Shown one piece after another: positions 1 to 64,000 of a stretch of 64,000 nt of DNA. Positions within the stretch are counted from its first letter, which is position 1, and each line of letters starts with the position of its first letter. A model generated the notes under the pieces. The model did no database searches. It worked only from the letters and a program-made list of their open reading frames with translations, and was not told where the DNA came from. The DNA comes from a candidate division WOR-3 bacterium (GTDB lineage: Bacteria > Hydrothermota > 32-111). The stretch lies in contig JBDRZU010000001.1 of assembly GCA_039804105.1 (NCBI GenBank), positions 1,295,985 through 1,359,984 on the forward strand, read 5' to 3'. The translations under genes and the position numbers were made by a program.

Positions 1-2
1 TA

Positions 3-860
3 AAGATGACAAAAACTGATTACATAATGGTTCTTGGAGACAGAATAGAACTCTTACCTGTTATAAACCTTTCTTTGGTAATGGAAAAAAAAATAATCCA
101 TATTTCAGGTGGTGAAGAAACAAAAGGTGCAATCGATGATAATATAAGGAAGATGCTTTCTTTAAATTCTTATATTCATTTCGTATCTGGAGAAATGTTC
201 AAAAAAAATCTTGTAGAATTTTTGAAAACTGAAAAGAGGATTTTTAATGTTGGAGATCCGATACTTGAATATATAGATTCCATCCAAATAGAACCATTTG
301 AAAATGTTTTAAACGATTTAAAGTTAGATCTTGAAAAAGGGAAGTATTTACTTTTCACCTTTCATCCTGAGACAAAAAGTTCTGTTGATGTTAAAGAGCA
401 GTTTAATGGGTTGGAAAAATTTTTACTTGAAGTTGATATACCTGTTCTATGTACTTCTCCAAATCCTGATAAAGGTGAAGAGTATATTTTAAAAAGGTTA
501 AAACATATAATTTCTTTGAAAAAAGATATATCTTTTGTTCCACATCTGGGTTTTAGGAAGTATATCTCACTTATAAAAAATTCATTTGCAGTTATGGGAA
601 ATTCATCATCACTTCTTATTGAAACACCATATCTATGCGTGCCTTCAATACTTATAGGAAAAAGGCAGGATGGAAGACCTCTTGCTGATTCGGTTTTCAA
701 AACTGGATATCAAGCAGAGGAAATAAAATCTGTGTATAATAAGATAAAAGAGTTAAAAGTGAACGGATATTTTGAAAAGGGAGTAAAAAACCTTTTCTAT
801 GAGAGAAAGAATACATCAGATTTGGTATTAAAACATCTTGAGGACGAAATTGGTTTTTAA
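3..860 (+). CDS. UDP-N-acetylglucosamine 2-epimerase, hydrolysing (NeuC family); 5' end outside window
   Basis: The reading frame is open to the window start. The translation carries NeuC-type motifs (FHPET ... GNSSSLLIETP ... IGKRQDGRPLADSV). About 100 aa of the N-terminus are missing relative to a typical ~380 aa NeuC. Confidence 0.55.
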   Translation, partial: KMTKTDYIMVLGDRIELLPVINLSLVMEKKIIHISGGEETKGAIDDNIRKMLSLNSYIHFVSGEMFKKNLVEFLKTEKRIFNVGDPILEYIDSIQIEPFENVLNDLKLDLEKGKYLLFTFHPETKSSVDVKEQFNGLEKFLLEVDIPVLCTSPNPDKGEEYILKRLKHIISLKKDISFVPHLGFRKYISLIKNSFAVMGNSSSLLIETPYLCVPSILIGKRQDGRPLADSVFKTGYQAEEIKSVYNKIKELKVNGYFEKGVKNLFYERKNTSDLVLKHLEDEIGF

Positions 861-862
861 TA

Positions 863-891
863 TTGACACTTACATCACTTTTTGGTATAAG
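863..891 (+). promoter_or_regulatory. sigma70-like promoter upstream of smc: TTGACA-17 nt-TATAAG with an upstream TG (extended -10)
   Basis: TTGACA sits at 863-868 and TGgTATAAG at 883-891, separated by a 17-nt spacer. A GGAGG RBS lies at 906-910, 4 nt before the TTG start at 915. Confidence 0.5.
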
Positions 892-914
892 GAAATGTTA
901 AAAATGGAGGATAA

Positions 915-3900
915 TTGTATTTAAGTGAGTTGAGGATCTATGGATTTAAGTCGTTTCCAGACCCTATAACGATAAGATTTGAAAGGGGAATAACTGGTTT
1001 TGTTGGTCCAAATGGTTCAGGTAAATCAAACATTGTTGATGCGATAAGATGGGTTTTAGGAGAACAGTCAGCGAAAGAGTTAAGGGCAACTTTGCATGAA
1101 GACCTTATATTTGATGGAACGAACAAAAGAGCACCATCAAACCTTGCGTCAGTTTCCGTAAGGTTTGTTAACGACGATGGTGAATTGCCTTTAAATTTTA
1201 CTGAAATAGAGATAGAAAGAAAAATTTATAAATCAGGTGAATCACAATATCTTATAAACAAAGAGAGTGTAAGATTAAAAGATGTTCAGCATCTACTTGC
1301 TGAGATGGGACTTGGAACTAAAACATATTCACTATTTAAAAAGTCATTGATAGAGGATATTGTTAACGATAGGGCGGATGCTTTAAGGAATCTATTTGAA
1401 GAGTCAGCGGGAATAACTATATATAAAAACTCGAAAAAGGAAACTTTAAGAAAACTGATAGCAACACAGGAGAATCTAAACAGGATAAACGATCTTATAA
1501 TGGAGATAGAAAAGAATGCAAAAGAGTTGAAAAAACAGGCAGGGAGAACGAAAAAATATTTTGAGATGAAAACTCTATATCAGAATCTTTCTCAGGATTT
1601 TTACAGAAAAAAGAATGTTAAACTTGAAGAAGAACTTTTAAAAATTGAAAAACAGATAAATGAAAAGAATGAAAGGATAGAGAACTTTCATAAAGAGATA
1701 GAAAATATAAAAAAACAGATAGAAGAAAAAAGAAATGAAAAATATGAACTTGAAAATCAACTTGAGATAAAACTTGGAGAAAAAGAAAGTTTACAGAAAA
1801 ATCTTTTTGAACTCAAAAACGGTGTTTCAATTTTGAACGAAAGAATAAAAGGTCTTGAAACTCAGATTAAAAATAAAGAAGAGTTTAAGGAAAAGATTAC
1901 AGAAGAAATGCCTTTGAAAAGGGAAAGGTTAAAAAATGATTTGGAAAAGGTCGAGAATTTAAAAACAAGGATAGAAAAGATTGAAAATGATAGAAATTCT
2001 TTAGGGGAAAACGATGTTGAAACACTTTACAGAAAAAGTGAAAACGAGTTTGAGCAAATCTCATCCCAAATCAGAAAGATAGATGGAGAGATAGTTGTTT
2101 TGAATTCAAAGGTTAACTCTTTGAAAACAAGGATTGAGTATGAGGAAAATATAATACAAGAAAAGAAAAAAGAGTTGGATGAAGAGAACAAGAAAAGTGA
2201 AACGAATTTTGTTGAACTTGAAAAATTAAAAAAAGAGAAGGAAGAGATTTTAAACCAGATAGAAAAGATAAAAGAAGAAATAAATGGAATTGATTCAAAA
2301 AGACAGGAGTTAAGATCAAAAGAAAAAGAACTTTATGATAAAAGGGATCTTTTAAACAAAAATATCATCGTTGAAAAAACAAAGATAGAGCAGATTGAAC
2401 AGAGAATAAGAGAAACAAAGGAAAGTTTTAAAGATGTTTTAAAAATATTACAAAAAGATGATATCGAACTGATAAGAAACCTTGTAAAACCAAAAGAAGG
2501 TTATGAGCAAGTAGTTGAAACAGCACTCTCAGTTATTTTGAATGGTATAGTGTTAAGTAAAGATGATATAGAAAAGTTGAAAGGAAAAGTGACTCCTCAG
2601 GTTCAAATAATATTGAAAGATTTAAAATATAAAAAAGATGAAAGTGAGGATGTATACCTACTTTCAAATTATATCGATGGACCAGATTTCATAAAGGATT
2701 ACTTTTCAAACTTTAAAATTGTTCAAAGTGTAGATTTTGATAACCTTGAAGGTGAAAAATATCTTGTCACTAAAGATGGATTCCTTGTTACGCCTGACAA
2801 AATCTTTATAAAATCAGGTGAAATAAAAGTTTTGAATTTTGTAAATGAGATAGAGAGTTGCCATAAAAACATAAATGAATATGAAAGGGAAATCGAACAG
2901 GTTCAAAAACAAATCGATCAGATAAAAAACGAAATAAAAGATTTGAATTTAAACTATGATAAAAAGAGGAACCTATTGAATGAATTTTCTGCAAAAGAAA
3001 AGTTTACTCTTGAAAGTATAAAGGCGTTTGAAAAAAATGTTGAAGCGAAAAAATCTTATATTTTAAAAATAGAGGAGAAAATAAAAGAAGTAAATGAGAA
3101 AAAATTGGGTTATGAGAAGGAAATGGATGATAGCAAAGAAAAGATAAAAGAACTTGAACAGGAGAAAGAGAAACTTTTAGGTGAGGTTAAAAGGGTTGAA
3201 GAAGAGTTTACAAAGAAAAGGGATGAATACATAGTTTTTAAAAACAGAAAAGATGAAATAGAAACTGTTTACAGAGAACTTCTGAAAGAAAAAGAAAATG
3301 TTGAAAGGGATATAAAAGAGATAGAAAACATTTTGGCTGGATATGAAAAAGAAGTTTCAAATTTTAACACTTTCTTTGAAGAAGCGAAATCACAGATTAA
3401 AAAGTATGAAAGTGAGATAGATCAAAAAGAAGAGAATATTCTTAAACTTGAAAAGGATGTGGAAACAATAGACGATCAGATCAAAAATCTAAATGAAAAG
3501 ATAGATGAGATAGAAAGTATTTTGAAAGAGGAAGAAGAAAAGGAAGAAGAGTTAAGAAATCTAATAGAAGAGATTACAAGAGAAAATGAAGAAAATTTAC
3601 TTGCAAGAGAAAGGGTTTTAATAGAAAAGAAAAATAATGATGAAAAGATAGATTTGAATTTTGAAATAGATTACGATCTGATCTCAAAATATGTTGATAC
3701 AGAAGAGGAAGAGATAAAATTTCTTGATGAAAAGATTAAAAATTTTGGTCCCGTTAACGAACTCGCTTTTCAGGAATATACTGAAACATCAGCACGTCTT
3801 GAAGAAATCTTAAAACAGAAAGAGGATGTTGTTCAATCAAAAGAAAATCTTGAAAAAACGATAAAAACACTTGATGCTAAAGCAAAAATTTTATTCTCTC

Positions 3901-4373
3901 AATATTTTGATACGATAAGGGTTTCTTTCAAGGAACTATTTTCAGAGATATATAAAAATGGAAAAGCCGATATAATCCTTGTTGATGAGGAAAACCCCCT
4001 TGAAAGTGATATAAATATTATTTTTGAACCTGGTGAGAAAAAGATAGGAAATCTTATAAAACTTTCTGAAGGTGAAAGAGGGATGATGATAGTTATACTC
4101 CTTTTTGCAATGTATATGGTTAAACCGACACCTGTATGTATAATGGATGAGATAGATGCACCATTTGATGATGCAACAGTTGAAAGTTTCAGCAATTTGC
4201 TTAGAAAATTCAGAGATAAAACTCAGTTTATAATAATTACACATAACAAAAGAACGATGGAATTCTGCGATTTTCTATTTGGAGTTACGATGGAAGAAAG
4301 TGGAGTCACAAATGTTTTCTCTTTGAATCTTCAGACGATATCAGAAAGGTTTTTGAAAGATGCTACTTCATAA
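915..4373 (+). CDS. smc: chromosome partition protein SMC
   Basis: The 1152-aa product starts with FKSF...GPNGSGKSN (Walker A). It has a long lysine/glutamate-rich coiled-coil region with a central hinge and a C-terminal LSEGERGM...IMDEIDAPFD signature/Walker B. It begins with a TTG start 4 nt after GGAGG, and ftsY follows immediately in the conserved smc-ftsY arrangement. Confidence 0.9.
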   Translation: MYLSELRIYGFKSFPDPITIRFERGITGFVGPNGSGKSNIVDAIRWVLGEQSAKELRATLHEDLIFDGTNKRAPSNLASVSVRFVNDDGELPLNFTEIEIERKIYKSGESQYLINKESVRLKDVQHLLAEMGLGTKTYSLFKKSLIEDIVNDRADALRNLFEESAGITIYKNSKKETLRKLIATQENLNRINDLIMEIEKNAKELKKQAGRTKKYFEMKTLYQNLSQDFYRKKNVKLEEELLKIEKQINEKNERIENFHKEIENIKKQIEEKRNEKYELENQLEIKLGEKESLQKNLFELKNGVSILNERIKGLETQIKNKEEFKEKITEEMPLKRERLKNDLEKVENLKTRIEKIENDRNSLGENDVETLYRKSENEFEQISSQIRKIDGEIVVLNSKVNSLKTRIEYEENIIQEKKKELDEENKKSETNFVELEKLKKEKEEILNQIEKIKEEINGIDSKRQELRSKEKELYDKRDLLNKNIIVEKTKIEQIEQRIRETKESFKDVLKILQKDDIELIRNLVKPKEGYEQVVETALSVILNGIVLSKDDIEKLKGKVTPQVQIILKDLKYKKDESEDVYLLSNYIDGPDFIKDYFSNFKIVQSVDFDNLEGEKYLVTKDGFLVTPDKIFIKSGEIKVLNFVNEIESCHKNINEYEREIEQVQKQIDQIKNEIKDLNLNYDKKRNLLNEFSAKEKFTLESIKAFEKNVEAKKSYILKIEEKIKEVNEKKLGYEKEMDDSKEKIKELEQEKEKLLGEVKRVEEEFTKKRDEYIVFKNRKDEIETVYRELLKEKENVERDIKEIENILAGYEKEVSNFNTFFEEAKSQIKKYESEIDQKEENILKLEKDVETIDDQIKNLNEKIDEIESILKEEEEKEEELRNLIEEITRENEENLLARERVLIEKKNNDEKIDLNFEIDYDLISKYVDTEEEEIKFLDEKIKNFGPVNELAFQEYTETSARLEEILKQKEDVVQSKENLEKTIKTLDAKAKILFSQYFDTIRVSFKELFSEIYKNGKADIILVDEENPLESDINIIFEPGEKKIGNLIKLSEGERGMMIVILLFAMYMVKPTPVCIMDEIDAPFDDATVESFSNLLRKFRDKTQFIIITHNKRTMEFCDFLFGVTMEESGVTNVFSLNLQTISERFLKDATS

Positions 4374-5247
4374 ATTAAAAAATATTTTTCAAAAAGCAAA
4401 ACTCCCTTTAAAAGATGTTGTTCAAAGTGCTGTTTTTGGTGGAAAGAGAGAGGACTATGATTTTATTGAAGAACAGTTGATCCTTTCAGATATAGGAATT
4501 GAAACAGCACAAAAAATTATTAAAAAGTTGAAAGAACGAGTAAAAGAAGGTGTAATAATTGGAAGAGAGAATATTGTCGAAGAGTTGAAAAAGATATTAA
4601 AGGAAATACTCAAAGATCCAGTTTATTTCAATCTTGATGAAACAAATATAATTCTTGTTTCAGGTGTTAACGGTTCTGGAAAGACAACATCTATAGGTAA
4701 ACTTGCAAACTACCTTGTAAAAAATGAAAAAAAGGTTCTTCTTGGTGCATGTGATACATTCAGGGCTGCTGCGTTTGATCAGATAGAGATATGGGGTAAC
4801 AGGGCAAACTCATTTGTTTATATACCTGAAAATGAGAAAGAACCGGCAGCAGCTGCGTTTGAATCGGTAAAATATGGCATTGAGAACAGGTTTGATAAAA
4901 TTATAATAGATACAGCAGGAAGGATGCATACAAACAAGAATCTTATGGAAGAATTGAAAAAACTTTATAATGTATTAAAGTTAAAATTTCCACAATTACC
5001 AATTTTTTCAATACTTGTAATAGATGCAACAAATGGAAAAAACACTTTACAACAGGCAAAAAACTTTAAAGAAGCGGTCAATATTGATACGATTTTTTTG
5101 ACCAAAATGGATGGAACAGCAAAGGGTGGGTCTGTGATCACGATTGCAGATGAGCTGTGTTTGCCGATTTCATATATTGGTGTTGGGGAAGGTATAGACG
5201 ATTTAGAGTTTTTTGATAAAGATCTTTTCGTCAATTCTATTCTATAA
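4360..5247 (+). CDS. ftsY: signal recognition particle receptor FtsY (NG domain only)
   Basis: The 295-aa product carries the SRP GTPase motifs (ILVSGVNGSGKTTSIGKLA; DTAGRMHT; TKMDGTAKGG). It overlaps the smc stop by 14 nt. Confidence 0.88.
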   Translation: MLLHKLKNIFQKAKLPLKDVVQSAVFGGKREDYDFIEEQLILSDIGIETAQKIIKKLKERVKEGVIIGRENIVEELKKILKEILKDPVYFNLDETNIILVSGVNGSGKTTSIGKLANYLVKNEKKVLLGACDTFRAAAFDQIEIWGNRANSFVYIPENEKEPAAAAFESVKYGIENRFDKIIIDTAGRMHTNKNLMEELKKLYNVLKLKFPQLPIFSILVIDATNGKNTLQQAKNFKEAVNIDTIFLTKMDGTAKGGSVITIADELCLPISYIGVGEGIDDLEFFDKDLFVNSIL

Positions 5248-5260
5248 TCTATAAAAATAA

Positions 5261-5288
5261 AAACTCCCTCTTTTACAAGAGGGAGTTT
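5261..5288. terminator. bidirectional rho-independent terminator hairpin between ftsY (+) and the convergent 5312..8113 (-) gene
   Basis: A perfect ~12-bp stem (AAACTCCCTCTT / AAGAGGGAGTTT) is formed by 5261-5272 and 5277-5288 around a 4-nt loop. On the minus strand it is followed by UUAUUUUUAU. On the plus strand the U-tract is only UUUUC. Confidence 0.6.
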
Positions 5289-5311
5289 TCAGCGGGATTG
5301 GGAAACACTTT

Positions 5312-8113
5312 TTATTTTACGATATTCAATTTTAAAGATAGGTTATTGTTCTTCTCTTTTATGAAATAAACACCTGATGGTAAATCTTTAACATTTACAA
5401 AGAACTTTGAATAACCTTTTTCTATTATACCAGAAAAAATATTTTTTACAAGAGCACCTGAAGAGTTATATATACCGAGTTCAATTTTTTGCTCCTTTGG
5501 GATTGAAAGTTCCAAAACGATGTTATCTTTGGTTAAGTTATTGTTTAATAACATGTTAAACTCTTTAACCAGTGCTTTTGGAGTTATGGATATTTTCCCG
5601 ATCTCAACAACTTTACCATTATTTGTAATCCCAATAACTCGATATTCTGTTGAAATATTTTTAATATCTTTATCTTTATAAAATCTCTGGTCAGGTTTCA
5701 ATTCAGCAACAATTGTATAAAATTTTTCATCAATTCTTTTTCTTTCGACTCTTATAAGTGTTATATCATTTATTTCTGAAAAATTCCATTTCAAAAGAAT
5801 ACCGTCTTTCTGTAAAATTGCTGAAATCGATGATTCGTTGATTCCAATATTTGTTGTCATATCGAGTATTGATCTTGGATAAACTTCATAGGTTGACCAG
5901 TAAGGTTCAGAAGTATCATACTGAGTTAAAATTCCAACTATCTGCTTTGGCCATGTTGGTTCTGGAGAATCATCTATGTCAGTATCAGAATCAACCCATA
6001 CAAGAAATGTATCTATTTGTTTTGTTCCATTTTTACTAAACACAGTATCCCTGAAAACAAGAAGTGCATTTGTTCCTGGTGTTGGCCATGTTCCACCTAT
6101 TCTTGCTGCTGCGTTTATTTTTAAAAGTAGTCCCTCATAAGTATCTCCAACAGTATCTCTTAAATGGTCAGCTGTTAAAAGTATTGTATCGATAAGGTGA
6201 CCTGTACTTATCTTTGTTAATTTTGAATATGGATTTCCAATTCTTGTTTGACCATTATAAAATGTTATAGTTCCTTCAACAATAACAGAGTCAGTAGGTA
6301 TAACAGTTTCAGAACCATCATTTTTTATAGAGTCGTTTTTCCAGACAGCACCGAGGATATAATTTTGCTGTATATTTATTATATTCTGTGTTGGGGTGAA
6401 TGCACCAGTTCCAACAGTTACAATTCCTGTTGTTCTTGTAAGATAACCAAGGTATTTTGGTTTTCCCACAGAATCATTTTCTTTATACCTTGGAATTGGA
6501 GTGATACCCCAGAAAAATCTTTCGGGATTTGATTGAACAACTCTATTTAAAGAATCAACTACTTCAACATAACATTCAAATCTACATCCATCACCCCTAC
6601 TACTTAAAATATATCTATAAAGAGTATCTCCTGAAATTAAAGACATGTTATAGGTATCTATTACCGAACTGTCATAACTACTTGCAATGAGTTTAACTGA
6701 TTTTAAAGGCACTTCATGTTTTATAATAGCCCAAACAGTATCTTGTTGTGTAGATAAAGGAATAACTGGATTTCTTGTTACGCTTGAGATTACCGTGTTT
6801 GCAGCACCGATAGTATCGTTGTAAAGTTCGATATACTCATAAAGGTAGTTTGTTGTATTATCAACAACCTCAGTAATAACCATTCCTCTACCTTTATTTA
6901 TAATTGTGGATCCAACTGAACCCGGGGTTGCATTTGTGGTAGTGAAAGTGTTGAAAGAAAAATTGTTTAGATTTGTTGAATCCCTAAAATAAATTCTGTT
7001 CGTTACCAGATTGAAGAATGTGGTGTCAACTTTGTTTCCAAGATTATCATATAAAGAGAAAGTTTCATCTCCATTTATAGTTGGCATATTGTATGTTGAG
7101 TCAATAAAAATCACATTCGAAGGAAGTGTAATTCCATAATGTGCTTCAAAATTTGATTTTGTAGCACCTCTACAAACTATGACAAAATATCCACCAGGGA
7201 CATTTATATCACCAAAAGTATAGGTATAAGATGAATTATACTGTTTTAACTGCCATCCGTTCAGATTGAAAGATTGTGTTATTTTTTGTTTTACTATAAA
7301 TGTAAAAGTATCAGAAACGGTTTCGTCTCCATAATCATCTTTTGCTTTTATAACATATCTTACAGTATCATTTGCCGAAAAATTTCCTATTTTATAAAAA
7401 TAAGTTGTAAGATATAAAGAATCATGTGTTTTTTTATTCCAAGAGCCATTGTTTATGCTGTAAAAAATAGTATCAGAAACAAGCGATCCATCATCTGTTA
7501 TGTTACAAGAAATTGTAACATTATCGTTTTCAAACGGTATTGCCGGAATAGTCGTGACATTGCTGATTGTTGGTTTTGTATTAACAAATCCACCTGTATC
7601 ATTGTAAAGTTCAACATATTCGTAAAGATAGTTTGCAGCATCACAAACTTCTGTAATAACAATTCCTTTTCCTTTGTTAAAAACTGTTGAACCAATTGAT
7701 CCAGGTGTTGCGCTGGTTGTTGAGAATGTCAGAGAAGAAAAAGTGTTTGTGTTTGTTGAATCTCTATAATAAACCCTTCCAGTTGTTAAAGACATATAAG
7801 TTGTATCAATTTTAACACCTAAATTGTTATAGAGTGAAAAGGTTTCAGCACCATTTAAAACTGGAAGAGTTCCAACAGAGTCAAGGAAAATCACATTTGA
7901 AGGAAGTGTGACTCCATAGTATGCTTCAAAATTTGCTTTTCTTGCACCTCTACACACAATCACAAAATATCCACCAGGGACATTTATGTTACCAAAAGTG
8001 TAAGTGTAAGAAGAGTTGTACTGTTTTAATTGCCATCCGTTAATATTGTAATCTGTTGAAAAAATCCAAAGAAATGCCATTAAAATCAAAATAAAAATAA
8101 ATGATTTTTTCAT
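5312..8113 (-). CDS. large secreted protein with an N-terminal tandem duplication of a lamin-tail-like (LTD) module and a T9SS-type C-terminal sorting domain
   Basis: The 933-aa product has a signal peptide (MKKSFIFILILMAFLWIF). It contains two copies of the module GWQLKQYNSSYTYTFG.INVPGGYFVIVCRG...VITEV...NYLYEY(V/I)ELYNDT. Its C-terminus (SGVYFIKEKNNNLSLKLNIVK) is typical of the Por-secretion CTD. A GGGGAG RBS lies upstream. Confidence 0.6.
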   Translation of the reverse strand: MKKSFIFILILMAFLWIFSTDYNINGWQLKQYNSSYTYTFGNINVPGGYFVIVCRGARKANFEAYYGVTLPSNVIFLDSVGTLPVLNGAETFSLYNNLGVKIDTTYMSLTTGRVYYRDSTNTNTFSSLTFSTTSATPGSIGSTVFNKGKGIVITEVCDAANYLYEYVELYNDTGGFVNTKPTISNVTTIPAIPFENDNVTISCNITDDGSLVSDTIFYSINNGSWNKKTHDSLYLTTYFYKIGNFSANDTVRYVIKAKDDYGDETVSDTFTFIVKQKITQSFNLNGWQLKQYNSSYTYTFGDINVPGGYFVIVCRGATKSNFEAHYGITLPSNVIFIDSTYNMPTINGDETFSLYDNLGNKVDTTFFNLVTNRIYFRDSTNLNNFSFNTFTTTNATPGSVGSTIINKGRGMVITEVVDNTTNYLYEYIELYNDTIGAANTVISSVTRNPVIPLSTQQDTVWAIIKHEVPLKSVKLIASSYDSSVIDTYNMSLISGDTLYRYILSSRGDGCRFECYVEVVDSLNRVVQSNPERFFWGITPIPRYKENDSVGKPKYLGYLTRTTGIVTVGTGAFTPTQNIINIQQNYILGAVWKNDSIKNDGSETVIPTDSVIVEGTITFYNGQTRIGNPYSKLTKISTGHLIDTILLTADHLRDTVGDTYEGLLLKINAAARIGGTWPTPGTNALLVFRDTVFSKNGTKQIDTFLVWVDSDTDIDDSPEPTWPKQIVGILTQYDTSEPYWSTYEVYPRSILDMTTNIGINESSISAILQKDGILLKWNFSEINDITLIRVERKRIDEKFYTIVAELKPDQRFYKDKDIKNISTEYRVIGITNNGKVVEIGKISITPKALVKEFNMLLNNNLTKDNIVLELSIPKEQKIELGIYNSSGALVKNIFSGIIEKGYSKFFVNVKDLPSGVYFIKEKNNNLSLKLNIVK
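6818..8047 (-). repeat. intragenic tandem duplication within the 5312..8113 gene: ~450-nt conserved core recurring with ~780-nt period, recognisable at nucleotide level
   Basis: Protein residues ~23-172 and ~283-432 are near-identical. The matching DNA stretch ccaccagggacatttat(a/g)t(c/t)accaaaagt(a/g)ta(g/a)gt(a/g)taaga occurs at ~7190-7270 and ~7970-8050. Confidence 0.6.
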
Positions 8114-8135
8114 AAGAAACTCCCCTTAAAAATTT

Positions 8136-8492
8136 TTATTTTTCTTGAAATGTTCTTCCCACCTCTAAAGAAATTGAAAAATTATCTTTTTTATAAGTTA
8201 ATCCAATGTTTGAAAGTATAAGATTTTCTTTTAAATTATAATTTAGATACCCAAAACCATAATTAATGATAATATTGTCATTAAGTTTTGAGAAATAGTT
8301 AGCATTTAATAACGAATATGATATTTTATAATTGTTATTGAATAAAAATCCGGTTGAAAAAGAGTATGATTGGGAATCAGGTTTTAAAAATGATGAAATA
8401 GTTTTAAAGTTTTTGTAATCACTAAAATTTTGTGGAAAAACAGAAGAAAACAAAACGAAAATAATAAACGATATAAAAAATATCTTTTTCAT
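8136..8492 (-). CDS. small secreted hypothetical protein (signal peptide), likely co-transcribed with downstream LTD/T9SS cargo gene
   Basis: The 118-aa product starts with MKKIFFISFIIFVLFSSVFP. Its stop lies 22 nt upstream of the RBS/ATG of the 5312..8113 gene. A TTGACT-17-TAAAAT promoter-like pair lies within 10 nt of its ATG, suggesting a near-leaderless transcript. Confidence 0.4.
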   Translation of the reverse strand: MKKIFFISFIIFVLFSSVFPQNFSDYKNFKTISSFLKPDSQSYSFSTGFLFNNNYKISYSLLNANYFSKLNDNIIINYGFGYLNYNLKENLILSNIGLTYKKDNFSISLEVGRTFQEK

Positions 8493-8592
8493 ACAACTAA
8501 ATTTTAAACATCAAAAATATTAAAGTCAAGGGTAACCAAATTTTTTAACAGAAAATTAACATTTTGTGAAGAATTTGACAAAAAATTGATTT

Positions 8593-8613
8593 TTGACAAA
8601 AAAATGTTATAAT
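8593..8613 (+). promoter_or_regulatory. promoter region for the PIMT-fusion gene: extended -10 (TGtTATAAT) with TTGACA immediately upstream
   Basis: TGtTATAAT lies at 8605-8613. TTGACA copies at 8575-8580 and 8593-8598 have non-optimal spacing (27 and 9 nt). The ORF-track TTG start at 8593 is this -35 box, not a start codon. Confidence 0.45.
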
Positions 8614-8631
8614 CTAAAAAAAGGAGAAGAG

Positions 8632-9849
8632 ATGCTCATTGATGAACTCAACAAAAGTATGGTTGACTCATTTTTAGAAAAGTTTAAAAGGTTAAATCAA
8701 GAGGAACCTGATAAAAGAATAGTGGAAGGATTTTTGAAAGTTTATAGACATTATTTTGTCCCCTATGTATATGAAGAAAAGGATGGGATTTTTGTGAAGC
8801 AGGATTTGAATTATACATTTTTAAAAGATGAACTTTTGAAAAAAATTTATGTAGATACACCACTTGTTGTTCTTGTAGAAAATAACAAAGTTATTTCAAC
8901 ATCTTCTCAACCATTTGTTATGGCGATCATGGCAAGAGATGCAAACATCAGAGAAGGTGGAAAAATCCTTGAAATAGGAACTGGTTCAGGATACAACGCT
9001 GCGATACTCGCTTATATATCAGGAAAAGAGGAAAATGTTGTTACAATCGAGATAGACAAAAAAGTAACAGAGTTTGCTTTAGAAAATTTGAAAAGGGCAG
9101 GATTTTCAAAGATAAAGGTTATAAACATAGATGGGGGACTTGGATATTCTCAGTTAGCCCCTTATGATTCAATAATAGCAACATGTGGTTGCCCTGAAAT
9201 CCCTTTCTTTGAACAGTTGAAGGATGGAGGGTATCTTTCCATACCACTTGTAACAAGAGGGATTGAAACTCTTGTCTCCTTTAGAAAAGAGAATAACAAA
9301 CTTGTTGGAAAACCAACACTTTTTGTGAAATTCCTTCATTTTGAAGGTGTGTTTTCAGATAAAAGACAATTTGCAAAAAATATTCAATCATTACAAAGAA
9401 TTGTTGAAACTTATGGTAAAAAAAGGGATGATTTAAAGCAAGAACTCTCAGATATTATTGAAAATGAAAACGATGAGGAAAATTTAAAACTCGAAAAAAG
9501 AAAAAGAAGAGCAAATTTTAACTTTTTCCTTGCGATTTCAAATGATGATGCCATCATGTATGAGTCAGATATAAAAGGAAGGGAAAGTGGTTATGGTTTA
9601 TGGCACTCAGTTTTAAAAACATCGGACAATGGACTTGTGATACTTTTTTCGAACGAGATAATAAGTTGGGGAAGCGAGAGTGTTGTTGAGAAATATGTTT
9701 CTTTCTATAAAAAATGGAAAGAATTGAATTGCCCATCTCTTGAAAATTATTCTATAGAATTTTTTCCTGAAAATGTTGCTTTTTCATCCGAAGAAGATGA
9801 CTATACTGTTAACAGAAAATATGGAAGAACTGTTTTCAGATTAACTTAA
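8632..9849 (+). CDS. pcm: protein-L-isoaspartate O-methyltransferase (PIMT/Pcm) fused to ~160-aa C-terminal domain of unknown function
   Basis: An AGGAGA RBS lies 5 nt before the ATG at 8632. The SAM-binding motif VLEIGTGSGYNAAILAYI and the downstream PIMT blocks (APYDSIIATCGCPEIP...GGYLSIPL) are present. The 406-aa product is ~170 aa longer than canonical Pcm. Confidence 0.7.
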   Translation: MLIDELNKSMVDSFLEKFKRLNQEEPDKRIVEGFLKVYRHYFVPYVYEEKDGIFVKQDLNYTFLKDELLKKIYVDTPLVVLVENNKVISTSSQPFVMAIMARDANIREGGKILEIGTGSGYNAAILAYISGKEENVVTIEIDKKVTEFALENLKRAGFSKIKVINIDGGLGYSQLAPYDSIIATCGCPEIPFFEQLKDGGYLSIPLVTRGIETLVSFRKENNKLVGKPTLFVKFLHFEGVFSDKRQFAKNIQSLQRIVETYGKKRDDLKQELSDIIENENDEENLKLEKRKRRANFNFFLAISNDDAIMYESDIKGRESGYGLWHSVLKTSDNGLVILFSNEIISWGSESVVEKYVSFYKKWKELNCPSLENYSIEFFPENVAFSSEEDDYTVNRKYGRTVFRLT

Positions 9850-10661
9850 TTTTTAAGAAGCAAAATACGGACTGCAACAATAAATAGGGCAACCGAAAGA
9901 AAATATAAAAGAAATTCATCTTTGACTTTTTTTGAAAGTTTTGCTCCAATCTGAGCCCCTGGGATTATTCCGAGAATAAGAAAAAAAGAGTTCAAAAGAA
10001 TAAATTTATCGATACCGGATAGTATATGGGTTAAAACGCTAACAAAACTCATCACCATCAGAACAAAATGTGATGTTGCGGTCGCTATATGAGGTGGGAA
10101 GCATAAAAGTTTTATCATAAATGGAACATGTAATACTCCACCACCGATTCCAAAAATTGGTGAAAGAAAACCGACAATAAAACTTAAAATTAAACCTGTT
10201 AAAAGATTATATGAAAATTTAAACTCATTATCAAATCCATCTTTGATATAACAAGTTTTTAAAAAATTAGAAAAATTTTTCTCATTCTGTTCAATTCTTT
10301 TAAAGAAGAGTAGAAATAAAGTTATAAATATCAGAAAAATTCCAAATATGAGATTATATCTTTCTCTGTTTATATGGTTTGTTATAATTGTTCCAGCTAT
10401 AGAACCTGGTATGATTATCAAAGAAAAAAGGAAAGCAGTTTGAAGTTCAACCCTTTTCATTTTTAAATATGCGTATGTTCCTGAAAGTGAATTGAAAAAT
10501 ATTGAAATCATCGATATAGATGTTAACTCTTTTGGTGTTTTGTTTGAAAAGTATACCATCATAAAAGGCATCAATAAAAATCCACCACCAGCTCCCATAA
10601 GAGTTCCTATGATTCCCACTAAAAATCCAACAGGTATCAAAATTAATATTTTCATAAACAA
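9846..10661 (-). CDS. TauE/SafE (DUF81) family sulfite/anion exporter
   Basis: The 271-aa polytopic membrane protein has two GxGGG-type motifs (MGAGGGFLLMP and PIFGIGGGVLHVP), the TauE/SafE hallmark. It converges on the pcm gene with a 4-nt overlap. Confidence 0.6.
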   Translation of the reverse strand: MFMKILILIPVGFLVGIIGTLMGAGGGFLLMPFMMVYFSNKTPKELTSISMISIFFNSLSGTYAYLKMKRVELQTAFLFSLIIIPGSIAGTIITNHINRERYNLIFGIFLIFITLFLLFFKRIEQNEKNFSNFLKTCYIKDGFDNEFKFSYNLLTGLILSFIVGFLSPIFGIGGGVLHVPFMIKLLCFPPHIATATSHFVLMVMSFVSVLTHILSGIDKFILLNSFFLILGIIPGAQIGAKLSKKVKDEFLLYFLSVALFIVAVRILLLKN

Positions 10662-10705
10662 GATTATAACAGACCTTTTGAAAATTTAAAAGAAAATTTA
10701 CATAA

Positions 10706-10733
10706 TTGACTAATGTAAAATATAAAATATACT
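10706..10733 (+). promoter_or_regulatory. sigma70-like promoter TTGACT-16 nt-TATACT upstream of the 10736 gene
   Basis: TTGACT sits at 10706-10711 and TATACT at 10728-10733. The ORF-track TTG start at 10706 is the -35 box. Confidence 0.4.
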
Positions 10734-10735
10734 TT

Positions 10736-12178
10736 ATGATTAGTATGGATAATTTAAAAAAATTTTTTGTTATCTTTTCACTTATTATTATTTTTATAAA
10801 CATTTTATTTTCAAGTGAAATCACAATTTCAGATTATTATTACAAAACAATAGAAGCGGGCGAAAGATTATACATAAATGGGCTATATGGAGTAGAGAGT
10901 TATTCAATAGATTTTAACAGAAAACTTTTTTCAGATGGTGGAGTTTTAAAATTTGAAGGTGATAGATTACTTGTTGGAAGTTTGAGACAGGATCTTATTC
11001 CTGGAACCGTTGATACTATAATATTTTCAACAAAAGAAGGAATGGAATATCTTGAACTAAAGATCTCCCCTTCAGATTTTGACCTAAGAATTGATAGTGT
11101 TAGAAGTTCTGTTAAAGGAAGAGTTTTGTTTTTTTATAACAACAATTTCATAAAAAATGGAATAGATTCCTTGTTCTTATTGTATGAATCAAACGAGAAT
11201 TTTGTTTCCCAAAAGATCTTTTCAATTCTTGAAGATAGCTCTAACGATAATAACTCTTTTCCTTTTGAAATAAAAAAACCTGTTGATGAAAAAGATTATT
11301 CAATTTCTTTGGTTAAATTTACAGGGTCACTCTCTGATACTTTTTACTACCTTGAAGGTTTTACAACAAAAGCAAAAATTGAGAATTTCGTTTATCCCTT
11401 TCTAATGGATTCGAGAAGTAAAATGGTAACAGATAACATCACAGGACTTTATTCAGATTTCAATTTTGATTTTATAAGTACATTTTATAATTATGAAATT
11501 CCATCAGAATCGATTATTCAATATGATTCAAAATATTTTGTTTATTTGAATGTTGATGGTGGGAAACTTTTAAAAGAAACAAAATTTCTATCAGAACTAA
11601 AAGAGATATCAAAAAAGGTTCCAACTTTTATATTTACAAGAAACATAATACAATTTTTAAATCTACCTGAAAACAGGAGTTCAAAGGATTTTTTAGAGTT
11701 GATGTTTGGTATAGAGTTTAGAGAATATGATGAAATAGAGCAAAAAGAATTTTTACTCGATCCACTTGATAATGAAGATGTAGAATTTTTCTGGGACAAA
11801 AGTGTTAATGATTACAGTGCATATTATCTATCCGATACAATATCTTTTTTTATGTATCTTCCAAAAAATTTGAACATTGATATTCTTGATCAGATTTTAA
11901 GAAATGCAAAAAACATCAAAAAACAAGAAATCTTTGGAAAACTCTCTTCAATTATAGAATTTGAAAATCCTGATAAAAACGAAATAAAAATTTCCTATTA
12001 TGATAATAGAGGAAATTTTATTGGAGAAGTATTTCAAGATATAAATTATTTAAACATAGTTCTTCTTGATATCTCAAAAACCTTTAAGCAGAATTTTGTT
12101 AGTGGTGATGGATTTTATATTTATAAGGTCTATTCAGGTGGGGAAGAAAAAAGAAAGGGTATATTTTTAGTATTTTGA
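10736..12178 (+). CDS. secreted hypothetical protein (signal peptide; C-terminus ends with aromatic/Phe residue, possibly outer membrane)
   Basis: The ATG at 10736 (or the second ATG at 10745) gives MISMDNLKKFFVIFSLIIIFINILFS with a hydrophobic signal peptide. I recognise no family. The C-terminus is ...KGIFLVF. Confidence 0.4.
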   Translation: MISMDNLKKFFVIFSLIIIFINILFSSEITISDYYYKTIEAGERLYINGLYGVESYSIDFNRKLFSDGGVLKFEGDRLLVGSLRQDLIPGTVDTIIFSTKEGMEYLELKISPSDFDLRIDSVRSSVKGRVLFFYNNNFIKNGIDSLFLLYESNENFVSQKIFSILEDSSNDNNSFPFEIKKPVDEKDYSISLVKFTGSLSDTFYYLEGFTTKAKIENFVYPFLMDSRSKMVTDNITGLYSDFNFDFISTFYNYEIPSESIIQYDSKYFVYLNVDGGKLLKETKFLSELKEISKKVPTFIFTRNIIQFLNLPENRSSKDFLELMFGIEFREYDEIEQKEFLLDPLDNEDVEFFWDKSVNDYSAYYLSDTISFFMYLPKNLNIDILDQILRNAKNIKKQEIFGKLSSIIEFENPDKNEIKISYYDNRGNFIGEVFQDINYLNIVLLDISKTFKQNFVSGDGFYIYKVYSGGEEKRKGIFLVF

Positions 12179-12225
12179 TTCTTTTATATCCTTGACAATC
12201 TTTCTTTCGAACTTAAATTGAAATA

Positions 12226-13452
12226 ATGGAAAACATTATAAAACTTGTTATTTCTTTACCAGGATTATCAATTTTTTATTCAATGTCAGAATATCTTTTG
12301 ATTGGTTTTTTAGCAGCAGGTATTGCAAAATTTTTTGTTTCTGAAGATCAAATATATAAAAATTTATCTGGCAAAAGATTTTCAGATATTTTTAAAGCAG
12401 CAGTTCTTGGAGTTCCAATTCCAGTTTGTTCATGTGGAGTTATACCTCTTGTTGAACATTTAAAAAGAAGTGGTGCTTCAAAAAAATCAATAGTTTCTTT
12501 TTTAATCTCAACACCAACAACAGGTTTTGATTCTATTCTTGCAACATATTCTCTTTTGGGGCCAATTTTTGCTGTTTTTAGACCAATAAGTTCTTTTTGG
12601 GGTGGACTGCTTGGGGGAACACTTGTCAAATTTTTTGTTAAAGAAGAAGATGTTGTAATTGAAAAAGAAGTAAAAGTATGTGAATATTTAGATGGAAAAA
12701 ATAGAAATTTAAAAGAAAAATTTTTACAATCCTTAAAATATTCATTTTTTGAATTGGTTGAATCAACTGGGAAATGGATAATTTTGGGAATAGTTTTAGG
12801 AACATTGATCTCCTTTCTTATACCCGATACTGTTTTTAAAAACTATTTTTCAAATAGATTTCTTTCATATCTTTTTATGATGTTTGTTGGAATTCCTTTG
12901 TATGTTTGTGCAACAGGTTCGATTCCAATCGCTCTTTCTCTTATCTTAAAAGGTATTTCTCCTGGTGCTGCTCTTGTTTTTTTGATTACAGGACCTGCGA
13001 CCAATAGTGCAACGATACTTTTTGTTTTAAAAAGATTGGGGAAAAAAACACTTCTGGTATACTTGATTTCTGTTGTAATAATATCAATTGTTTCTGGTTT
13101 TATTCTTGATCTTATTTTTAATAATTTTGATTTTACAATACAAAAGAACATGCATAGCCATACACAAGAGATAAATTATTTGAAATTACTTTCTTCTTTA
13201 ATTTTGATCGTATTAATTTTAAGACCATATTTTATAAGAATCTGGAGGAAAAAGATGGAAGGTAGAAAATTTTATGTTCCGGATATATCGTGTTCTCATT
13301 GTGCTAAAACCATAGAGAATAGTGTTATAAAAGTAAAGGGAGTAAAAAAGGTATTTGTTGATATTAAAAGGAAAGAAGTTTATGTGCAAGGAGAGTTCGA
13401 CAACTTAGAAGTTGAACAGGCGATCAGGGATGCAGGATATACTCCACAATAA
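12226..13452 (+). CDS. DUF318/ArsP-like permease fused to C-terminal heavy-metal-associated (HMA) domain
   Basis: The 408-aa membrane protein carries the DUF318 signature including a CSC motif (GVPIPVCSCGVIPL), similar to the TPFcSCS motif of organoarsenical permease ArsP. The C-terminal ~70 aa is an HMA domain with a CxxC motif (ISCSHCAKTIE...VKGVKKV). Confidence 0.6.
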   Translation: MENIIKLVISLPGLSIFYSMSEYLLIGFLAAGIAKFFVSEDQIYKNLSGKRFSDIFKAAVLGVPIPVCSCGVIPLVEHLKRSGASKKSIVSFLISTPTTGFDSILATYSLLGPIFAVFRPISSFWGGLLGGTLVKFFVKEEDVVIEKEVKVCEYLDGKNRNLKEKFLQSLKYSFFELVESTGKWIILGIVLGTLISFLIPDTVFKNYFSNRFLSYLFMMFVGIPLYVCATGSIPIALSLILKGISPGAALVFLITGPATNSATILFVLKRLGKKTLLVYLISVVIISIVSGFILDLIFNNFDFTIQKNMHSHTQEINYLKLLSSLILIVLILRPYFIRIWRKKMEGRKFYVPDISCSHCAKTIENSVIKVKGVKKVFVDIKRKEVYVQGEFDNLEVEQAIRDAGYTPQ

Positions 13453-13462
13453 ACTTTTAAAG

Positions 13463-13490
13463 TTGATATTTTTTTACAATAATTTATAAT
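13463..13490 (+). promoter_or_regulatory. near-consensus sigma70 promoter TTGATA-16 nt-TATAAT upstream of C25 peptidase gene
   Basis: TTGATA lies at 13463-13468 and TATAAT at 13485-13490. An AAGAGG RBS lies at 13497-13502, 6 nt before the ATG at 13509. Confidence 0.55.
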
Positions 13491-13508
13491 TTTTAGTAAG
13501 AGGTTTTT

Positions 13509-16500
13509 ATGAATAAAAAAATTCTTTTTATTTTTTTATTGTTTTTATATATCTTAATCTATTCAGAAAAATTGGAAATAAACTTTCAAAAGGAAAATGA
13601 TCTTAGAGAGATCAGTATTTTAAAAGTAATGGAAAACAAATTTAATGTTAACCTTCCATCTTATATTATATTTTTTAAAGATAAGTCAATCAAACTTCAA
13701 AATGTTGAATTTGAAAATTTGTCTGAGATAAAAGATTATAAGTTAGTAAATTTTTTCCAACAACCGTTATCTATAAGAAAAGTTGAACATGAAAAGTTAT
13801 TCAAAGGAGAATTGAAAGAATATTTTCAGTATTCTCCTTCTAATAATTCTATAAAAATATTTCCATATTTTATAAAAGATGGAAAAATATTTTCATATGA
13901 GAAAGCGATTATTTCCTATTCAAAAGGTTTCCCCTTCAAAGAAAAAGAAAATTCTTTGTATGATTATCTTATAATAACTTCAATAAAATATGATACTGTT
14001 TTTTCACGCCTTAAAGAATGGAAAATAAAAAAAGGATATAAAACAAAATTAAGTTTCATAGAATCGATACTCCCACACTATTCGGGAGTTGATAGTGCTG
14101 AAAAGATAAGGAATTACATAATAGATGAATATAACTCAAACAGGTTCAAATACCTTTTGCTTGGTGGTGATAGAGCGATTATACCTGTAAGACGGCTTTA
14201 TGCTATGAACTGCAATGCTGATTATTATCCAGATGAGGATTCAATACCTTCAGATTTATACTATTCAAATCTTGATGGAAACTTTAATTTTGATGGAGAT
14301 AATATTTGGGGAGAGATTGAGGATTCTTCTGATCTTATTCCTGAGGTTATAGTTGGAAGAATACTTTTTGACACGATTTATTATGGTCCATCTCCAATAA
14401 TATCAAGAATAATAGATTATGATCGTGTAAAAAATATTGAGCATCTTTCAAGAGGTGTTTTTCTTGGAATGGTTCTTTGGGATGATCCGATGACTTCTGG
14501 TGGAGTTGCAAAAGATATGATAGATAATGATATAATTCCTCAAGATTTTCATCTTTTAAAATTTTATGAAGATTTGGGACATACTGGAAAGGCGGATATT
14601 CTTGATTCTCTTGATATGGGTTACAACATAGTTAACCACAATGGACACGGTTCTTTTAAAGGGGTATGGGTTGATTATAAAACTGCTATCACAAGAGGAG
14701 ATGCAACAACTTTGACTAACGGAAGTAAAACTGGACTTTTTTATTCAATAGGATGTTGGGTGGGGGCTTTTGATCGAGAGGATACTACCTATATTCTACA
14801 TTCGATAACAGAAAATTTTCAGGATTCTCCAACAGGTGGGTTTATCTCTCTCATAACAAATTCAAGATATGGTTGGGGTGCTCCAGGTTATCCAGGGTAT
14901 GGTGTTTCTGAGGTGCTTGATTACAGGTTTTTCCAAATTCTTTTTCAAGAAAGTGAATACAAAAGACCAGCAGAAATTTTAAACCAGGTGAAAAGTGAAA
15001 TCGAACCTTTTTCGTATGATGAGAATCTCTATAGATGGCATATTTATCAGTTGAACTACTTTGGTGATCCAGAACTTCCAATATTTACACAAAATCCTAA
15101 CAATTTGAATGTATTTTTCAAAAAGAACACAGATTTTATCGAAATATTTATTAGAGACCAAAACGATTATCCAGTAAACAATGTTTTGGTATGTTTTTCA
15201 AAAGATACTATTTTAAGAAGAGGTATTACTGATGGTAATGGATATATAAGTTTTTTAACAAATGGAATAAATGATAGTGATTACATATACTTTGTTGCGA
15301 GCAAGGTGAATTATAAAACCGTCTATGATTCATTGGTTTTGAAAAATGTTGGAACCAAATATGTCTCAATCTTTTCAGATAGTTTTTATGCTGGTGCAAA
15401 CAACTATTTGAAGATAAAAAATTTTGATCTAACTCCACACAATATTAAACTGGTTTCAAAATTCTTGAACGATGAACTTATTTTGCAGGGTAGTTCAACA
15501 GATTCTATAATTTATGTTCCGCTGTCTTCAGGTGAAATTATAGATACTCTTTATCTTTATATTGATAATGTTCTTGAAGACACACTTTTTTTAAAAATTT
15601 ATAAATTGAAATTTTCCGTTGAAAACCTTTACTTTTCAAATTCAAACTTTAATTTAAAAATTAAAAAAGAAAAAAGTCCTGTAGTTGAAAATGCAAAATT
15701 CCGTGTTGTTCTTCAAGGTTCTTACAATCTTCTTGATACTATATTTTTTGAGAATATGGACAGTATTATTCAGAAAACATTTTTCTGTGGTGTTCCAACT
15801 GGAGAAAATTATTTAAAATTTTCTTTTTACATCTATAAAAACGATACACTCCTTGCTCAGAAAACTGATTATCTGAACAATGGAGAATATTCTTTTTATG
15901 ATGATTTTATCGGAGATCTGTCAAAATGGGAGCAGTATACTTCAAATTGGATCATAACAAAAAATCAAAATCTTCATCCGGGAAACGAAACTGGTTATTT
16001 CAACAACATGTCTGATACGATAACATCCAAGGAGTTTTATATATATCCTCAAACATCGTGTTCTATTTATATATATGCCAAACTTCCTGTTCTTGAATTT
16101 TACAACTCTCAGCCGATTTTTGATGTTGATGGTATTTTTATAAACCTTCTGAAAAATGATACAATAAAAATACTTGATTTTATATCCTCAGGAGGTGCAT
16201 TGACAAAGGATTCATCTCTTGTTGTAAAGGGATGGAAAGTTTATAATATGAAAGTTGATTCTGTTGAAAAAGCAAAACTGCAATTTGTTTTCAGAAGTGA
16301 TTCTGTTATCATAGATAGTGGAGTTTTTATAAGTTATGTTAAGGTAAAACCAAAATTCTTCTATTCTGAAACAACAGGTATAATAAGAACAGATACAAAT
16401 GTTATACATAAAGATAAATTAACATACTATTTTAAAGGACTAAAAGGTGTATGGAAAGTTAAAGTTTTCTCGATCGATGGAAGAATTATTAAAAATTTCA

Positions 16501-16619
16501 CATTCGAAAACAAAAACAGTTTCACTTTTGATTTGAAAAATTTTTCAAATGGTGTATATTTTGTGGTGTTTGAAAACGAAAAAATCTTTTTTAAAGATAA
16601 GATATTAATCTTAAAATGA
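13509..16619 (+). CDS. peptidase C25 (gingipain/PorU family) with T9SS C-terminal sorting domain
   Basis: The 1036-aa product has a signal peptide and the C25 N-terminal pattern (YLLLGGDRAIIPVRR...SDLYYSNLDGNFNFDGD...VGRILFD). A clan-CD His-Gly/Cys dyad context is present (NHNGHGSF ... YSIGCWVGAF). The C-terminus (NGVYFVVFENEKIFFKDKILILK) is a Por-secretion CTD. Confidence 0.7.
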   Translation: MNKKILFIFLLFLYILIYSEKLEINFQKENDLREISILKVMENKFNVNLPSYIIFFKDKSIKLQNVEFENLSEIKDYKLVNFFQQPLSIRKVEHEKLFKGELKEYFQYSPSNNSIKIFPYFIKDGKIFSYEKAIISYSKGFPFKEKENSLYDYLIITSIKYDTVFSRLKEWKIKKGYKTKLSFIESILPHYSGVDSAEKIRNYIIDEYNSNRFKYLLLGGDRAIIPVRRLYAMNCNADYYPDEDSIPSDLYYSNLDGNFNFDGDNIWGEIEDSSDLIPEVIVGRILFDTIYYGPSPIISRIIDYDRVKNIEHLSRGVFLGMVLWDDPMTSGGVAKDMIDNDIIPQDFHLLKFYEDLGHTGKADILDSLDMGYNIVNHNGHGSFKGVWVDYKTAITRGDATTLTNGSKTGLFYSIGCWVGAFDREDTTYILHSITENFQDSPTGGFISLITNSRYGWGAPGYPGYGVSEVLDYRFFQILFQESEYKRPAEILNQVKSEIEPFSYDENLYRWHIYQLNYFGDPELPIFTQNPNNLNVFFKKNTDFIEIFIRDQNDYPVNNVLVCFSKDTILRRGITDGNGYISFLTNGINDSDYIYFVASKVNYKTVYDSLVLKNVGTKYVSIFSDSFYAGANNYLKIKNFDLTPHNIKLVSKFLNDELILQGSSTDSIIYVPLSSGEIIDTLYLYIDNVLEDTLFLKIYKLKFSVENLYFSNSNFNLKIKKEKSPVVENAKFRVVLQGSYNLLDTIFFENMDSIIQKTFFCGVPTGENYLKFSFYIYKNDTLLAQKTDYLNNGEYSFYDDFIGDLSKWEQYTSNWIITKNQNLHPGNETGYFNNMSDTITSKEFYIYPQTSCSIYIYAKLPVLEFYNSQPIFDVDGIFINLLKNDTIKILDFISSGGALTKDSSLVVKGWKVYNMKVDSVEKAKLQFVFRSDSVIIDSGVFISYVKVKPKFFYSETTGIIRTDTNVIHKDKLTYYFKGLKGVWKVKVFSIDGRIIKNFTFENKNSFTFDLKNFSNGVYFVVFENEKIFFKDKILILK

Positions 16620-16623
16620 TGGT

Positions 16624-17259
16624 ATGAAACAAAGAATAAAACAACTTTTCATCTCAGGAATTTTAGTAATAGTTCCACTTTTTGTAACTGTATTGTTTAT
16701 TACTTTTATAATTTCAAAGTTGGGAGGGTTCTGGGGATTTATTTTTAAAAGTATTCCCTATGTTAGAAATCTCCCTATTTTTGTGATAAATTTTATTGGA
16801 TTTATTCTTTCAATGATTTTAATAATAATTCTTGGTTATATTGGAGAAATGTATATTGGTAAATATCTTATATCTTTCTTTGAAAATGTTCTCCTTTCAA
16901 CACCATTTGTAAAAAATATATATATGCCAACAAAAGAGATAGTCAATCAACTTTTCCAACAAAGAAAAAAATCATTTAAAAGGGTTGTTTTTATAAACTA
17001 TTTTAACAGGGATATGTATACCATAGGGTTTGTAACGAATGATGAAAAATGGTTTATCGATGGAGAGGAAGCATTATCAATTTTTATTCCAACATCTCCG
17101 AACCCAACTTCTGGTTTTTTTGCTGTTATAAAGAAAAAAGATGTTATTGAAACTGATTTCACTCTTGAAGAAGCGTTCAATATAATAGTAACAAGTGGTT
17201 TGTTTATGAATAAGAATGGAGAGATAACAGATGGAAGGAAAGTTAAAAGAGATTCTTAA
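16624..17259 (+). CDS. DUF502 family membrane protein
   Basis: The 211-aa product has an N-terminus MKQRIKQLFISGILVIVPLFVTVLF typical of DUF502, with two TM segments. Confidence 0.5.
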   Translation: MKQRIKQLFISGILVIVPLFVTVLFITFIISKLGGFWGFIFKSIPYVRNLPIFVINFIGFILSMILIIILGYIGEMYIGKYLISFFENVLLSTPFVKNIYMPTKEIVNQLFQQRKKSFKRVVFINYFNRDMYTIGFVTNDEKWFIDGEEALSIFIPTSPNPTSGFFAVIKKKDVIETDFTLEEAFNIIVTSGLFMNKNGEITDGRKVKRDS

Positions 17260-18052
17260 AATACTTTTTGGTAAGAATCCAAATACAAGGGAACAGTTTA
17301 TAAAAGAGATGATAGAGGAATCTGAAGAGAAAAAAATAATCTCTGATGATGAAAAGGATTTGGTAGAAGGTATATTTGAACTTGAAGAAACTTTGATCGG
17401 TGAAATAATGGTTCCAAGAGTTGATGTAAAAGCGGTTCCTTTTGATGAGAGTTTAAATGATGTAGTTGAACTCATAAATAGAACTGGAAAATCAAGAATA
17501 GTTGTCTATCAGGGTAATATTGATAACATTGTTGGAATAATTTACTCAAAAGATATTTTAAGATTTTTTAAAAGCCAAAAAGAACTTTATGCTGTTGAAA
17601 TAGTTAGACCTCCATATTTTGTTCCCGAAACAAAATCTGCCCTTTCAGCTTTAAGAGAGTTTCAAAAAAACCATATTTCGATTGCAGTTGTTATTGATGA
17701 ATATGGTGGTGTTGCAGGTATAGTTACGATGGAGGATATCATCGAAGAGATCGTAGGAGAGATTCAAGATGAACTTGAAAAAGAGGACATAGATTATAAA
17801 AAAATTGATGAGAATACCTTTCTTGTATCGGGAATGATGAACCTCGATGATTTCAACGAAATTATCGGTTCAAACTTTGTTTCTGAAGATGTTAATTCAA
17901 TAGGTGGTTTTGTTGTTTCAAAACTTGAACATCTACCAAGAAAGGGAGAGGTAATTACGATTGATAACTATGAGATAAAAATTCTTGAAACTCATAAGCA
18001 CAGGATAAACAGATTACTTGTAAAGGACATAGGAAAGGCAAAAGAAAAATGA
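17231..18052 (+). CDS. CBS-pair + CorC_HlyC domain protein (CorC/TlyC-like, lacking DUF21 membrane domain)
   Basis: The 273-aa product has tandem CBS domains (EIMVPRVDVKAV ... ) and a C-terminal transporter-associated domain. It overlaps the DUF502 gene by 29 nt. Confidence 0.65.
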   Translation: MEGKLKEILKILFGKNPNTREQFIKEMIEESEEKKIISDDEKDLVEGIFELEETLIGEIMVPRVDVKAVPFDESLNDVVELINRTGKSRIVVYQGNIDNIVGIIYSKDILRFFKSQKELYAVEIVRPPYFVPETKSALSALREFQKNHISIAVVIDEYGGVAGIVTMEDIIEEIVGEIQDELEKEDIDYKKIDENTFLVSGMMNLDDFNEIIGSNFVSEDVNSIGGFVVSKLEHLPRKGEVITIDNYEIKILETHKHRINRLLVKDIGKAKEK

Positions 18053-21000
18053 AAGATTTTGTTCATCTACATCTTCACACCGAATACTCTTTACTCGATG
18101 GAGCAATAAACCTTGATAAACTTATAAAAAGGGCTCTTGAACTCGATTATTCTTCACTTGCGATAACCGATCATGGGAACCTTTTTGGGATAATCGAGTT
18201 TTACGATAAATGTGTAAAAAATGGTATCAAACCGATTATAGGTCAGGAATTTTACATTGTAAAAGATCTTGAAAAGGATAAAAGTGAAAATATTAAGGAT
18301 GATGATAAAAATTTTCATCTTTTAATTCTTGCTGAAAATGATGCTGGTTATAAAAATCTTATAAAACTTTCTTCTGAGGCATATATAAAAGGTTTCAGAT
18401 ATAAACCAAGGATAGATTACAACCTTCTCAAAAAACATTCAAAAGGACTGATTGGACTTTCAGCATGTCGAAAAGGAGAAGTACAACATTATATTCTTGA
18501 AAACAGATTTGAAGATGCTTTAGATGCAGCAAAAAGATATATTGATTTTTTTGGAAAAGATAATTTCTTCCTTGAACTTATGAGAGTTGGTATGGTTGAT
18601 GATCAACTCATAATTGAAAAACAGTTAGAGATTTCTGAAAAACTTGGAATCGGTTATGTTGCAACAAATGATGTTCATTATCTTAACGAAGAGGATTATG
18701 AGATACATGATGTTCTTTTGTGTCTTCAGACGGGAACAGTGTTGAGTGATGAAAGAAGATTGAAATTTTCTTCGAAAGAATTTTATCTAAAATCGAAAGA
18801 ACAGATGAACACCCTGTTTAAAGATCTACCTCGTGCACTTGAAAATAGTGTAAAAATAGCTGAAAGATGTAATGTTTCAATAGATACTACCGGTAAGAAC
18901 TTCAAAATGCCAAAAATTTCAATTCCCGATGAGTTCGAAAATGAAAAAAATTATCTAGAATTTCTTGTAAATCAGGGACTTGAAAAAAAATTTAAAGGAA
19001 ATCCACCAAAAGAGGTTCTTGATCGAGTAAAGTTTGAAATGGATGTTATAGAGAGAATGAATTATTCAGGATATTTTATAATAATCTACAACCTGGTTAA
19101 AAAGGCAAGAGAAAACAATATTCCAGTTGGACCCGGTAGAGGTTCTGCAGCAGGTTCACTTGTTTTATATCTTCTTGATGTAACTAAGGTGAATCCGCTC
19201 GATTATGGTTTGTATTTTGAAAGATTTTTAAATCCTGATAGAGTTTCCATGCCTGATGTTGATATAGATATTTCAGATAAAGATAGAGACAAACTTATAA
19301 ACCTTTTGATAGAAGAATATGGGAATGAAAATGTTGCACAGATCGCTGCATTCAACAACCTTAAATCAAGACAAGTGTTTACAGATGTTGCGAGAGTTTT
19401 TGGACTTCCACCGTCAGAGGTGAAAAATATTACTAAAAAATTACCTCCAGACATTTCACTTGAGGAAGGAAAAAATGAGATAACAAACTGGAAGGAGTTA
19501 ACAGGTGGAAAAGAAGAGTATGAAAAAGTATTAAACTTGGCAATTGGACTTGAGAAGAATAAGAGACATGTATCAAAACATGCTGCAGGAATAGTTATAA
19601 CTCCTGGACCAGTAACAGATTTTGTTCCAGTATGGAAACAATCATCTGATGATAATGGTATAGTAACCCAGTTCGAAAAAAATTGTATAGAAAAAATTGG
19701 GCTTGTGAAAATAGATGTTTTAGGTCTGACAACACTTTCAGTGATCGAATTCACACTTGATCTTTTGAAAGAAAAGAATATTAGTATTGATCTTTACTCT
19801 TTACCTCTTGATGATAAAAAAACATATGAACTTTTACAGAGCGGAAAGACGATAGGAGTGTTCCAACTTGAAAGTGCAGGGATGAGGGATCTTTTGAAAA
19901 GATACAAACCGACAGAGTTTAACGATATAATCAACATCATAGCATTCTATAGACCTGGACCTCTCGGACCAGAACAGAAAGAAAGTATCATAAAAAGAAA
20001 GAATAAAAAAGAGGAAATAACCTATAAACATCCAAAACTTGAACCGATACTCAAAGAAACTTTTGGTCATCCACTATTCCAGGAACAGGTTATGCAAATG
20101 GCTAACATGCTTGGTGGGTTCACTTTTGCTGAAGCGGATACTCTGAGAAAAGCGATGGGTAAAAAAGATCCTACAATAATGGATAGGTACACAAAAAGAT
20201 TTGTTGATGGTGCAGTAAAACAGGGGATTCCTGAGGAACTCGCTTATGAAATCTTTGAAATAATGGCTAAATTTGCAGGATATGGATTCAACAAATCACA
20301 TGCAACAGTTTATGGTCTACTATCATATTTTACAGCTTATTTAAAGGCACATTATCCTGTTGAATATATGTGCTCTGTTATAAATTCATATATATCGAAT
20401 ATCAAAGATATTGTTTTTTACATCTCTGAAGTTAAAGATATGGGAATTCCGATACTCCCTCCAGATATAAACAGTTCAGATTTTTATGTGAAAGTTGAAA
20501 ACGATTCTTTAAGGTTGGGAATGGGTGTGATAAAAAATGTTGGAGAGAATGCAGTTAGAGAGATAGTAAACTCAAGAAACGAAGGAAAATTTAAAGATTT
20601 TATGGATTTTCTTTTAAGAGTTAACACAACAACTGTAAACCAGAAGGCGATAGAATCGTTGATAAAAGCAGGTGTTTTTGATTCTTTGAAGATAAGTAGA
20701 GATACACTTTTTGAAAATCTTTCACATCTTTTGAATTTAGCACAGAGTAAGAAAAAAGAGGAAGATAGTGGAATGATGAGTCTGTTTGCTTCTGCTGTTG
20801 ATCCATCTTTTGATAATGACTGGAAAAAGAAACTTGTGAATCAAAAAAAGTGGGATAAAGAAACAACCCTGATGTTTGAAAGAGAGGTTCTTGGTTTTTA
20901 TCTTTCAGGACATCCGATAGAAAAAGAAAGAGAAATATATAGATCCATCGTTTCCGCTTCGAACGAAGATGTAAAAGATATGCAGAATGATACTTTTGTT

Positions 21001-21495
21001 ACATTGATGGGTATAGTTACAGATTTCTCAAAGAAAAAGGCAAAATCTGGTGTTTACTATGCGAATTTTAAAATTTTTACACTTGAAGGATATCTTGACT
21101 GTATGATTTTTTCAAACAAACTTGAAGAATACTCAAAAATTCTTTTTGATGATCAACAGGTTATAATTGAAGGTAGAGTTTCTAAAAGTGATAAGGATAT
21201 TGAGGTTAAAATTGTTGTTGAAAAAGTTTATACTCTAAACCAGATAAAAGAAATGATCGATGGAATCGAGATAAGTTTACCATCAGATTCTTACAAGAAC
21301 GGAGAATTTGATGAACTTGAAAATGTTTTGAAAAATTTTAAAGGAGAGAAAAATTTGTATTTTAAAGTTTATGATTCTGAACAGAGTTTGATGATAAGAT
21401 CTAAAAAATATAAAATAAATCCAACAACACAACTGTTTTTGAAGATTCAAGATATTTTTGATGTTGATAGCGTTAAATATAGATTTAGGAGGTAA
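18049..21495 (+). CDS. dnaE: DNA polymerase III alpha subunit
   Basis: The 1148-aa product has a PHP domain (HLHLHTEYSLLDGA), a polymerase core (PDVDIDISDKDRDKLI) and an OB-fold C-terminus. It overlaps the upstream gene by 4 nt. Confidence 0.92.
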   Translation: MKDFVHLHLHTEYSLLDGAINLDKLIKRALELDYSSLAITDHGNLFGIIEFYDKCVKNGIKPIIGQEFYIVKDLEKDKSENIKDDDKNFHLLILAENDAGYKNLIKLSSEAYIKGFRYKPRIDYNLLKKHSKGLIGLSACRKGEVQHYILENRFEDALDAAKRYIDFFGKDNFFLELMRVGMVDDQLIIEKQLEISEKLGIGYVATNDVHYLNEEDYEIHDVLLCLQTGTVLSDERRLKFSSKEFYLKSKEQMNTLFKDLPRALENSVKIAERCNVSIDTTGKNFKMPKISIPDEFENEKNYLEFLVNQGLEKKFKGNPPKEVLDRVKFEMDVIERMNYSGYFIIIYNLVKKARENNIPVGPGRGSAAGSLVLYLLDVTKVNPLDYGLYFERFLNPDRVSMPDVDIDISDKDRDKLINLLIEEYGNENVAQIAAFNNLKSRQVFTDVARVFGLPPSEVKNITKKLPPDISLEEGKNEITNWKELTGGKEEYEKVLNLAIGLEKNKRHVSKHAAGIVITPGPVTDFVPVWKQSSDDNGIVTQFEKNCIEKIGLVKIDVLGLTTLSVIEFTLDLLKEKNISIDLYSLPLDDKKTYELLQSGKTIGVFQLESAGMRDLLKRYKPTEFNDIINIIAFYRPGPLGPEQKESIIKRKNKKEEITYKHPKLEPILKETFGHPLFQEQVMQMANMLGGFTFAEADTLRKAMGKKDPTIMDRYTKRFVDGAVKQGIPEELAYEIFEIMAKFAGYGFNKSHATVYGLLSYFTAYLKAHYPVEYMCSVINSYISNIKDIVFYISEVKDMGIPILPPDINSSDFYVKVENDSLRLGMGVIKNVGENAVREIVNSRNEGKFKDFMDFLLRVNTTTVNQKAIESLIKAGVFDSLKISRDTLFENLSHLLNLAQSKKKEEDSGMMSLFASAVDPSFDNDWKKKLVNQKKWDKETTLMFEREVLGFYLSGHPIEKEREIYRSIVSASNEDVKDMQNDTFVTLMGIVTDFSKKKAKSGVYYANFKIFTLEGYLDCMIFSNKLEEYSKILFDDQQVIIEGRVSKSDKDIEVKIVVEKVYTLNQIKEMIDGIEISLPSDSYKNGEFDELENVLKNFKGEKNLYFKVYDSEQSLMIRSKKYKINPTTQLFLKIQDIFDVDSVKYRFRR

Positions 21496-21496
21496 A

Positions 21497-24928
<3,432 letters not shown>

Positions 24929-24932
<4 letters not shown>

Positions 24933-26233
24933 AATCTATACTCGTTGGTTCAGGAAGAGTTCTATATTCAATAGTAATTTTCCTATTAACTGTTGTATGT
25001 TCGAGATTATTCTCTGTTGATTTTTATGTGAATTTCAGAGAATTTATCCTTTATTTTTTAATAGGTATCAACTTAGCGGGAATACCTGCAACAAACACAC
25101 TCTACTATTTTAGAGAAAGACACAATAAGAACATTTTTCAGATTTATATGATATCTTTCTTTTTCCTTTTGATTTTTTTCTTCATACTATTTTTAATTTC
25201 AAAATCGTTTTTGATCCCTTTATCTTTCATTGTTTCATTTTCTTCTATGTTTTTTCTTGTGTGTGAAGCGACATCACTTTCTTTGAGAACCCCTTTAATT
25301 TCAGTTTTTTTAAATATTTTTGAATCTTTATCATTTTTTATTCCCATTTTTATAGTTTTTCTTTTCAAGGTTAATGAGTTTATGTTTTTTATTTATCTTT
25401 TGTTTCTTGGTTTTATAAAAATTGTTTTCTATCTGTTATTAACATTGCTTATGAACAAAAAGAGCAAAGAATATGATAAAAATGAAATAATAAAATTTTC
25501 CTTACCATTATATTTTAATGGGATTCTGGGAAGTATATCAAAACAGATAGATAAATTCATCGTTTCGCTATTTTATTATGGTAAAAGTTTTGCTGACTAT
25601 TCAACAGGTAGTTTTGAGATACCCCTTGTCGCAAGATTTTTTTCTGGTGTATTTCATGAAAGAGCGGACTATATAAAAGAAAAGATCGAAGAAAATAAAA
25701 ATGGGGATTTAAAAAGAGATTTTGAAAAAATTTTAATGTATTCAGTTACCATTTTAGGGGTATTAACCTTATTTTTCTTTATAAATTCTAAAATAATAAT
25801 CAGAATTTTCTTTTCGGAAAAATATGTTGAGTCCTATAAATTTTTTATGGTCTATCTCACGGTTTTACCTTTAAGGAATATTCCATTTGGTTTTTTACTT
25901 TCACTTAAAGGTAAAAATTTTTTACTCTTTTTAATCTCACTCCTCGATTCTTTTTTGACAGTATTGTTTTCTCTGGTATTTGCAAAATTTTTCAACATAT
26001 TTTTCGTTTCTTTCTCTTTTGTTATAGCAACTTTTGTTTCAGTCTTTTTGACGATTTTTTTCATCAGAGATATCTTTCCTTCAAAAGTTTTTGTTAAAAG
26101 ATATTTTTTGATAATCTTTTTGCTCTTGGTTTTGATACCACTATTAAATCAATTTAATAACATTCTTTTAACCTGTATCTTTATTTTGATCTACATGATT
26201 TTAGATATTTTGTTGTTCTGGAGAAAAAGATGA
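24929..26233 (+). CDS. polytopic membrane protein, Wzx/MOP-flippase-like (putative polysaccharide transporter)
   Basis: The 434-aa product has ~12 predicted TM helices with a flippase-like topology. The assignment rests on pattern only. Confidence 0.3.
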
Positions 26234-26991
26234 AAATCAAAATCCTTGGTTCAGGAACATCAACGGGGGTTCCAATAATAGGTTGCTCCTGTCATGTTTG
26301 TTTGTCAGAAGATATAAGGGATAAGAGAACAAGACCAGGACTGCTAATTGTTAAGGATGATTTCAATCTTCTTATAGATGCATCGCAGGATCTCAGAGAA
26401 CAGTTGCTGAAAAATAGAATCGATCGAATTGATGGTATTATCATCACACATGCACATGCTGATCATATATTTGGTCTTGATGATACAAGGATGATATCAA
26501 AAAAGTATAAGAAAAGTATGGAAATCTTTTGTACAAAAAAAGTCGAAAGAGAAATCAGAAGAGTATACGCTTATGTTTTCAACGGTTCACAGGAAGGTGG
26601 GGGAAAACCAAAATTTTCTTTTTACAATGTTGAAAATCTGAAAAATATTGGTCCATTTTCACTGAGAACTTTTGATTATTTCCATGGAAATATAAAGATG
26701 AAAGGTTTTATTCTGGATCAACTTGTTATACTTATGGATGGTTCCTATATAGATATGAAAAATTATAGGTTAATAAAAAAATATGGTAAACATATCATAA
26801 TCAATGGATTAAGAACTCGGCCCCATCCAACACACTTTTCAATCTCCGAAGCAATTTTTTTTGTAAAATCTCTTGGGTTTGAAAGTGGATTTTTAGTCCA
26901 CATATCTGATTCTCTAAAACACAAGGATATGTTAAAGATCGTTCCAGAAAATATTTTTCCAACCTATGATTGTATGGAAATCGAAATATGA
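26230..26991 (+). CDS. MBL-fold metallo-hydrolase, PhnP-like phosphodiesterase family
   Basis: The product has the HxHxDH motif (IIITHAHADHIFGL) and an N-terminal GCSCHVC Zn-ribbon-like motif, as in PhnP. Confidence 0.6.
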   Translation: MKIKILGSGTSTGVPIIGCSCHVCLSEDIRDKRTRPGLLIVKDDFNLLIDASQDLREQLLKNRIDRIDGIIITHAHADHIFGLDDTRMISKKYKKSMEIFCTKKVEREIRRVYAYVFNGSQEGGGKPKFSFYNVENLKNIGPFSLRTFDYFHGNIKMKGFILDQLVILMDGSYIDMKNYRLIKKYGKHIIINGLRTRPHPTHFSISEAIFFVKSLGFESGFLVHISDSLKHKDMLKIVPENIFPTYDCMEIEI

Positions 26992-28973
26992 AAAAGTTTA
27001 AAATAGTTTCCAAATTTTCACCTTCAGATGAGCAAAAAAAAGCGATAGACAAACTTGTTGAAGGTGTTTTGAATGGTAAAAAATATCAGGTTTTACTTGG
27101 AATAACAGGTTCTGGAAAGACATTCACAATAGCAAATGTTATTGAGAGGTTAAACAAACCAACTTTGATAATCTCACACAACAAAACACTTGCAGCACAA
27201 CTTTATGGTGAATTGAAAACTCTCTTTCCTGAAAACAGTGTTGAATATTTTATCTCTTATTATGATTATTATCAACCCGAAGCATATCTTCCCGATAGAG
27301 ATATTTATATAGAAAAAGAGGTTGATATTAATGAGTACATTGATAAATTAAGATTAAGAGCAACTGTTTCTTTATATGAAAGACGTGATGTAATAATTGT
27401 TGCATCTGTATCCTCCATATACACCCTTGGATCACCTTCAGATTACTATGATCAAATTTTTTCTATAAGAAGAGGTGATTTTTATGATCTTGATAGATTG
27501 ATAGATAAACTCATAACGATGCAATACCAGAGAAACGATATAGATTTTTCAAGAGGTAGATTCAGAGTGCTTGGAAACACGGTTGATATTTTTCCATCAC
27601 ATCTTGATATTCCAGTAAAGATAATTTTTGATGATCAAAAAATAGATGAAATATACACATTCGATAGTTTAAACAATTCAAAGATTGAAGAACTTGAGAT
27701 TTTTTCTTTCTTTCCTGCAAAACATTTTGTGACATCAGATGAAAGGATAAAAAGGGCAGTTGTTTCGATAAGAAAAGAATTGAAAGAAAGAGAAAAGGAA
27801 TTGAAAGAAGCGGGTAAAATACTTGAAGCAACAAGGTTAGTGTCAAGAACAAACTATGATCTTGAACTTTTGAAAGAGGTTGGCTATTGTCCAGGTATTG
27901 AAAATTACTCAAGACATATCGATGGAAGAAAAGAAGGAGAAAGGCCTTATACTCTTATAGATTATTTCGGAGAAGATTTTTTGACTGTTATCGATGAATC
28001 ACATGTGACGATTCCGCAGATAAGGGGGATGTATAATGGAGATAGAGCAAGAAAAATCAACCTTATAGAATACGGTTTCAGATTGAAATCCGCGCTCGAT
28101 AACAGACCTCTAAAACTTGAAGAATTTGAAAGAATAACCGGATCTATAATCTGTATGTCAGCAACACCCGATGAGTATGAGATAAACAAATCGAATGGGG
28201 TTGTTGAACTTGTTATAAGACCAACAGGGCTTGTTGATCCTGAAGTTATAATTAAAAGTTCAAAAAACCAGGTAGAGGATCTTATAGATAATATAAAAGA
28301 GGTTGTTGAAAGAAATGAGAGAGTTCTGGTAACAACATTGACAAAAAAGATGGCTGAATCACTTGCAAAATATCTTGAAGAGAAAGGTATAAGGGTAAAA
28401 TATATGCATTCTGAGATAGATTCGATTGAAAGAGTTAGTATAATAAGAGGTTTAAGGTTGAAAGATTTCGATGTACTTGTAGGAATAAATCTTTTAAGAG
28501 AGGGCCTCGATTTACCAGAGGTCTCACTTGTAGCAATACTTGATGCTGATAAAGAGGGTTTTTTAAGATCTGAAACTTCCTTGATACAAACGATAGGAAG
28601 AGCATCAAGAAATGTTAACGGTAAAGTTATACTTTATGCTGATAGATTAACAGAAAGTATGAAAAAGGCGGTTGAGATAACTAATAGGAGAAGAGAAAAG
28701 CAGATACTTTACAACAAAGAACACAATATAACTCCAAAAACGATATCAAAAGAGGTAGAGGATATACTTGTTATCACAGATATAGCGTCATCTTTTACAA
28801 AAGAAATTGAAAATCAGATTGATGAGGATTATAAACAATTATCAACTGTGGAGAAGATAGATCTTATTGAAAAACTGACTCAAAGGATGCACAAATTCGC
28901 TGCTGAACTTGAATTTGAAAAAGCAGCAAAATTAAGGGATAAAATAAAAGAGATAAAAAAAAGTATCGATTAA
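26988..28973 (+). CDS. uvrB: excinuclease ABC subunit B
   Basis: The ATG at 26988 overlaps the upstream stop in an ATGA arrangement. The product has Walker A (GITGSGKTFTIANV), helicase motifs and a C-terminal UVR domain (EFEKAAKLRDKIKEIKK). Confidence 0.92.
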   Translation: MKKFKIVSKFSPSDEQKKAIDKLVEGVLNGKKYQVLLGITGSGKTFTIANVIERLNKPTLIISHNKTLAAQLYGELKTLFPENSVEYFISYYDYYQPEAYLPDRDIYIEKEVDINEYIDKLRLRATVSLYERRDVIIVASVSSIYTLGSPSDYYDQIFSIRRGDFYDLDRLIDKLITMQYQRNDIDFSRGRFRVLGNTVDIFPSHLDIPVKIIFDDQKIDEIYTFDSLNNSKIEELEIFSFFPAKHFVTSDERIKRAVVSIRKELKEREKELKEAGKILEATRLVSRTNYDLELLKEVGYCPGIENYSRHIDGRKEGERPYTLIDYFGEDFLTVIDESHVTIPQIRGMYNGDRARKINLIEYGFRLKSALDNRPLKLEEFERITGSIICMSATPDEYEINKSNGVVELVIRPTGLVDPEVIIKSSKNQVEDLIDNIKEVVERNERVLVTTLTKKMAESLAKYLEEKGIRVKYMHSEIDSIERVSIIRGLRLKDFDVLVGINLLREGLDLPEVSLVAILDADKEGFLRSETSLIQTIGRASRNVNGKVILYADRLTESMKKAVEITNRRREKQILYNKEHNITPKTISKEVEDILVITDIASSFTKEIENQIDEDYKQLSTVEKIDLIEKLTQRMHKFAAELEFEKAAKLRDKIKEIKKSID

Positions 28974-29980
28974 CGATCTTTGTTTGTTATAAAATTCAGA
29001 AATCTAATAACTCCACTTACGAGAATATTGTCAACACTTTCTCCGACACAAGGGAAAAAGCACCTATCACATTTTGAAAGTTTTTTTATATTGTATTCGT
29101 AAATGTTTTTATCTTTCAATTCTGTAAATCCATCAGAAAAAATATTTCCGTAACTTTTCATATCTTCAATAAAGCGAGGTTCACAGGGGTTTATCGTTCC
29201 ATCGTTTTCTATCTGAATTGAAATTTTTGCTTTATTACAGATATAAGGTGAATTATCTCTCATGATTTTCAATGCTTTTATAGAATTGTTAACAGGATAA
29301 CCTGTTTTCTTATAGAATATTATTCTATTAAAAACCTCATACCTTTCTTTTTTATCAAGTATTATATTTTCGTTGTAATCCGAAAATATATTTGAGGGAA
29401 AAAATTCTACAACTATTCCATACTTTTTTGCAAACCGTAACACATCTAAAGTATCATCCTTATTGATTCTGTTAATATGTGACCAGATTTTTAATCTTAC
29501 ATTTTTTTGATTTTTGAAAAGTTCAATTCCTTCGACAATTTTTTCAAAAAGTTTTGGAGTTCTTCTTGTTTTGTTATGTTTTTCTCCAGTTGATTCTAAA
29601 GAAATTATTATTATATCAATGTTGTCTTTAATATCATCATATCTTTCTTTTAAAAGATATCCTGAGGTGCACATGCTTGTTTTGTATCCAATATTTTTTG
29701 CGGTTTTGAGAAAATAACCGAGGTCTTTTACAAGTAAAGGTTCTCCACCCCATAAAACATAGGTTGAAAATCCCATTTCCCAACCATTTTTCAAAATCTC
29801 ACTTATTTTTTCTTTAGAAATAATAATTTCTTTCGGATCAGAATTTTTCCAGAAATCACAGAATTCGCATCTGCAATTGCAGGATAATGTTGGTTTATGA
29901 TAAAGAATAAAAGGTCTTTTCTTTATGATAGAACTTATCGTTTTTATATAATATTTTATTCCTATATTTTGATCAAACAT
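28970..29980 (-). CDS. radical SAM enzyme with C-terminal SPASM/twitch-like Cys-rich domain (unknown substrate)
   Basis: The 336-aa product has CNCRCEFC (CxxxCxxC) at residues ~33-40 and the SAM-binding motif GGEPLL. C-terminal extra cysteines are present (NPCEP ... CDRCFFPC). It converges on uvrB with a 4-nt overlap. Confidence 0.6.
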   Translation of the reverse strand: MFDQNIGIKYYIKTISSIIKKRPFILYHKPTLSCNCRCEFCDFWKNSDPKEIIISKEKISEILKNGWEMGFSTYVLWGGEPLLVKDLGYFLKTAKNIGYKTSMCTSGYLLKERYDDIKDNIDIIIISLESTGEKHNKTRRTPKLFEKIVEGIELFKNQKNVRLKIWSHINRINKDDTLDVLRFAKKYGIVVEFFPSNIFSDYNENIILDKKERYEVFNRIIFYKKTGYPVNNSIKALKIMRDNSPYICNKAKISIQIENDGTINPCEPRFIEDMKSYGNIFSDGFTELKDKNIYEYNIKKLSKCDRCFFPCVGESVDNILVSGVIRFLNFITNKDR

Positions 29981-30060
29981 ATATTGATTATATTTGTTTG
30001 AAGAAAGTTTATCAATAGTTGAACACTTGATTTTTGTTAAGGCAGGTTTATTATAAAATT

Positions 30061-32226
30061 ATGAAAACAAAAATTTTATTTTTTATTATTCTTGTTATCT
30101 TTATAAAGTCTTTTGCGGAAATAAGGATTCTTGTTGATAAGAACGATTTTGATCTTCTGAAAAAAGATTTGAAATCTATCGATATAATAGGATTTGAAAA
30201 GGATAAAAATTATCTTCTTAATCTTACAGATGAAGATTTAAAAATAGTTAACAGTTTGAATTTAAAGTATAAAATCTATGAACCTAAAAGTTACAAAATC
30301 GATTATAAAAGTTTAGCAGGATATTTTTCCTATATAGATTCTTTAGTTTTAAAATTCCAAAACATAGTAAAACTTGAAACTCTTGGTTTCACTTTCAACA
30401 ACAATCCTCTTGTGATCTTAAAAATCAATGGAATAGATGCTTCCAACTACTCAGGACAGAACACTTTTCTGTTGATGGCTTTACATCATGCAAGAGAATG
30501 GCAAACAACAGTTACAGCAATATTTTTTGCAGAATCTTTACTTGCTTCTTATGGAAAGGATAGTTTGATAACGGAACTTATAGATAAAAATTTTATAATA
30601 ATATTTCCTATAGTTAACCCCGATGGATACTATTATTCACACGATGATCCTTCAGGTGATAATTACTGGAGAAAGAACAGAACATATAGAAATGGTTATT
30701 ATGGAGTTGATCTGAATAGAAACTATGGGGGAGCATGTAATCGAATAATTCAGAGTGATTGGGGTTATCCATCAGGTATAACACATAACCCTTCTGATCT
30801 TTATACATACTGTGGACCCTATCCATCGAGTGAAATTGAGGTCAGATGTGTTGAGGATATTGTAAAAAACTATAATGTGAAAATTTCTTTGTCACTTCAC
30901 TCCTATGGAGAAGATATTCTTTATCCATGGACTTCCGTTTACAACTTTACTCTCGATGAACATATAATAACAGATTTTGCTTACAGGATAGCATCCAGAA
31001 TGAAAAAAAATAGTGGAGAACCTTATGATACTTTAAGGTCTGCTGCTTTATATGCAACAACAGGTGATACTGATGATTGGATCTATGGGTTTTCAAAATT
31101 TGTTAAAGGTAAAACAACGATTCCTTTTACTGTTGAAATGGATAACACTTTTCAGCCACCCGCATCAACCCTTGATATTTTATGCAGAAATGTTTTCCCT
31201 GGTTTTTTGGAAGGATTAATTTTAACTGACAGTGTTGAGGAAAAAACCGAAGAGATACCTTTAAAACCTAAAGTCGAAATCGTTTCGGATTCCCTTTTTT
31301 GGACACTTCAAAATGGTGAATTTTCAGATTTTTATAGAGTAAAAATATATTCAGGAATGGAAAAATTAATTGATAGTTTAAACGATCCTGATCTTTATAA
31401 CTTGATAAACATAAATATCGATTCGTCAGTATACTATTCTCCAAAATACTCTTTCCATCCAAAAAATCTTAACAGCTCGTTTTCGATAATAGAGGGCAAA
31501 TATAAAAAACAATATTTCACAAACGATACATTTTATATGATGTTAAGATATGACCTTGAAAAGGATTATGATGTGCTGCTTGTAGAATATTCAACAGATG
31601 GGTTCGAGTATCACCCGATAGATACAAATTTTTACAAGTTTACTGGAACGAATCTGAACTGGAACCTTTTGAAAATTCCTTTTAAAGGGGATACAAACTA
31701 TATATTTTTAAGAATCAGAACACTCTTTGATCCATTCACTTTAAACAGTGGTGTCTGGATTGACAATATTGGTTATCTGACCTCATTTAAAAGTGATTCG
31801 ATATTTAAAGATTCTATTGTTGACACAACGATGTTGATTGAGATCCCAACAGTTGTTCAGACGCATAAGAATTTTTTTGAAGTTATTCCCCATAAAAATA
31901 ATTTCGGTTTTACAGTTTCTTCAGATTATATAGAATATTATTTTCCTCTATCTTTACCACCGATTTTTCTTGATAGTTTAAAAGTTGAGGATTACAGTAT
32001 CGAATTTGATTTTAAAGAAAAACAACTAATTTTAAAATCTCTGCTTACAAAGAGAAAAGATCTATTGTTGAAAATATACGATCTGAGTGGAAAAAGGATT
32101 TACTTTGAAAAATTTTCTTTTGAAAAAGAAAAGAAGATCGATTTAAAATTTTTGAAGAGTGGAAGATATTTCTTGCTTTTTGAAGGCAAAGACAGAAAAA
32201 AATATTCGGTTTTGATTTTAAAATGA
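30061..32226 (+). CDS. M14 family zinc carboxypeptidase with T9SS C-terminal sorting domain
   Basis: The product has a signal peptide (MKTKILFFIILVIF), the M14 Zn-binding motif HHAREWQT, and a C-terminal Por-type CTD (SGRYFLLFEGKDRKKYSVLILK). Confidence 0.65.
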   Translation: MKTKILFFIILVIFIKSFAEIRILVDKNDFDLLKKDLKSIDIIGFEKDKNYLLNLTDEDLKIVNSLNLKYKIYEPKSYKIDYKSLAGYFSYIDSLVLKFQNIVKLETLGFTFNNNPLVILKINGIDASNYSGQNTFLLMALHHAREWQTTVTAIFFAESLLASYGKDSLITELIDKNFIIIFPIVNPDGYYYSHDDPSGDNYWRKNRTYRNGYYGVDLNRNYGGACNRIIQSDWGYPSGITHNPSDLYTYCGPYPSSEIEVRCVEDIVKNYNVKISLSLHSYGEDILYPWTSVYNFTLDEHIITDFAYRIASRMKKNSGEPYDTLRSAALYATTGDTDDWIYGFSKFVKGKTTIPFTVEMDNTFQPPASTLDILCRNVFPGFLEGLILTDSVEEKTEEIPLKPKVEIVSDSLFWTLQNGEFSDFYRVKIYSGMEKLIDSLNDPDLYNLININIDSSVYYSPKYSFHPKNLNSSFSIIEGKYKKQYFTNDTFYMMLRYDLEKDYDVLLVEYSTDGFEYHPIDTNFYKFTGTNLNWNLLKIPFKGDTNYIFLRIRTLFDPFTLNSGVWIDNIGYLTSFKSDSIFKDSIVDTTMLIEIPTVVQTHKNFFEVIPHKNNFGFTVSSDYIEYYFPLSLPPIFLDSLKVEDYSIEFDFKEKQLILKSLLTKRKDLLLKIYDLSGKRIYFEKFSFEKEKKIDLKFLKSGRYFLLFEGKDRKKYSVLILK

Positions 32227-33113
32227 AAGAGGAAGTTCTTGAATTTCTTGAATATCTGAAAAGCAATAAAGGATATTCTGAAAATACCATAAAGTCTTAT
32301 GAAGATGATCTTGATCAATTCATTTATTTTCTAAAGGAAAATCAAATAAACGATTTTAAATCGGTAAAAAGGAACGATATAAGAAGTTTCATAACTTTTC
32401 TTATCGAATCAAAACTTTCAAAACGGTCCATCACAAGAAAAATATCGACACTAAAAACATTTTTCAAATTTTTGAAACATAAAGAGATAATAGAAAATGA
32501 TCCAATGGCTTTCTATAAAGGGCTAAAGTCTGAAAAAAAATTGCCGCAGACACTTTCTGTTGCTATTGTTTCAAAATTTCTGGATTCATTTAAAGATGAT
32601 GATTTTCTGGAGTTAAGGGATCACCTTATTTTTGAAATCCTTTACGGCTGTGGCACAAGATCGAATGAACTTATAAACATTGAAGATAAAGATATTGACC
32701 TTGAAAATAGGATAATAAGAATAGAGAAGGGGAAAGGGGATAAAGAAAGAATAGTTCCGTTTAACAATAAAATAAAAGAGTTGATCATAAAATATATACC
32801 TTTAAGGGATAAAATCAGAAGACAAGAGTGTAAAACACTTTTGATTTCAAGAAATGGGAAAAAACTTGATAATAGTATAATCAGGAAAATTGTAAAAAAA
32901 AGAATCAAAAATTTTGCTGAAATATCGAACATTTCTCCACACACTTTAAGACATTCTTTTGCCACACATCTTTTAAATGGTGGAGCTGATATCAGGTTTG
33001 TTCAGGAACTTCTTGGGCATTCTTCGATAGGAACTACACAAATATATACGCATACATCAGTTGAAAGATTGATAGATGTTTACAACGATTGTTTTAAAAG
33101 AAATGATCAATAA
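32223..33113 (+). CDS. xerD: tyrosine recombinase XerD/XerC family
   Basis: The 296-aa product has the catalytic-domain motifs RDHLIFEILYGCGTRSNEL...HTLRHSFATHLL...LLGHSSIGTTQIYTH. It overlaps the stop of the upstream M14 gene by 4 nt. Confidence 0.8.
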   Translation: MKEEVLEFLEYLKSNKGYSENTIKSYEDDLDQFIYFLKENQINDFKSVKRNDIRSFITFLIESKLSKRSITRKISTLKTFFKFLKHKEIIENDPMAFYKGLKSEKKLPQTLSVAIVSKFLDSFKDDDFLELRDHLIFEILYGCGTRSNELINIEDKDIDLENRIIRIEKGKGDKERIVPFNNKIKELIIKYIPLRDKIRRQECKTLLISRNGKKLDNSIIRKIVKKRIKNFAEISNISPHTLRHSFATHLLNGGADIRFVQELLGHSSIGTTQIYTHTSVERLIDVYNDCFKRNDQ

Positions 33114-34024
33114 CTTTTTCCGTTATCGATAAGATTTTTGGATATACCAATTTTTAGATTTTTCAAAGAATTTTTGTTGTAAAAAAATTGAACAGAATCA
33201 GTTTTCGAGAAACCTATCTCTTCAGGTTTTTCCCCATTATATAATCTTATAGCAAGGTTTCCACAGAGGTATCCGTGATATGACGGGTCTGGTGAGATCG
33301 CAAAGGTTGCTCCGTTTTTTACAAAGGTTGAATATGGAGCGATTATTGGGATATTTTCGCTTTTTGAAATTTTTAGAAGATTTTCAAATCCTTCCTTAGA
33401 GGTTATAAGTTTGTCTTTACCAAGCCATAATGCCTTTATCCCCACAGTTTTTAAAAGTTTGAAAGTTAAAGGAAGATCATCTAAACTTGAAATATTACCA
33501 AGTTCAACAAATAACCCTTCCTCTTCTGCGATGGTTTTAAACTTTTTTGCATATTCTAAAGAATTATCAACTGAAAAAATTAAACCCAAAGAATCATAGA
33601 GAGGCATATTATTTTTCATCCAGGAAAAAATAGTTTTTTCATTAAGATCAAAGATAACACCACACACATTTTTTTTATTTTTAATGTTATTTGGAACACT
33701 TGTAACCATAGACACTATAAGAGGAATTGAATCTATCTTTTCTGCGATCTCTTTTACTGCAAAATAACCAACAAGAAGGGCAGTTGATGGTTTCTCATTT
33801 TTTATCTTTTCCACAATAAAATCAACATTTTTTTGCTCGTTGTTCAAGTTGAAATACACAAGATCATATTCGGCTCTTTCTTTAAAAGAATAAAGCATTG
33901 GAGAATATATTTCGTTATCCTCAGATTGGATTATATATATATTAAATGAGAAGATTTTTAGGAATAAAAATATTAGAAACAAAAATACACTAATTTTTTT
34001 CATAAATGATGCCTTTTTTACCAA
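33107..34024 (-). CDS. ABC transporter substrate-binding protein (ABC_sub_bind/PF04392-like), secreted
   Basis: The product has a signal peptide (an alternative start at 34003 gives MKKISVFLFLIF...) and a periplasmic-binding fold pattern. It converges on xerD with a 7-nt overlap. Confidence 0.4.
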   Translation of the reverse strand: MVKKASFMKKISVFLFLIFLFLKIFSFNIYIIQSEDNEIYSPMLYSFKERAEYDLVYFNLNNEQKNVDFIVEKIKNEKPSTALLVGYFAVKEIAEKIDSIPLIVSMVTSVPNNIKNKKNVCGVIFDLNEKTIFSWMKNNMPLYDSLGLIFSVDNSLEYAKKFKTIAEEEGLFVELGNISSLDDLPLTFKLLKTVGIKALWLGKDKLITSKEGFENLLKISKSENIPIIAPYSTFVKNGATFAISPDPSYHGYLCGNLAIRLYNGEKPEEIGFSKTDSVQFFYNKNSLKNLKIGISKNLIDNGKSY

Positions 34025-35276
34025 TATCTGTCCTATAAAAAGTGTTATCGATATTTATTTTTTTAATATTAGTGTAAACTCTTTCAATCGATTTTTCAAG
34101 GGTGGTGTCAAACGAAGTTATATTTAAAATTCTTCCTCCCGTATTTTCATAAATATTGTTTTCAATCTCCTTTGATGAAGCATGGAAAAGTATTGTTTTA
34201 TTATCAAAAATTTTTTCATCGATTGAAAATTTGATTCCCTTTTTGTAGTCGTCAGGGTAACCTTTTGCTGCTATTACAACAGTTGTAGCATAAAAATTGT
34301 TTAATTTGATATCTTTTGTTTTCAATTCACCTGATGCTATTTCAAGCATTATATCGTAAAGGGAAGAGTCCAATAAAGGAATTATCGATTGTGTTTCTGG
34401 ATCACCGAATCTTGCATTGAATTCAACAACAAATATGTCACTACCGCTCACCATAAGGCCAGCATACAATAGTCCCTTGAATGGCTTTCCTTCTTTTCTT
34501 AGTGCATAAAGAATAGGATCAACAATTTTTTCAACACTTTTATCAACGAGTTTTTGATTAAGAAGTTTGCATGGAGCATAGGAACCCATACCTCCGGTGT
34601 TTGGTCCACTATCGTTATCAAAAGCTTTTTTATGATCCTGGGCAGGGGGAAGAAGTAAAAATTTTTCCCCATCTGTTAAAATAAAAAGTGAACATTCATC
34701 ACCTGATAAGAACTCTTCAAAAACCAATCTTTTGGCAGCTTCTTTAAAAATGTTTCTATGATAAATATCTTCCAGAGCTTTATTGAAATCATCATCATTT
34801 TTAATTATCAAAGCACCTTTTCCTCCTGCAAGTCCTGAAACCTTGATAACGAATGGAAATGAAAATTTTCTTTTAAAATCTTTTGTTTCTTCAAGAGAGT
34901 TTGAAATCTCATACCTTGCTGTTGGAACATTGTATTTCTTCATCAGATTTTTAGCAAACGACTTATCGGTTTCAATCTTTGCGCTCTCCTTTGATGGTCC
35001 AAAAACTTTTATTCCTTTTGATTCTAAAATGTCTACCGCCCCTTCATCCAAAAATTTTTCTGGTCCTATAACAACCATCTGTATATCTTTTTCTTTAACA
35101 AATTCTGCAAGATCTTCGTAAAAATTTGATTTTGAAAATTCGGGAGATTTCAAAGAATAACTTGCTATTGTTGGGTTTGGATCGTATGAGTAAACGAGTG
35201 CTTTATCTCTGTTCAACTTATAACAAAGAGCTGATTCCCTTCCACCATTTCCAAGTAAAAAGAGATTTCTTTTCAT
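33990..35276 (-). CDS. purD: phosphoribosylamine--glycine ligase
   Basis: The 428-aa product has an ATP-grasp domain and N-terminal LLGNGGRESAL, and contains the EFNARFGDPETQ motif. Confidence 0.9.
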   Translation of the reverse strand: MKRNLFLLGNGGRESALCYKLNRDKALVYSYDPNPTIASYSLKSPEFSKSNFYEDLAEFVKEKDIQMVVIGPEKFLDEGAVDILESKGIKVFGPSKESAKIETDKSFAKNLMKKYNVPTARYEISNSLEETKDFKRKFSFPFVIKVSGLAGGKGALIIKNDDDFNKALEDIYHRNIFKEAAKRLVFEEFLSGDECSLFILTDGEKFLLLPPAQDHKKAFDNDSGPNTGGMGSYAPCKLLNQKLVDKSVEKIVDPILYALRKEGKPFKGLLYAGLMVSGSDIFVVEFNARFGDPETQSIIPLLDSSLYDIMLEIASGELKTKDIKLNNFYATTVVIAAKGYPDDYKKGIKFSIDEKIFDNKTILFHASSKEIENNIYENTGGRILNITSFDTTLEKSIERVYTNIKKINIDNTFYRTDIGKKGIIYEKN

Positions 35277-35824
35277 AGATTAAAGTCCTCTTCAGAGAAT
35301 ATTTCGGCTTGAAACTTATAAATCTGTGTATCTTTTTCTTTATAGCAATCAGGATAAAGCCCTGCCTTTAAACAGGTTTGTTTCAAAAATTGTTCTCTAT
35401 CATAGCCCCATTCGGTTGCAACCTGGGGAAGCAATAAACCACTTCGAAAACCTTTTTTAACAAGTAGCCCATCTTTTCCCACAGTTATATCTTTTAGATC
35501 TTGAACTTTTTGAAGTGGAGTTAAAACAGAAATTTCGATCTTTACTCTTTCAAATTCCTCAAGAGTCAAAGGATAAAATCTCGGATCGTTAAATGCTGCT
35601 TCTATAGCCATCTGTGAAACTGCTTTATAAAGTTCCATAACAGGTTGAATATAACCTATACATCCTCTCAAATCGCCATCGATTTTCAATGTTACAAAAC
35701 ATCCAGATTTCTTTTTCAATTCCTCGCTTTCCGGTTCAGTTAAAATTAAACTTTCACCATTCAATTCTTTAAGGATCGTTTGCCTTGCGAGTTTTAAAAG
35801 ATAAATTTTATCTTTGTTATCCAT
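35273..35824 (-). CDS. AMMECR1 domain protein (AmmeMemoRadiSam system protein A-like)
   Basis: The 183-aa product has CFVTLKIDGDLRGCIGY, the AMMECR1 CxxxxC/GCIG signature. Confidence 0.75.
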   Translation of the reverse strand: MDNKDKIYLLKLARQTILKELNGESLILTEPESEELKKKSGCFVTLKIDGDLRGCIGYIQPVMELYKAVSQMAIEAAFNDPRFYPLTLEEFERVKIEISVLTPLQKVQDLKDITVGKDGLLVKKGFRSGLLLPQVATEWGYDREQFLKQTCLKAGLYPDCYKEKDTQIYKFQAEIFSEEDFNL

Positions 35825-36647
35825 TTTTTACTCCAACAAAAGAAGTGTATCCAACAGTATAACCCGAGTAATCGTTTGTGACATCAGCGCTTGTTATATG
35901 GTGAAGTTGTACAAAGTTTTTTATATTGTACTTTTTATTTAAAAGCAAAATCAAAGTGATCGGCCCAAAGCCACACGCAGGAGAATTTCCAGAAATTTCC
36001 TCTTCAACTATATAATCGTAGAAAAGTTTATAGTCATTTGAAGAAATTTTTAAAATAGTTTTTTTATCTGTTTCGATTGCTTCATCATAATCGTTTCCAT
36101 GATAGAGATCTGAAGATGCAATGAAACATGTCTTTGACAGGTTGAATTCTGAAATCTTTTCAACAAAATCGAGAGCATTTTCAACTGTCTGTTTGGCCAT
36201 TATCAATGGAACAAAAAGAAAATCTTTTGAAAAGATGTATCTTAAAAAGATCGATTGGACTTCAACCGAGTGTTCATCGTTATGAATGTTTTCATTGAAT
36301 ACAAAATTTTTTGATTTTAACCTGTTTAAAAAATCTCTATCGATTGTTATGTCTCCAAAAGGTGTTTCCCAGATCTCTGATTCAGGCATAACAAATCCAT
36401 CAAAAAGATGGTGATGGGATGGGCCAATGACAACTATTCTTTCTATATCTTTATCCTTTAACAGTTTGTAAAAGTGGTATGCTGTGAATCCTGAATAGAT
36501 GATACCTGCGTGAGGAACTATTCCTGTGAAAATTTCACCTTTGATTTTTTGATCTATGTTCTCATCGAATTTTTTAAAAAGTTTTTCTATTTGATTCGCA
36601 GAAGAAGGGTAAAAATAACCAGCAAATTTCGATTGTCTTTTTTTCAA
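35817..36647 (-). CDS. MEMO1 family protein (AmmeMemoRadiSam system protein B-like)
   Basis: The 276-aa product has VPHAGIIYSGFTAYHFY and downstream His/Asp-rich Memo-like motifs. It is translationally coupled on both sides (dapA upstream, AMMECR1 downstream). Confidence 0.7.
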   Translation of the reverse strand: MKKRQSKFAGYFYPSSANQIEKLFKKFDENIDQKIKGEIFTGIVPHAGIIYSGFTAYHFYKLLKDKDIERIVVIGPSHHHLFDGFVMPESEIWETPFGDITIDRDFLNRLKSKNFVFNENIHNDEHSVEVQSIFLRYIFSKDFLFVPLIMAKQTVENALDFVEKISEFNLSKTCFIASSDLYHGNDYDEAIETDKKTILKISSNDYKLFYDYIVEEEISGNSPACGFGPITLILLLNKKYNIKNFVQLHHITSADVTNDYSGYTVGYTSFVGVKNG

Positions 36648-37531
36648 ATTTTCTCCTTTTTCAAGCCCATATCAATCACTGTTTTTTCAACGAGTTTTTT
36701 GTTATTTTCCGATAAAGGAGCGAGAGGTAATCTTAACTCTCCGGAATCGAGATTTAAAAATTTCATGCAATATTTTACAGGAACCGGATTTGTTTCAACG
36801 AATAAAACTTTTGAAAGCGGATATAGAAATTCATGAAGTTTCCTGCACTCCTCTAAATCGTTTGCATAGAAGAGTTCGAATAATGATTGCATATAATCTG
36901 GAACAACATTTGATATGGTTGAAATTATACCAACACCTCCAACTGAAAGTAAGGGTAAAAACAAAGAGTCCTCACCAGACATAACAGAAAATCCCTTTTT
37001 AGCTTTCAAAAGTATTTCCGTTGTCTGGTTTATATTCCCACTCGCTTCTTTTATACCAACTATATTTTTTATCTCTGAAAGATAAGCAACAGTCTCAGGT
37101 AAAATATTTACACCTGTTCTTGATGGAACATTGTATATGACTATTTCAAGTTTTGTTGATTTTGCTACCTTTTTAAAATGTTCAACGAGTCCCTGCTGGT
37201 TTGGTTTGTTGTAATATGGTGTTATAACAAGAGCATAATCGACTCCGATACTTTCAGCTATTTTTGTTTTTTCAATAGTTTTTTCCGTGTTGTTTGTGCC
37301 TGTTCCAGCAATAAGATAAGCATTTTTCTTATTCGAATTTGCAACTCTTACAACTTTTTCCCATTCATCATCGGATAAAGCGGGTGATTCTCCAGTTGTG
37401 CCACATGCAAGAATTCCCGAAACATTTTTATCGAGTTGTCTTTTGATCTGTTTTTTAAACAGTTCAAAATCAATATTTTTGTCCTTTTTGAAAGGAGTTA
37501 TCAAAGCAGTGCAACAACCTTTTAATCCCAT
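36644..37531 (-). CDS. dapA: 4-hydroxy-tetrahydrodipicolinate synthase
   Basis: The 295-aa product has ALITPF ... GILACGTTGESPALS and an active-site Lys context VGIKEASG. Confidence 0.88.
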   Translation of the reverse strand: MGLKGCCTALITPFKKDKNIDFELFKKQIKRQLDKNVSGILACGTTGESPALSDDEWEKVVRVANSNKKNAYLIAGTGTNNTEKTIEKTKIAESIGVDYALVITPYYNKPNQQGLVEHFKKVAKSTKLEIVIYNVPSRTGVNILPETVAYLSEIKNIVGIKEASGNINQTTEILLKAKKGFSVMSGEDSLFLPLLSVGGVGIISTISNVVPDYMQSLFELFYANDLEECRKLHEFLYPLSKVLFVETNPVPVKYCMKFLNLDSGELRLPLAPLSENNKKLVEKTVIDMGLKKEKI

Positions 37532-37539
37532 ATTACCTC

Positions 37540-38202
37540 CTATTTTACATACATACTATCCATTGTAAGTGGTGGATTTATTTTTATATTCTGATAATGG
37601 ATATCTTCAACAACATCCCCCTTTTCAAAATTGTAGAAACCTATCAAAAGATTGTTTTCATCGAAAAACATTTTTGTTTCATCAAATCTGTATTTTTCAA
37701 GGTTTATGTTTTTTATATGTATAAAATTTGTTTTAACCCCTTTGAATTTTGCTTCACCTGTAAAAATTTCAACACCATTATCATCTAATATATCTAAAGT
37801 TCTGTTCAAAACATAAGGCCAGTCGGATTCTGCTATAGTGATACCTCTTATATTTTTTACTAATGAATTCGATAGATCTAAAGTCAATTTTATTTTTGAA
37901 AGTATGCCACCCTGTCTTCCGGTTACCTTTTGAGTTTTACAGTCAAAAAATGCTTTGCTGCCAATTCGATCACCTTTTATTGACTCCATTCTTATATACT
38001 TTGGCTTTAAAAATTTATAATCCCAGTAATTATCCGTCGATTTGTTGTTTGATTTCACATATTCATGAAGTATACATGTGTATGTTGTGGTTGTATCAAG
38101 AATGGATTTAAAAGAGTTTAGAATTTTTAGAGATTCCTCCTTTTGGTCAGAAAAAAGTGTCAGGGAAACAAACAAAAAAACAATAACAAAAAATTTTTTC
38201 AT
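37540..38202 (-). CDS. secreted LolA-like / outer-membrane lipoprotein-sorting fold protein (putative)
   Basis: The 220-aa product has a signal peptide and a beta-rich pattern resembling LolA-like DUF families. The call is low confidence. Confidence 0.3.
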   Translation of the reverse strand: MKKFFVIVFLFVSLTLFSDQKEESLKILNSFKSILDTTTTYTCILHEYVKSNNKSTDNYWDYKFLKPKYIRMESIKGDRIGSKAFFDCKTQKVTGRQGGILSKIKLTLDLSNSLVKNIRGITIAESDWPYVLNRTLDILDDNGVEIFTGEAKFKGVKTNFIHIKNINLEKYRFDETKMFFDENNLLIGFYNFEKGDVVEDIHYQNIKINPPLTMDSMYVK

Positions 38203-40595
38203 TTTTTCCTCTTTTTTGTATTCTTATCGAGTGCTAAATCTATAACCTGATCAAAATTTTTTACAAAATAAAATTTTAAACCTTTCAATGTGTCCTTTGA
38301 GATTTCATCAAGATCCCTTTTGTTGAATTCAGGTAATATTATGTTTTTGATTCCAGCAAGTTTTGCACCGATGATCTTTTCTTTTACTCCCCCAATTGGT
38401 AGAACCTTTCCTCTCAGAGTTATCTCTCCAGTCATTGCTATATCACTCCTTACAGGAATTTCTGACAAGATGGATACAATTGATGTTGCGAGAGTAATCC
38501 CTGCAGATGGTCCATCCTTTGGAATAGCACCTTCGGGAAGATGAATGTGAAGATCATACTTTTCAAAATCCTCTGGTTTTATTTTAAATTTCTTGTAGTT
38601 AGCTTTTATGTATGATAAAGCAGCCCGTGCACTCTCTTTCATCACATCACCGAGTTGTCCTGTTAATATGAGGTTACCTTTTCCAATCATCTTTATCGCT
38701 TCAACAAAAAGTATCTCTCCACCATTTGGAGTCCATGCCATTCCGGTTGTTATACCTATTTCAGATTTCTTTTCTGCTTTATCTGACAAAAATTTTCTTT
38801 TACCTAAATAATCCTTTACATTGTTCTGATCAATACGGAATTTTTTGTTTTTATTTTCAGCGATCTTTTTTGCAACTTTTCTGCATATACTTCCTATAGT
38901 TCTTTCAAGGTTTCTCACACCTGCTTCTCTTGTGTAACCATCGATTATCTCTTTCAATCCTTCATCTGTTACAGTCAGGTTATCTTTAGTTAAACCATTT
39001 TCTTCTATCTGTCGTGGTAAAAGGTATCTTTTAGCGATAAAAATTTTATCGTTTATTGTATAACCCGGGAGTTCAATAACCTCCATTCTATCCAAAAGTG
39101 CAGGTGGAATCGTATAAAGAACATTTGCTGTTGTTATGAACATCACCTGTGAGAGATCATAAGCAAGATCAAGATAATGATCCTGAAAAGTATCGTTCTG
39201 CATTGGATCAAGAACTTCAAGTAATGCACTTGATGGATCACCCCTAAAATCTGAACCGATTTTGTCGATCTCATCGAGCATAAAAACGGGATTTGAAGTT
39301 TTTGCTTTTTTAATTTCCTGTATTATCCTTCCAGGTAATGCTCCAACATAGGTCCTTCTATGACCTCTTATCTCTGCTTCGTCATGTATTCCACCGAGAG
39401 AAATCCTTACAAAACTCCTTCCGAGTGCTCTTGCAATAGATTTCCCCAGAGAAGTTTTTCCAACACCTGGAGGTCCAACAAAACAGAGTATTGGTCCTTT
39501 CGAATCATTTTTCAATTTTCTTACAGCAAGGTATTCGAGTATCCTTTCTTTAACTTTTTCGAGATCATAATGATCTTCATTTAAAATTTTTTCAGCTCTT
39601 TTTATATCAAGATTATCTTTAGAATATTCGTTCCATGGCAGTTCAAGTATCCAATCGATATATGTTCTTGAAACATTATAATCAGGCATCATAGGGTTCA
39701 TCATCTCAAGCTTTTCAATTTCCTTTTCTACGGTTTCGATGACATTCTGTGGCATCCTCTTTTTCTTTAACTTTTCTCTCAACTCGTTTATCTCTTTATC
39801 TTTGGGATCATCTTCTCCAAGTTCCTCTTTTATCGCCTTCAACTGTTCCCTCAGGAAAAATTTTTTCTGGTCCTCATTGATTTCACTTGTAACTTTTGAT
39901 TTGATCTTTTGACCGAGTTCGATTATCGATGTCTCTTTTGCAAGTATTTCGCTGATCCTCTCCATCCTTTTGGTTGAATTTTTTATCGTAAGGATTTCAT
40001 ATCTTGTATTCACATCGATGGGAAGATTTGAAGCGATAAAATCTGCAAGTTTCCATCCTTCCTGAATGCTATCAAGTATTTGAAAAATTTCTTCGGGAAA
40101 CTGTTGTGATAGTTTTATGTAATTTTTGAACTGCTCTTTTAAGTTTCTTATGAGTGCCTGATAAGTTATCGTTGTACTTTCAACTTCCTCAATCTGTTTA
40201 TATTTTACCAGGAAGTATGGTTTATCGTTTGTTAATATTTCTTCTATTTTTGCTCTTTTCATTCCCTGTAAAAGTATTCTAACAGAACCATCGGGAAATC
40301 TGAGCATCTTCATTATATTCGCTATAACACCGAACTCTTCAATCTCTTTTGTTGTAAGATTTGAAAGATTTTCTTTTCTTGTGTATCCTAAAAATATGAG
40401 TTTGTTGTGTGATAGCGCATCATCTATAAGTTTTATCTGATTTGGTTCATTTACAGCAACAGGTAGAATTAAAAGCGGATAGATTATAACATCGTTTCTA
40501 ACAAGTAACGGTAAAATTTCAGGAAGTTCTTTATTCTCCTCATTAACCTCTTGTTCATTGTTTTCAACATTTTTTAGATTTTCATCCATAGCCAA
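38199..40595 (-). CDS. lon: ATP-dependent protease Lon (LonA type)
   Basis: The 798-aa product has an N-terminal LON domain, AAA+ Walker A (GPPGVGKTSLGKSIA) and the S16 protease motif DGPSAG with catalytic Ser. Confidence 0.92.
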   Translation of the reverse strand: MAMDENLKNVENNEQEVNEENKELPEILPLLVRNDVIIYPLLILPVAVNEPNQIKLIDDALSHNKLIFLGYTRKENLSNLTTKEIEEFGVIANIMKMLRFPDGSVRILLQGMKRAKIEEILTNDKPYFLVKYKQIEEVESTTITYQALIRNLKEQFKNYIKLSQQFPEEIFQILDSIQEGWKLADFIASNLPIDVNTRYEILTIKNSTKRMERISEILAKETSIIELGQKIKSKVTSEINEDQKKFFLREQLKAIKEELGEDDPKDKEINELREKLKKKRMPQNVIETVEKEIEKLEMMNPMMPDYNVSRTYIDWILELPWNEYSKDNLDIKRAEKILNEDHYDLEKVKERILEYLAVRKLKNDSKGPILCFVGPPGVGKTSLGKSIARALGRSFVRISLGGIHDEAEIRGHRRTYVGALPGRIIQEIKKAKTSNPVFMLDEIDKIGSDFRGDPSSALLEVLDPMQNDTFQDHYLDLAYDLSQVMFITTANVLYTIPPALLDRMEVIELPGYTINDKIFIAKRYLLPRQIEENGLTKDNLTVTDEGLKEIIDGYTREAGVRNLERTIGSICRKVAKKIAENKNKKFRIDQNNVKDYLGKRKFLSDKAEKKSEIGITTGMAWTPNGGEILFVEAIKMIGKGNLILTGQLGDVMKESARAALSYIKANYKKFKIKPEDFEKYDLHIHLPEGAIPKDGPSAGITLATSIVSILSEIPVRSDIAMTGEITLRGKVLPIGGVKEKIIGAKLAGIKNIILPEFNKRDLDEISKDTLKGLKFYFVKNFDQVIDLALDKNTKKRKK

Positions 40596-40601
40596 TCCTT
40601 T

Positions 40602-41012
40602 CTATTCTATATTTATCTTTTTAATCTTTTTGTAAACGAGGGGAATCTCAATTCTTAAAAATCCGTTGTTGTATTCTACTTCCATGTTATCGATGTCACT
40701 GTTTGAGGGAATTTTAAACCTTCTCTCAAATGGCCCATACTCTATTTCCATGTGGTAATAACAGATGTCATTTTCTATAAAAGATTTTCTTTTCTTCTCA
40801 CCTTTTAAAATTAAAATATCGTCACTTACCGTAAGAGAAATATCTTTCTTTTCTACACCTGGTATTTCGACAACTATTATAAATCTGTCTTTCACCTCAT
40901 ATATGTCCGCTGGTGGTATAAGATGAGTCCTTCTGTAAGAAACAACCCTTGAAAATCCAAAAAAATCGTCTATTAAACTATCCAATTTTTCATTGAAAGG
41001 ATCATCCTTCAT
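40602..41012 (-). CDS. Hsp20/alpha-crystallin family small heat-shock protein
   Basis: The 136-aa product has an alpha-crystallin domain pattern (ADIYEVKDRFIIVVEIPGV ... FERRFKIP) and the C-terminal IEI motif. Confidence 0.8.
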   Translation of the reverse strand: MKDDPFNEKLDSLIDDFFGFSRVVSYRRTHLIPPADIYEVKDRFIIVVEIPGVEKKDISLTVSDDILILKGEKKRKSFIENDICYYHMEIEYGPFERRFKIPSNSDIDNMEVEYNNGFLRIEIPLVYKKIKKINIE

Positions 41013-41021
41013 CTAACCTCC

Positions 41022-42047
41022 TTATTTTCTTATAAGAGAAACATTTCCTCTGCCTGATACTATATTTCCAATCTTTCTATATTCTATTTTAATTTTTTTG
41101 AAGAAATTTTCAACATCCAAAACGTCTTTTTTGTCAACTATCAAAACGATCCCGATACCCATATTGAAAACTCTGTATGCTTCTTCAAATTCTACATTTC
41201 CAAGTTCACAAAAATTTTTAAATAGGTCTGGAACTTCCCATGAAGAGGTATCTATAAGAGCATCAACTTTATCGGGAAGAATCCTTTTAATGTTATCCTT
41301 AAAACCACCGCCTGTAATGTGGGCTATTCCTTTTACTTTCTTATGCTCAATTAAAGGATAAACTTCTTTGAAGTACGATCTATGTGGTTTTAAGAGTTCT
41401 CTGTATAAAGGTTCTTTTGAGTTATTAAGAGATTTTTTTAAATCTAAATTTTTTTCCTTTATTATTCTTCTTATCAACGAGTAACCATTGGTATGAAACC
41501 CGTTTGAAAAAAGTCCAAAAATCTGATCACCGGTTTTTATCTTTTTTCCTGTTATGAGTTTATCTTTTTCACATATTCCAACTATGAATCCAACGATATC
41601 ATAATGTGTGAAATTGTAAACATCTGACATCTCTGCTAATTCCCCTCCAACAAGAGAAAGAGAATTTTTTTTGCAGGCATTGACCATTGAAGTAATTATC
41701 CTGTTTACAATTTTTCTATCGAGTTTTCCCATTCCAATGTAATCAAGAAAATACAAAGGTTTTGCTCCAACAGCGAGGATATCATTTACAGAGTGGTTGA
41801 CTATATCCTCTCCAAGGTTATCAAAAAAGTTTACCTGTTCTGCTATTAGAACTTTTGTTCCAACACCGTCACATGATGATATTAAAACCGGGTTTTTGTA
41901 ACCTAAAAATTTCCCAGAGTACATACTTCCAAAAGTTCCAATATCTGAAAGAACATTTTTGGAGTAGGTTGATTTTACAAGGTCTTTTATATCCTTTACA
42001 GTTTCGTTTGCCTGATTGATGTTAACACCAGAATCTTTATACTTCAT
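41022..42047 (-). CDS. purM: phosphoribosylformylglycinamidine cyclo-ligase (AIR synthetase)
   Basis: The 341-aa product has the PurM N- and C-domain motifs (YKDSGVNI...; AHITGGG). Confidence 0.9.
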   Translation of the reverse strand: MKYKDSGVNINQANETVKDIKDLVKSTYSKNVLSDIGTFGSMYSGKFLGYKNPVLISSCDGVGTKVLIAEQVNFFDNLGEDIVNHSVNDILAVGAKPLYFLDYIGMGKLDRKIVNRIITSMVNACKKNSLSLVGGELAEMSDVYNFTHYDIVGFIVGICEKDKLITGKKIKTGDQIFGLFSNGFHTNGYSLIRRIIKEKNLDLKKSLNNSKEPLYRELLKPHRSYFKEVYPLIEHKKVKGIAHITGGGFKDNIKRILPDKVDALIDTSSWEVPDLFKNFCELGNVEFEEAYRVFNMGIGIVLIVDKKDVLDVENFFKKIKIEYRKIGNIVSGRGNVSLIRK

Positions 42048-43671
42048 CTTTATACATCCTTTCTTTGATTGTTATTCCCATAAGGGATAAACCTATTTTT
42101 ATTATTTCTCTTGCTGCATATAGTACTGATATTTTTTTTAACATTTCTTTTTTATCGTTAATATCGATGATCCTGTAGTCATGATAAAACTGGTGAACCA
42201 GAGAAGAAAGTTCTATAAGATAATTTGGAATTTTTTGCAACTCATAAGAAAAAGCGGTATTGTAAACAACGAAAGGAAACTCTAAAAGTTTTTTTGCAAT
42301 ATCTCTTAAATTTTTATTCTCAAAATTTTCAAAATTGAAAACTATTTCATTTTCATTTAAATTTGCCTTATCAAAAAGGGATGATAACCTTGCATAACAG
42401 TATTGAACATAATATACAGGATTGTCCATACTTTTTTCTTTTGCCTTTTCTATATCAAAGTTGAAGGGCTGGGATAGTTTTCTTGAAAGGATCATAAATT
42501 TTAAAACATCGGTATCTATTTCTTCTGACAGTTCATCTAATGTTATAAATTCACCTGTTCTTTTTGACATCTCATACTTTTTTCCATCTTTGAATATAGT
42601 AACGAGTTGTGCTATTATAACATCAAATTCAACTCTTCGGTCTGAAACCATGTTGATTGCTGATTTCAATCTTGGAACATATCCATGATGATCGGGTCCA
42701 AGTATATCTATGATTTTATAAAAACCCCTTTCAATTTTATAAAAATGGTAAGCAATATCTGGTAGGAAATAAGTGAACTCTCCATCAGATTTTACGATCA
42801 CTCTATCCTTATCATCTCCAAAAATTGTTGTTTTTAGGTATAGCGCTTTATCTTTAGTGTATGTATAACCTTTTTCTGATAATCTTTCTAAAACTTTTTC
42901 TAAATATCTTTTTCTAATATCCGACTCATACACCCAATTATCAAATTCTATGGAATACTTTTCAAGAGAATCTTTTTGCCAGTTCAATATGAACTCTTTT
43001 CCAAAATCTGAAGCGATTTTTATATTTTCATCGTTGAAATCAAGTTCACCAATCTTTTGCTTGAGTTTTTCTGATATATCCCTTATGTAGTTTCCTCTGT
43101 ATCCATTTTCAGGAAAGATTTCAGGTTTATTTTTAGAAATATGATAAAGTATCGAAGCACCCAGATTGTATATCTGGTTACCGGCGTCGTTTATATAATT
43201 TTCCTTTTCAACATCGTACCCGGTGTATTTTAGCACATTCGAAAGCATGTTGCCAGCAACCCCAGCTCTTAGATTTACAAGAACAAGTGGACCTGTGGGA
43301 TTTGCACTTATAAATTCTATGTTGACCTTTTTGTTATTCTGTTCTTTTTTACCATAGAATTTCTCGGTTACAATTGTTTTACATTCCTGGAAAATTTCTT
43401 TGTCATTGAAAAATATATTTATAAAACCTGGAGAAACTATTTCAGTTTTATAGTTGTGTTCTTTTTCAAGTTTTTCTGAAATAATTTTAGATATTTCCAA
43501 AGGATTTTTTTTGACCTTTTTTGATAGTTGAAAAGAAATATTTGTTGAAACATCACCAAAATCTGTAAAGGATACCAACTCATAATCTTTAAAAGAAAAT
43601 TCTACGGAAAATTCATTCTCAACTATTTTTTTTAGATTATCAAGAAAAGTTTTAACCAGCATTATCTTCAC
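42037..43671 (-). CDS. argS: arginine--tRNA ligase
   Basis: The 544-aa product has the ArgS N-terminal add-1 domain, SANPTGPL followed by LVNL where HIGH is expected, and a KMSKS-like EMSKRTG. It has a DALR anticodon-binding C-terminus. Confidence 0.85.
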   Translation of the reverse strand: MKIMLVKTFLDNLKKIVENEFSVEFSFKDYELVSFTDFGDVSTNISFQLSKKVKKNPLEISKIISEKLEKEHNYKTEIVSPGFINIFFNDKEIFQECKTIVTEKFYGKKEQNNKKVNIEFISANPTGPLVLVNLRAGVAGNMLSNVLKYTGYDVEKENYINDAGNQIYNLGASILYHISKNKPEIFPENGYRGNYIRDISEKLKQKIGELDFNDENIKIASDFGKEFILNWQKDSLEKYSIEFDNWVYESDIRKRYLEKVLERLSEKGYTYTKDKALYLKTTIFGDDKDRVIVKSDGEFTYFLPDIAYHFYKIERGFYKIIDILGPDHHGYVPRLKSAINMVSDRRVEFDVIIAQLVTIFKDGKKYEMSKRTGEFITLDELSEEIDTDVLKFMILSRKLSQPFNFDIEKAKEKSMDNPVYYVQYCYARLSSLFDKANLNENEIVFNFENFENKNLRDIAKKLLEFPFVVYNTAFSYELQKIPNYLIELSSLVHQFYHDYRIIDINDKKEMLKKISVLYAAREIIKIGLSLMGITIKERMYKDEV

Positions 43672-43999
43672 CTATATGTGTAATTTTTCCATCAGCCCAT
43701 AGGGATTCAAGAGAGTATCTATCTCTTTCTTCCTGTTGAAAAATATGAACAACAACATCTCCATAATCCATAAGTATCCACACACCTGCACTCTCACCTT
43801 CAATGTTTACATTTTTATAAAGTTTTTTTAGTTTTCGATAAATGTTATCTTTGATAGCGTTTGTTTGAACTGAAGAGATACCGGTTGTTATTATGAAATA
43901 ATCTGTAAAAGTTGAGATCTCTGACAAATCGATTACAACAGTGTTTAATCCCTTTTTCTCAAGTATAGCATCAACGATCATTTTTACCTTTTTTTCCAA
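43652..43999 (-). CDS. rsfS: ribosomal silencing factor RsfS (Iojap)
   Basis: The 115-aa product matches the DUF143/Iojap pattern IDLSEISTFTDYFIITTGISSVQTNAI. Confidence 0.8.
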   Translation of the reverse strand: MEKKVKMIVDAILEKKGLNTVVIDLSEISTFTDYFIITTGISSVQTNAIKDNIYRKLKKLYKNVNIEGESAGVWILMDYGDVVVHIFQQEERDRYSLESLWADGKITHIGEDNAG

Positions 44000-44381
44000 A
44001 AAAACTCCTTTTTAATATGTTTTCATAATCTTTTCCAATTATTATTGTAACATCTATATTGAATGTTGAATCAACAAAAGAAAAAATATTTTTACATTTG
44101 AAGAGCTGAGCAATATTTTTTGCATATTTCATATTTTTATTTTTTCTATCAACTATACATGTATTATCTAAATCTTCATTTTCTATCATTTCAATAGAAA
44201 AAACCTCGTAATTTTTTTTCTTTAAAATTTCTGCAAATTTATAACCAATATCTTTTTTGTCCGTGGTATTTAAAATCTCAACTTTAATTATATAGTTTTC
44301 TTTTTCAAATATCAAAAAATAAATTGAACATACTAACACAACAATGAGAGCAAAGACAGCAAATAGAAAAAATTTTTTCAT
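43971..44381 (-). CDS. membrane-anchored LytR_C (cell-envelope-related transcriptional attenuator C-terminal) domain protein
   Basis: The 136-aa product has an N-terminal TM helix and a LytR_C-like pattern (IKVEILNTTDKKDIGYKFAEIL...). Confidence 0.4.
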   Translation of the reverse strand: MKKFFLFAVFALIVVLVCSIYFLIFEKENYIIKVEILNTTDKKDIGYKFAEILKKKNYEVFSIEMIENEDLDNTCIVDRKNKNMKYAKNIAQLFKCKNIFSFVDSTFNIDVTIIIGKDYENILKRSFFGKKGKNDR

Positions 44382-45337
44382 CCTTTTAAATTTGAAAATG
44401 GCGGAACGAATTGATCTTCTTTTGTTTCGTAGTTTTCAAGTACTGAAAAGGATGAAATTCTTGTTCCTTTTCTTATTATGGATTTCCCCTTAATCACAAC
44501 GTATGGTTCTATTGTCACATCGTTTTCAAGAACAACATCATATTCGATGTAACATGTTTGTGGAGATTTTATCGTTACTCCATTTTTTAATACAGAAAAA
44601 ACTTTTTTGTTTAAAAGAATGGTTTCAATATGTGATAACTGTTCCCTATCATTTATTCCGGATACCTCTAAAATGTTTTCCAATTTTATAGTTTCTATTT
44701 TTGATCTTTCTTTTGAACCGATCTTTATAAGATCGGTTAAATAGTACTCCTTTTGACTATTATCATTGGAAAGTTTTTTTAGATAATTTTTTAGAAATTT
44801 GTATCTAAAAACATATACTCCAGAATTAACTTCTTTTATCTTTTTCTGTCTTTGATTGCAGTCCTTATCTTCAACGATCATACTGATTTTTCGATTTTTT
44901 TCTCTTACAACTCTTCCATAACCTGTAGGATCTTCAAGTTCCATCGTTAGTAAAGTTATATCGTTTTTATCCTTAATATGTTTATCAATCATTCTGGATA
45001 AGGTTTCAGAGGTTATAAGGGGAACATCCCCAGCAAGAACAACGATGTTAGAATTTTCGTCAAATTTTTCAAAAGCACACATAACAGCATGTCCGGTTCC
45101 GAGTTGTTCTTTCTGATATGCTATTTCAACATTTTTGTCTTTTAAAAATTCAGTAACAAGTTCTGATCTGTTTCCAACAAGAACAATAACTTTATCATTT
45201 TTTATCTTTTCAACAGTTTCAAGAATATAACCTAAAATTGGTTTGCCAAGTAGATCAAAAAGAACTTTTGGCTTATCAGATTTCATTCTTTTTCCGAGTC
45301 CTGCTGCGAGTATCAGTATGTTGATTTTTTCATTCAT
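44378..45337 (-). CDS. sugar-1-phosphate nucleotidyltransferase, GlmU N-terminal-domain-like, lacking complete LbH acetyltransferase domain
   Basis: The 319-aa product has ILAAGLGKRMKSDKPKVL (G-x-G-x-R-M motif) and a uridylyltransferase fold. Only ~2-3 hexapeptide repeats lie at the C-terminus, whereas bifunctional GlmU is ~450 aa. Confidence 0.6.
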   Translation of the reverse strand: MNEKINILILAAGLGKRMKSDKPKVLFDLLGKPILGYILETVEKIKNDKVIVLVGNRSELVTEFLKDKNVEIAYQKEQLGTGHAVMCAFEKFDENSNIVVLAGDVPLITSETLSRMIDKHIKDKNDITLLTMELEDPTGYGRVVREKNRKISMIVEDKDCNQRQKKIKEVNSGVYVFRYKFLKNYLKKLSNDNSQKEYYLTDLIKIGSKERSKIETIKLENILEVSGINDREQLSHIETILLNKKVFSVLKNGVTIKSPQTCYIEYDVVLENDVTIEPYVVIKGKSIIRKGTRISSFSVLENYETKEDQFVPPFSNLKG

Positions 45338-46176
45338 TTCAGTTTAACCCTTATGTTATCTATAAGTCGTGTTTTTCCAAAAAAAACTGCAAGAAATATT
45401 CTGCAAAATTTTGTATTCTCTGTTACATCTTTCAAACCATCCTCATCGTATATTTCGATATAATCTATCCTGTCTGGTTTTTCATTTTCAATAAGTTTTT
45501 TAATTCGTTCTTTTGCTTTTTTAATATCTCTTTCTTTTTCTAAAATTTCTTTTCCTGCTATTAAGGATTTAAAAAGAATCGTAGCTTTTTTTCTCTCATC
45601 TTCTGAAAGATAGGAGTTTCTTGAACTCATTGCAAGACCATCTTTTTCTCTTACTATCGGGCAAGGAATAACTTTTAAATTAAAGTTTAGATCTTCTACC
45701 ATCTTTTTTATTATGAGATACTGCTGGAAATCTTTCTCTCCAAAATATGCTTTGTCAGGACAAACTATGTTGAAAAGTTTTGCCACAACGGTTAAAACTC
45801 CTTCAAAATGTGTTGGTCTTGATATACCACACAATTTTTCTGAAAGTTCTTTTATTTTAACTGAAACGAGTTGATTATGATACATTTCATGATCCGATGG
45901 AAAAAATAGTATATCGCAACCATTCATCTTCAAGATTTTTTTATCCCTTTCGATATCTCTTGGATACCTACCATAATCTTCATTAACTCCAAACTGGAGG
46001 GGGTTTACATATATTGAGACGACAACGATGTCATTTTCCTTTTTTGCTTTTTTTACAAGTGAAATGTGTCCATCATGGAGATAACCCATAGTTGGAACAA
46101 AACCTATAGATTTCTGTTGTTCTCTAAAGTTTTTTAACTCTTTTTTTAATTGTGATATTTTAGAAAACACCTTCAT
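45334..46176 (-). CDS. panC: pantoate--beta-alanine ligase
   Basis: The 280-aa product has GFVPTMGYLHDGHISL, the HIGH-type motif of PanC. Confidence 0.9.
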   Translation of the reverse strand: MKVFSKISQLKKELKNFREQQKSIGFVPTMGYLHDGHISLVKKAKKENDIVVVSIYVNPLQFGVNEDYGRYPRDIERDKKILKMNGCDILFFPSDHEMYHNQLVSVKIKELSEKLCGISRPTHFEGVLTVVAKLFNIVCPDKAYFGEKDFQQYLIIKKMVEDLNFNLKVIPCPIVREKDGLAMSSRNSYLSEDERKKATILFKSLIAGKEILEKERDIKKAKERIKKLIENEKPDRIDYIEIYDEDGLKDVTENTKFCRIFLAVFFGKTRLIDNIRVKLK

Positions 46177-46814
46177 ACTGATATCGGCTTTAAAAATTTC
46201 AAACCTTTGAACGGTTTTTCGATTTCCTGAATGATTTGAGCGATAGATGCTTGATCTTTTGAGAGATCAACATCATCAACATTGACCATGAGCACCGGTG
46301 CATCCTTATACATCATAAAGAAGTTAGAGTAATTTTTCGAGAGTTGATTTATGTAATCATAACTTATATCCTGTTCGAATGTTCTGTTTCTCTTCTTTAT
46401 CCTTTCCATTATTGTTTCACATGATGCTTGAAGAAATATCACCAGGTCTGGTTTTGGAATTTCAGGTTCGATGAATTTTATTATGTGTTCATAAAGAATA
46501 AGTTCATTATCGTCAAGGTTTAAATTTGCGAAAATCCTGTCCTTTTCAAAGATATAATCACTTATCACCATATCGTAAAACATCCTTGTCTGTTTTAACT
46601 TTTGGAGTTGTTTGTATCTTGCAAAAAGGAAATAGATCTGTGTCTGGAATGCATAATGTTTGACATTTTTATAAAAGTTTTCAAGAAACGGATTTTCTTC
46701 AACAGGTTCAAGTATTATCTCAGCATTGTAATGCTTTGCCAACCTTGTTGCAAGAGTTGTTTTACCAACCCCTATTACACCCTCAACACTGATAAACTTG
46801 TAAGGGTTTGTCAA
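46173..46814 (-). CDS. deoxynucleoside kinase (dCK/dGK family)
   Basis: The 213-aa product has the P-loop VEGVIGVGKTTLATRLA, the ERS-like motif region and a lid region. Confidence 0.8.
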   Translation of the reverse strand: MTNPYKFISVEGVIGVGKTTLATRLAKHYNAEIILEPVEENPFLENFYKNVKHYAFQTQIYFLFARYKQLQKLKQTRMFYDMVISDYIFEKDRIFANLNLDDNELILYEHIIKFIEPEIPKPDLVIFLQASCETIMERIKKRNRTFEQDISYDYINQLSKNYSNFFMMYKDAPVLMVNVDDVDLSKDQASIAQIIQEIEKPFKGLKFLKPISV

Positions 46815-47329
46815 AATAAAACTCCTTTTAAACTTTTCATTTTATACTCTTCAACTCTCTTACTTTTATTAATCTTTTGAAAAACATCCTTCACTTTTAG
46901 ATTAAACTTTGGCATCAAAAAATCAGGATCAATGTCCATCAAAAGTTTTATTATAAAATATCTATCCAAAATACTTTTGTGAGGTATTGTTAACTCCTCA
47001 CTATCAATTATTATATCATTATAGAACAATATATCAATATCAATTATTCTCGGTCCCTTTTTTATTTTTGAATCTCTTCTTCCTATAAGGTATTCTATCC
47101 TTTTTACAACCCTTAACAGTTCTTCTGGTGAAAAATCGGTTGAAATTTTTAGTATTATGTTTAAAAAATCTTCCTGGTTTTCATAATCAACGGCTTCAGT
47201 GTTATATAATTTGGAAAAACCTGTTATTGTTATGTTGTTAAGTTTAATAAGTTTTATAGCATCTCTGATATTTTTTTCTCTATCACCTATATTTGACCCA
47301 AGACATAGAAAAATCATATCTTTTTGCAT
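46811..47329 (-). CDS. folK: 2-amino-4-hydroxy-6-hydroxymethyldihydropteridine pyrophosphokinase
   Basis: The 172-aa product has LGSNIGDREKNI...GPRIIDIDILF...TIPH, the HPPK motifs. Confidence 0.88.
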   Translation of the reverse strand: MQKDMIFLCLGSNIGDREKNIRDAIKLIKLNNITITGFSKLYNTEAVDYENQEDFLNIILKISTDFSPEELLRVVKRIEYLIGRRDSKIKKGPRIIDIDILFYNDIIIDSEELTIPHKSILDRYFIIKLLMDIDPDFLMPKFNLKVKDVFQKINKSKRVEEYKMKSLKGVLF

Positions 47330-47640
47330 TTTTCCATCTCCACATAAGAACAGTATTTCATTCTATAAGGTTTGTTTTTTTTAACGATCAACCTGAAAGA
47401 ACTTTTATCTTTGAAAAATTTTTTCAACTCTTTCTCAAGAAATTCGAGCATTTCTTCAATAAGTGAAAATTTTTTATTTTTTAACAGGGTTTCAACAGTA
47501 CTGTAAACTTCAAAATAATCTATGAATTCTTTCTCTTCATATTCTAACAGAATATCGACAAGATTTTTTTTCTTTTTCTCAACTTCATAAACCCCAAGAA
47601 AAACGGGGAAATTTTTAATATAAAGTTTAACCTTATACAT
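47314..47640 (-). CDS. folB: dihydroneopterin aldolase (divergent)
   Basis: The 108-aa product has a pattern VKLYIKNFPVFLGVYEVEKK...VDILLEYE ... LIEEMLEFLEKEL ... RLIVKKNKP that aligns to FolB, including the catalytic Glu and Lys positions. It overlaps folK by 16 nt. Confidence 0.55.
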   Translation of the reverse strand: MYKVKLYIKNFPVFLGVYEVEKKKKNLVDILLEYEEKEFIDYFEVYSTVETLLKNKKFSLIEEMLEFLEKELKKFFKDKSSFRLIVKKNKPYRMKYCSYVEMEKCKKI

Positions 47641-49180
47641 ATTTACCTTCTATGATACCTATTGGAAGAATCATCTCTTCCATTGATATACCGCCGTGTT
47701 GAAAGGTATTGTAATATTCTTTTTTGTATTGGTTTAATTTTGTTGAATAAACAAAGTATCCGTTTCCAAAAGTGATATACCATTTATCGTTTGGTTTCTG
47801 AACAGGTAATCCGAATTCATCGGGTTTATCGATCACAAGCAGATCTTTGCTTTGAGGGGAGATCGATGAACCAAATTTATATTTTAAATTGATTGAAACA
47901 TCTTTGCCGGTATTTAAAACGATAGGATCCTTTGCAACTATTGAACCATGATCTGAAGTGATGAAAATTGTGAATCCGTTGTCAACGCTTTTTTCTAAGA
48001 GTTCAAGGATTCCAGAAGTTTTTATCCATATACCCATCAAAAATAGAAGAGAACTCTCATCGGGAAGCATATCTTTTAGTATGTTTGATTCACTTCTTAT
48101 ATGTGTAAAGATGTCCATAATGTTTATCACAAGAATATTTAGAGTGTTGTTTTTTAAATTTGAAAAATTTGAAATATATTTTGAAAGGTTTTCGTTTGTC
48201 GAAACTTTTGAGTAATGAACATTGTCAAAACCATTCTTTTTTGCGAGGGATTTTAAAAACTCCTCCTCGTATTGGTTTTGGGATAGAGTATCCTCAAACT
48301 CCCATCTTTCTGGAAAGATCTTATAAATTTCAACTGGAAGAAAACCACTGAAAATGGAATTTCTGCTGAATGGTGTTGCTGTTGGAATGATTGAAAAATA
48401 ATGATCGTTTACGATTCTGAAATATTCTGAAAGTGTTGACTCAAGAATAAGGTATTGATCGTATCTCATACAATCTATAAGAAGGAACAGAATTTTTTTG
48501 TTCTGTTTTAATACTGGAAAAACTTTATGCTCGAACAACCTGTGTGAAAAAGTTAAACTTTTATCTTTTAAAAAATTTGGATAGTTTTTACTTATAAATT
48601 TAGCAAAAACTTTGTTCATATTCTCTTTCGTTTGTTCATGTAAAGATAAAATCTCCTTTTTTAAAAATTCGTTTAAAACGATGTTCATCGAAGAAGAGAT
48701 GCGATGGAGTTCGTAAAATGATTCCAAAGAGAGTTCTCCGTTTAAATAAATTTCAACTTTTTTTAAAAAGTTTGAGTATCTTTCTCCTATACTGTCAGAA
48801 ATTATTTTTTTATTTTCGAGTATCCTTTTAATCGTTGTTAACAGTTGCATAGCGTTGATCGGTTTTATCAAATAATCGTTTATTTTTAATGATATCGCAT
48901 TTTTTATTATATCTTTATCATCAGCTTTTGTAACCATTATTACAGGAATGTTTGAAGAGTATTCCTTTAAAAGAGATAATGTTTCTATCCCATCAAGTCC
49001 AGGCATATACTGATCAAGGATTATCAAATCGAATGTTTCGTTTTTTACTCTTTCAAGTCCATCCTGTCCACTGGATGATGGTATCACCTCATAACCCTCA
49101 TTTTCAAGAAATTTGGAAAGGGATTTGAGATTGTCGATCTGATCATCTATCCATAAAATTCTTTTTTTCATCTTTATCAA
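47633..49180 (-). CDS. response regulator with C-terminal PglZ (alkaline-phosphatase superfamily) effector domain; PorX-like
   Basis: The 515-aa product has an N-terminal REC domain (ILWIDDQ...DLIILDQYMPGLDG). The PglZ motifs are LLIDCMRYDQ, IPTATPFSRNSIFSG and HGGISMEEMILP. This domain order and size match T9SS regulator PorX (~518 aa). Confidence 0.7.
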   Translation of the reverse strand: MIKMKKRILWIDDQIDNLKSLSKFLENEGYEVIPSSSGQDGLERVKNETFDLIILDQYMPGLDGIETLSLLKEYSSNIPVIMVTKADDKDIIKNAISLKINDYLIKPINAMQLLTTIKRILENKKIISDSIGERYSNFLKKVEIYLNGELSLESFYELHRISSSMNIVLNEFLKKEILSLHEQTKENMNKVFAKFISKNYPNFLKDKSLTFSHRLFEHKVFPVLKQNKKILFLLIDCMRYDQYLILESTLSEYFRIVNDHYFSIIPTATPFSRNSIFSGFLPVEIYKIFPERWEFEDTLSQNQYEEEFLKSLAKKNGFDNVHYSKVSTNENLSKYISNFSNLKNNTLNILVINIMDIFTHIRSESNILKDMLPDESSLLFLMGIWIKTSGILELLEKSVDNGFTIFITSDHGSIVAKDPIVLNTGKDVSINLKYKFGSSISPQSKDLLVIDKPDEFGLPVQKPNDKWYITFGNGYFVYSTKLNQYKKEYYNTFQHGGISMEEMILPIGIIEGKYV

Positions 49181-50354
49181 GGATTATTAAAAAAGTTGTT
49201 CCATCGTTAACCACGGTTCTCTCAAGTATCAGTTTTCCTTTATGGAAATCTTCAATGATTTTTTTTGCGAGAGGCAAACCAAGTCCCCAGCCAAACTTTT
49301 TGGTCGTGAATCCAATTTTAAAAATGTTTTCAATGTTTTTCCTTTCGATACCAACACCATTATCCGATATTCTGATAAGAACTCTGTTATTTTCATTTTT
49401 TGTTTCTATTTTTATTTTCCCGTCAGAGATGTTTTTTAAGGAATCTATGCTGTTTTTGATCAAATTCTCCAAAGCCCATTTGAAAAGTTCTTTATCAACC
49501 ATGATATGTTCGTCACTGTCCAGTTGTGTTTCAATCGAAATTTTGTTTTTTCCAATTGTTGGAACTCTTTTTTTGAAATAGGATGAAACATCATCTATGA
49601 TTTCTTTTAAACTTGTCACCTCAAAAGCAGGATTTGAGCCGATTTTGTTAAACCTGTTTGATACGGTTTCAAGACGGGAACAGTCCTCTTCAATTCCATC
49701 AACAATATTTTTATCGATAGTTTGTTTTTCTTTCAGCATATATATCCATGTTTTCAATGATGTTAGGGGAGTTCCGATCTGGTGAGCTGTTTCTTTTGCC
49801 ATTCCTGCCCATATTATGTTGTCCTCGCTCTTTCTATATAATAGAAAAGCATAAATTCCTATCAGCAGAAAAATAGAGGAAACTATTACCTGAAAAAATG
49901 GAGCAAACTGAAGTTTTTTGTATAGTGGATCTTCTCCCATATGGATGACCGCAAGCACTTTTGAATTGTATATAAGTTTTATAGGTCTTTTCTCACCATC
50001 AAGTTTTTCGACTATTTTTTTTAAATCAGCAAGGTATTTAGGGTTATTTTCAATCTCAAAAACAGTATCAAGATAACCAACATTTCTCCAGGAAATCGGA
50101 TAGCCGGATGTGTCAGTTAAAACTATTGGAAAGGAAATATTTTTTATGATTTCCTCAAAAATTATTTCTTCGATTTTCGAGGTTTGATTCTCAGTAATTC
50201 CTGTTGCGTATCTTGCAAAGATTCTTGATTGCATCAAGGATTTTTCTTCAAGTTTAAACACTATATCTTGAATGAATAAAAAAGAGGCTAAAGAAACGAC
50301 TATCAGGGCAACAAAAAAATATGATTTGAAGAAGAATGGGTTTTTGTTCATCAC
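49143..50354 (-). CDS. sensor histidine kinase (PorY-like partner of the REC-PglZ regulator)
   Basis: The 403-aa product has two TM helices flanking a periplasmic loop, an H-box (ETAHQIGTPLTSL) and an HATPase_c G-box (ISDNGVGI). It overlaps the downstream regulator gene by 38 nt and abuts the upstream GGDEF gene. Confidence 0.75.
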   Translation of the reverse strand: MMNKNPFFFKSYFFVALIVVSLASFLFIQDIVFKLEEKSLMQSRIFARYATGITENQTSKIEEIIFEEIIKNISFPIVLTDTSGYPISWRNVGYLDTVFEIENNPKYLADLKKIVEKLDGEKRPIKLIYNSKVLAVIHMGEDPLYKKLQFAPFFQVIVSSIFLLIGIYAFLLYRKSEDNIIWAGMAKETAHQIGTPLTSLKTWIYMLKEKQTIDKNIVDGIEEDCSRLETVSNRFNKIGSNPAFEVTSLKEIIDDVSSYFKKRVPTIGKNKISIETQLDSDEHIMVDKELFKWALENLIKNSIDSLKNISDGKIKIETKNENNRVLIRISDNGVGIERKNIENIFKIGFTTKKFGWGLGLPLAKKIIEDFHKGKLILERTVVNDGTTFLIILDKDEKKNFMDR

Positions 50355-52376
50355 CTACCCATTGATTCTATCTCTTCCTTTTCTTTTAGCGTCGTACAAA
50401 GCATCATCAACCCATTTGAGTAATGTTTCAATACTATCACCATCATCGGGATAAGTTACAGTTCCAACAGATACAGTGATCTTGATGCCGTTTGTGAAGT
50501 TTGTTCTTTTAACAAGTTTGTTTATCTTTTCCGCTATCGAATGTGTAAACTGTTTACCTGTTCCAGGTAAAATTATGAAAAACTCATCTCCACCATATCT
50601 TGTAACGATATCTCCTTTTCTAACAGTTTTAGATAAAAGTTGAGCGAGTTCTCTTATGATCATATCTCCAACCATATGACCATAGTTATCGTTTATCTCT
50701 TTGAAATAGTCAATATCAAGCATAAGGATAGAAAGAGGAATGGAAAGTTTTTTTGATCGTTCGAGTTCATCTTTAAGTTTTTCGATGAAGAATCGATAGT
50801 TATACATATCTGTCAGTGGATCAGTGTTTGCAATTCTTTTGGTTTCTTCATATTTGAATGTGTTGTCTATTGAAACCGATAGGTGTGAAGCAAGGATTGA
50901 GATTATTCTAAAATCGTTTTCGTCAAGAGAATTGATGCCTTCACTTTCTATATCTAATATACCGATCATACCCGAAGAAAGTTGTAATGGAACTGCGATT
51001 TCGGACATTGATATATCAAGTCGTCCAACGAATCTTGGATCTGAACGTGTATCCTTTACATGAACTGGAGTTTTATGCTCAGCGACCCATCCAACGATAC
51101 CTTCACCCATCTTCAACATCTCGTTGATCCGTTCTATATATTTTTCATTGTATCCAGAGAAAGCTTTTATCTCGAGTTCATTGAACTCGTTGTATAGGAT
51201 TATAGATGTATTATAATGAGGAAAATTCTCTTTTATTGATTTTACAAAATGGTTCAAAAGATCGTCGAGTTGTATATGTGAGTTCATCAAAGCGGAGATT
51301 GTGGATACCTTTTCCAAATTTTTAATTAGTTGTTCCATCCTTGAAAACAGTTTTGCATTTTCGAGTGAAATTGCTGCAGTTTGAGCGAATGATTCTAAAA
51401 TTTCTATCGATTCGAGAAGGTTAACATATTTGTTTATGGGTTTATCAACAGTGATGATTCCTAAAATTTTGTTTTCCTTTGAATAGAGTGGAATTATGAG
51501 TATATCTTCAGGATGCCAGTTTACATATTCATCAGGTCGCTCCTCAGGTATCACATAAGCGATCTCATTCAAAGTTTTGTCTATCTGATCAAGGTTCATC
51601 TCTTTATGGTTTATATAGTATGATTTTGATATTCTGAATTTATCCTGCATCAAATTTTTTATGGTTGAGAAAGGGACCTTTTGTTTTTTCAATTTTTCGA
51701 AAACTTTTTCATTCAAACCGTTCTGAGCGACTCTTTCCATCGAATCTTCTTTTTCGTTGTAAAGGGAGACAAGAACAACCGAAAAACCAAGAGAGGAACT
51801 TATTGCCTTTGTGATTATGTTGAGGATCTTTTCAAAGTCAAAAGTTGATTGCAAAAGGAGAGTCAACTGTTGTAAAGTGTACAACTTTTTGTTGACTGTT
51901 GCTATCTTCTCTTCTATATCTTTTTCTGAATTCAATTTTTGTAATAGATATATCTTTGTTAAACCGTTTTTTATCGATGGTAAAATCTCAAGCATTTCAA
52001 GATTTTTTCTTTCATCATATATTTCACCTTCATTCTGAAAAATCAAAAATAATTCTTCTTGTTTATCAGTTAGAAATATATAATGATTTCCACTTTGTAA
52101 AACTACTTCATCTCCAATCCTTATATCATATAAAAGAGAATCTATCCTGTTGATCTGTTCTTTTTCTTCAACTGAGATCCTTTTAAAGTTGTACAGTTCT
52201 TTTGTTTCCGCAAAGGCCTTATCTTTTTTGAGTGTTGAATAGAAATAAAAACCGTTCTGAGTTTTTAAACTTAAAAAGAGATTTTTTATAAAATACTCTT
52301 TTAAAAAGAAATTTATTGCATCAATGAAATCTTTTTCATTTTCTGAACTCAAGAATTTACTTACAACAGGTTTCAT
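50355..52376 (-). CDS. GAF-GAF-GGDEF diguanylate cyclase with intact I-site
   Basis: The 673-aa product has two GAF-like regions followed by a GGDEF domain (RKGD-x5-GGDEF; RYGGDEFFIIL). Its stop directly abuts the HK start. Confidence 0.75.
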   Translation of the reverse strand: MKPVVSKFLSSENEKDFIDAINFFLKEYFIKNLFLSLKTQNGFYFYSTLKKDKAFAETKELYNFKRISVEEKEQINRIDSLLYDIRIGDEVVLQSGNHYIFLTDKQEELFLIFQNEGEIYDERKNLEMLEILPSIKNGLTKIYLLQKLNSEKDIEEKIATVNKKLYTLQQLTLLLQSTFDFEKILNIITKAISSSLGFSVVLVSLYNEKEDSMERVAQNGLNEKVFEKLKKQKVPFSTIKNLMQDKFRISKSYYINHKEMNLDQIDKTLNEIAYVIPEERPDEYVNWHPEDILIIPLYSKENKILGIITVDKPINKYVNLLESIEILESFAQTAAISLENAKLFSRMEQLIKNLEKVSTISALMNSHIQLDDLLNHFVKSIKENFPHYNTSIILYNEFNELEIKAFSGYNEKYIERINEMLKMGEGIVGWVAEHKTPVHVKDTRSDPRFVGRLDISMSEIAVPLQLSSGMIGILDIESEGINSLDENDFRIISILASHLSVSIDNTFKYEETKRIANTDPLTDMYNYRFFIEKLKDELERSKKLSIPLSILMLDIDYFKEINDNYGHMVGDMIIRELAQLLSKTVRKGDIVTRYGGDEFFIILPGTGKQFTHSIAEKINKLVKRTNFTNGIKITVSVGTVTYPDDGDSIETLLKWVDDALYDAKRKGRDRING

Positions 52377-52426
52377 ATAAAATCATTATAATATTTTATA
52401 AGATAAATGTCAACAAAATGAAAATT

Positions 52427-53098
52427 CTAATCTATTATCAAACCATCTTTGATATGGATTATTCTATCCGTCTTTCTGGCAACATCGGGTTCATGAGTAA
52501 CTATTATTATGGTTTTCCCTTTCTGATTTAGTTCCCTTAAAATTTTCATTATCTCATCTGACATTTTGGAATCAAGATTACCTGTTGGTTCATCAGCAAG
52601 GATGAACTGGGGATCGTTCGCAAGAGATCTTGCAATTGAAACTCTCTGTCTTTCTCCACCTGACATCTCAGATGGTAGATGGTGTATTCTGTGTGATAAT
52701 CCGACAAGTTCAAGAAGTTCTTTTGCTCTTTTGATACGTTCATTTCTTTTGACTTTGGCATAGATCATTGGCATTTCGACATTCCTTAAAGCGGTTGTCT
52801 TAGGAAGGAGATTATAACTTTGAAAAACAAAACCAATATATTTGTTTCTGATCTCTGCAAGTTTATCATCATCATATTTAGATGTGTCGTTTCCATTCAA
52901 AAGATATGTTCCACCAGTTGGTTTATCCAAACATCCAAGAATGTGCATCAAAGTAGATTTTCCTGATCCAGATGGTCCCATTATTGATAAAAATTCTCCT
53001 TCAGAAATCGTTAGGTTGATATCTTTTAAAGCTTCAACATAACCACCTTTAAAAGGATAATATTTTTTTATATGAAACATTTCTATTATATTACTCAT
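52427..53098 (-). CDS. ABC transporter ATP-binding protein (MacB/LolD family)
   Basis: The 223-aa product has Walker A (GPSGSGKSTLMHILG), the signature LSGGERQRVSIAR and Walker B (ILADEPTGNLD). Confidence 0.85.
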   Translation of the reverse strand: MSNIIEMFHIKKYYPFKGGYVEALKDINLTISEGEFLSIMGPSGSGKSTLMHILGCLDKPTGGTYLLNGNDTSKYDDDKLAEIRNKYIGFVFQSYNLLPKTTALRNVEMPMIYAKVKRNERIKRAKELLELVGLSHRIHHLPSEMSGGERQRVSIARSLANDPQFILADEPTGNLDSKMSDEIMKILRELNQKGKTIIIVTHEPDVARKTDRIIHIKDGLIID

Positions 53099-54308
53099 AT
53101 CTCAAACACTCCACTGGATCAAGTGATGCGGCCTTTCTTGATGGAAGGATTCCGAAGAATAGTCCTGCTGAAAAAGAGAAGGTAAAACCTAAAAGAACAG
53201 ACCATAAAGGAATCGCAAAAGGCAAATTTGTGAATTTTGAGATCGTAAACGAGATTAAAAAACCGGTAATTATTCCTATGATTCCTCCAGTAAGAGAAAT
53301 TGTGATCGATTCAAACAAAAATTGTAAAAGGATCTCTCGGTTTTTTGCACCAATTGATTTTCTTATTCCAATCTCTCTGGTTCTTTCGGAAACCGAGACG
53401 AGCATTATATTCATTATACCTATTCCACCAACTATCAAAGATAAAGTTCCAACAGCGATCATAACAAAAAAAATTGCTGTCGTAAGAGATTTCCACTGAC
53501 TGATCAATGCATCCTGAGTGTTTATATGGAAGTTATCGGGATCTTTAGGTTTTAACGAATGTGACAATCTCATGATCCATCTCAACTCTTCAATGGTTTC
53601 ATCAGGATTAAAACTTCTCACCATTATCGATATCCTTCTTGACTCATCTCCATAATATTTTATAAGGGTTGTATAAGGAATGTATACCACCTCATCCATC
53701 GATTGCCCAAAGATTGAACCTTTTTCTGTTGTTACCCCTATAACAATATATTTTCTACCATCAACCGTTAAAAGTTTTCCTATTGGATTTTCATTTTTAA
53801 AAAGGTTTTTTTGAATATCTTTACCTATAACACAAACATTTCTTCTGTATTTGATATCATCGGATGAGATTGGAATACCGATGTCTATCGATATATTCTC
53901 TATCTTAAAAGAATTTTCTGAAATTCCCGATACATTGACTGCTTCCAATCTTTCACCTTTATATTTTACTAGAAACCTTCTTGAAATCGAAATACCTACA
54001 TCCTCTGCTGATCTAATCATCTGTTTAACCATTTTATAATCGTTAAAGTCCACATAATTCCTAAAAGATCTTCTCCAATCGTTTGGACCCATCGAAACCC
54101 ATGGGAATCTTTCAACATAGATAACATTTGAACCAATTGTTGAGAAAACCTGTTGAACTTTCGATTCTAATCCAGCGATTATTGAGACAACTATTATAAC
54201 AGTCATAACACCAATGATTATTCCAAGCGTAGTTAAAAAACTTCTGAGTTTGTTGCTTCTTATAGAGTCCAAACTTACTCTTAAACTTTCCAGAAAGAGT
54301 TCTATCAT
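53091..54308 (-). CDS. ABC transporter permease, FtsX/MacB type
   Basis: The 405-aa product has an N-terminal MacB_PCD region and four C-terminal TM helices with an FtsX-like pattern. It overlaps the ATPase gene by 8 nt. Confidence 0.75.
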   Translation of the reverse strand: MIELFLESLRVSLDSIRSNKLRSFLTTLGIIIGVMTVIIVVSIIAGLESKVQQVFSTIGSNVIYVERFPWVSMGPNDWRRSFRNYVDFNDYKMVKQMIRSAEDVGISISRRFLVKYKGERLEAVNVSGISENSFKIENISIDIGIPISSDDIKYRRNVCVIGKDIQKNLFKNENPIGKLLTVDGRKYIVIGVTTEKGSIFGQSMDEVVYIPYTTLIKYYGDESRRISIMVRSFNPDETIEELRWIMRLSHSLKPKDPDNFHINTQDALISQWKSLTTAIFFVMIAVGTLSLIVGGIGIMNIMLVSVSERTREIGIRKSIGAKNREILLQFLFESITISLTGGIIGIITGFLISFTISKFTNLPFAIPLWSVLLGFTFSFSAGLFFGILPSRKAASLDPVECLRYE

Positions 54309-55480
54309 CTTTTTCTCCCTGAGGGAAATCTCTTATCAGAAGAAATTTTTACCTTTAAGCCATCTTTGAGAAATTTAAAGGACAAAAAAGGTCCACTTAC
54401 GATTGAATCTCCAGATTTTAAACTATCTGAAAATATCTCCATTTTTAAATTACCAGTTATACCCGTCTTAACGGGAACAAATTTTATCTTTCCTCCAGAA
54501 TATTTAAAAACACCCTCTTTGTTCTCTCTGTTTACCATCGATTGTATTGGGATCGATAGAGTACTATCCTTTTTGAGAGTAATTATATCGACATCACAAC
54601 TCATGCCTGAAACCAAAAGATTGTTATCAGGTGAATCATCGAGAATGATTTTAACTTCGTATTCAACGGCGGTTGAAGTTGATGATGAAAAGGCGGATGA
54701 TGAGGATGAAGAAACAGAATATTTTGGTCTATTTGCTTTAACAAAAATCTTTCCTGTGAAAGTTTTTTCGGGGAAAGCATCAAAAATAACTTTTGCAATG
54801 TTTCCATTTCTTACCTTTGAAATCGATGTTTCATCAACATTCGCTTTAACTATCAATTTTTGGTTGTTTGATATAGTCATAAGAACAGTGCCAGCGTTGT
54901 TCATTGTGCCTGTAATTATGTTTTCACCTTCCTCAACATATATAGCTGTGACTGTTCCATCTATGGGAGATCTGATGATGGTTTTTTCGAGGTTATCTTT
55001 TGCTATATCGTAGGATGATTTTGCAGATGTTAAAAGGTTCAAACTGTTTTTATATTCGAGTTCAGCGAGCGTGAATTCAGATTTTGAAATAAGATTCTGT
55101 TCGTAAAGTTTTTTCTGATTTTCAAATTTATATGAAACATAATCAAAATTTGATTGTGCATAGTTTAAAGCTGTTTCTGACTCCTTCAACCTTGCCTGTT
55201 GAGAAATGTCGTCAATTTTTAAAAGTGGAGCACCTTTTTTTACAAAATCACCTTCTTTCACAAATATTTTTAGACATTTTCCCATTATATCAGAAGAAAT
55301 TTCAACATCAACGAACGGTTCGAGTGCACCCGAAGCGTTGACAGTTTCCTCTATCGTATCGAGTTTTATCTCTGAAATTTCAACTGAAACAAGATTTTTT
55401 TTCTTTCCAAAAACAAGAAATAAAATGATCAAAACTATAATCGCTATAATGTATATTCTTTTTTTCTGAAAAATTTTCAC
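54305..55480 (-). CDS. HlyD/MacA-family periplasmic adaptor (membrane fusion protein)
   Basis: The 391-aa product has an N-terminal TM anchor and a coiled-coil hairpin plus beta-barrel domains. A Ser/Thr-rich low-complexity linker lies near the C-terminus. Confidence 0.7.
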   Translation of the reverse strand: MKIFQKKRIYIIAIIVLIILFLVFGKKKNLVSVEISEIKLDTIEETVNASGALEPFVDVEISSDIMGKCLKIFVKEGDFVKKGAPLLKIDDISQQARLKESETALNYAQSNFDYVSYKFENQKKLYEQNLISKSEFTLAELEYKNSLNLLTSAKSSYDIAKDNLEKTIIRSPIDGTVTAIYVEEGENIITGTMNNAGTVLMTISNNQKLIVKANVDETSISKVRNGNIAKVIFDAFPEKTFTGKIFVKANRPKYSVSSSSSSAFSSSTSTAVEYEVKIILDDSPDNNLLVSGMSCDVDIITLKKDSTLSIPIQSMVNRENKEGVFKYSGGKIKFVPVKTGITGNLKMEIFSDSLKSGDSIVSGPFLSFKFLKDGLKVKISSDKRFPSGRKR

Positions 55481-56712
55481 CTGATCCTCCTTATTAAATA
55501 AAGGTATCTATAATATGTCTTATAGTATTCCTTTTTTGAATTCAGATAGTTTACTAAACTTTCAATGTATGTTTTTTCAATCGAGGTATAATCGGTTGCG
55601 TTTAATTCTCCATTCTGGAAAAGGATTTTTGCTTTCTCAAAATTTTTTTGTGCTGATTCGTAGAGTTTTTTTGAACTATCAAGGAAATTTTTTGAAAGTT
55701 TTATTCTGTTATCAAAATTATTTATTTCAAGTTTTAAACTTTCCTCTGTTTTTAAAAAGTTAAGATAAGCGCTTTTCTGTGAATAATTTTTTTGGATAAC
55801 ATTTAAACTCCGTGAAAATCCTGTAAAAACGGGAAATGAAACTGATATTCCAAATCTAACCGTTGAACTATCCAAGAGTTCATCCAGATTGAATCTATAT
55901 GTTGTATCAAGCAAACCGTAGGAAACATTCAGGGATGCTTTTGGAAAGAATTCTGTATAGGATATGATTCTTTCCTCTTCAGAAACAGTGTAATTTTTTT
56001 TCGCTATCAGGTATTCTGGAAGATTTTTTAAAATCCTTGTTTGATCAATATCAAAAAAAGATATTTCTGGAAAAGTATCGATATCTAAAAGTTTCCCAGG
56101 ATATTTTATTCCGGTTAAATTTATGAATTCTTCAAGGTATGTTTGGTAGTTTATCTTATCCTTTTCATAAGAAAACAGAAGAGAATAATAGTTTGACTCA
56201 ATCTGCAAAAAATTTGATTCTGAAATAAGCCCATTTTCATAAAGAATTTTATTCTTTTTTAGATTTGTTTCCTCAAATGAGATTATCGTTGAATCGGTTT
56301 CAAGTTTTATCTGATGGGATAAAAGGTTAAAATATGATTCGATAATCTGTTGAGTTATATCGTTCAAACCTTTTAAATATAAAAGATTTGCTATATCCGA
56401 ATACTCCTTGTTTTTTAAGATACTTAAAAATGTTGGAAGGTTAAAAATCGTTTGGCTTAAAGATATTGACTGTGAATAGGTCCAGTTTGAATAATTTGAT
56501 GAATCGATCGATATAGAGTATACTATATATGGTAAAATTGATGGCAAAGAATTTAAAAGTGCTTTGTTGTTAATATCCCTTTCAATAACTTTCAATTTAA
56601 AATCGATCGATGAAGTTTTTGTTTTTAACAGAGCATCTTCAAGTGATGTTTGAGAGAAAACATATAAAAATGTTGATAGAATTAAAACAAAAATTATAAC
56701 AAATTTTTTCAT
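55477..56712 (-). CDS. TolC-family outer membrane efflux protein
   Basis: The 411-aa product has a signal peptide and two repeated OEP halves with coiled-coil-rich helices. It is the first gene of the tolC-macA-macB-like operon. GAGG lies 4 nt before its ATG. Confidence 0.65.
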   Translation of the reverse strand: MKKFVIIFVLILSTFLYVFSQTSLEDALLKTKTSSIDFKLKVIERDINNKALLNSLPSILPYIVYSISIDSSNYSNWTYSQSISLSQTIFNLPTFLSILKNKEYSDIANLLYLKGLNDITQQIIESYFNLLSHQIKLETDSTIISFEETNLKKNKILYENGLISESNFLQIESNYYSLLFSYEKDKINYQTYLEEFINLTGIKYPGKLLDIDTFPEISFFDIDQTRILKNLPEYLIAKKNYTVSEEERIISYTEFFPKASLNVSYGLLDTTYRFNLDELLDSSTVRFGISVSFPVFTGFSRSLNVIQKNYSQKSAYLNFLKTEESLKLEINNFDNRIKLSKNFLDSSKKLYESAQKNFEKAKILFQNGELNATDYTSIEKTYIESLVNYLNSKKEYYKTYYRYLYLIRRIR

Positions 56713-56788
56713 CTGACCTCACAACTTGAATTTGAATACAATTTTAATCGATAATCTTATTTAATCAACAACAATTTAGACGAAAATT

Positions 56789-57700
56789 TTAAACATTCCC
56801 CTCGCTTTTTTTTAAATTTTTTGAAATAAGATAACCTGAAAATATTATGAGTCCTCCACCTATTATAAGAAAAATGTTAAGTTTCAATTTTAAAAAGATA
56901 ATTTCATTTATGGTTGTGAAAAGAATTGTAAAAATGAAGAGTATAGAGGTTGAATTAACAGGAAGATATGATAGAGCGTAATTCCAGAATATATAAGCGA
57001 GACCGCTTTGAAAAATCCCCATTTCAAGGATCCAAAACCAGTGTTCAAATTTTGTAGGTGCATTTTTTGTTGATAAAAATAATATTGGAGAAACGGTTAA
57101 TGAAGATAATAAAAAGATCTTAAAAAGAAAATTTATTATTTTTTCCGGCTTGTTTCTTAAAGGTGTCACAAGTTTTGATGAAAGGTAAACATAGAAACCA
57201 AAACTCATACCGGTTAAAATTCCCCAGAAGATTCCTAAATAGAAATTGTCTTTCAGATCAAAAAAATGTTCCTTTCCCAAAACGATCACTATTATTCCAA
57301 AAAAAGATAGGATAAAGGCAACTATTTCAAAAAATGTAGGTTTTTTTCTGTCGATCATTAAGGAAAGAAGTATTACGAATATTGGAGAGAGATTTTCAAA
57401 TATCATTACAAGTGTACCTGACAGGTATTTTAAAGATATATGGTAAAGTAATGAATTTCCAGTTATACCTATTACTGATATCGCTAAAACAAGTTTAAAA
57501 TTTTCCCTGAAATTCAAATCCAATTTTTTTGTAAAAATCAGAAAAATAAAGAAAAGAAAAGTTCCTATGAAAAATCTCACTGTTGCGACGAACAACATGT
57601 TAACATTTTCACAAGCAAGATATCTTCCAGCAACCCCATGTATACCCCAGAGAAAGAGTGCTATGAAAGCATAAACCAAACCTTTTCTTTTTTCTTTCAT
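56789..57700 (-). CDS. EamA-family drug/metabolite transporter (DMT superfamily)
   Basis: The 303-aa product has 10 TM helices arranged as two EamA repeats. Confidence 0.7.
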   Translation of the reverse strand: MKEKRKGLVYAFIALFLWGIHGVAGRYLACENVNMLFVATVRFFIGTFLFFIFLIFTKKLDLNFRENFKLVLAISVIGITGNSLLYHISLKYLSGTLVMIFENLSPIFVILLSLMIDRKKPTFFEIVAFILSFFGIIVIVLGKEHFFDLKDNFYLGIFWGILTGMSFGFYVYLSSKLVTPLRNKPEKIINFLFKIFLLSSLTVSPILFLSTKNAPTKFEHWFWILEMGIFQSGLAYIFWNYALSYLPVNSTSILFIFTILFTTINEIIFLKLKLNIFLIIGGGLIIFSGYLISKNLKKSEGNV

Positions 57701-59943
57701 CAGTACTGTCCAAAAAATTCAGGGTAGTTGATCGGGTTTCCAAGATGAATATTAAATGTAAAGAAATCTCTTCTTATATTGTTTTTAAAATATCCTATGC
57801 CTGTTTCAAAAACTCCAAACGGAGTTGAAAAAGTTAAAGACAATCTTGAGCCAAATATGTATTTTATGAAAAATTGATCTATAATTCCATCAAAAAGAAT
57901 AGAACCTTCATTTTCACTCTGAATATAAAAGTTATCATTTATGAAATATTTTAAAGTGTAGGCGGAAGATATAGTATACCTTTTTTGAAGATTTTTATCA
58001 TAAAGATATCTTAACTCAAAAGTTGGTTGAGATGTCGGATAATCGAGAGAGATTTTTGAAGAAATTGGATAATATGGAAAAAGAAAATATATGAAACCAT
58101 ATTTGAAAACTATCGATGAGTTAAACTTTTTTGATAATCTTTTTTGATCCAGAAAATAACCTGTTGATTTTATGTATATTTGTTTTAAAGAATTCAGATC
58201 AAAAATATCGTTGTAAGTTTTTAAATCGGTTGTTTTGAGTGTGGGATTTGGAAGATTCAATCCAAGAACAAAACTTTTTTTATCCGTTGAAATGTTTAAA
58301 CTTAAAGGTTTTTCTTCTTTGTCAAGAAAGTAGATACCAACAGATGTTTTGAAAAGATCCAGAGAAAGAAATCTTTTATACTTTGATGAAATAAAAAATG
58401 AAAAAATTTTTCGTTTGTCTATGTTTGTCCCAAACAAAAATGTTGTATTGTAATTTTGCTCATAGTTGAAATAGTTATCAAAAACATTGTAATTTTTGTA
58501 GATGTGAAAATTTGAATAGATTCCAGCGAGAAAGTTTGAAAAAAATATACTCGGAGAAAAAAGGTTCAAGGTTAATCCTTTAATATAGTTACCTGCAAAA
58601 CCATATATGTCCAGATATGAAAGCGTGTTGAAAATATTATTTTTTTGATAAACCCCATAAAGATTGATTCCCGCTTTTGAATCACCGAAACCTCCAAATC
58701 TAAAAATTGTTGAATCGATCTCTTTTACTTTAATTTTTAAAATCATTCTCTGGTTGGCTTCATTTATTGTTATTTCAGGTTCGATCGATTCAAATATCGA
58801 AAGGGAATAAAGAGTATAGATTGTTTTTTTCAGATTGTCATAAAAGAAAATGTCTCCCTTTTTCATTTTCACAACATTTCTTATTGATTTTTCACTCCAT
58901 CTATTTTTCGATTCAATAATTAGAGTATCGATGATTCTTCCATTAAAAGTTTTGTATCCTTCTATATAAAATTTTCTGTTTTCTTTTGGGTATTTTTCTT
59001 CTTTTTTGATCTTTTCCTTTATCTGGGGAATGATCTGTTTTGCTTTATCGTATCCTTTTTTTATTATCTCCTCAGATTTTATGAATTCATAACCTCTATA
59101 TTTTCCAACATCAGGTCTTATATAGATACTGTATTTTTCAAGAGTATCAACAGGATAGTTTCTCGTTAACAGATCAACTATTGTAAAAGTTATATCTATA
59201 ATCGAAGGATTTTTTTCTTCAAGATTTTTTCCATCAGAAGAAACATCAACACTGATTATTACATCAGGATTAAAAGTATCTTTTAAAGATTTTAAAGGAA
59301 TATTTTCAAACATTCCACCATCGAAGTATGATATTGAATCAAAAATAACTGGCTTGAACACAAGAGGGATAGCCATGGATGCCCTTATACATTCTTCCAA
59401 TTTTCCTTTGGTGAACACTTTGGGTTTTTCACTTTTCAAATCCGATGCTGTGCAAAGAAATGGCTTATACATTTTTCTGAAATCTGATTTGATCGCATAA
59501 TCAACATCTGAAAAAAATGAGAAGAGTTCCAGATTTATTATCTTATCATCAACTGTTCCTTCAGGCATTTTGAGTTTACCATCTTTTAGTTCAGTAGTTA
59601 AAAATGTTGGATAGGAATTGAGATAAAGATAAACAGGTTGATAATTTTTCAGTGTTGTCTCATTGAGCCAGTTTTTTATATTTTCACTTAAAAAGATTGA
59701 TTCTATTTCACTGGCTGTATAGCCGGAAGCCCACAACCCACCAATTATTGACCCCATACTTGTTCCTGCAACAAAATCTATTGGTATATTGTATTCTTCA
59801 ATCACTTTCAAAACACCGATATGTGCAAGCCCTCTTGCAGCTCCTCCACCAAGGACAAGCCCTACCTTTTCTTGTCCATGTAAAAGAGAAAAAAAACAAA
59901 AGGTAAAAATGAGTAAAAATTTTTTCTTGTTTTTGAAAATCAT
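57700..59943 (-). CDS. patatin-like phospholipase fused to POTRA + Omp85-type beta-barrel (PlpD-like, type Vd autotransporter)
   Basis: The 747-aa product has a signal peptide, an oxyanion hole GGGAARG, the nucleophile elbow GTSMG and a catalytic DGG. A POTRA-like segment and a long beta-rich C-terminal region ending in aromatic residues follow. Confidence 0.7.
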   Translation of the reverse strand: MIFKNKKKFLLIFTFCFFSLLHGQEKVGLVLGGGAARGLAHIGVLKVIEEYNIPIDFVAGTSMGSIIGGLWASGYTASEIESIFLSENIKNWLNETTLKNYQPVYLYLNSYPTFLTTELKDGKLKMPEGTVDDKIINLELFSFFSDVDYAIKSDFRKMYKPFLCTASDLKSEKPKVFTKGKLEECIRASMAIPLVFKPVIFDSISYFDGGMFENIPLKSLKDTFNPDVIISVDVSSDGKNLEEKNPSIIDITFTIVDLLTRNYPVDTLEKYSIYIRPDVGKYRGYEFIKSEEIIKKGYDKAKQIIPQIKEKIKKEEKYPKENRKFYIEGYKTFNGRIIDTLIIESKNRWSEKSIRNVVKMKKGDIFFYDNLKKTIYTLYSLSIFESIEPEITINEANQRMILKIKVKEIDSTIFRFGGFGDSKAGINLYGVYQKNNIFNTLSYLDIYGFAGNYIKGLTLNLFSPSIFFSNFLAGIYSNFHIYKNYNVFDNYFNYEQNYNTTFLFGTNIDKRKIFSFFISSKYKRFLSLDLFKTSVGIYFLDKEEKPLSLNISTDKKSFVLGLNLPNPTLKTTDLKTYNDIFDLNSLKQIYIKSTGYFLDQKRLSKKFNSSIVFKYGFIYFLFPYYPISSKISLDYPTSQPTFELRYLYDKNLQKRYTISSAYTLKYFINDNFYIQSENEGSILFDGIIDQFFIKYIFGSRLSLTFSTPFGVFETGIGYFKNNIRRDFFTFNIHLGNPINYPEFFGQY

Positions 59944-61805
59944 TTTTTCTTTTTATACATCTCCTCTATTTTTGTTTTATATTTGTCTATGATAACTTTT
60001 CTCCTTTTCTTTAATGTTTCTGTTATCTCTTTACCTATCTGTAATTTTTCGGGAATTATGGTAAAGTTTTTTATTGATTCAAATGGATGGAAGTTTTTTG
60101 ATCTGTTGATTCGCTCTTCAATAAAATTTTTAAGAAACTCTTTGACCTTTATATTTTCAACAACTTCTTTCAGATTATCTATATTCAGTTTGAGTTCTTT
60201 TATAAGATTTTTTAATTTTTCCTCTTCGATAAAAATCAAAGCAGCAAGATCTTTCTCATCATCTCCCACAACAACCGCATGTGAAATGAATTCGCTCTCT
60301 TCAAGTTTCTCTTCGATCCTTTGAGGTTCCACATTCTCTCCACCTAAAAGAACTATTGTATCCTTTGCTCTTCCAAGTATTATGAGGTTTCCATTTTTTG
60401 TTATGAATCCAATATCACCAGTATTTAACCAACCATCTTCAGTTAAAACCTTTTTTGTTTCCTCTTCGTTTTTATAATAACCTTTCATAACCTGATCACC
60501 CTTGACATAGATGATCCCTTTTTCACCTTTTTTTACCTTTTTCCCATTTTCATCTCTTAATGAGATCTCTGTTCGGTCAAATGGTATACCAGCCGTAAAA
60601 AGAAAGTTGTAATCGAATCTTCTCGATGTAATTCCTGGCGAGGCTTCTGTCATACCATAGGCGTTTAAAAGTGTTATTCCTACTGTATTAAAGAAATTAT
60701 CAATATATTTTGGAATCATACCCCCACCTGTGAATGCACCTCTCAGCCTTCCACCAAGATTGTCCCTTATAGGTTCAAAGATAAAATATGCGAGTAACGA
60801 TGGTATGAGAAATAGAGGAAAAATTATAAGTGACATCATAATTTTAAAAAATCTTTTTTTATAACCTTCTTCATATAGTTGTGTATCTCTGTTGGTAAGA
60901 ACTCTATAAGAGTATAGATGTTTTTCACGTATGTTTAAAAAAATATAAAAAAATGTTTTTTTGAAAACCTTTTCATTTTTCATTCTATCAATAATCTTTC
61001 TATAAATGTGTTCCCAGATCCTTGGCACTGCGCTCATTATCGTTGGTTTTATTTCAATAAGATCTCTTGCAAAATTCTTCACATTTGAATAATAAATTTT
61101 TGCTCCACCTGCAATACACACATATTCAAAAGTTCTTTCAAAAATATGCCATACTGGTAAAACAGAAACTGTTACATCTCCCTCTTTTCCGTAAGTTTTA
61201 AATTTTATCAATGGAGTTATTGCTGAAACATTATGCATAAAATTTTTGTGTGTGAGTATAACACCTTTTGGGTTTCCGGTTGTTCCTGATGTGTATATGA
61301 TCGTTACAAGATCATCTTTATCGATGTTTGCTTTTTCATAATCTTTCCCATCATCTTTAAAAAGGTCAGAAAAATTAATGAAATTTTCAGATCTGTTGAA
61401 AACTATAATTTTTTCACTTTTTATTATACCTTTTATCGATTGGTAAAGTTTTTCATCCTCAATTATCGCAAACTCTGAATCAGAATGTTTCGCTATGAAA
61501 CCCAACTCACTTTCAGGTGAAGAAGAACTTCTTGGAACATCTACAGCCCCGATCGACAAAAGAGCCATATCTGCAATAAGCCATTCATATCTGTTATCTG
61601 AAATGAGTAAAACTTTTGTTCCCTTTTTTATGCCTAATTTTCTGAATGCGGATGAGACCTTTTTTACTTTTTCAAAAAATTCCTTATAGGTAATATTTTT
61701 AATCCCATTTTGCTCTCTATAACTCTGTAAAATTCTTGAGGAATATTTTTCTACAGAATTTTCTAACATTTCAAAAAGTGTTTTTGAGTTCAGTATTTTT
61801 TCCAT
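59940..61805 (-). CDS. long-chain-fatty-acid--CoA ligase (AMP-binding superfamily)
   Basis: The 621-aa product has the AMP-binding motif TIIYTSGTTGNPKGV and an adenylate-forming domain architecture. It overlaps the downstream patatin gene by 4 nt. Confidence 0.8.
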   Translation of the reverse strand: MEKILNSKTLFEMLENSVEKYSSRILQSYREQNGIKNITYKEFFEKVKKVSSAFRKLGIKKGTKVLLISDNRYEWLIADMALLSIGAVDVPRSSSSPESELGFIAKHSDSEFAIIEDEKLYQSIKGIIKSEKIIVFNRSENFINFSDLFKDDGKDYEKANIDKDDLVTIIYTSGTTGNPKGVILTHKNFMHNVSAITPLIKFKTYGKEGDVTVSVLPVWHIFERTFEYVCIAGGAKIYYSNVKNFARDLIEIKPTIMSAVPRIWEHIYRKIIDRMKNEKVFKKTFFYIFLNIREKHLYSYRVLTNRDTQLYEEGYKKRFFKIMMSLIIFPLFLIPSLLAYFIFEPIRDNLGGRLRGAFTGGGMIPKYIDNFFNTVGITLLNAYGMTEASPGITSRRFDYNFLFTAGIPFDRTEISLRDENGKKVKKGEKGIIYVKGDQVMKGYYKNEEETKKVLTEDGWLNTGDIGFITKNGNLIILGRAKDTIVLLGGENVEPQRIEEKLEESEFISHAVVVGDDEKDLAALIFIEEEKLKNLIKELKLNIDNLKEVVENIKVKEFLKNFIEERINRSKNFHPFESIKNFTIIPEKLQIGKEITETLKKRRKVIIDKYKTKIEEMYKKKK

Positions 61806-61841
61806 AACGATATTATATCCTTTTTTTTAAGAATGAAAAGA

Positions 61842-61869
61842 TTGAAAAAATTTTTCAAAAAGTTATAAT
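61842..61869 (+). promoter_or_regulatory. near-consensus sigma70 promoter TTGAAA-16 nt-TATAAT in divergent intergenic region
   Basis: TTGAAA lies at 61842-61847 and TATAAT at 61864-61869. A GGAGGG RBS lies at 61879-61884, 3 nt before the ATG at 61888. Confidence 0.55.
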
Positions 61870-61887
61870 AAAAAAAATGGAGGGAAA

Positions 61888-62493
61888 ATGAAAATTTTAA
61901 GAAAAAAAATATTTCCTATATTGGTCATAATTTTATCTATTACCTGTGCTAAGGATTTTAAAGTAAAAACTTCAGAGTATTCCTATTTTTTTAAAGAGAG
62001 TAGCACTTTCATATACGATGTATCATCATGGGGAGACAAGTATGAGTTGGTTATCGAGATCAAAAAGATGGACAAAAATCTCCACTATAGATACTGGCTT
62101 GAAGATGATACGATATTTAAATTCGTAGATGATGTCGTGGTTTTACAGAAATCTCTTGAAAATTCAGATAGAATATTTATGAATCTGTGGGATTATAATG
62201 TGAGTAATCTTGATGATAAAATATCTGTATTTTTTTCAAAAAAAGTTTTTAAAGATCTTGTTAACAAAAAAGAAGTTACAATCGATGTTGGAGATGGAGA
62301 AGAACATCTGACTTTTGAAAGAAAAACAACTTACAATTGTGTAATTGATGGAAAAGAGATTGAACTTAAAGCTATTTATGCAACGAGTGATCTTTTTGGT
62401 TATTTTTGGATTCTTGATGATGAAAGGTTTCCCTTGATATTAAAGATGGAAGTTGGATATATAATTGAGCTTAAAGAGATAAATACAAAATAG
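61888..62493 (+). CDS. hypothetical lipoprotein
   Basis: The 201-aa product has a signal peptide with a lipobox-like LSITC. I recognise no family. A strong promoter and RBS lie upstream. Confidence 0.5.
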   Translation: MKILRKKIFPILVIILSITCAKDFKVKTSEYSYFFKESSTFIYDVSSWGDKYELVIEIKKMDKNLHYRYWLEDDTIFKFVDDVVVLQKSLENSDRIFMNLWDYNVSNLDDKISVFFSKKVFKDLVNKKEVTIDVGDGEEHLTFERKTTYNCVIDGKEIELKAIYATSDLFGYFWILDDERFPLILKMEVGYIIELKEINTK

Positions 62494-62495
62494 TT

Positions 62496-63770
62496 TTAAA
62501 AAAGATAAAAAAATAAAGTATATACCATAATATTCACAAAAGTTAAAGGTATACCTATTTTTGAAAATTCAAGAATTTTTAATTTTATACCTTTTTTTTC
62601 TGCTGTTTGTAATATTATTATATTGCTCGCTGCTCCAAGAAGAAAAATATTACCAGCTATTGTGCTTCCTGCTGCAAGTGCCATAAGTAGTCTATGATCA
62701 AGATTTTTGAAGGTTTCAAGAAAGAGTATTACAAAAGGAACATTTGAGATCAACTGGCTTAAAATTATTGATGAGGAAAATATAAAATTTAAAGATATTC
62801 TAACATGTTCAAACTTGAACAAAAAGTCAGGTTTTTCTTTTAAGTATAAACTTTTCATAAGAATAAACATAGAAATGAAGAAAATAAGAGTTTTGTAGTC
62901 AAGATTTTTCAATATATGTTTTCTGTTTTGGTTTAAAAGAAGTATCAAAAGTGATGATGGTACTGGAATTACAAAAAGTGGTATTTTGAGATTTCTAAAA
63001 ATTAAAGGTAAAATTACTTTTAAAAAAATCATAAGGATCAGGAGAAACACCGAAAGAAAAGAAATTTTAAAGTTCCTGTTTATCACATATTTTTCCTTCT
63101 CGAAAGATATAGTTCTTTTGAAATCTATCTTTTTTCTAAATACGATTTTCATTGTAAAATAGAGTATAAAAAGGTTCAGAAATGTTGGAAGAAATAGATA
63201 CCTTGTGAATGTGACAAAAGGAGAAATATCGTTTATTCTTGATGCTATCACAAGATTCTGTGGGTTGCCTATTGGGCTTGACACACTTCCAAGAGTGACG
63301 CTGTACGCAAGGACTAACAAAAAAGATTCTGTGTCTATTGAAAACTTTTTTGAGAGATATATCGCAAGAAAAGTTCCAACGATCGCTATCGTGTCGTTCA
63401 TAAAAAAGTATGAAAGAAAACCCATTGTTATTATAAAAAGAAAGAGAAGGGAATCCATATTTTTGGCTCTTGAAAAAATCCTATAACTTAAAGAGTAAAG
63501 GAACCCACTTTCGAAAAGGGATTCACCAACAACAAATATTGATGCTAAAAAAATTATGACTTCGAAATCGATCGCTTTAAATGAGTCGTACAGAGAAATA
63601 CTATTTGTTAAAATAACGAATAGAGCCCCCAAAAACATTACAAGATAAATTTTTATCCTTTCACCAAAAAATTCTCGAAGAAAAATTAAAAGAAAAACTA
63701 TAATTGTTGTAAAAAATGGAATAAAATCTTTAATTTTACTATAGAAGGATAAAAATGAATCCATCTTCAA
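62496..63770 (-). CDS. ArsB/NhaD/CitMHS-superfamily anion permease
   Basis: The 424-aa polytopic membrane protein has an internal repeat topology typical of the ArsB_NhaD_permease superfamily. It converges on the lipoprotein gene with a 2-nt gap. Confidence 0.45.
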   Translation of the reverse strand: MKMDSFLSFYSKIKDFIPFFTTIIVFLLIFLREFFGERIKIYLVMFLGALFVILTNSISLYDSFKAIDFEVIIFLASIFVVGESLFESGFLYSLSYRIFSRAKNMDSLLFLFIITMGFLSYFFMNDTIAIVGTFLAIYLSKKFSIDTESFLLVLAYSVTLGSVSSPIGNPQNLVIASRINDISPFVTFTRYLFLPTFLNLFILYFTMKIVFRKKIDFKRTISFEKEKYVINRNFKISFLSVFLLILMIFLKVILPLIFRNLKIPLFVIPVPSSLLILLLNQNRKHILKNLDYKTLIFFISMFILMKSLYLKEKPDFLFKFEHVRISLNFIFSSSIILSQLISNVPFVILFLETFKNLDHRLLMALAAGSTIAGNIFLLGAASNIIILQTAEKKGIKLKILEFSKIGIPLTFVNIMVYTLFFYLF

Positions 63771-63999
63771 TTTTTGCTATCTCAAGGGATTTGGATCCGT
63801 TAAACTCAAAAGAAAATGTTTTTCTTGTAAATGTCTCATCTTTTAACAAAAAATGTATTTCTGAAGTATAGAAATCTGGGATTATATCTGTAATTTTTAT
63901 TTCTGTTCCAATATTTTTATGTTTTGCCATGTAGTTTAAAAATCTATCGTTGTAGAAAAATATTTTGAAATTGTTATCGACAGCAAAAAACGGATTTGG
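63739..63999 (-). CDS. hypothetical protein, 3' portion; frame is open to window end so the start probably lies beyond 64000
   Basis: On the minus strand there is no in-frame stop from the window edge to the stop at 63739. The internal ATG at 63930 lacks an RBS. The gene overlaps the permease start by 32 nt. Confidence 0.25.
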   Translation of the reverse strand, partial: PNPFFAVDNNFKIFFYNDRFLNYMAKHKNIGTEIKITDIIPDFYTSEIHFLLKDETFTRKTFSFEFNGSKSLEIAKIEDGFIFILL

Positions 64000-64000
64000 T

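What the first reader, a model, noticed from the sequence alone, without database searches (positions are those of the whole stretch)
47633..52376. PorX/PorY-like two-component system hard-wired to a GAF-GGDEF diguanylate cyclase in one translationally coupled operon
Three consecutive minus-strand genes are fused end to end: a GAF-GAF-GGDEF diguanylate cyclase, a histidine kinase, and a response regulator whose output is a PglZ (alkaline-phosphatase-fold) domain rather than a DNA-binding domain. The junctions have 0-nt spacing and a 38-nt overlap. REC+PglZ at ~515 aa is the architecture of PorX, and a ~400-aa HK matches PorY; PorXY is the orphan two-component system that controls type IX secretion in Porphyromonas. 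This window also encodes three T9SS-CTD cargo proteins, so a PorXY-type regulator fits biologically. In Porphyromonas, porX and porY are unlinked and no cyclase is associated with them. The PorX PglZ domain has been reported to have phosphodiesterase activity on (cyclic) oligonucleotides. An operon that pairs a c-di-GMP synthase carrying an I-site with a PglZ-output regulator would therefore be a self-contained make/sense/degrade nucleotide second-messenger circuit controlling secretion. As far as I know that arrangement has not been described.
Basis: partly seen in the sequence, partly recalled or inferred. Interest (0 to 1): 0.72.

Follow-up and report, generated by a model that had tools for sequence, protein, structure and literature searches.

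The report
Diguanylate cyclase operon-linked to PorX/PorY-like system
In one clade of uncultured WOR-3 bacteria, a c-di-GMP-making enzyme is transcribed together with a sensor kinase and a true PorX secretion regulator, which hints that PorX's unexplained nuclease activity belongs to c-di-GMP metabolism but does not prove it.

Summary
Three tightly packed minus-strand genes encode a GAF-GAF-GGDEF cyclase with intact GGDEF motif and I-site, a two-TM histidine kinase, and a REC-PglZ regulator. The regulator is a true PorX: it passes NCBIfam's PorX equivalog model (514 bits, cutoff 300), aligns full-length with the P. gingivalis PorX structure (E 4e-107), and keeps all 11 catalytic residues.

- **Kinase-PorX linkage:** it is common outside Bacteroidota (15 of 80 loci, at least five named lineages) and absent from every Bacteroidota locus. 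The unlinked Porphyromonas state looks derived.
- **Cyclase linkage:** it is real but confined to one WOR-3 (Caldifarciminota) clade. I found 12 complete loci and no counter-example, with a conserved near-consensus, probably leaderless promoter in front of the cyclase.
- **Caveat:** the downstream housekeeping genes (folB to hsp20) are equally syntenic, so conservation alone does not prove functional coupling.
- **"Make/sense/degrade":** this is overstated. Published assays show PorX cleaves pGpG but not c-di-GMP, and no EAL or HD-GYP gene lies nearby.

Core T9SS machinery could not be checked. Only one of three cargo domains passes Pfam's threshold. Verdict: a new variant of a known kind, moderate interest.

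The parts
52385..52413 (-). Sigma-70-type promoter TTGACA-17 nt-TATAAT. The -10 box ends 8 nt before the cyclase ATG, so the transcript is probably leaderless.
   Evidence: It is the only 12/12 consensus site on either strand of the 64-kb window. An 11-12/12 site is conserved upstream of the cyclase in 12 of 12 relatives, 6-9 nt from the ATG in 11 of them, whatever gene lies further upstream.
50355..52376 (-). Soluble diguanylate cyclase, 673 aa: unassigned N-terminal region (~1-160), GAF, GAF, GGDEF.
   Evidence: Pfam GGDEF 157 bits, GAF and GAF_2 with two stretches each; TIGR00254 171 bits. No convincing membrane segment: the only hydropathy hit (residues ~184-205) lies inside the first GAF region. 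PDB matches to PleD, WspR and DosC cover the GGDEF domain only.
50580..50621 (-). I-site plus active-site motif RKGDIVTRYGGDEF (residues 586-599).
   Evidence: RxxD lies 5 residues before GGDEF. RKGD and GGDEF are invariant in all 8 aligned orthologues; the 14-residue string differs at one intervening position in L084. The DxD...FK..ND..GH..GD metal- and guanine-binding positions are also invariant.
49143..50351 (-). Sensor histidine kinase, 402 aa: TM 5-35, periplasmic loop of ~110 aa, TM 146-174, H-box His190, HATPase_c. No HAMP domain.
   Evidence: Pfam and NCBIfam; hydropathy and H-box. Orthologues whose sensor domain also matches (E 1e-9 to 1e-22) lie directly upstream of PorX in 15 loci from other FCB lineages. 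A 3-nt gap separates it from the cyclase stop codon.
47633..49171 (-). PorX orthologue, 512 aa: REC, three-helix linker, PglZ (alkaline-phosphatase-fold) phosphodiesterase domain.
   Evidence: NF052313 T9SS_RR_PorX equivalog 514 bits (cutoff 300), model positions 2-512 of 513. PDB 7PV7 E 3.6e-107 and 8TED E 9e-103, both full length. It overlaps the kinase 3' end by 29 nt.
48830..49159 (-). PorX receiver domain with D9, D10, D53 (phospho-acceptor), T81 and K103.
   Evidence: Pfam Response_reg 95 bits. These residues correspond to P. gingivalis D14/D15/D58/T86/K108 and are invariant or nearly invariant in 23 homologues.
47924..48499 (-). PorX PglZ core with D233, T266 (nucleophile), D353, H357, D407 and H408.
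   Evidence: Pfam PglZ 51 bits. These residues correspond to P. gingivalis D239/T272/D361/H365/D415/H416 and are all invariant in alignment A1. The pGpG-contacting R276/N306/N358 equivalents (R270, N299, N350) are also invariant.
47314..47640 (-). folB, the first of a run of housekeeping genes (folK, dNK-like kinase, panC and others) that continue the same-strand string. Probably co-transcribed.
   Evidence: It overlaps PorX by 8 nt. Pfam FolB. No minus-strand terminator between 46800 and 53200. The same downstream order occurs in all in-clade loci.
13509..16619 (+). Context: Peptidase_C25 (gingipain-family) protein with a T9SS type A sorting domain. It is the only cargo candidate above threshold.
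   Evidence: Pfam Peptidase_C25 160 bits, Por_Secre_tail 30.2 (cutoff 27). TIGR04183 27.1 (cutoff 23). No PorU equivalog match.
30034..32226 (+). Context: Peptidase_M14 carboxypeptidase with a sub-threshold T9SS sorting domain.
   Evidence: Por_Secre_tail 25.5 bits against a cutoff of 27. In relative L090 an orthologous-type M14 + CTD gene lies directly upstream of the cyclase.
5312..8113 (-). Context: lamin-tail-domain protein with a sub-threshold T9SS sorting domain.
   Evidence: Por_Secre_tail 22.8 bits against a cutoff of 27.

Best explanation
The locus carries an ancient kinase-PorX two-component pair that, in one WOR-3 (Caldifarciminota) clade, came to lie behind a clade-specific GAF-GAF-GGDEF diguanylate cyclase gene. 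All three are expressed from the cyclase's strong, probably leaderless promoter. Shown by sequence: the three proteins have the stated architectures and all catalytic residues, the junctions leave no room for a terminator, and the promoter and gene order are conserved across the clade. Inferred mechanism: a cytoplasmic ligand sensed by the GAF or N-terminal domains switches on c-di-GMP synthesis, with the I-site limiting output. An envelope cue sensed by the kinase's periplasmic loop (for PorY in P. gingivalis, the CTD of a T9SS cargo protein) drives phosphotransfer to PorX Asp53. Phospho-PorX then dimerises, which activates its Zn-dependent PglZ phosphodiesterase and its T9SS-regulating interactions. 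By analogy with P. gingivalis PorX, that phosphodiesterase acts on linear dinucleotides such as pGpG, not on c-di-GMP itself. Co-expression would therefore pair the enzyme that makes c-di-GMP with the enzyme that clears its breakdown product pGpG. An EAL or HD-GYP enzyme encoded elsewhere would have to perform the intermediate step. The outcome would be a link between c-di-GMP turnover and secretion control.
For: PorX identity: NF052313 at 514 bits against a cutoff of 300; full-length match to 7PV7 and 8TED; 11 of 11 catalytic residues conserved. Kinase as cognate partner: an orthologue with a matching sensor domain lies directly upstream of PorX in 15 loci from Zixibacteria, Ignavibacteriales, Latescibacteria, Eisenbacteria, a distant WOR-3 genome and unclassified MAGs. 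Its topology matches the published PorY periplasmic region A35-R149. Cyclase competence: GGDEF and the RxxD I-site are invariant. Co-inheritance: 12 complete loci and 1 partial locus spanning 48-100% PorX identity all carry the triad. Four different upstream contexts were seen, and no breakpoint falls between the cyclase and the kinase. The three proteins have diverged in parallel at 49-88% identity. The cyclase family has 21 clusters and then a score cliff, matching about 20 PorX and 19 kinase in-clade clusters. Co-transcription: a unique 12/12 promoter is conserved in 12 of 12 relatives, the gaps are at most 13 nt or the genes overlap, and there is no terminator. Biochemical plausibility: PorX crystallised with pGpG and cleaves it, and its authors considered c-di-GMP metabolism as its context.
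Against: The downstream housekeeping block (folB to hsp20) is conserved just as well and packed just as tightly, so neither synteny nor co-transcription separates functional from neutral linkage. The cyclase-PorX association arose once: none of 80 PorX loci from other lineages has an adjacent GGDEF gene, the nearest being 3.9 kb away in L010. No EAL, HD-GYP or PilZ motif and no c-di-GMP riboswitch was found in the window. The cyclase has no REC domain, so the kinase has no evident way to control it. PorX also cleaves cyclic oligoadenylates and other dinucleotides, so pGpG is not established as its natural substrate. Core T9SS genes were not found in the window.
Confidence: 0.5

Rival explanations
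1. Neutral synteny. The cyclase is an independent c-di-GMP signalling gene that happens to head a long polycistronic string in a compact genome. Its adjacency to kinase-PorX has no more functional meaning than PorX's adjacency to folB.
For: The whole block from the cyclase to hsp20 (about 13 genes) is syntenic in all in-clade loci, with overlaps or gaps of a few nucleotides throughout. The association arose in a single evolutionary event and has no independent recurrence among 80 other PorX loci. PorX in other phyla also sits among housekeeping genes (serS, tsaE, tsaB).
Against: Four independent upstream rearrangements all stop exactly at the cyclase promoter. The cyclase family exists only where this PorX clade exists, at about 1:1:1. 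Three signalling genes in a row, one of whose products binds a c-di-GMP breakdown product in a crystal structure, is an unlikely coincidence. The cross-phylum porX-tsaE adjacency, which might also look neutral, turned out to mark a real kinase-substrate pair in P. gingivalis.
Confidence: 0.37
2. In this clade the PorX PglZ domain hydrolyses c-di-GMP itself, so the operon is a complete make/sense/degrade module.
For: The cyclase and the PglZ phosphodiesterase share an operon. No EAL or HD-GYP gene was seen in the window or in the flanks of relatives. Schmitz et al. noted that the wide PorX active site could accommodate c-di-GMP.
Against: P. gingivalis PorX did not cleave c-di-GMP or any other cyclic dinucleotide, and c-di-GMP did not bind in crystals. 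The active-site and pGpG-contact residues of the window protein are the same as in other PorX proteins, with no sign of a clade-specific change in specificity. Only 64 kb of the genome was searched for EAL/HD-GYP, and only by motif.
Confidence: 0.08
3. The GGDEF enzyme makes a different signal (cGAMP or cyclic oligoadenylates, as in Hypr-GGDEF or Cas10-palm-like enzymes), and that signal is the cyclic-oligonucleotide substrate of PorX.
For: PorX cleaves cA3, cA4 and cA6. There is a weak sub-threshold Pfam match of the GGDEF domain to Cas10-Cmr2_palm2 (21.9 against 27).
Against: The canonical guanine-recognising Asn and Asp (the ...IND...GHxxGD... positions, equivalent to PleD N335/D344; this mapping is from my own knowledge of the family) and a c-di-GMP-type RxxD I-site are present and invariant. 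The best matches are ordinary c-di-GMP synthases. The Cas10 match reflects the known shared palm fold.
Confidence: 0.03

Closest known systems
PorX of Porphyromonas gingivalis (PDB 7PV7/7PVA/7PVK) and Flavobacterium johnsoniae (8TED, 8P6F)
   Same: Full-length collinear alignment of REC, three-helix linker and PglZ domain. It passes NCBI's PorX equivalog model. The receiver pentad, the Thr nucleophile, both Zn sites and the pGpG-contacting Arg and Asn residues are all conserved.
   Different: Identity is only in the mid-30s percent range (33-39% for the Bacteroidota-type PorX homologues found). The source is a non-Bacteroidota phylum (WOR-3/Caldifarciminota). The gene is not an orphan: a kinase is encoded directly upstream. 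It is followed by folB rather than tsaE/ubK1. No function has been tested.
PorY sensor kinase of P. gingivalis
   Same: Length of about 400 aa, two TM segments flanking a periplasmic region of about 110 aa (published PorY A35-R149; here about 36-145), and an H-box plus HATPase_c core. It is paired with PorX.
   Different: Sequence orthology to PorY could not be tested because no PorY sequence was available. porY is unlinked from porX in P. gingivalis. The HisKA match here is below Pfam's threshold (21.6 against 26.9).
serS-HK-porX-tsaE-tsaB locus of Zixibacteria, Ignavibacteriales, Latescibacteria and related FCB lineages
   Same: The same orthologous kinase-PorX pair, on the same strand and immediately adjacent.
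   Different: Those loci have no cyclase and are flanked by serS and tsaE/tsaB. In the window's clade both flanks have been replaced, by the cyclase upstream and folB downstream.
GAF-GGDEF diguanylate cyclases (NCBIfam DgcA NF041606; GGDEF domains of PleD, WspR, DosC)
   Same: A canonical GGDEF catalytic domain with an RxxD I-site, preceded by GAF sensor domains.
   Different: It is below the DgcA equivalog cutoff (158 against 370). It has an extra N-terminal region of about 160 aa with no family match. Full-length homologues exist only in this WOR-3 clade.
BREX PglZ phosphatases
   Same: They share the PglZ alkaline-phosphatase-fold domain.
   Different: The BREX_PglZ_3 match is 99.6 bits against a cutoff of 250. 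There is no BREX gene context. This protein has a REC domain and the PorX architecture instead.

Membership tests
PorX (T9SS response regulator, NCBIfam NF052313) | Scores above the curated equivalog cutoff over the full length. | tested here: met
   514 bits against a cutoff of 300; residues 7-512 match model positions 2-512 of 513.
PorX (T9SS response regulator, NCBIfam NF052313) | Receiver domain with the phospho-acceptor Asp and the conserved D-D-T-K residues. | tested here: met
   D9, D10, D53, T81 and K103 correspond to P. gingivalis D14, D15, D58, T86 and K108.
PorX (T9SS response regulator, NCBIfam NF052313) | PglZ/alkaline-phosphatase-fold domain with the Thr nucleophile and two Zn sites. 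| tested here: met
   D233, T266, D353, H357, D407 and H408 correspond to D239, T272, D361, H365, D415 and H416. All are invariant in 23 homologues.
PorX (T9SS response regulator, NCBIfam NF052313) | The host genome encodes a type IX secretion system. | tested here: inconclusive
   One T9SS type A sorting domain is above threshold and two are below. No core machinery was found in the 64-kb window.
PorX (T9SS response regulator, NCBIfam NF052313) | Regulates T9SS genes or the T9SS motor (SigP or PorL interaction); Zn-dependent phosphodiesterase activity on oligonucleotides. | not testable with these tools
   This needs biochemistry or genetics.
PorY (sensor kinase partner of PorX) | Inner-membrane kinase with two TM segments around a periplasmic sensor of about 115 aa, plus an H-box and HATPase_c. 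| tested here: met
   TM 5-35 and 146-174, His190, HATPase_c 65 bits. Published PorY periplasmic region: A35-R149.
PorY (sensor kinase partner of PorX) | Sequence orthology to P. gingivalis PorY (PGN_2001). | not tested
   No PorY sequence or model could be obtained with the tools. No PorY-named family appeared among the best 25 NCBIfam hits.
PorY (sensor kinase partner of PorX) | Cognate phosphodonor of PorX. | tested here: inconclusive
   Supported only by conserved immediate adjacency in 15 out-of-clade loci and all in-clade loci. Phosphotransfer was not tested.
Active diguanylate cyclase (GGDEF, PF00990/TIGR00254) | GG[D/E]EF active-site motif and metal/GTP-binding residues. | tested here: met
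   GGDEF at residues 595-599. The DxD...FK..ND..GH..GD positions are invariant in 8 orthologues. PF00990 157 bits.
Active diguanylate cyclase (GGDEF, PF00990/TIGR00254) | Allosteric I-site RxxD five residues upstream of GGDEF. | tested here: met
   RKGD at 586-589, invariant in 8 of 8.
Self-contained c-di-GMP make/degrade module | A c-di-GMP-specific phosphodiesterase (EAL or HD-GYP), or a demonstrated c-di-GMP hydrolase, in the module. | tested here: not met
   No EAL or HD-GYP motif in the window or in the flanks of relatives (motif-level test only). PorX does not cleave cyclic dinucleotides in vitro.
BREX PglZ | Scores above the BREX PglZ model cutoff and sits in a BREX gene context. | tested here: not met
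   NF033449 99.6 bits against a cutoff of 250. The neighbours are an ABC exporter and fol genes.

The most novel reading that the evidence does not exclude
This operon is natural genetic evidence for the physiological role of the PorX PglZ domain. On this reading PorX is the phosphorylation-gated pGpG-clearing (or, in this clade, c-di-GMP-degrading) enzyme of a c-di-GMP circuit that controls type IX secretion. The kinase next to PorX in many FCB phyla would be the ancestral cognate kinase, which would help settle the dispute over whether PorY really signals to PorX.
Probability: 0.22. Interest if true: 0.7.

Novelty: new variant of a known kind. Interest (0 to 1): 0.45.

Why it matters
PorX is essential for virulence-factor secretion in Porphyromonas gingivalis, yet two basic questions remain open. 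The natural substrate of its phosphodiesterase domain is unknown, with pGpG/nanoRNA and cyclic oligoadenylates both proposed. Whether PorY is really its kinase is also disputed. This locus bears on both questions.

A clade in which PorX is always co-transcribed with a diguanylate cyclase points towards the c-di-GMP/pGpG branch. It also offers a compact three-gene set that could be reconstituted in vitro.

The wider finding is that an orthologous kinase sits directly beside porX in several non-Bacteroidota phyla. This shows PorX is ancestrally part of an ordinary two-component pair and that the orphan state in Bacteroidota is derived. It also makes it straightforward to test whether PorY descends from that kinase. 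The evidence is genomic context only, from a single evolutionary event in uncultured organisms, so it generates a hypothesis rather than settling one.

Tried and rejected
A full-length sequence match to solved PorX structures at E 1e-107 already answers the question.
- **PorU hypothesis for the Peptidase_C25 + CTD protein:** rejected. Only the sorting-domain model matched, with no PorU equivalog.
- **BREX PglZ membership:** rejected on score and context.
- **c-di-GMP riboswitches or other known RNAs in the window:** none at Rfam gathering thresholds.
- **EAL, HD-GYP and PilZ genes:** none in the window by motif search. Two 'EAL' motif hits in Flavobacterium loci L063 and L075, about 4 kb from PorX, were not followed up and may be chance.
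- **Independent GGDEF-PorX associations in 80 other loci:** none adjacent.
- **Literature on T9SS in WOR-3:** no paper found.
- **PorY orthology:** could not be tested. PorY is not in the PDB, no PorY-named NCBIfam hit appeared, and the kinase homologue list was filled with non-Bacteroidota sequences.
Close relatives had to be fetched one at a time.
- **The metagenome scan for the cyclase** used only two peptide patterns. I therefore repeated the question with a full protein search, which gave the same clade-restricted answer.

Full report
**Observation**

Pfam assigns the following domains:
- The first protein has GGDEF (157 bits) and two GAF stretches.
- The second has HATPase_c (65 bits) and a sub-threshold HisKA match (21.6 against 26.9).
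- The third has Response_reg (95 bits) and PglZ (51 bits).

The stated 0-nt spacing and 38-nt overlap apply to the longest ORFs. Independent gene calls on the source MAG use ATG starts, giving a 402-aa kinase and a 512-aa regulator, a 3-nt gap and a 29-nt overlap.

The same-strand gene string then carries on through folK, a dNK-like kinase, panC, an NTP-transferase, rsfS, argS and others. Tight packing is therefore a property of this whole region, not of the three genes alone.

**What the parts are**

*The regulator is a true PorX.*
- It scores 514 bits on NCBIfam's curated equivalog model NF052313 (cutoff 300), end to end.
- It aligns over its full length with the crystal-structure sequences of P. 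gingivalis PorX (7PV7, E 3.6e-107) and F. johnsoniae PorX (8TED, E 9e-103).
- Schmitz et al. 2022 (PMC9757075) define the receiver residues as D14/D15/D58/T86/K108 and the PglZ active site as D239/T272/D361/H365/D415/H416.
- These map to D9/D10/D53/T81/K103 and D233/T266/D353/H357/D407/H408 in the window protein.
- All are invariant or nearly invariant across 23 homologues from several phyla. So are the equivalents of the pGpG-contacting residues R276, N306 and N358.
- Structure prediction was unnecessary given this match.

*The kinase has PorY-like topology.*
- It has predicted TM segments at residues 5-35 and 146-174, a periplasmic loop of about 110 aa, an H-box at His190 directly after TM2, and no HAMP domain.
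- This matches the published periplasmic region of PorY, A35-R149. That region binds the CTD of the T9SS cargo protein PorA (PMC12152298).

*The cyclase looks active.*
- It is soluble.
- The I-site RKGD and the GGDEF motif are invariant in all eight aligned orthologues, as are the metal- and guanine-binding positions.
- Its first ~160 residues match no family and evolve fastest, at 20-83% identity.

**Source**

The window comes from a 266-kb contig of a MAG annotated as candidate division WOR-3 (GCA_039804125.1). NCBI now names this phylum Caldifarciminota. GC content is about 30%.

**Is kinase-PorX linkage unusual?**

It is not unusual outside Bacteroidota. I fetched 80 PorX loci from species-representative genomes and searched their ORFs with the window proteins.
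- In 15 loci a kinase lies on the same strand just upstream of PorX, adjacent in 14 and 860 nt away in L050.
- That kinase's sensor domain also matches the window kinase (E 1e-9 to 1e-22).
- These loci come from Zixibacteria, Ignavibacteriales, Latescibacteria, Eisenbacteria, a distant WOR-3 genome and unclassified MAGs.
- No locus whose title names a Bacteroidota taxon (about 55 loci) has any kinase adjacent to PorX.

The typical non-Bacteroidota context is serS-kinase-PorX-tsaE-tsaB. The literature treats porX and porY as an atypical unlinked pair (PMC10951265). Schmitz et al. even doubt that PorY/PorX operate as a pair. The cross-phylum adjacency indicates that PorX belongs ancestrally to an ordinary two-component operon, and that the orphan state in Bacteroidota is derived. 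I could not test whether the adjacent kinase is the orthologue of PorY, because no PorY sequence was available.

**Is the cyclase linkage conserved?**

It is conserved, but only within one clade.
- PorX relatives at 85, 72, 57, 55, 52, 52, 49 and 48% identity all show cyclase (668-673 aa)-kinase-PorX-folB.
- A metagenome scan starting from the cyclase added three complete loci and one partial locus.
- In total I examined 12 complete loci and 1 partial locus, with no counter-example.
- The next PorX relative, at 41% identity, has the outgroup arrangement PorX-tsaE-tsaB.
- The distant WOR-3 genome has clpX-unknown-kinase-PorX with no cyclase.
- The three proteins have diverged in parallel: cyclase 50-88%, kinase 52-86%, PorX 49-85% identity.
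- The cyclase family is sharply bounded. It has 21 clusters at 50% identity or more, 20 of them full length and one truncated. The score then drops from 702 to 247 bits, into proteins with other architectures.
- That matches about 20 in-clade PorX clusters and 19 in-clade kinase clusters.
- None of the 80 out-of-clade PorX loci has an adjacent GGDEF gene. The nearest is 3.9 kb away in L010. The association therefore reflects one evolutionary event.

**Transcription**

The 50-nt gap upstream of the cyclase contains TTGACA-17 nt-TATAAT. This is the only 12/12 sigma-70 consensus site on either strand of the 64-kb window.
- An 11-12/12 site is present upstream of the cyclase in 12 of 12 relatives. 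The upstream neighbour varies among a MacB-type ABC exporter, a divergent NYN gene, a divergent C11 peptidase and a same-strand M14 peptidase with a T9SS CTD.
- In 11 of the 12 relatives the -10 box ends 6-9 nt before the ATG. That leaves no room for a Shine-Dalgarno sequence and predicts a leaderless mRNA.
- Other genes in the window have clear GGAGG sites, so the genome uses both modes.
- No minus-strand terminator-like site lies between 46800 and 53200.

Co-transcription of the cyclase, kinase and PorX is therefore very likely. Read-through into folB and beyond is also likely.

**How far this supports a functional link**

In favour:
- Four independent upstream rearrangements all stop at the cyclase promoter.
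- The three families co-occur at about 1:1:1.
- PorX was crystallised with pGpG, the linear product of c-di-GMP, and cleaves it.

Against:
- The housekeeping block downstream is just as syntenic and just as tightly packed, so conservation and co-transcription do not discriminate.
- The association arose once.
- The cyclase has no receiver domain.
[quoted passage not shown] The make/sense/degrade circuit is therefore incomplete without an EAL or HD-GYP enzyme.
- No EAL or HD-GYP gene is present in the window or in relatives' flanks, although this was only a motif-level test.
- No c-di-GMP riboswitch is present.

I put the probability that the cyclase and PorX are functionally coupled through c-di-GMP/pGpG at roughly one half, and neutral synteny at somewhat over one third.

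**T9SS context**

One protein, a Peptidase_C25 at 13509..16619, carries a T9SS type A sorting domain above threshold in both Pfam and TIGRFAM. It does not match a PorU model. Two others, an M14 peptidase and an LTD protein, are sub-threshold. The remaining ORFs I scanned are housekeeping genes, and no core T9SS component was found.

**Novelty and verdict**

- The parts are known kinds: a new PorX member, a PorY-like kinase and a standard GAF-GGDEF cyclase.
- The arrangement, a diguanylate cyclase heading a PorX/kinase operon, does not appear in the searchable literature. Only Schmitz 2022 links PorX to c-di-GMP at all.
- I classify it as a new variant of a known kind.
- It is a useful, testable lead on the unresolved substrate and partner of PorX. 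However, it rests on genomic context from a single event in uncultured bacteria.
- Interest: 0.45.

Noticed in passing
L004-L083 and L100 (e.g. L005:9563-10665, L007:9548-10667, L100:2044-3185): tsaE (PF02367, the UbK/YjeE/YdiB family) lies directly downstream of porX in at least 46 of 80 loci, spanning Bacteroidota, Zixibacteria, Ignavibacteriales, Latescibacteria and others, often followed by tsaB. A 2026 JBC paper (PMC13241743) used porX-ubK1 adjacency within P. gingivalis to identify PorX as a UbK1 substrate. The adjacency is in fact conserved across phyla, and the window's clade is an exception because folB follows PorX there.
   Followed up: partly
window 52385-52413 (-) and the equivalent sites in L084-L094 and L099: The conserved near-consensus promoter has its -10 box only 6-9 nt from the cyclase ATG, which implies a leaderless mRNA. 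The gene at 28970..29980 (-) has similar geometry (promoter 30015..29987), whereas other genes have GGAGG ribosome-binding sites.
   Followed up: partly
window ~32000-34500: Cumulative GC skew peaks here, and gene orientation switches from plus (1-33 kb) to minus (33-62 kb), so the genes converge. A XerC/D-type tyrosine recombinase gene (32223..33113, Phage_integrase 147 bits) sits at the switch. This looks like the replication terminus region. No dif site was searched for.
   Followed up: no
window 49143-50351 (-) and homologues P0121-P0139 compared with P0140 onward: In-clade kinases (53% identity or more) lack a precomputed HisKA (PF00512) hit, whereas most out-of-clade orthologues (42% or less) have one. 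The DHp/H-box region therefore diverged in the clade that acquired the cyclase, although His190 is retained.
   Followed up: no
window 51897-52376 (-) (cyclase residues 1-160): The N-terminal region of the cyclase matches no Pfam or NCBIfam family. It is the fastest-evolving part of the protein (20-83% identity among orthologues) but keeps a few invariant residues (for example the I78-D79...L81...Y83-D84 patch). Its role as a sensor or interaction domain is unknown.
   Followed up: no
L090:1546-3708: In one relative the gene directly upstream of the cyclase, on the same strand, is a Peptidase_M14 with a T9SS sorting domain. The same type of protein lies 18 kb away in the window (30034..32226).
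   Followed up: no
window 52427-56712 (-): A complete MacAB-TolC-like tripartite exporter (OEP, periplasmic adaptor, MacB/FtsX permease, ABC ATPase) lies immediately upstream of the cyclase promoter in the window and its two closest relatives, but not in more distant clade members.
   Followed up: partly
P0246: One cyclase orthologue (87% identity) is deposited as 'candidate division TA06 bacterium 32_111', while the others are labelled WOR-3. The phylum labels for this clade are inconsistent across public records.
   Followed up: no
L063:13253-15529 and L075:8583-10781: Two Flavobacterium loci have a 730-760-aa ORF with a DDFGxG-type (EAL-like) motif about 4 kb downstream of porX. This may be a chance motif match and was not checked against a profile.
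   Followed up: no
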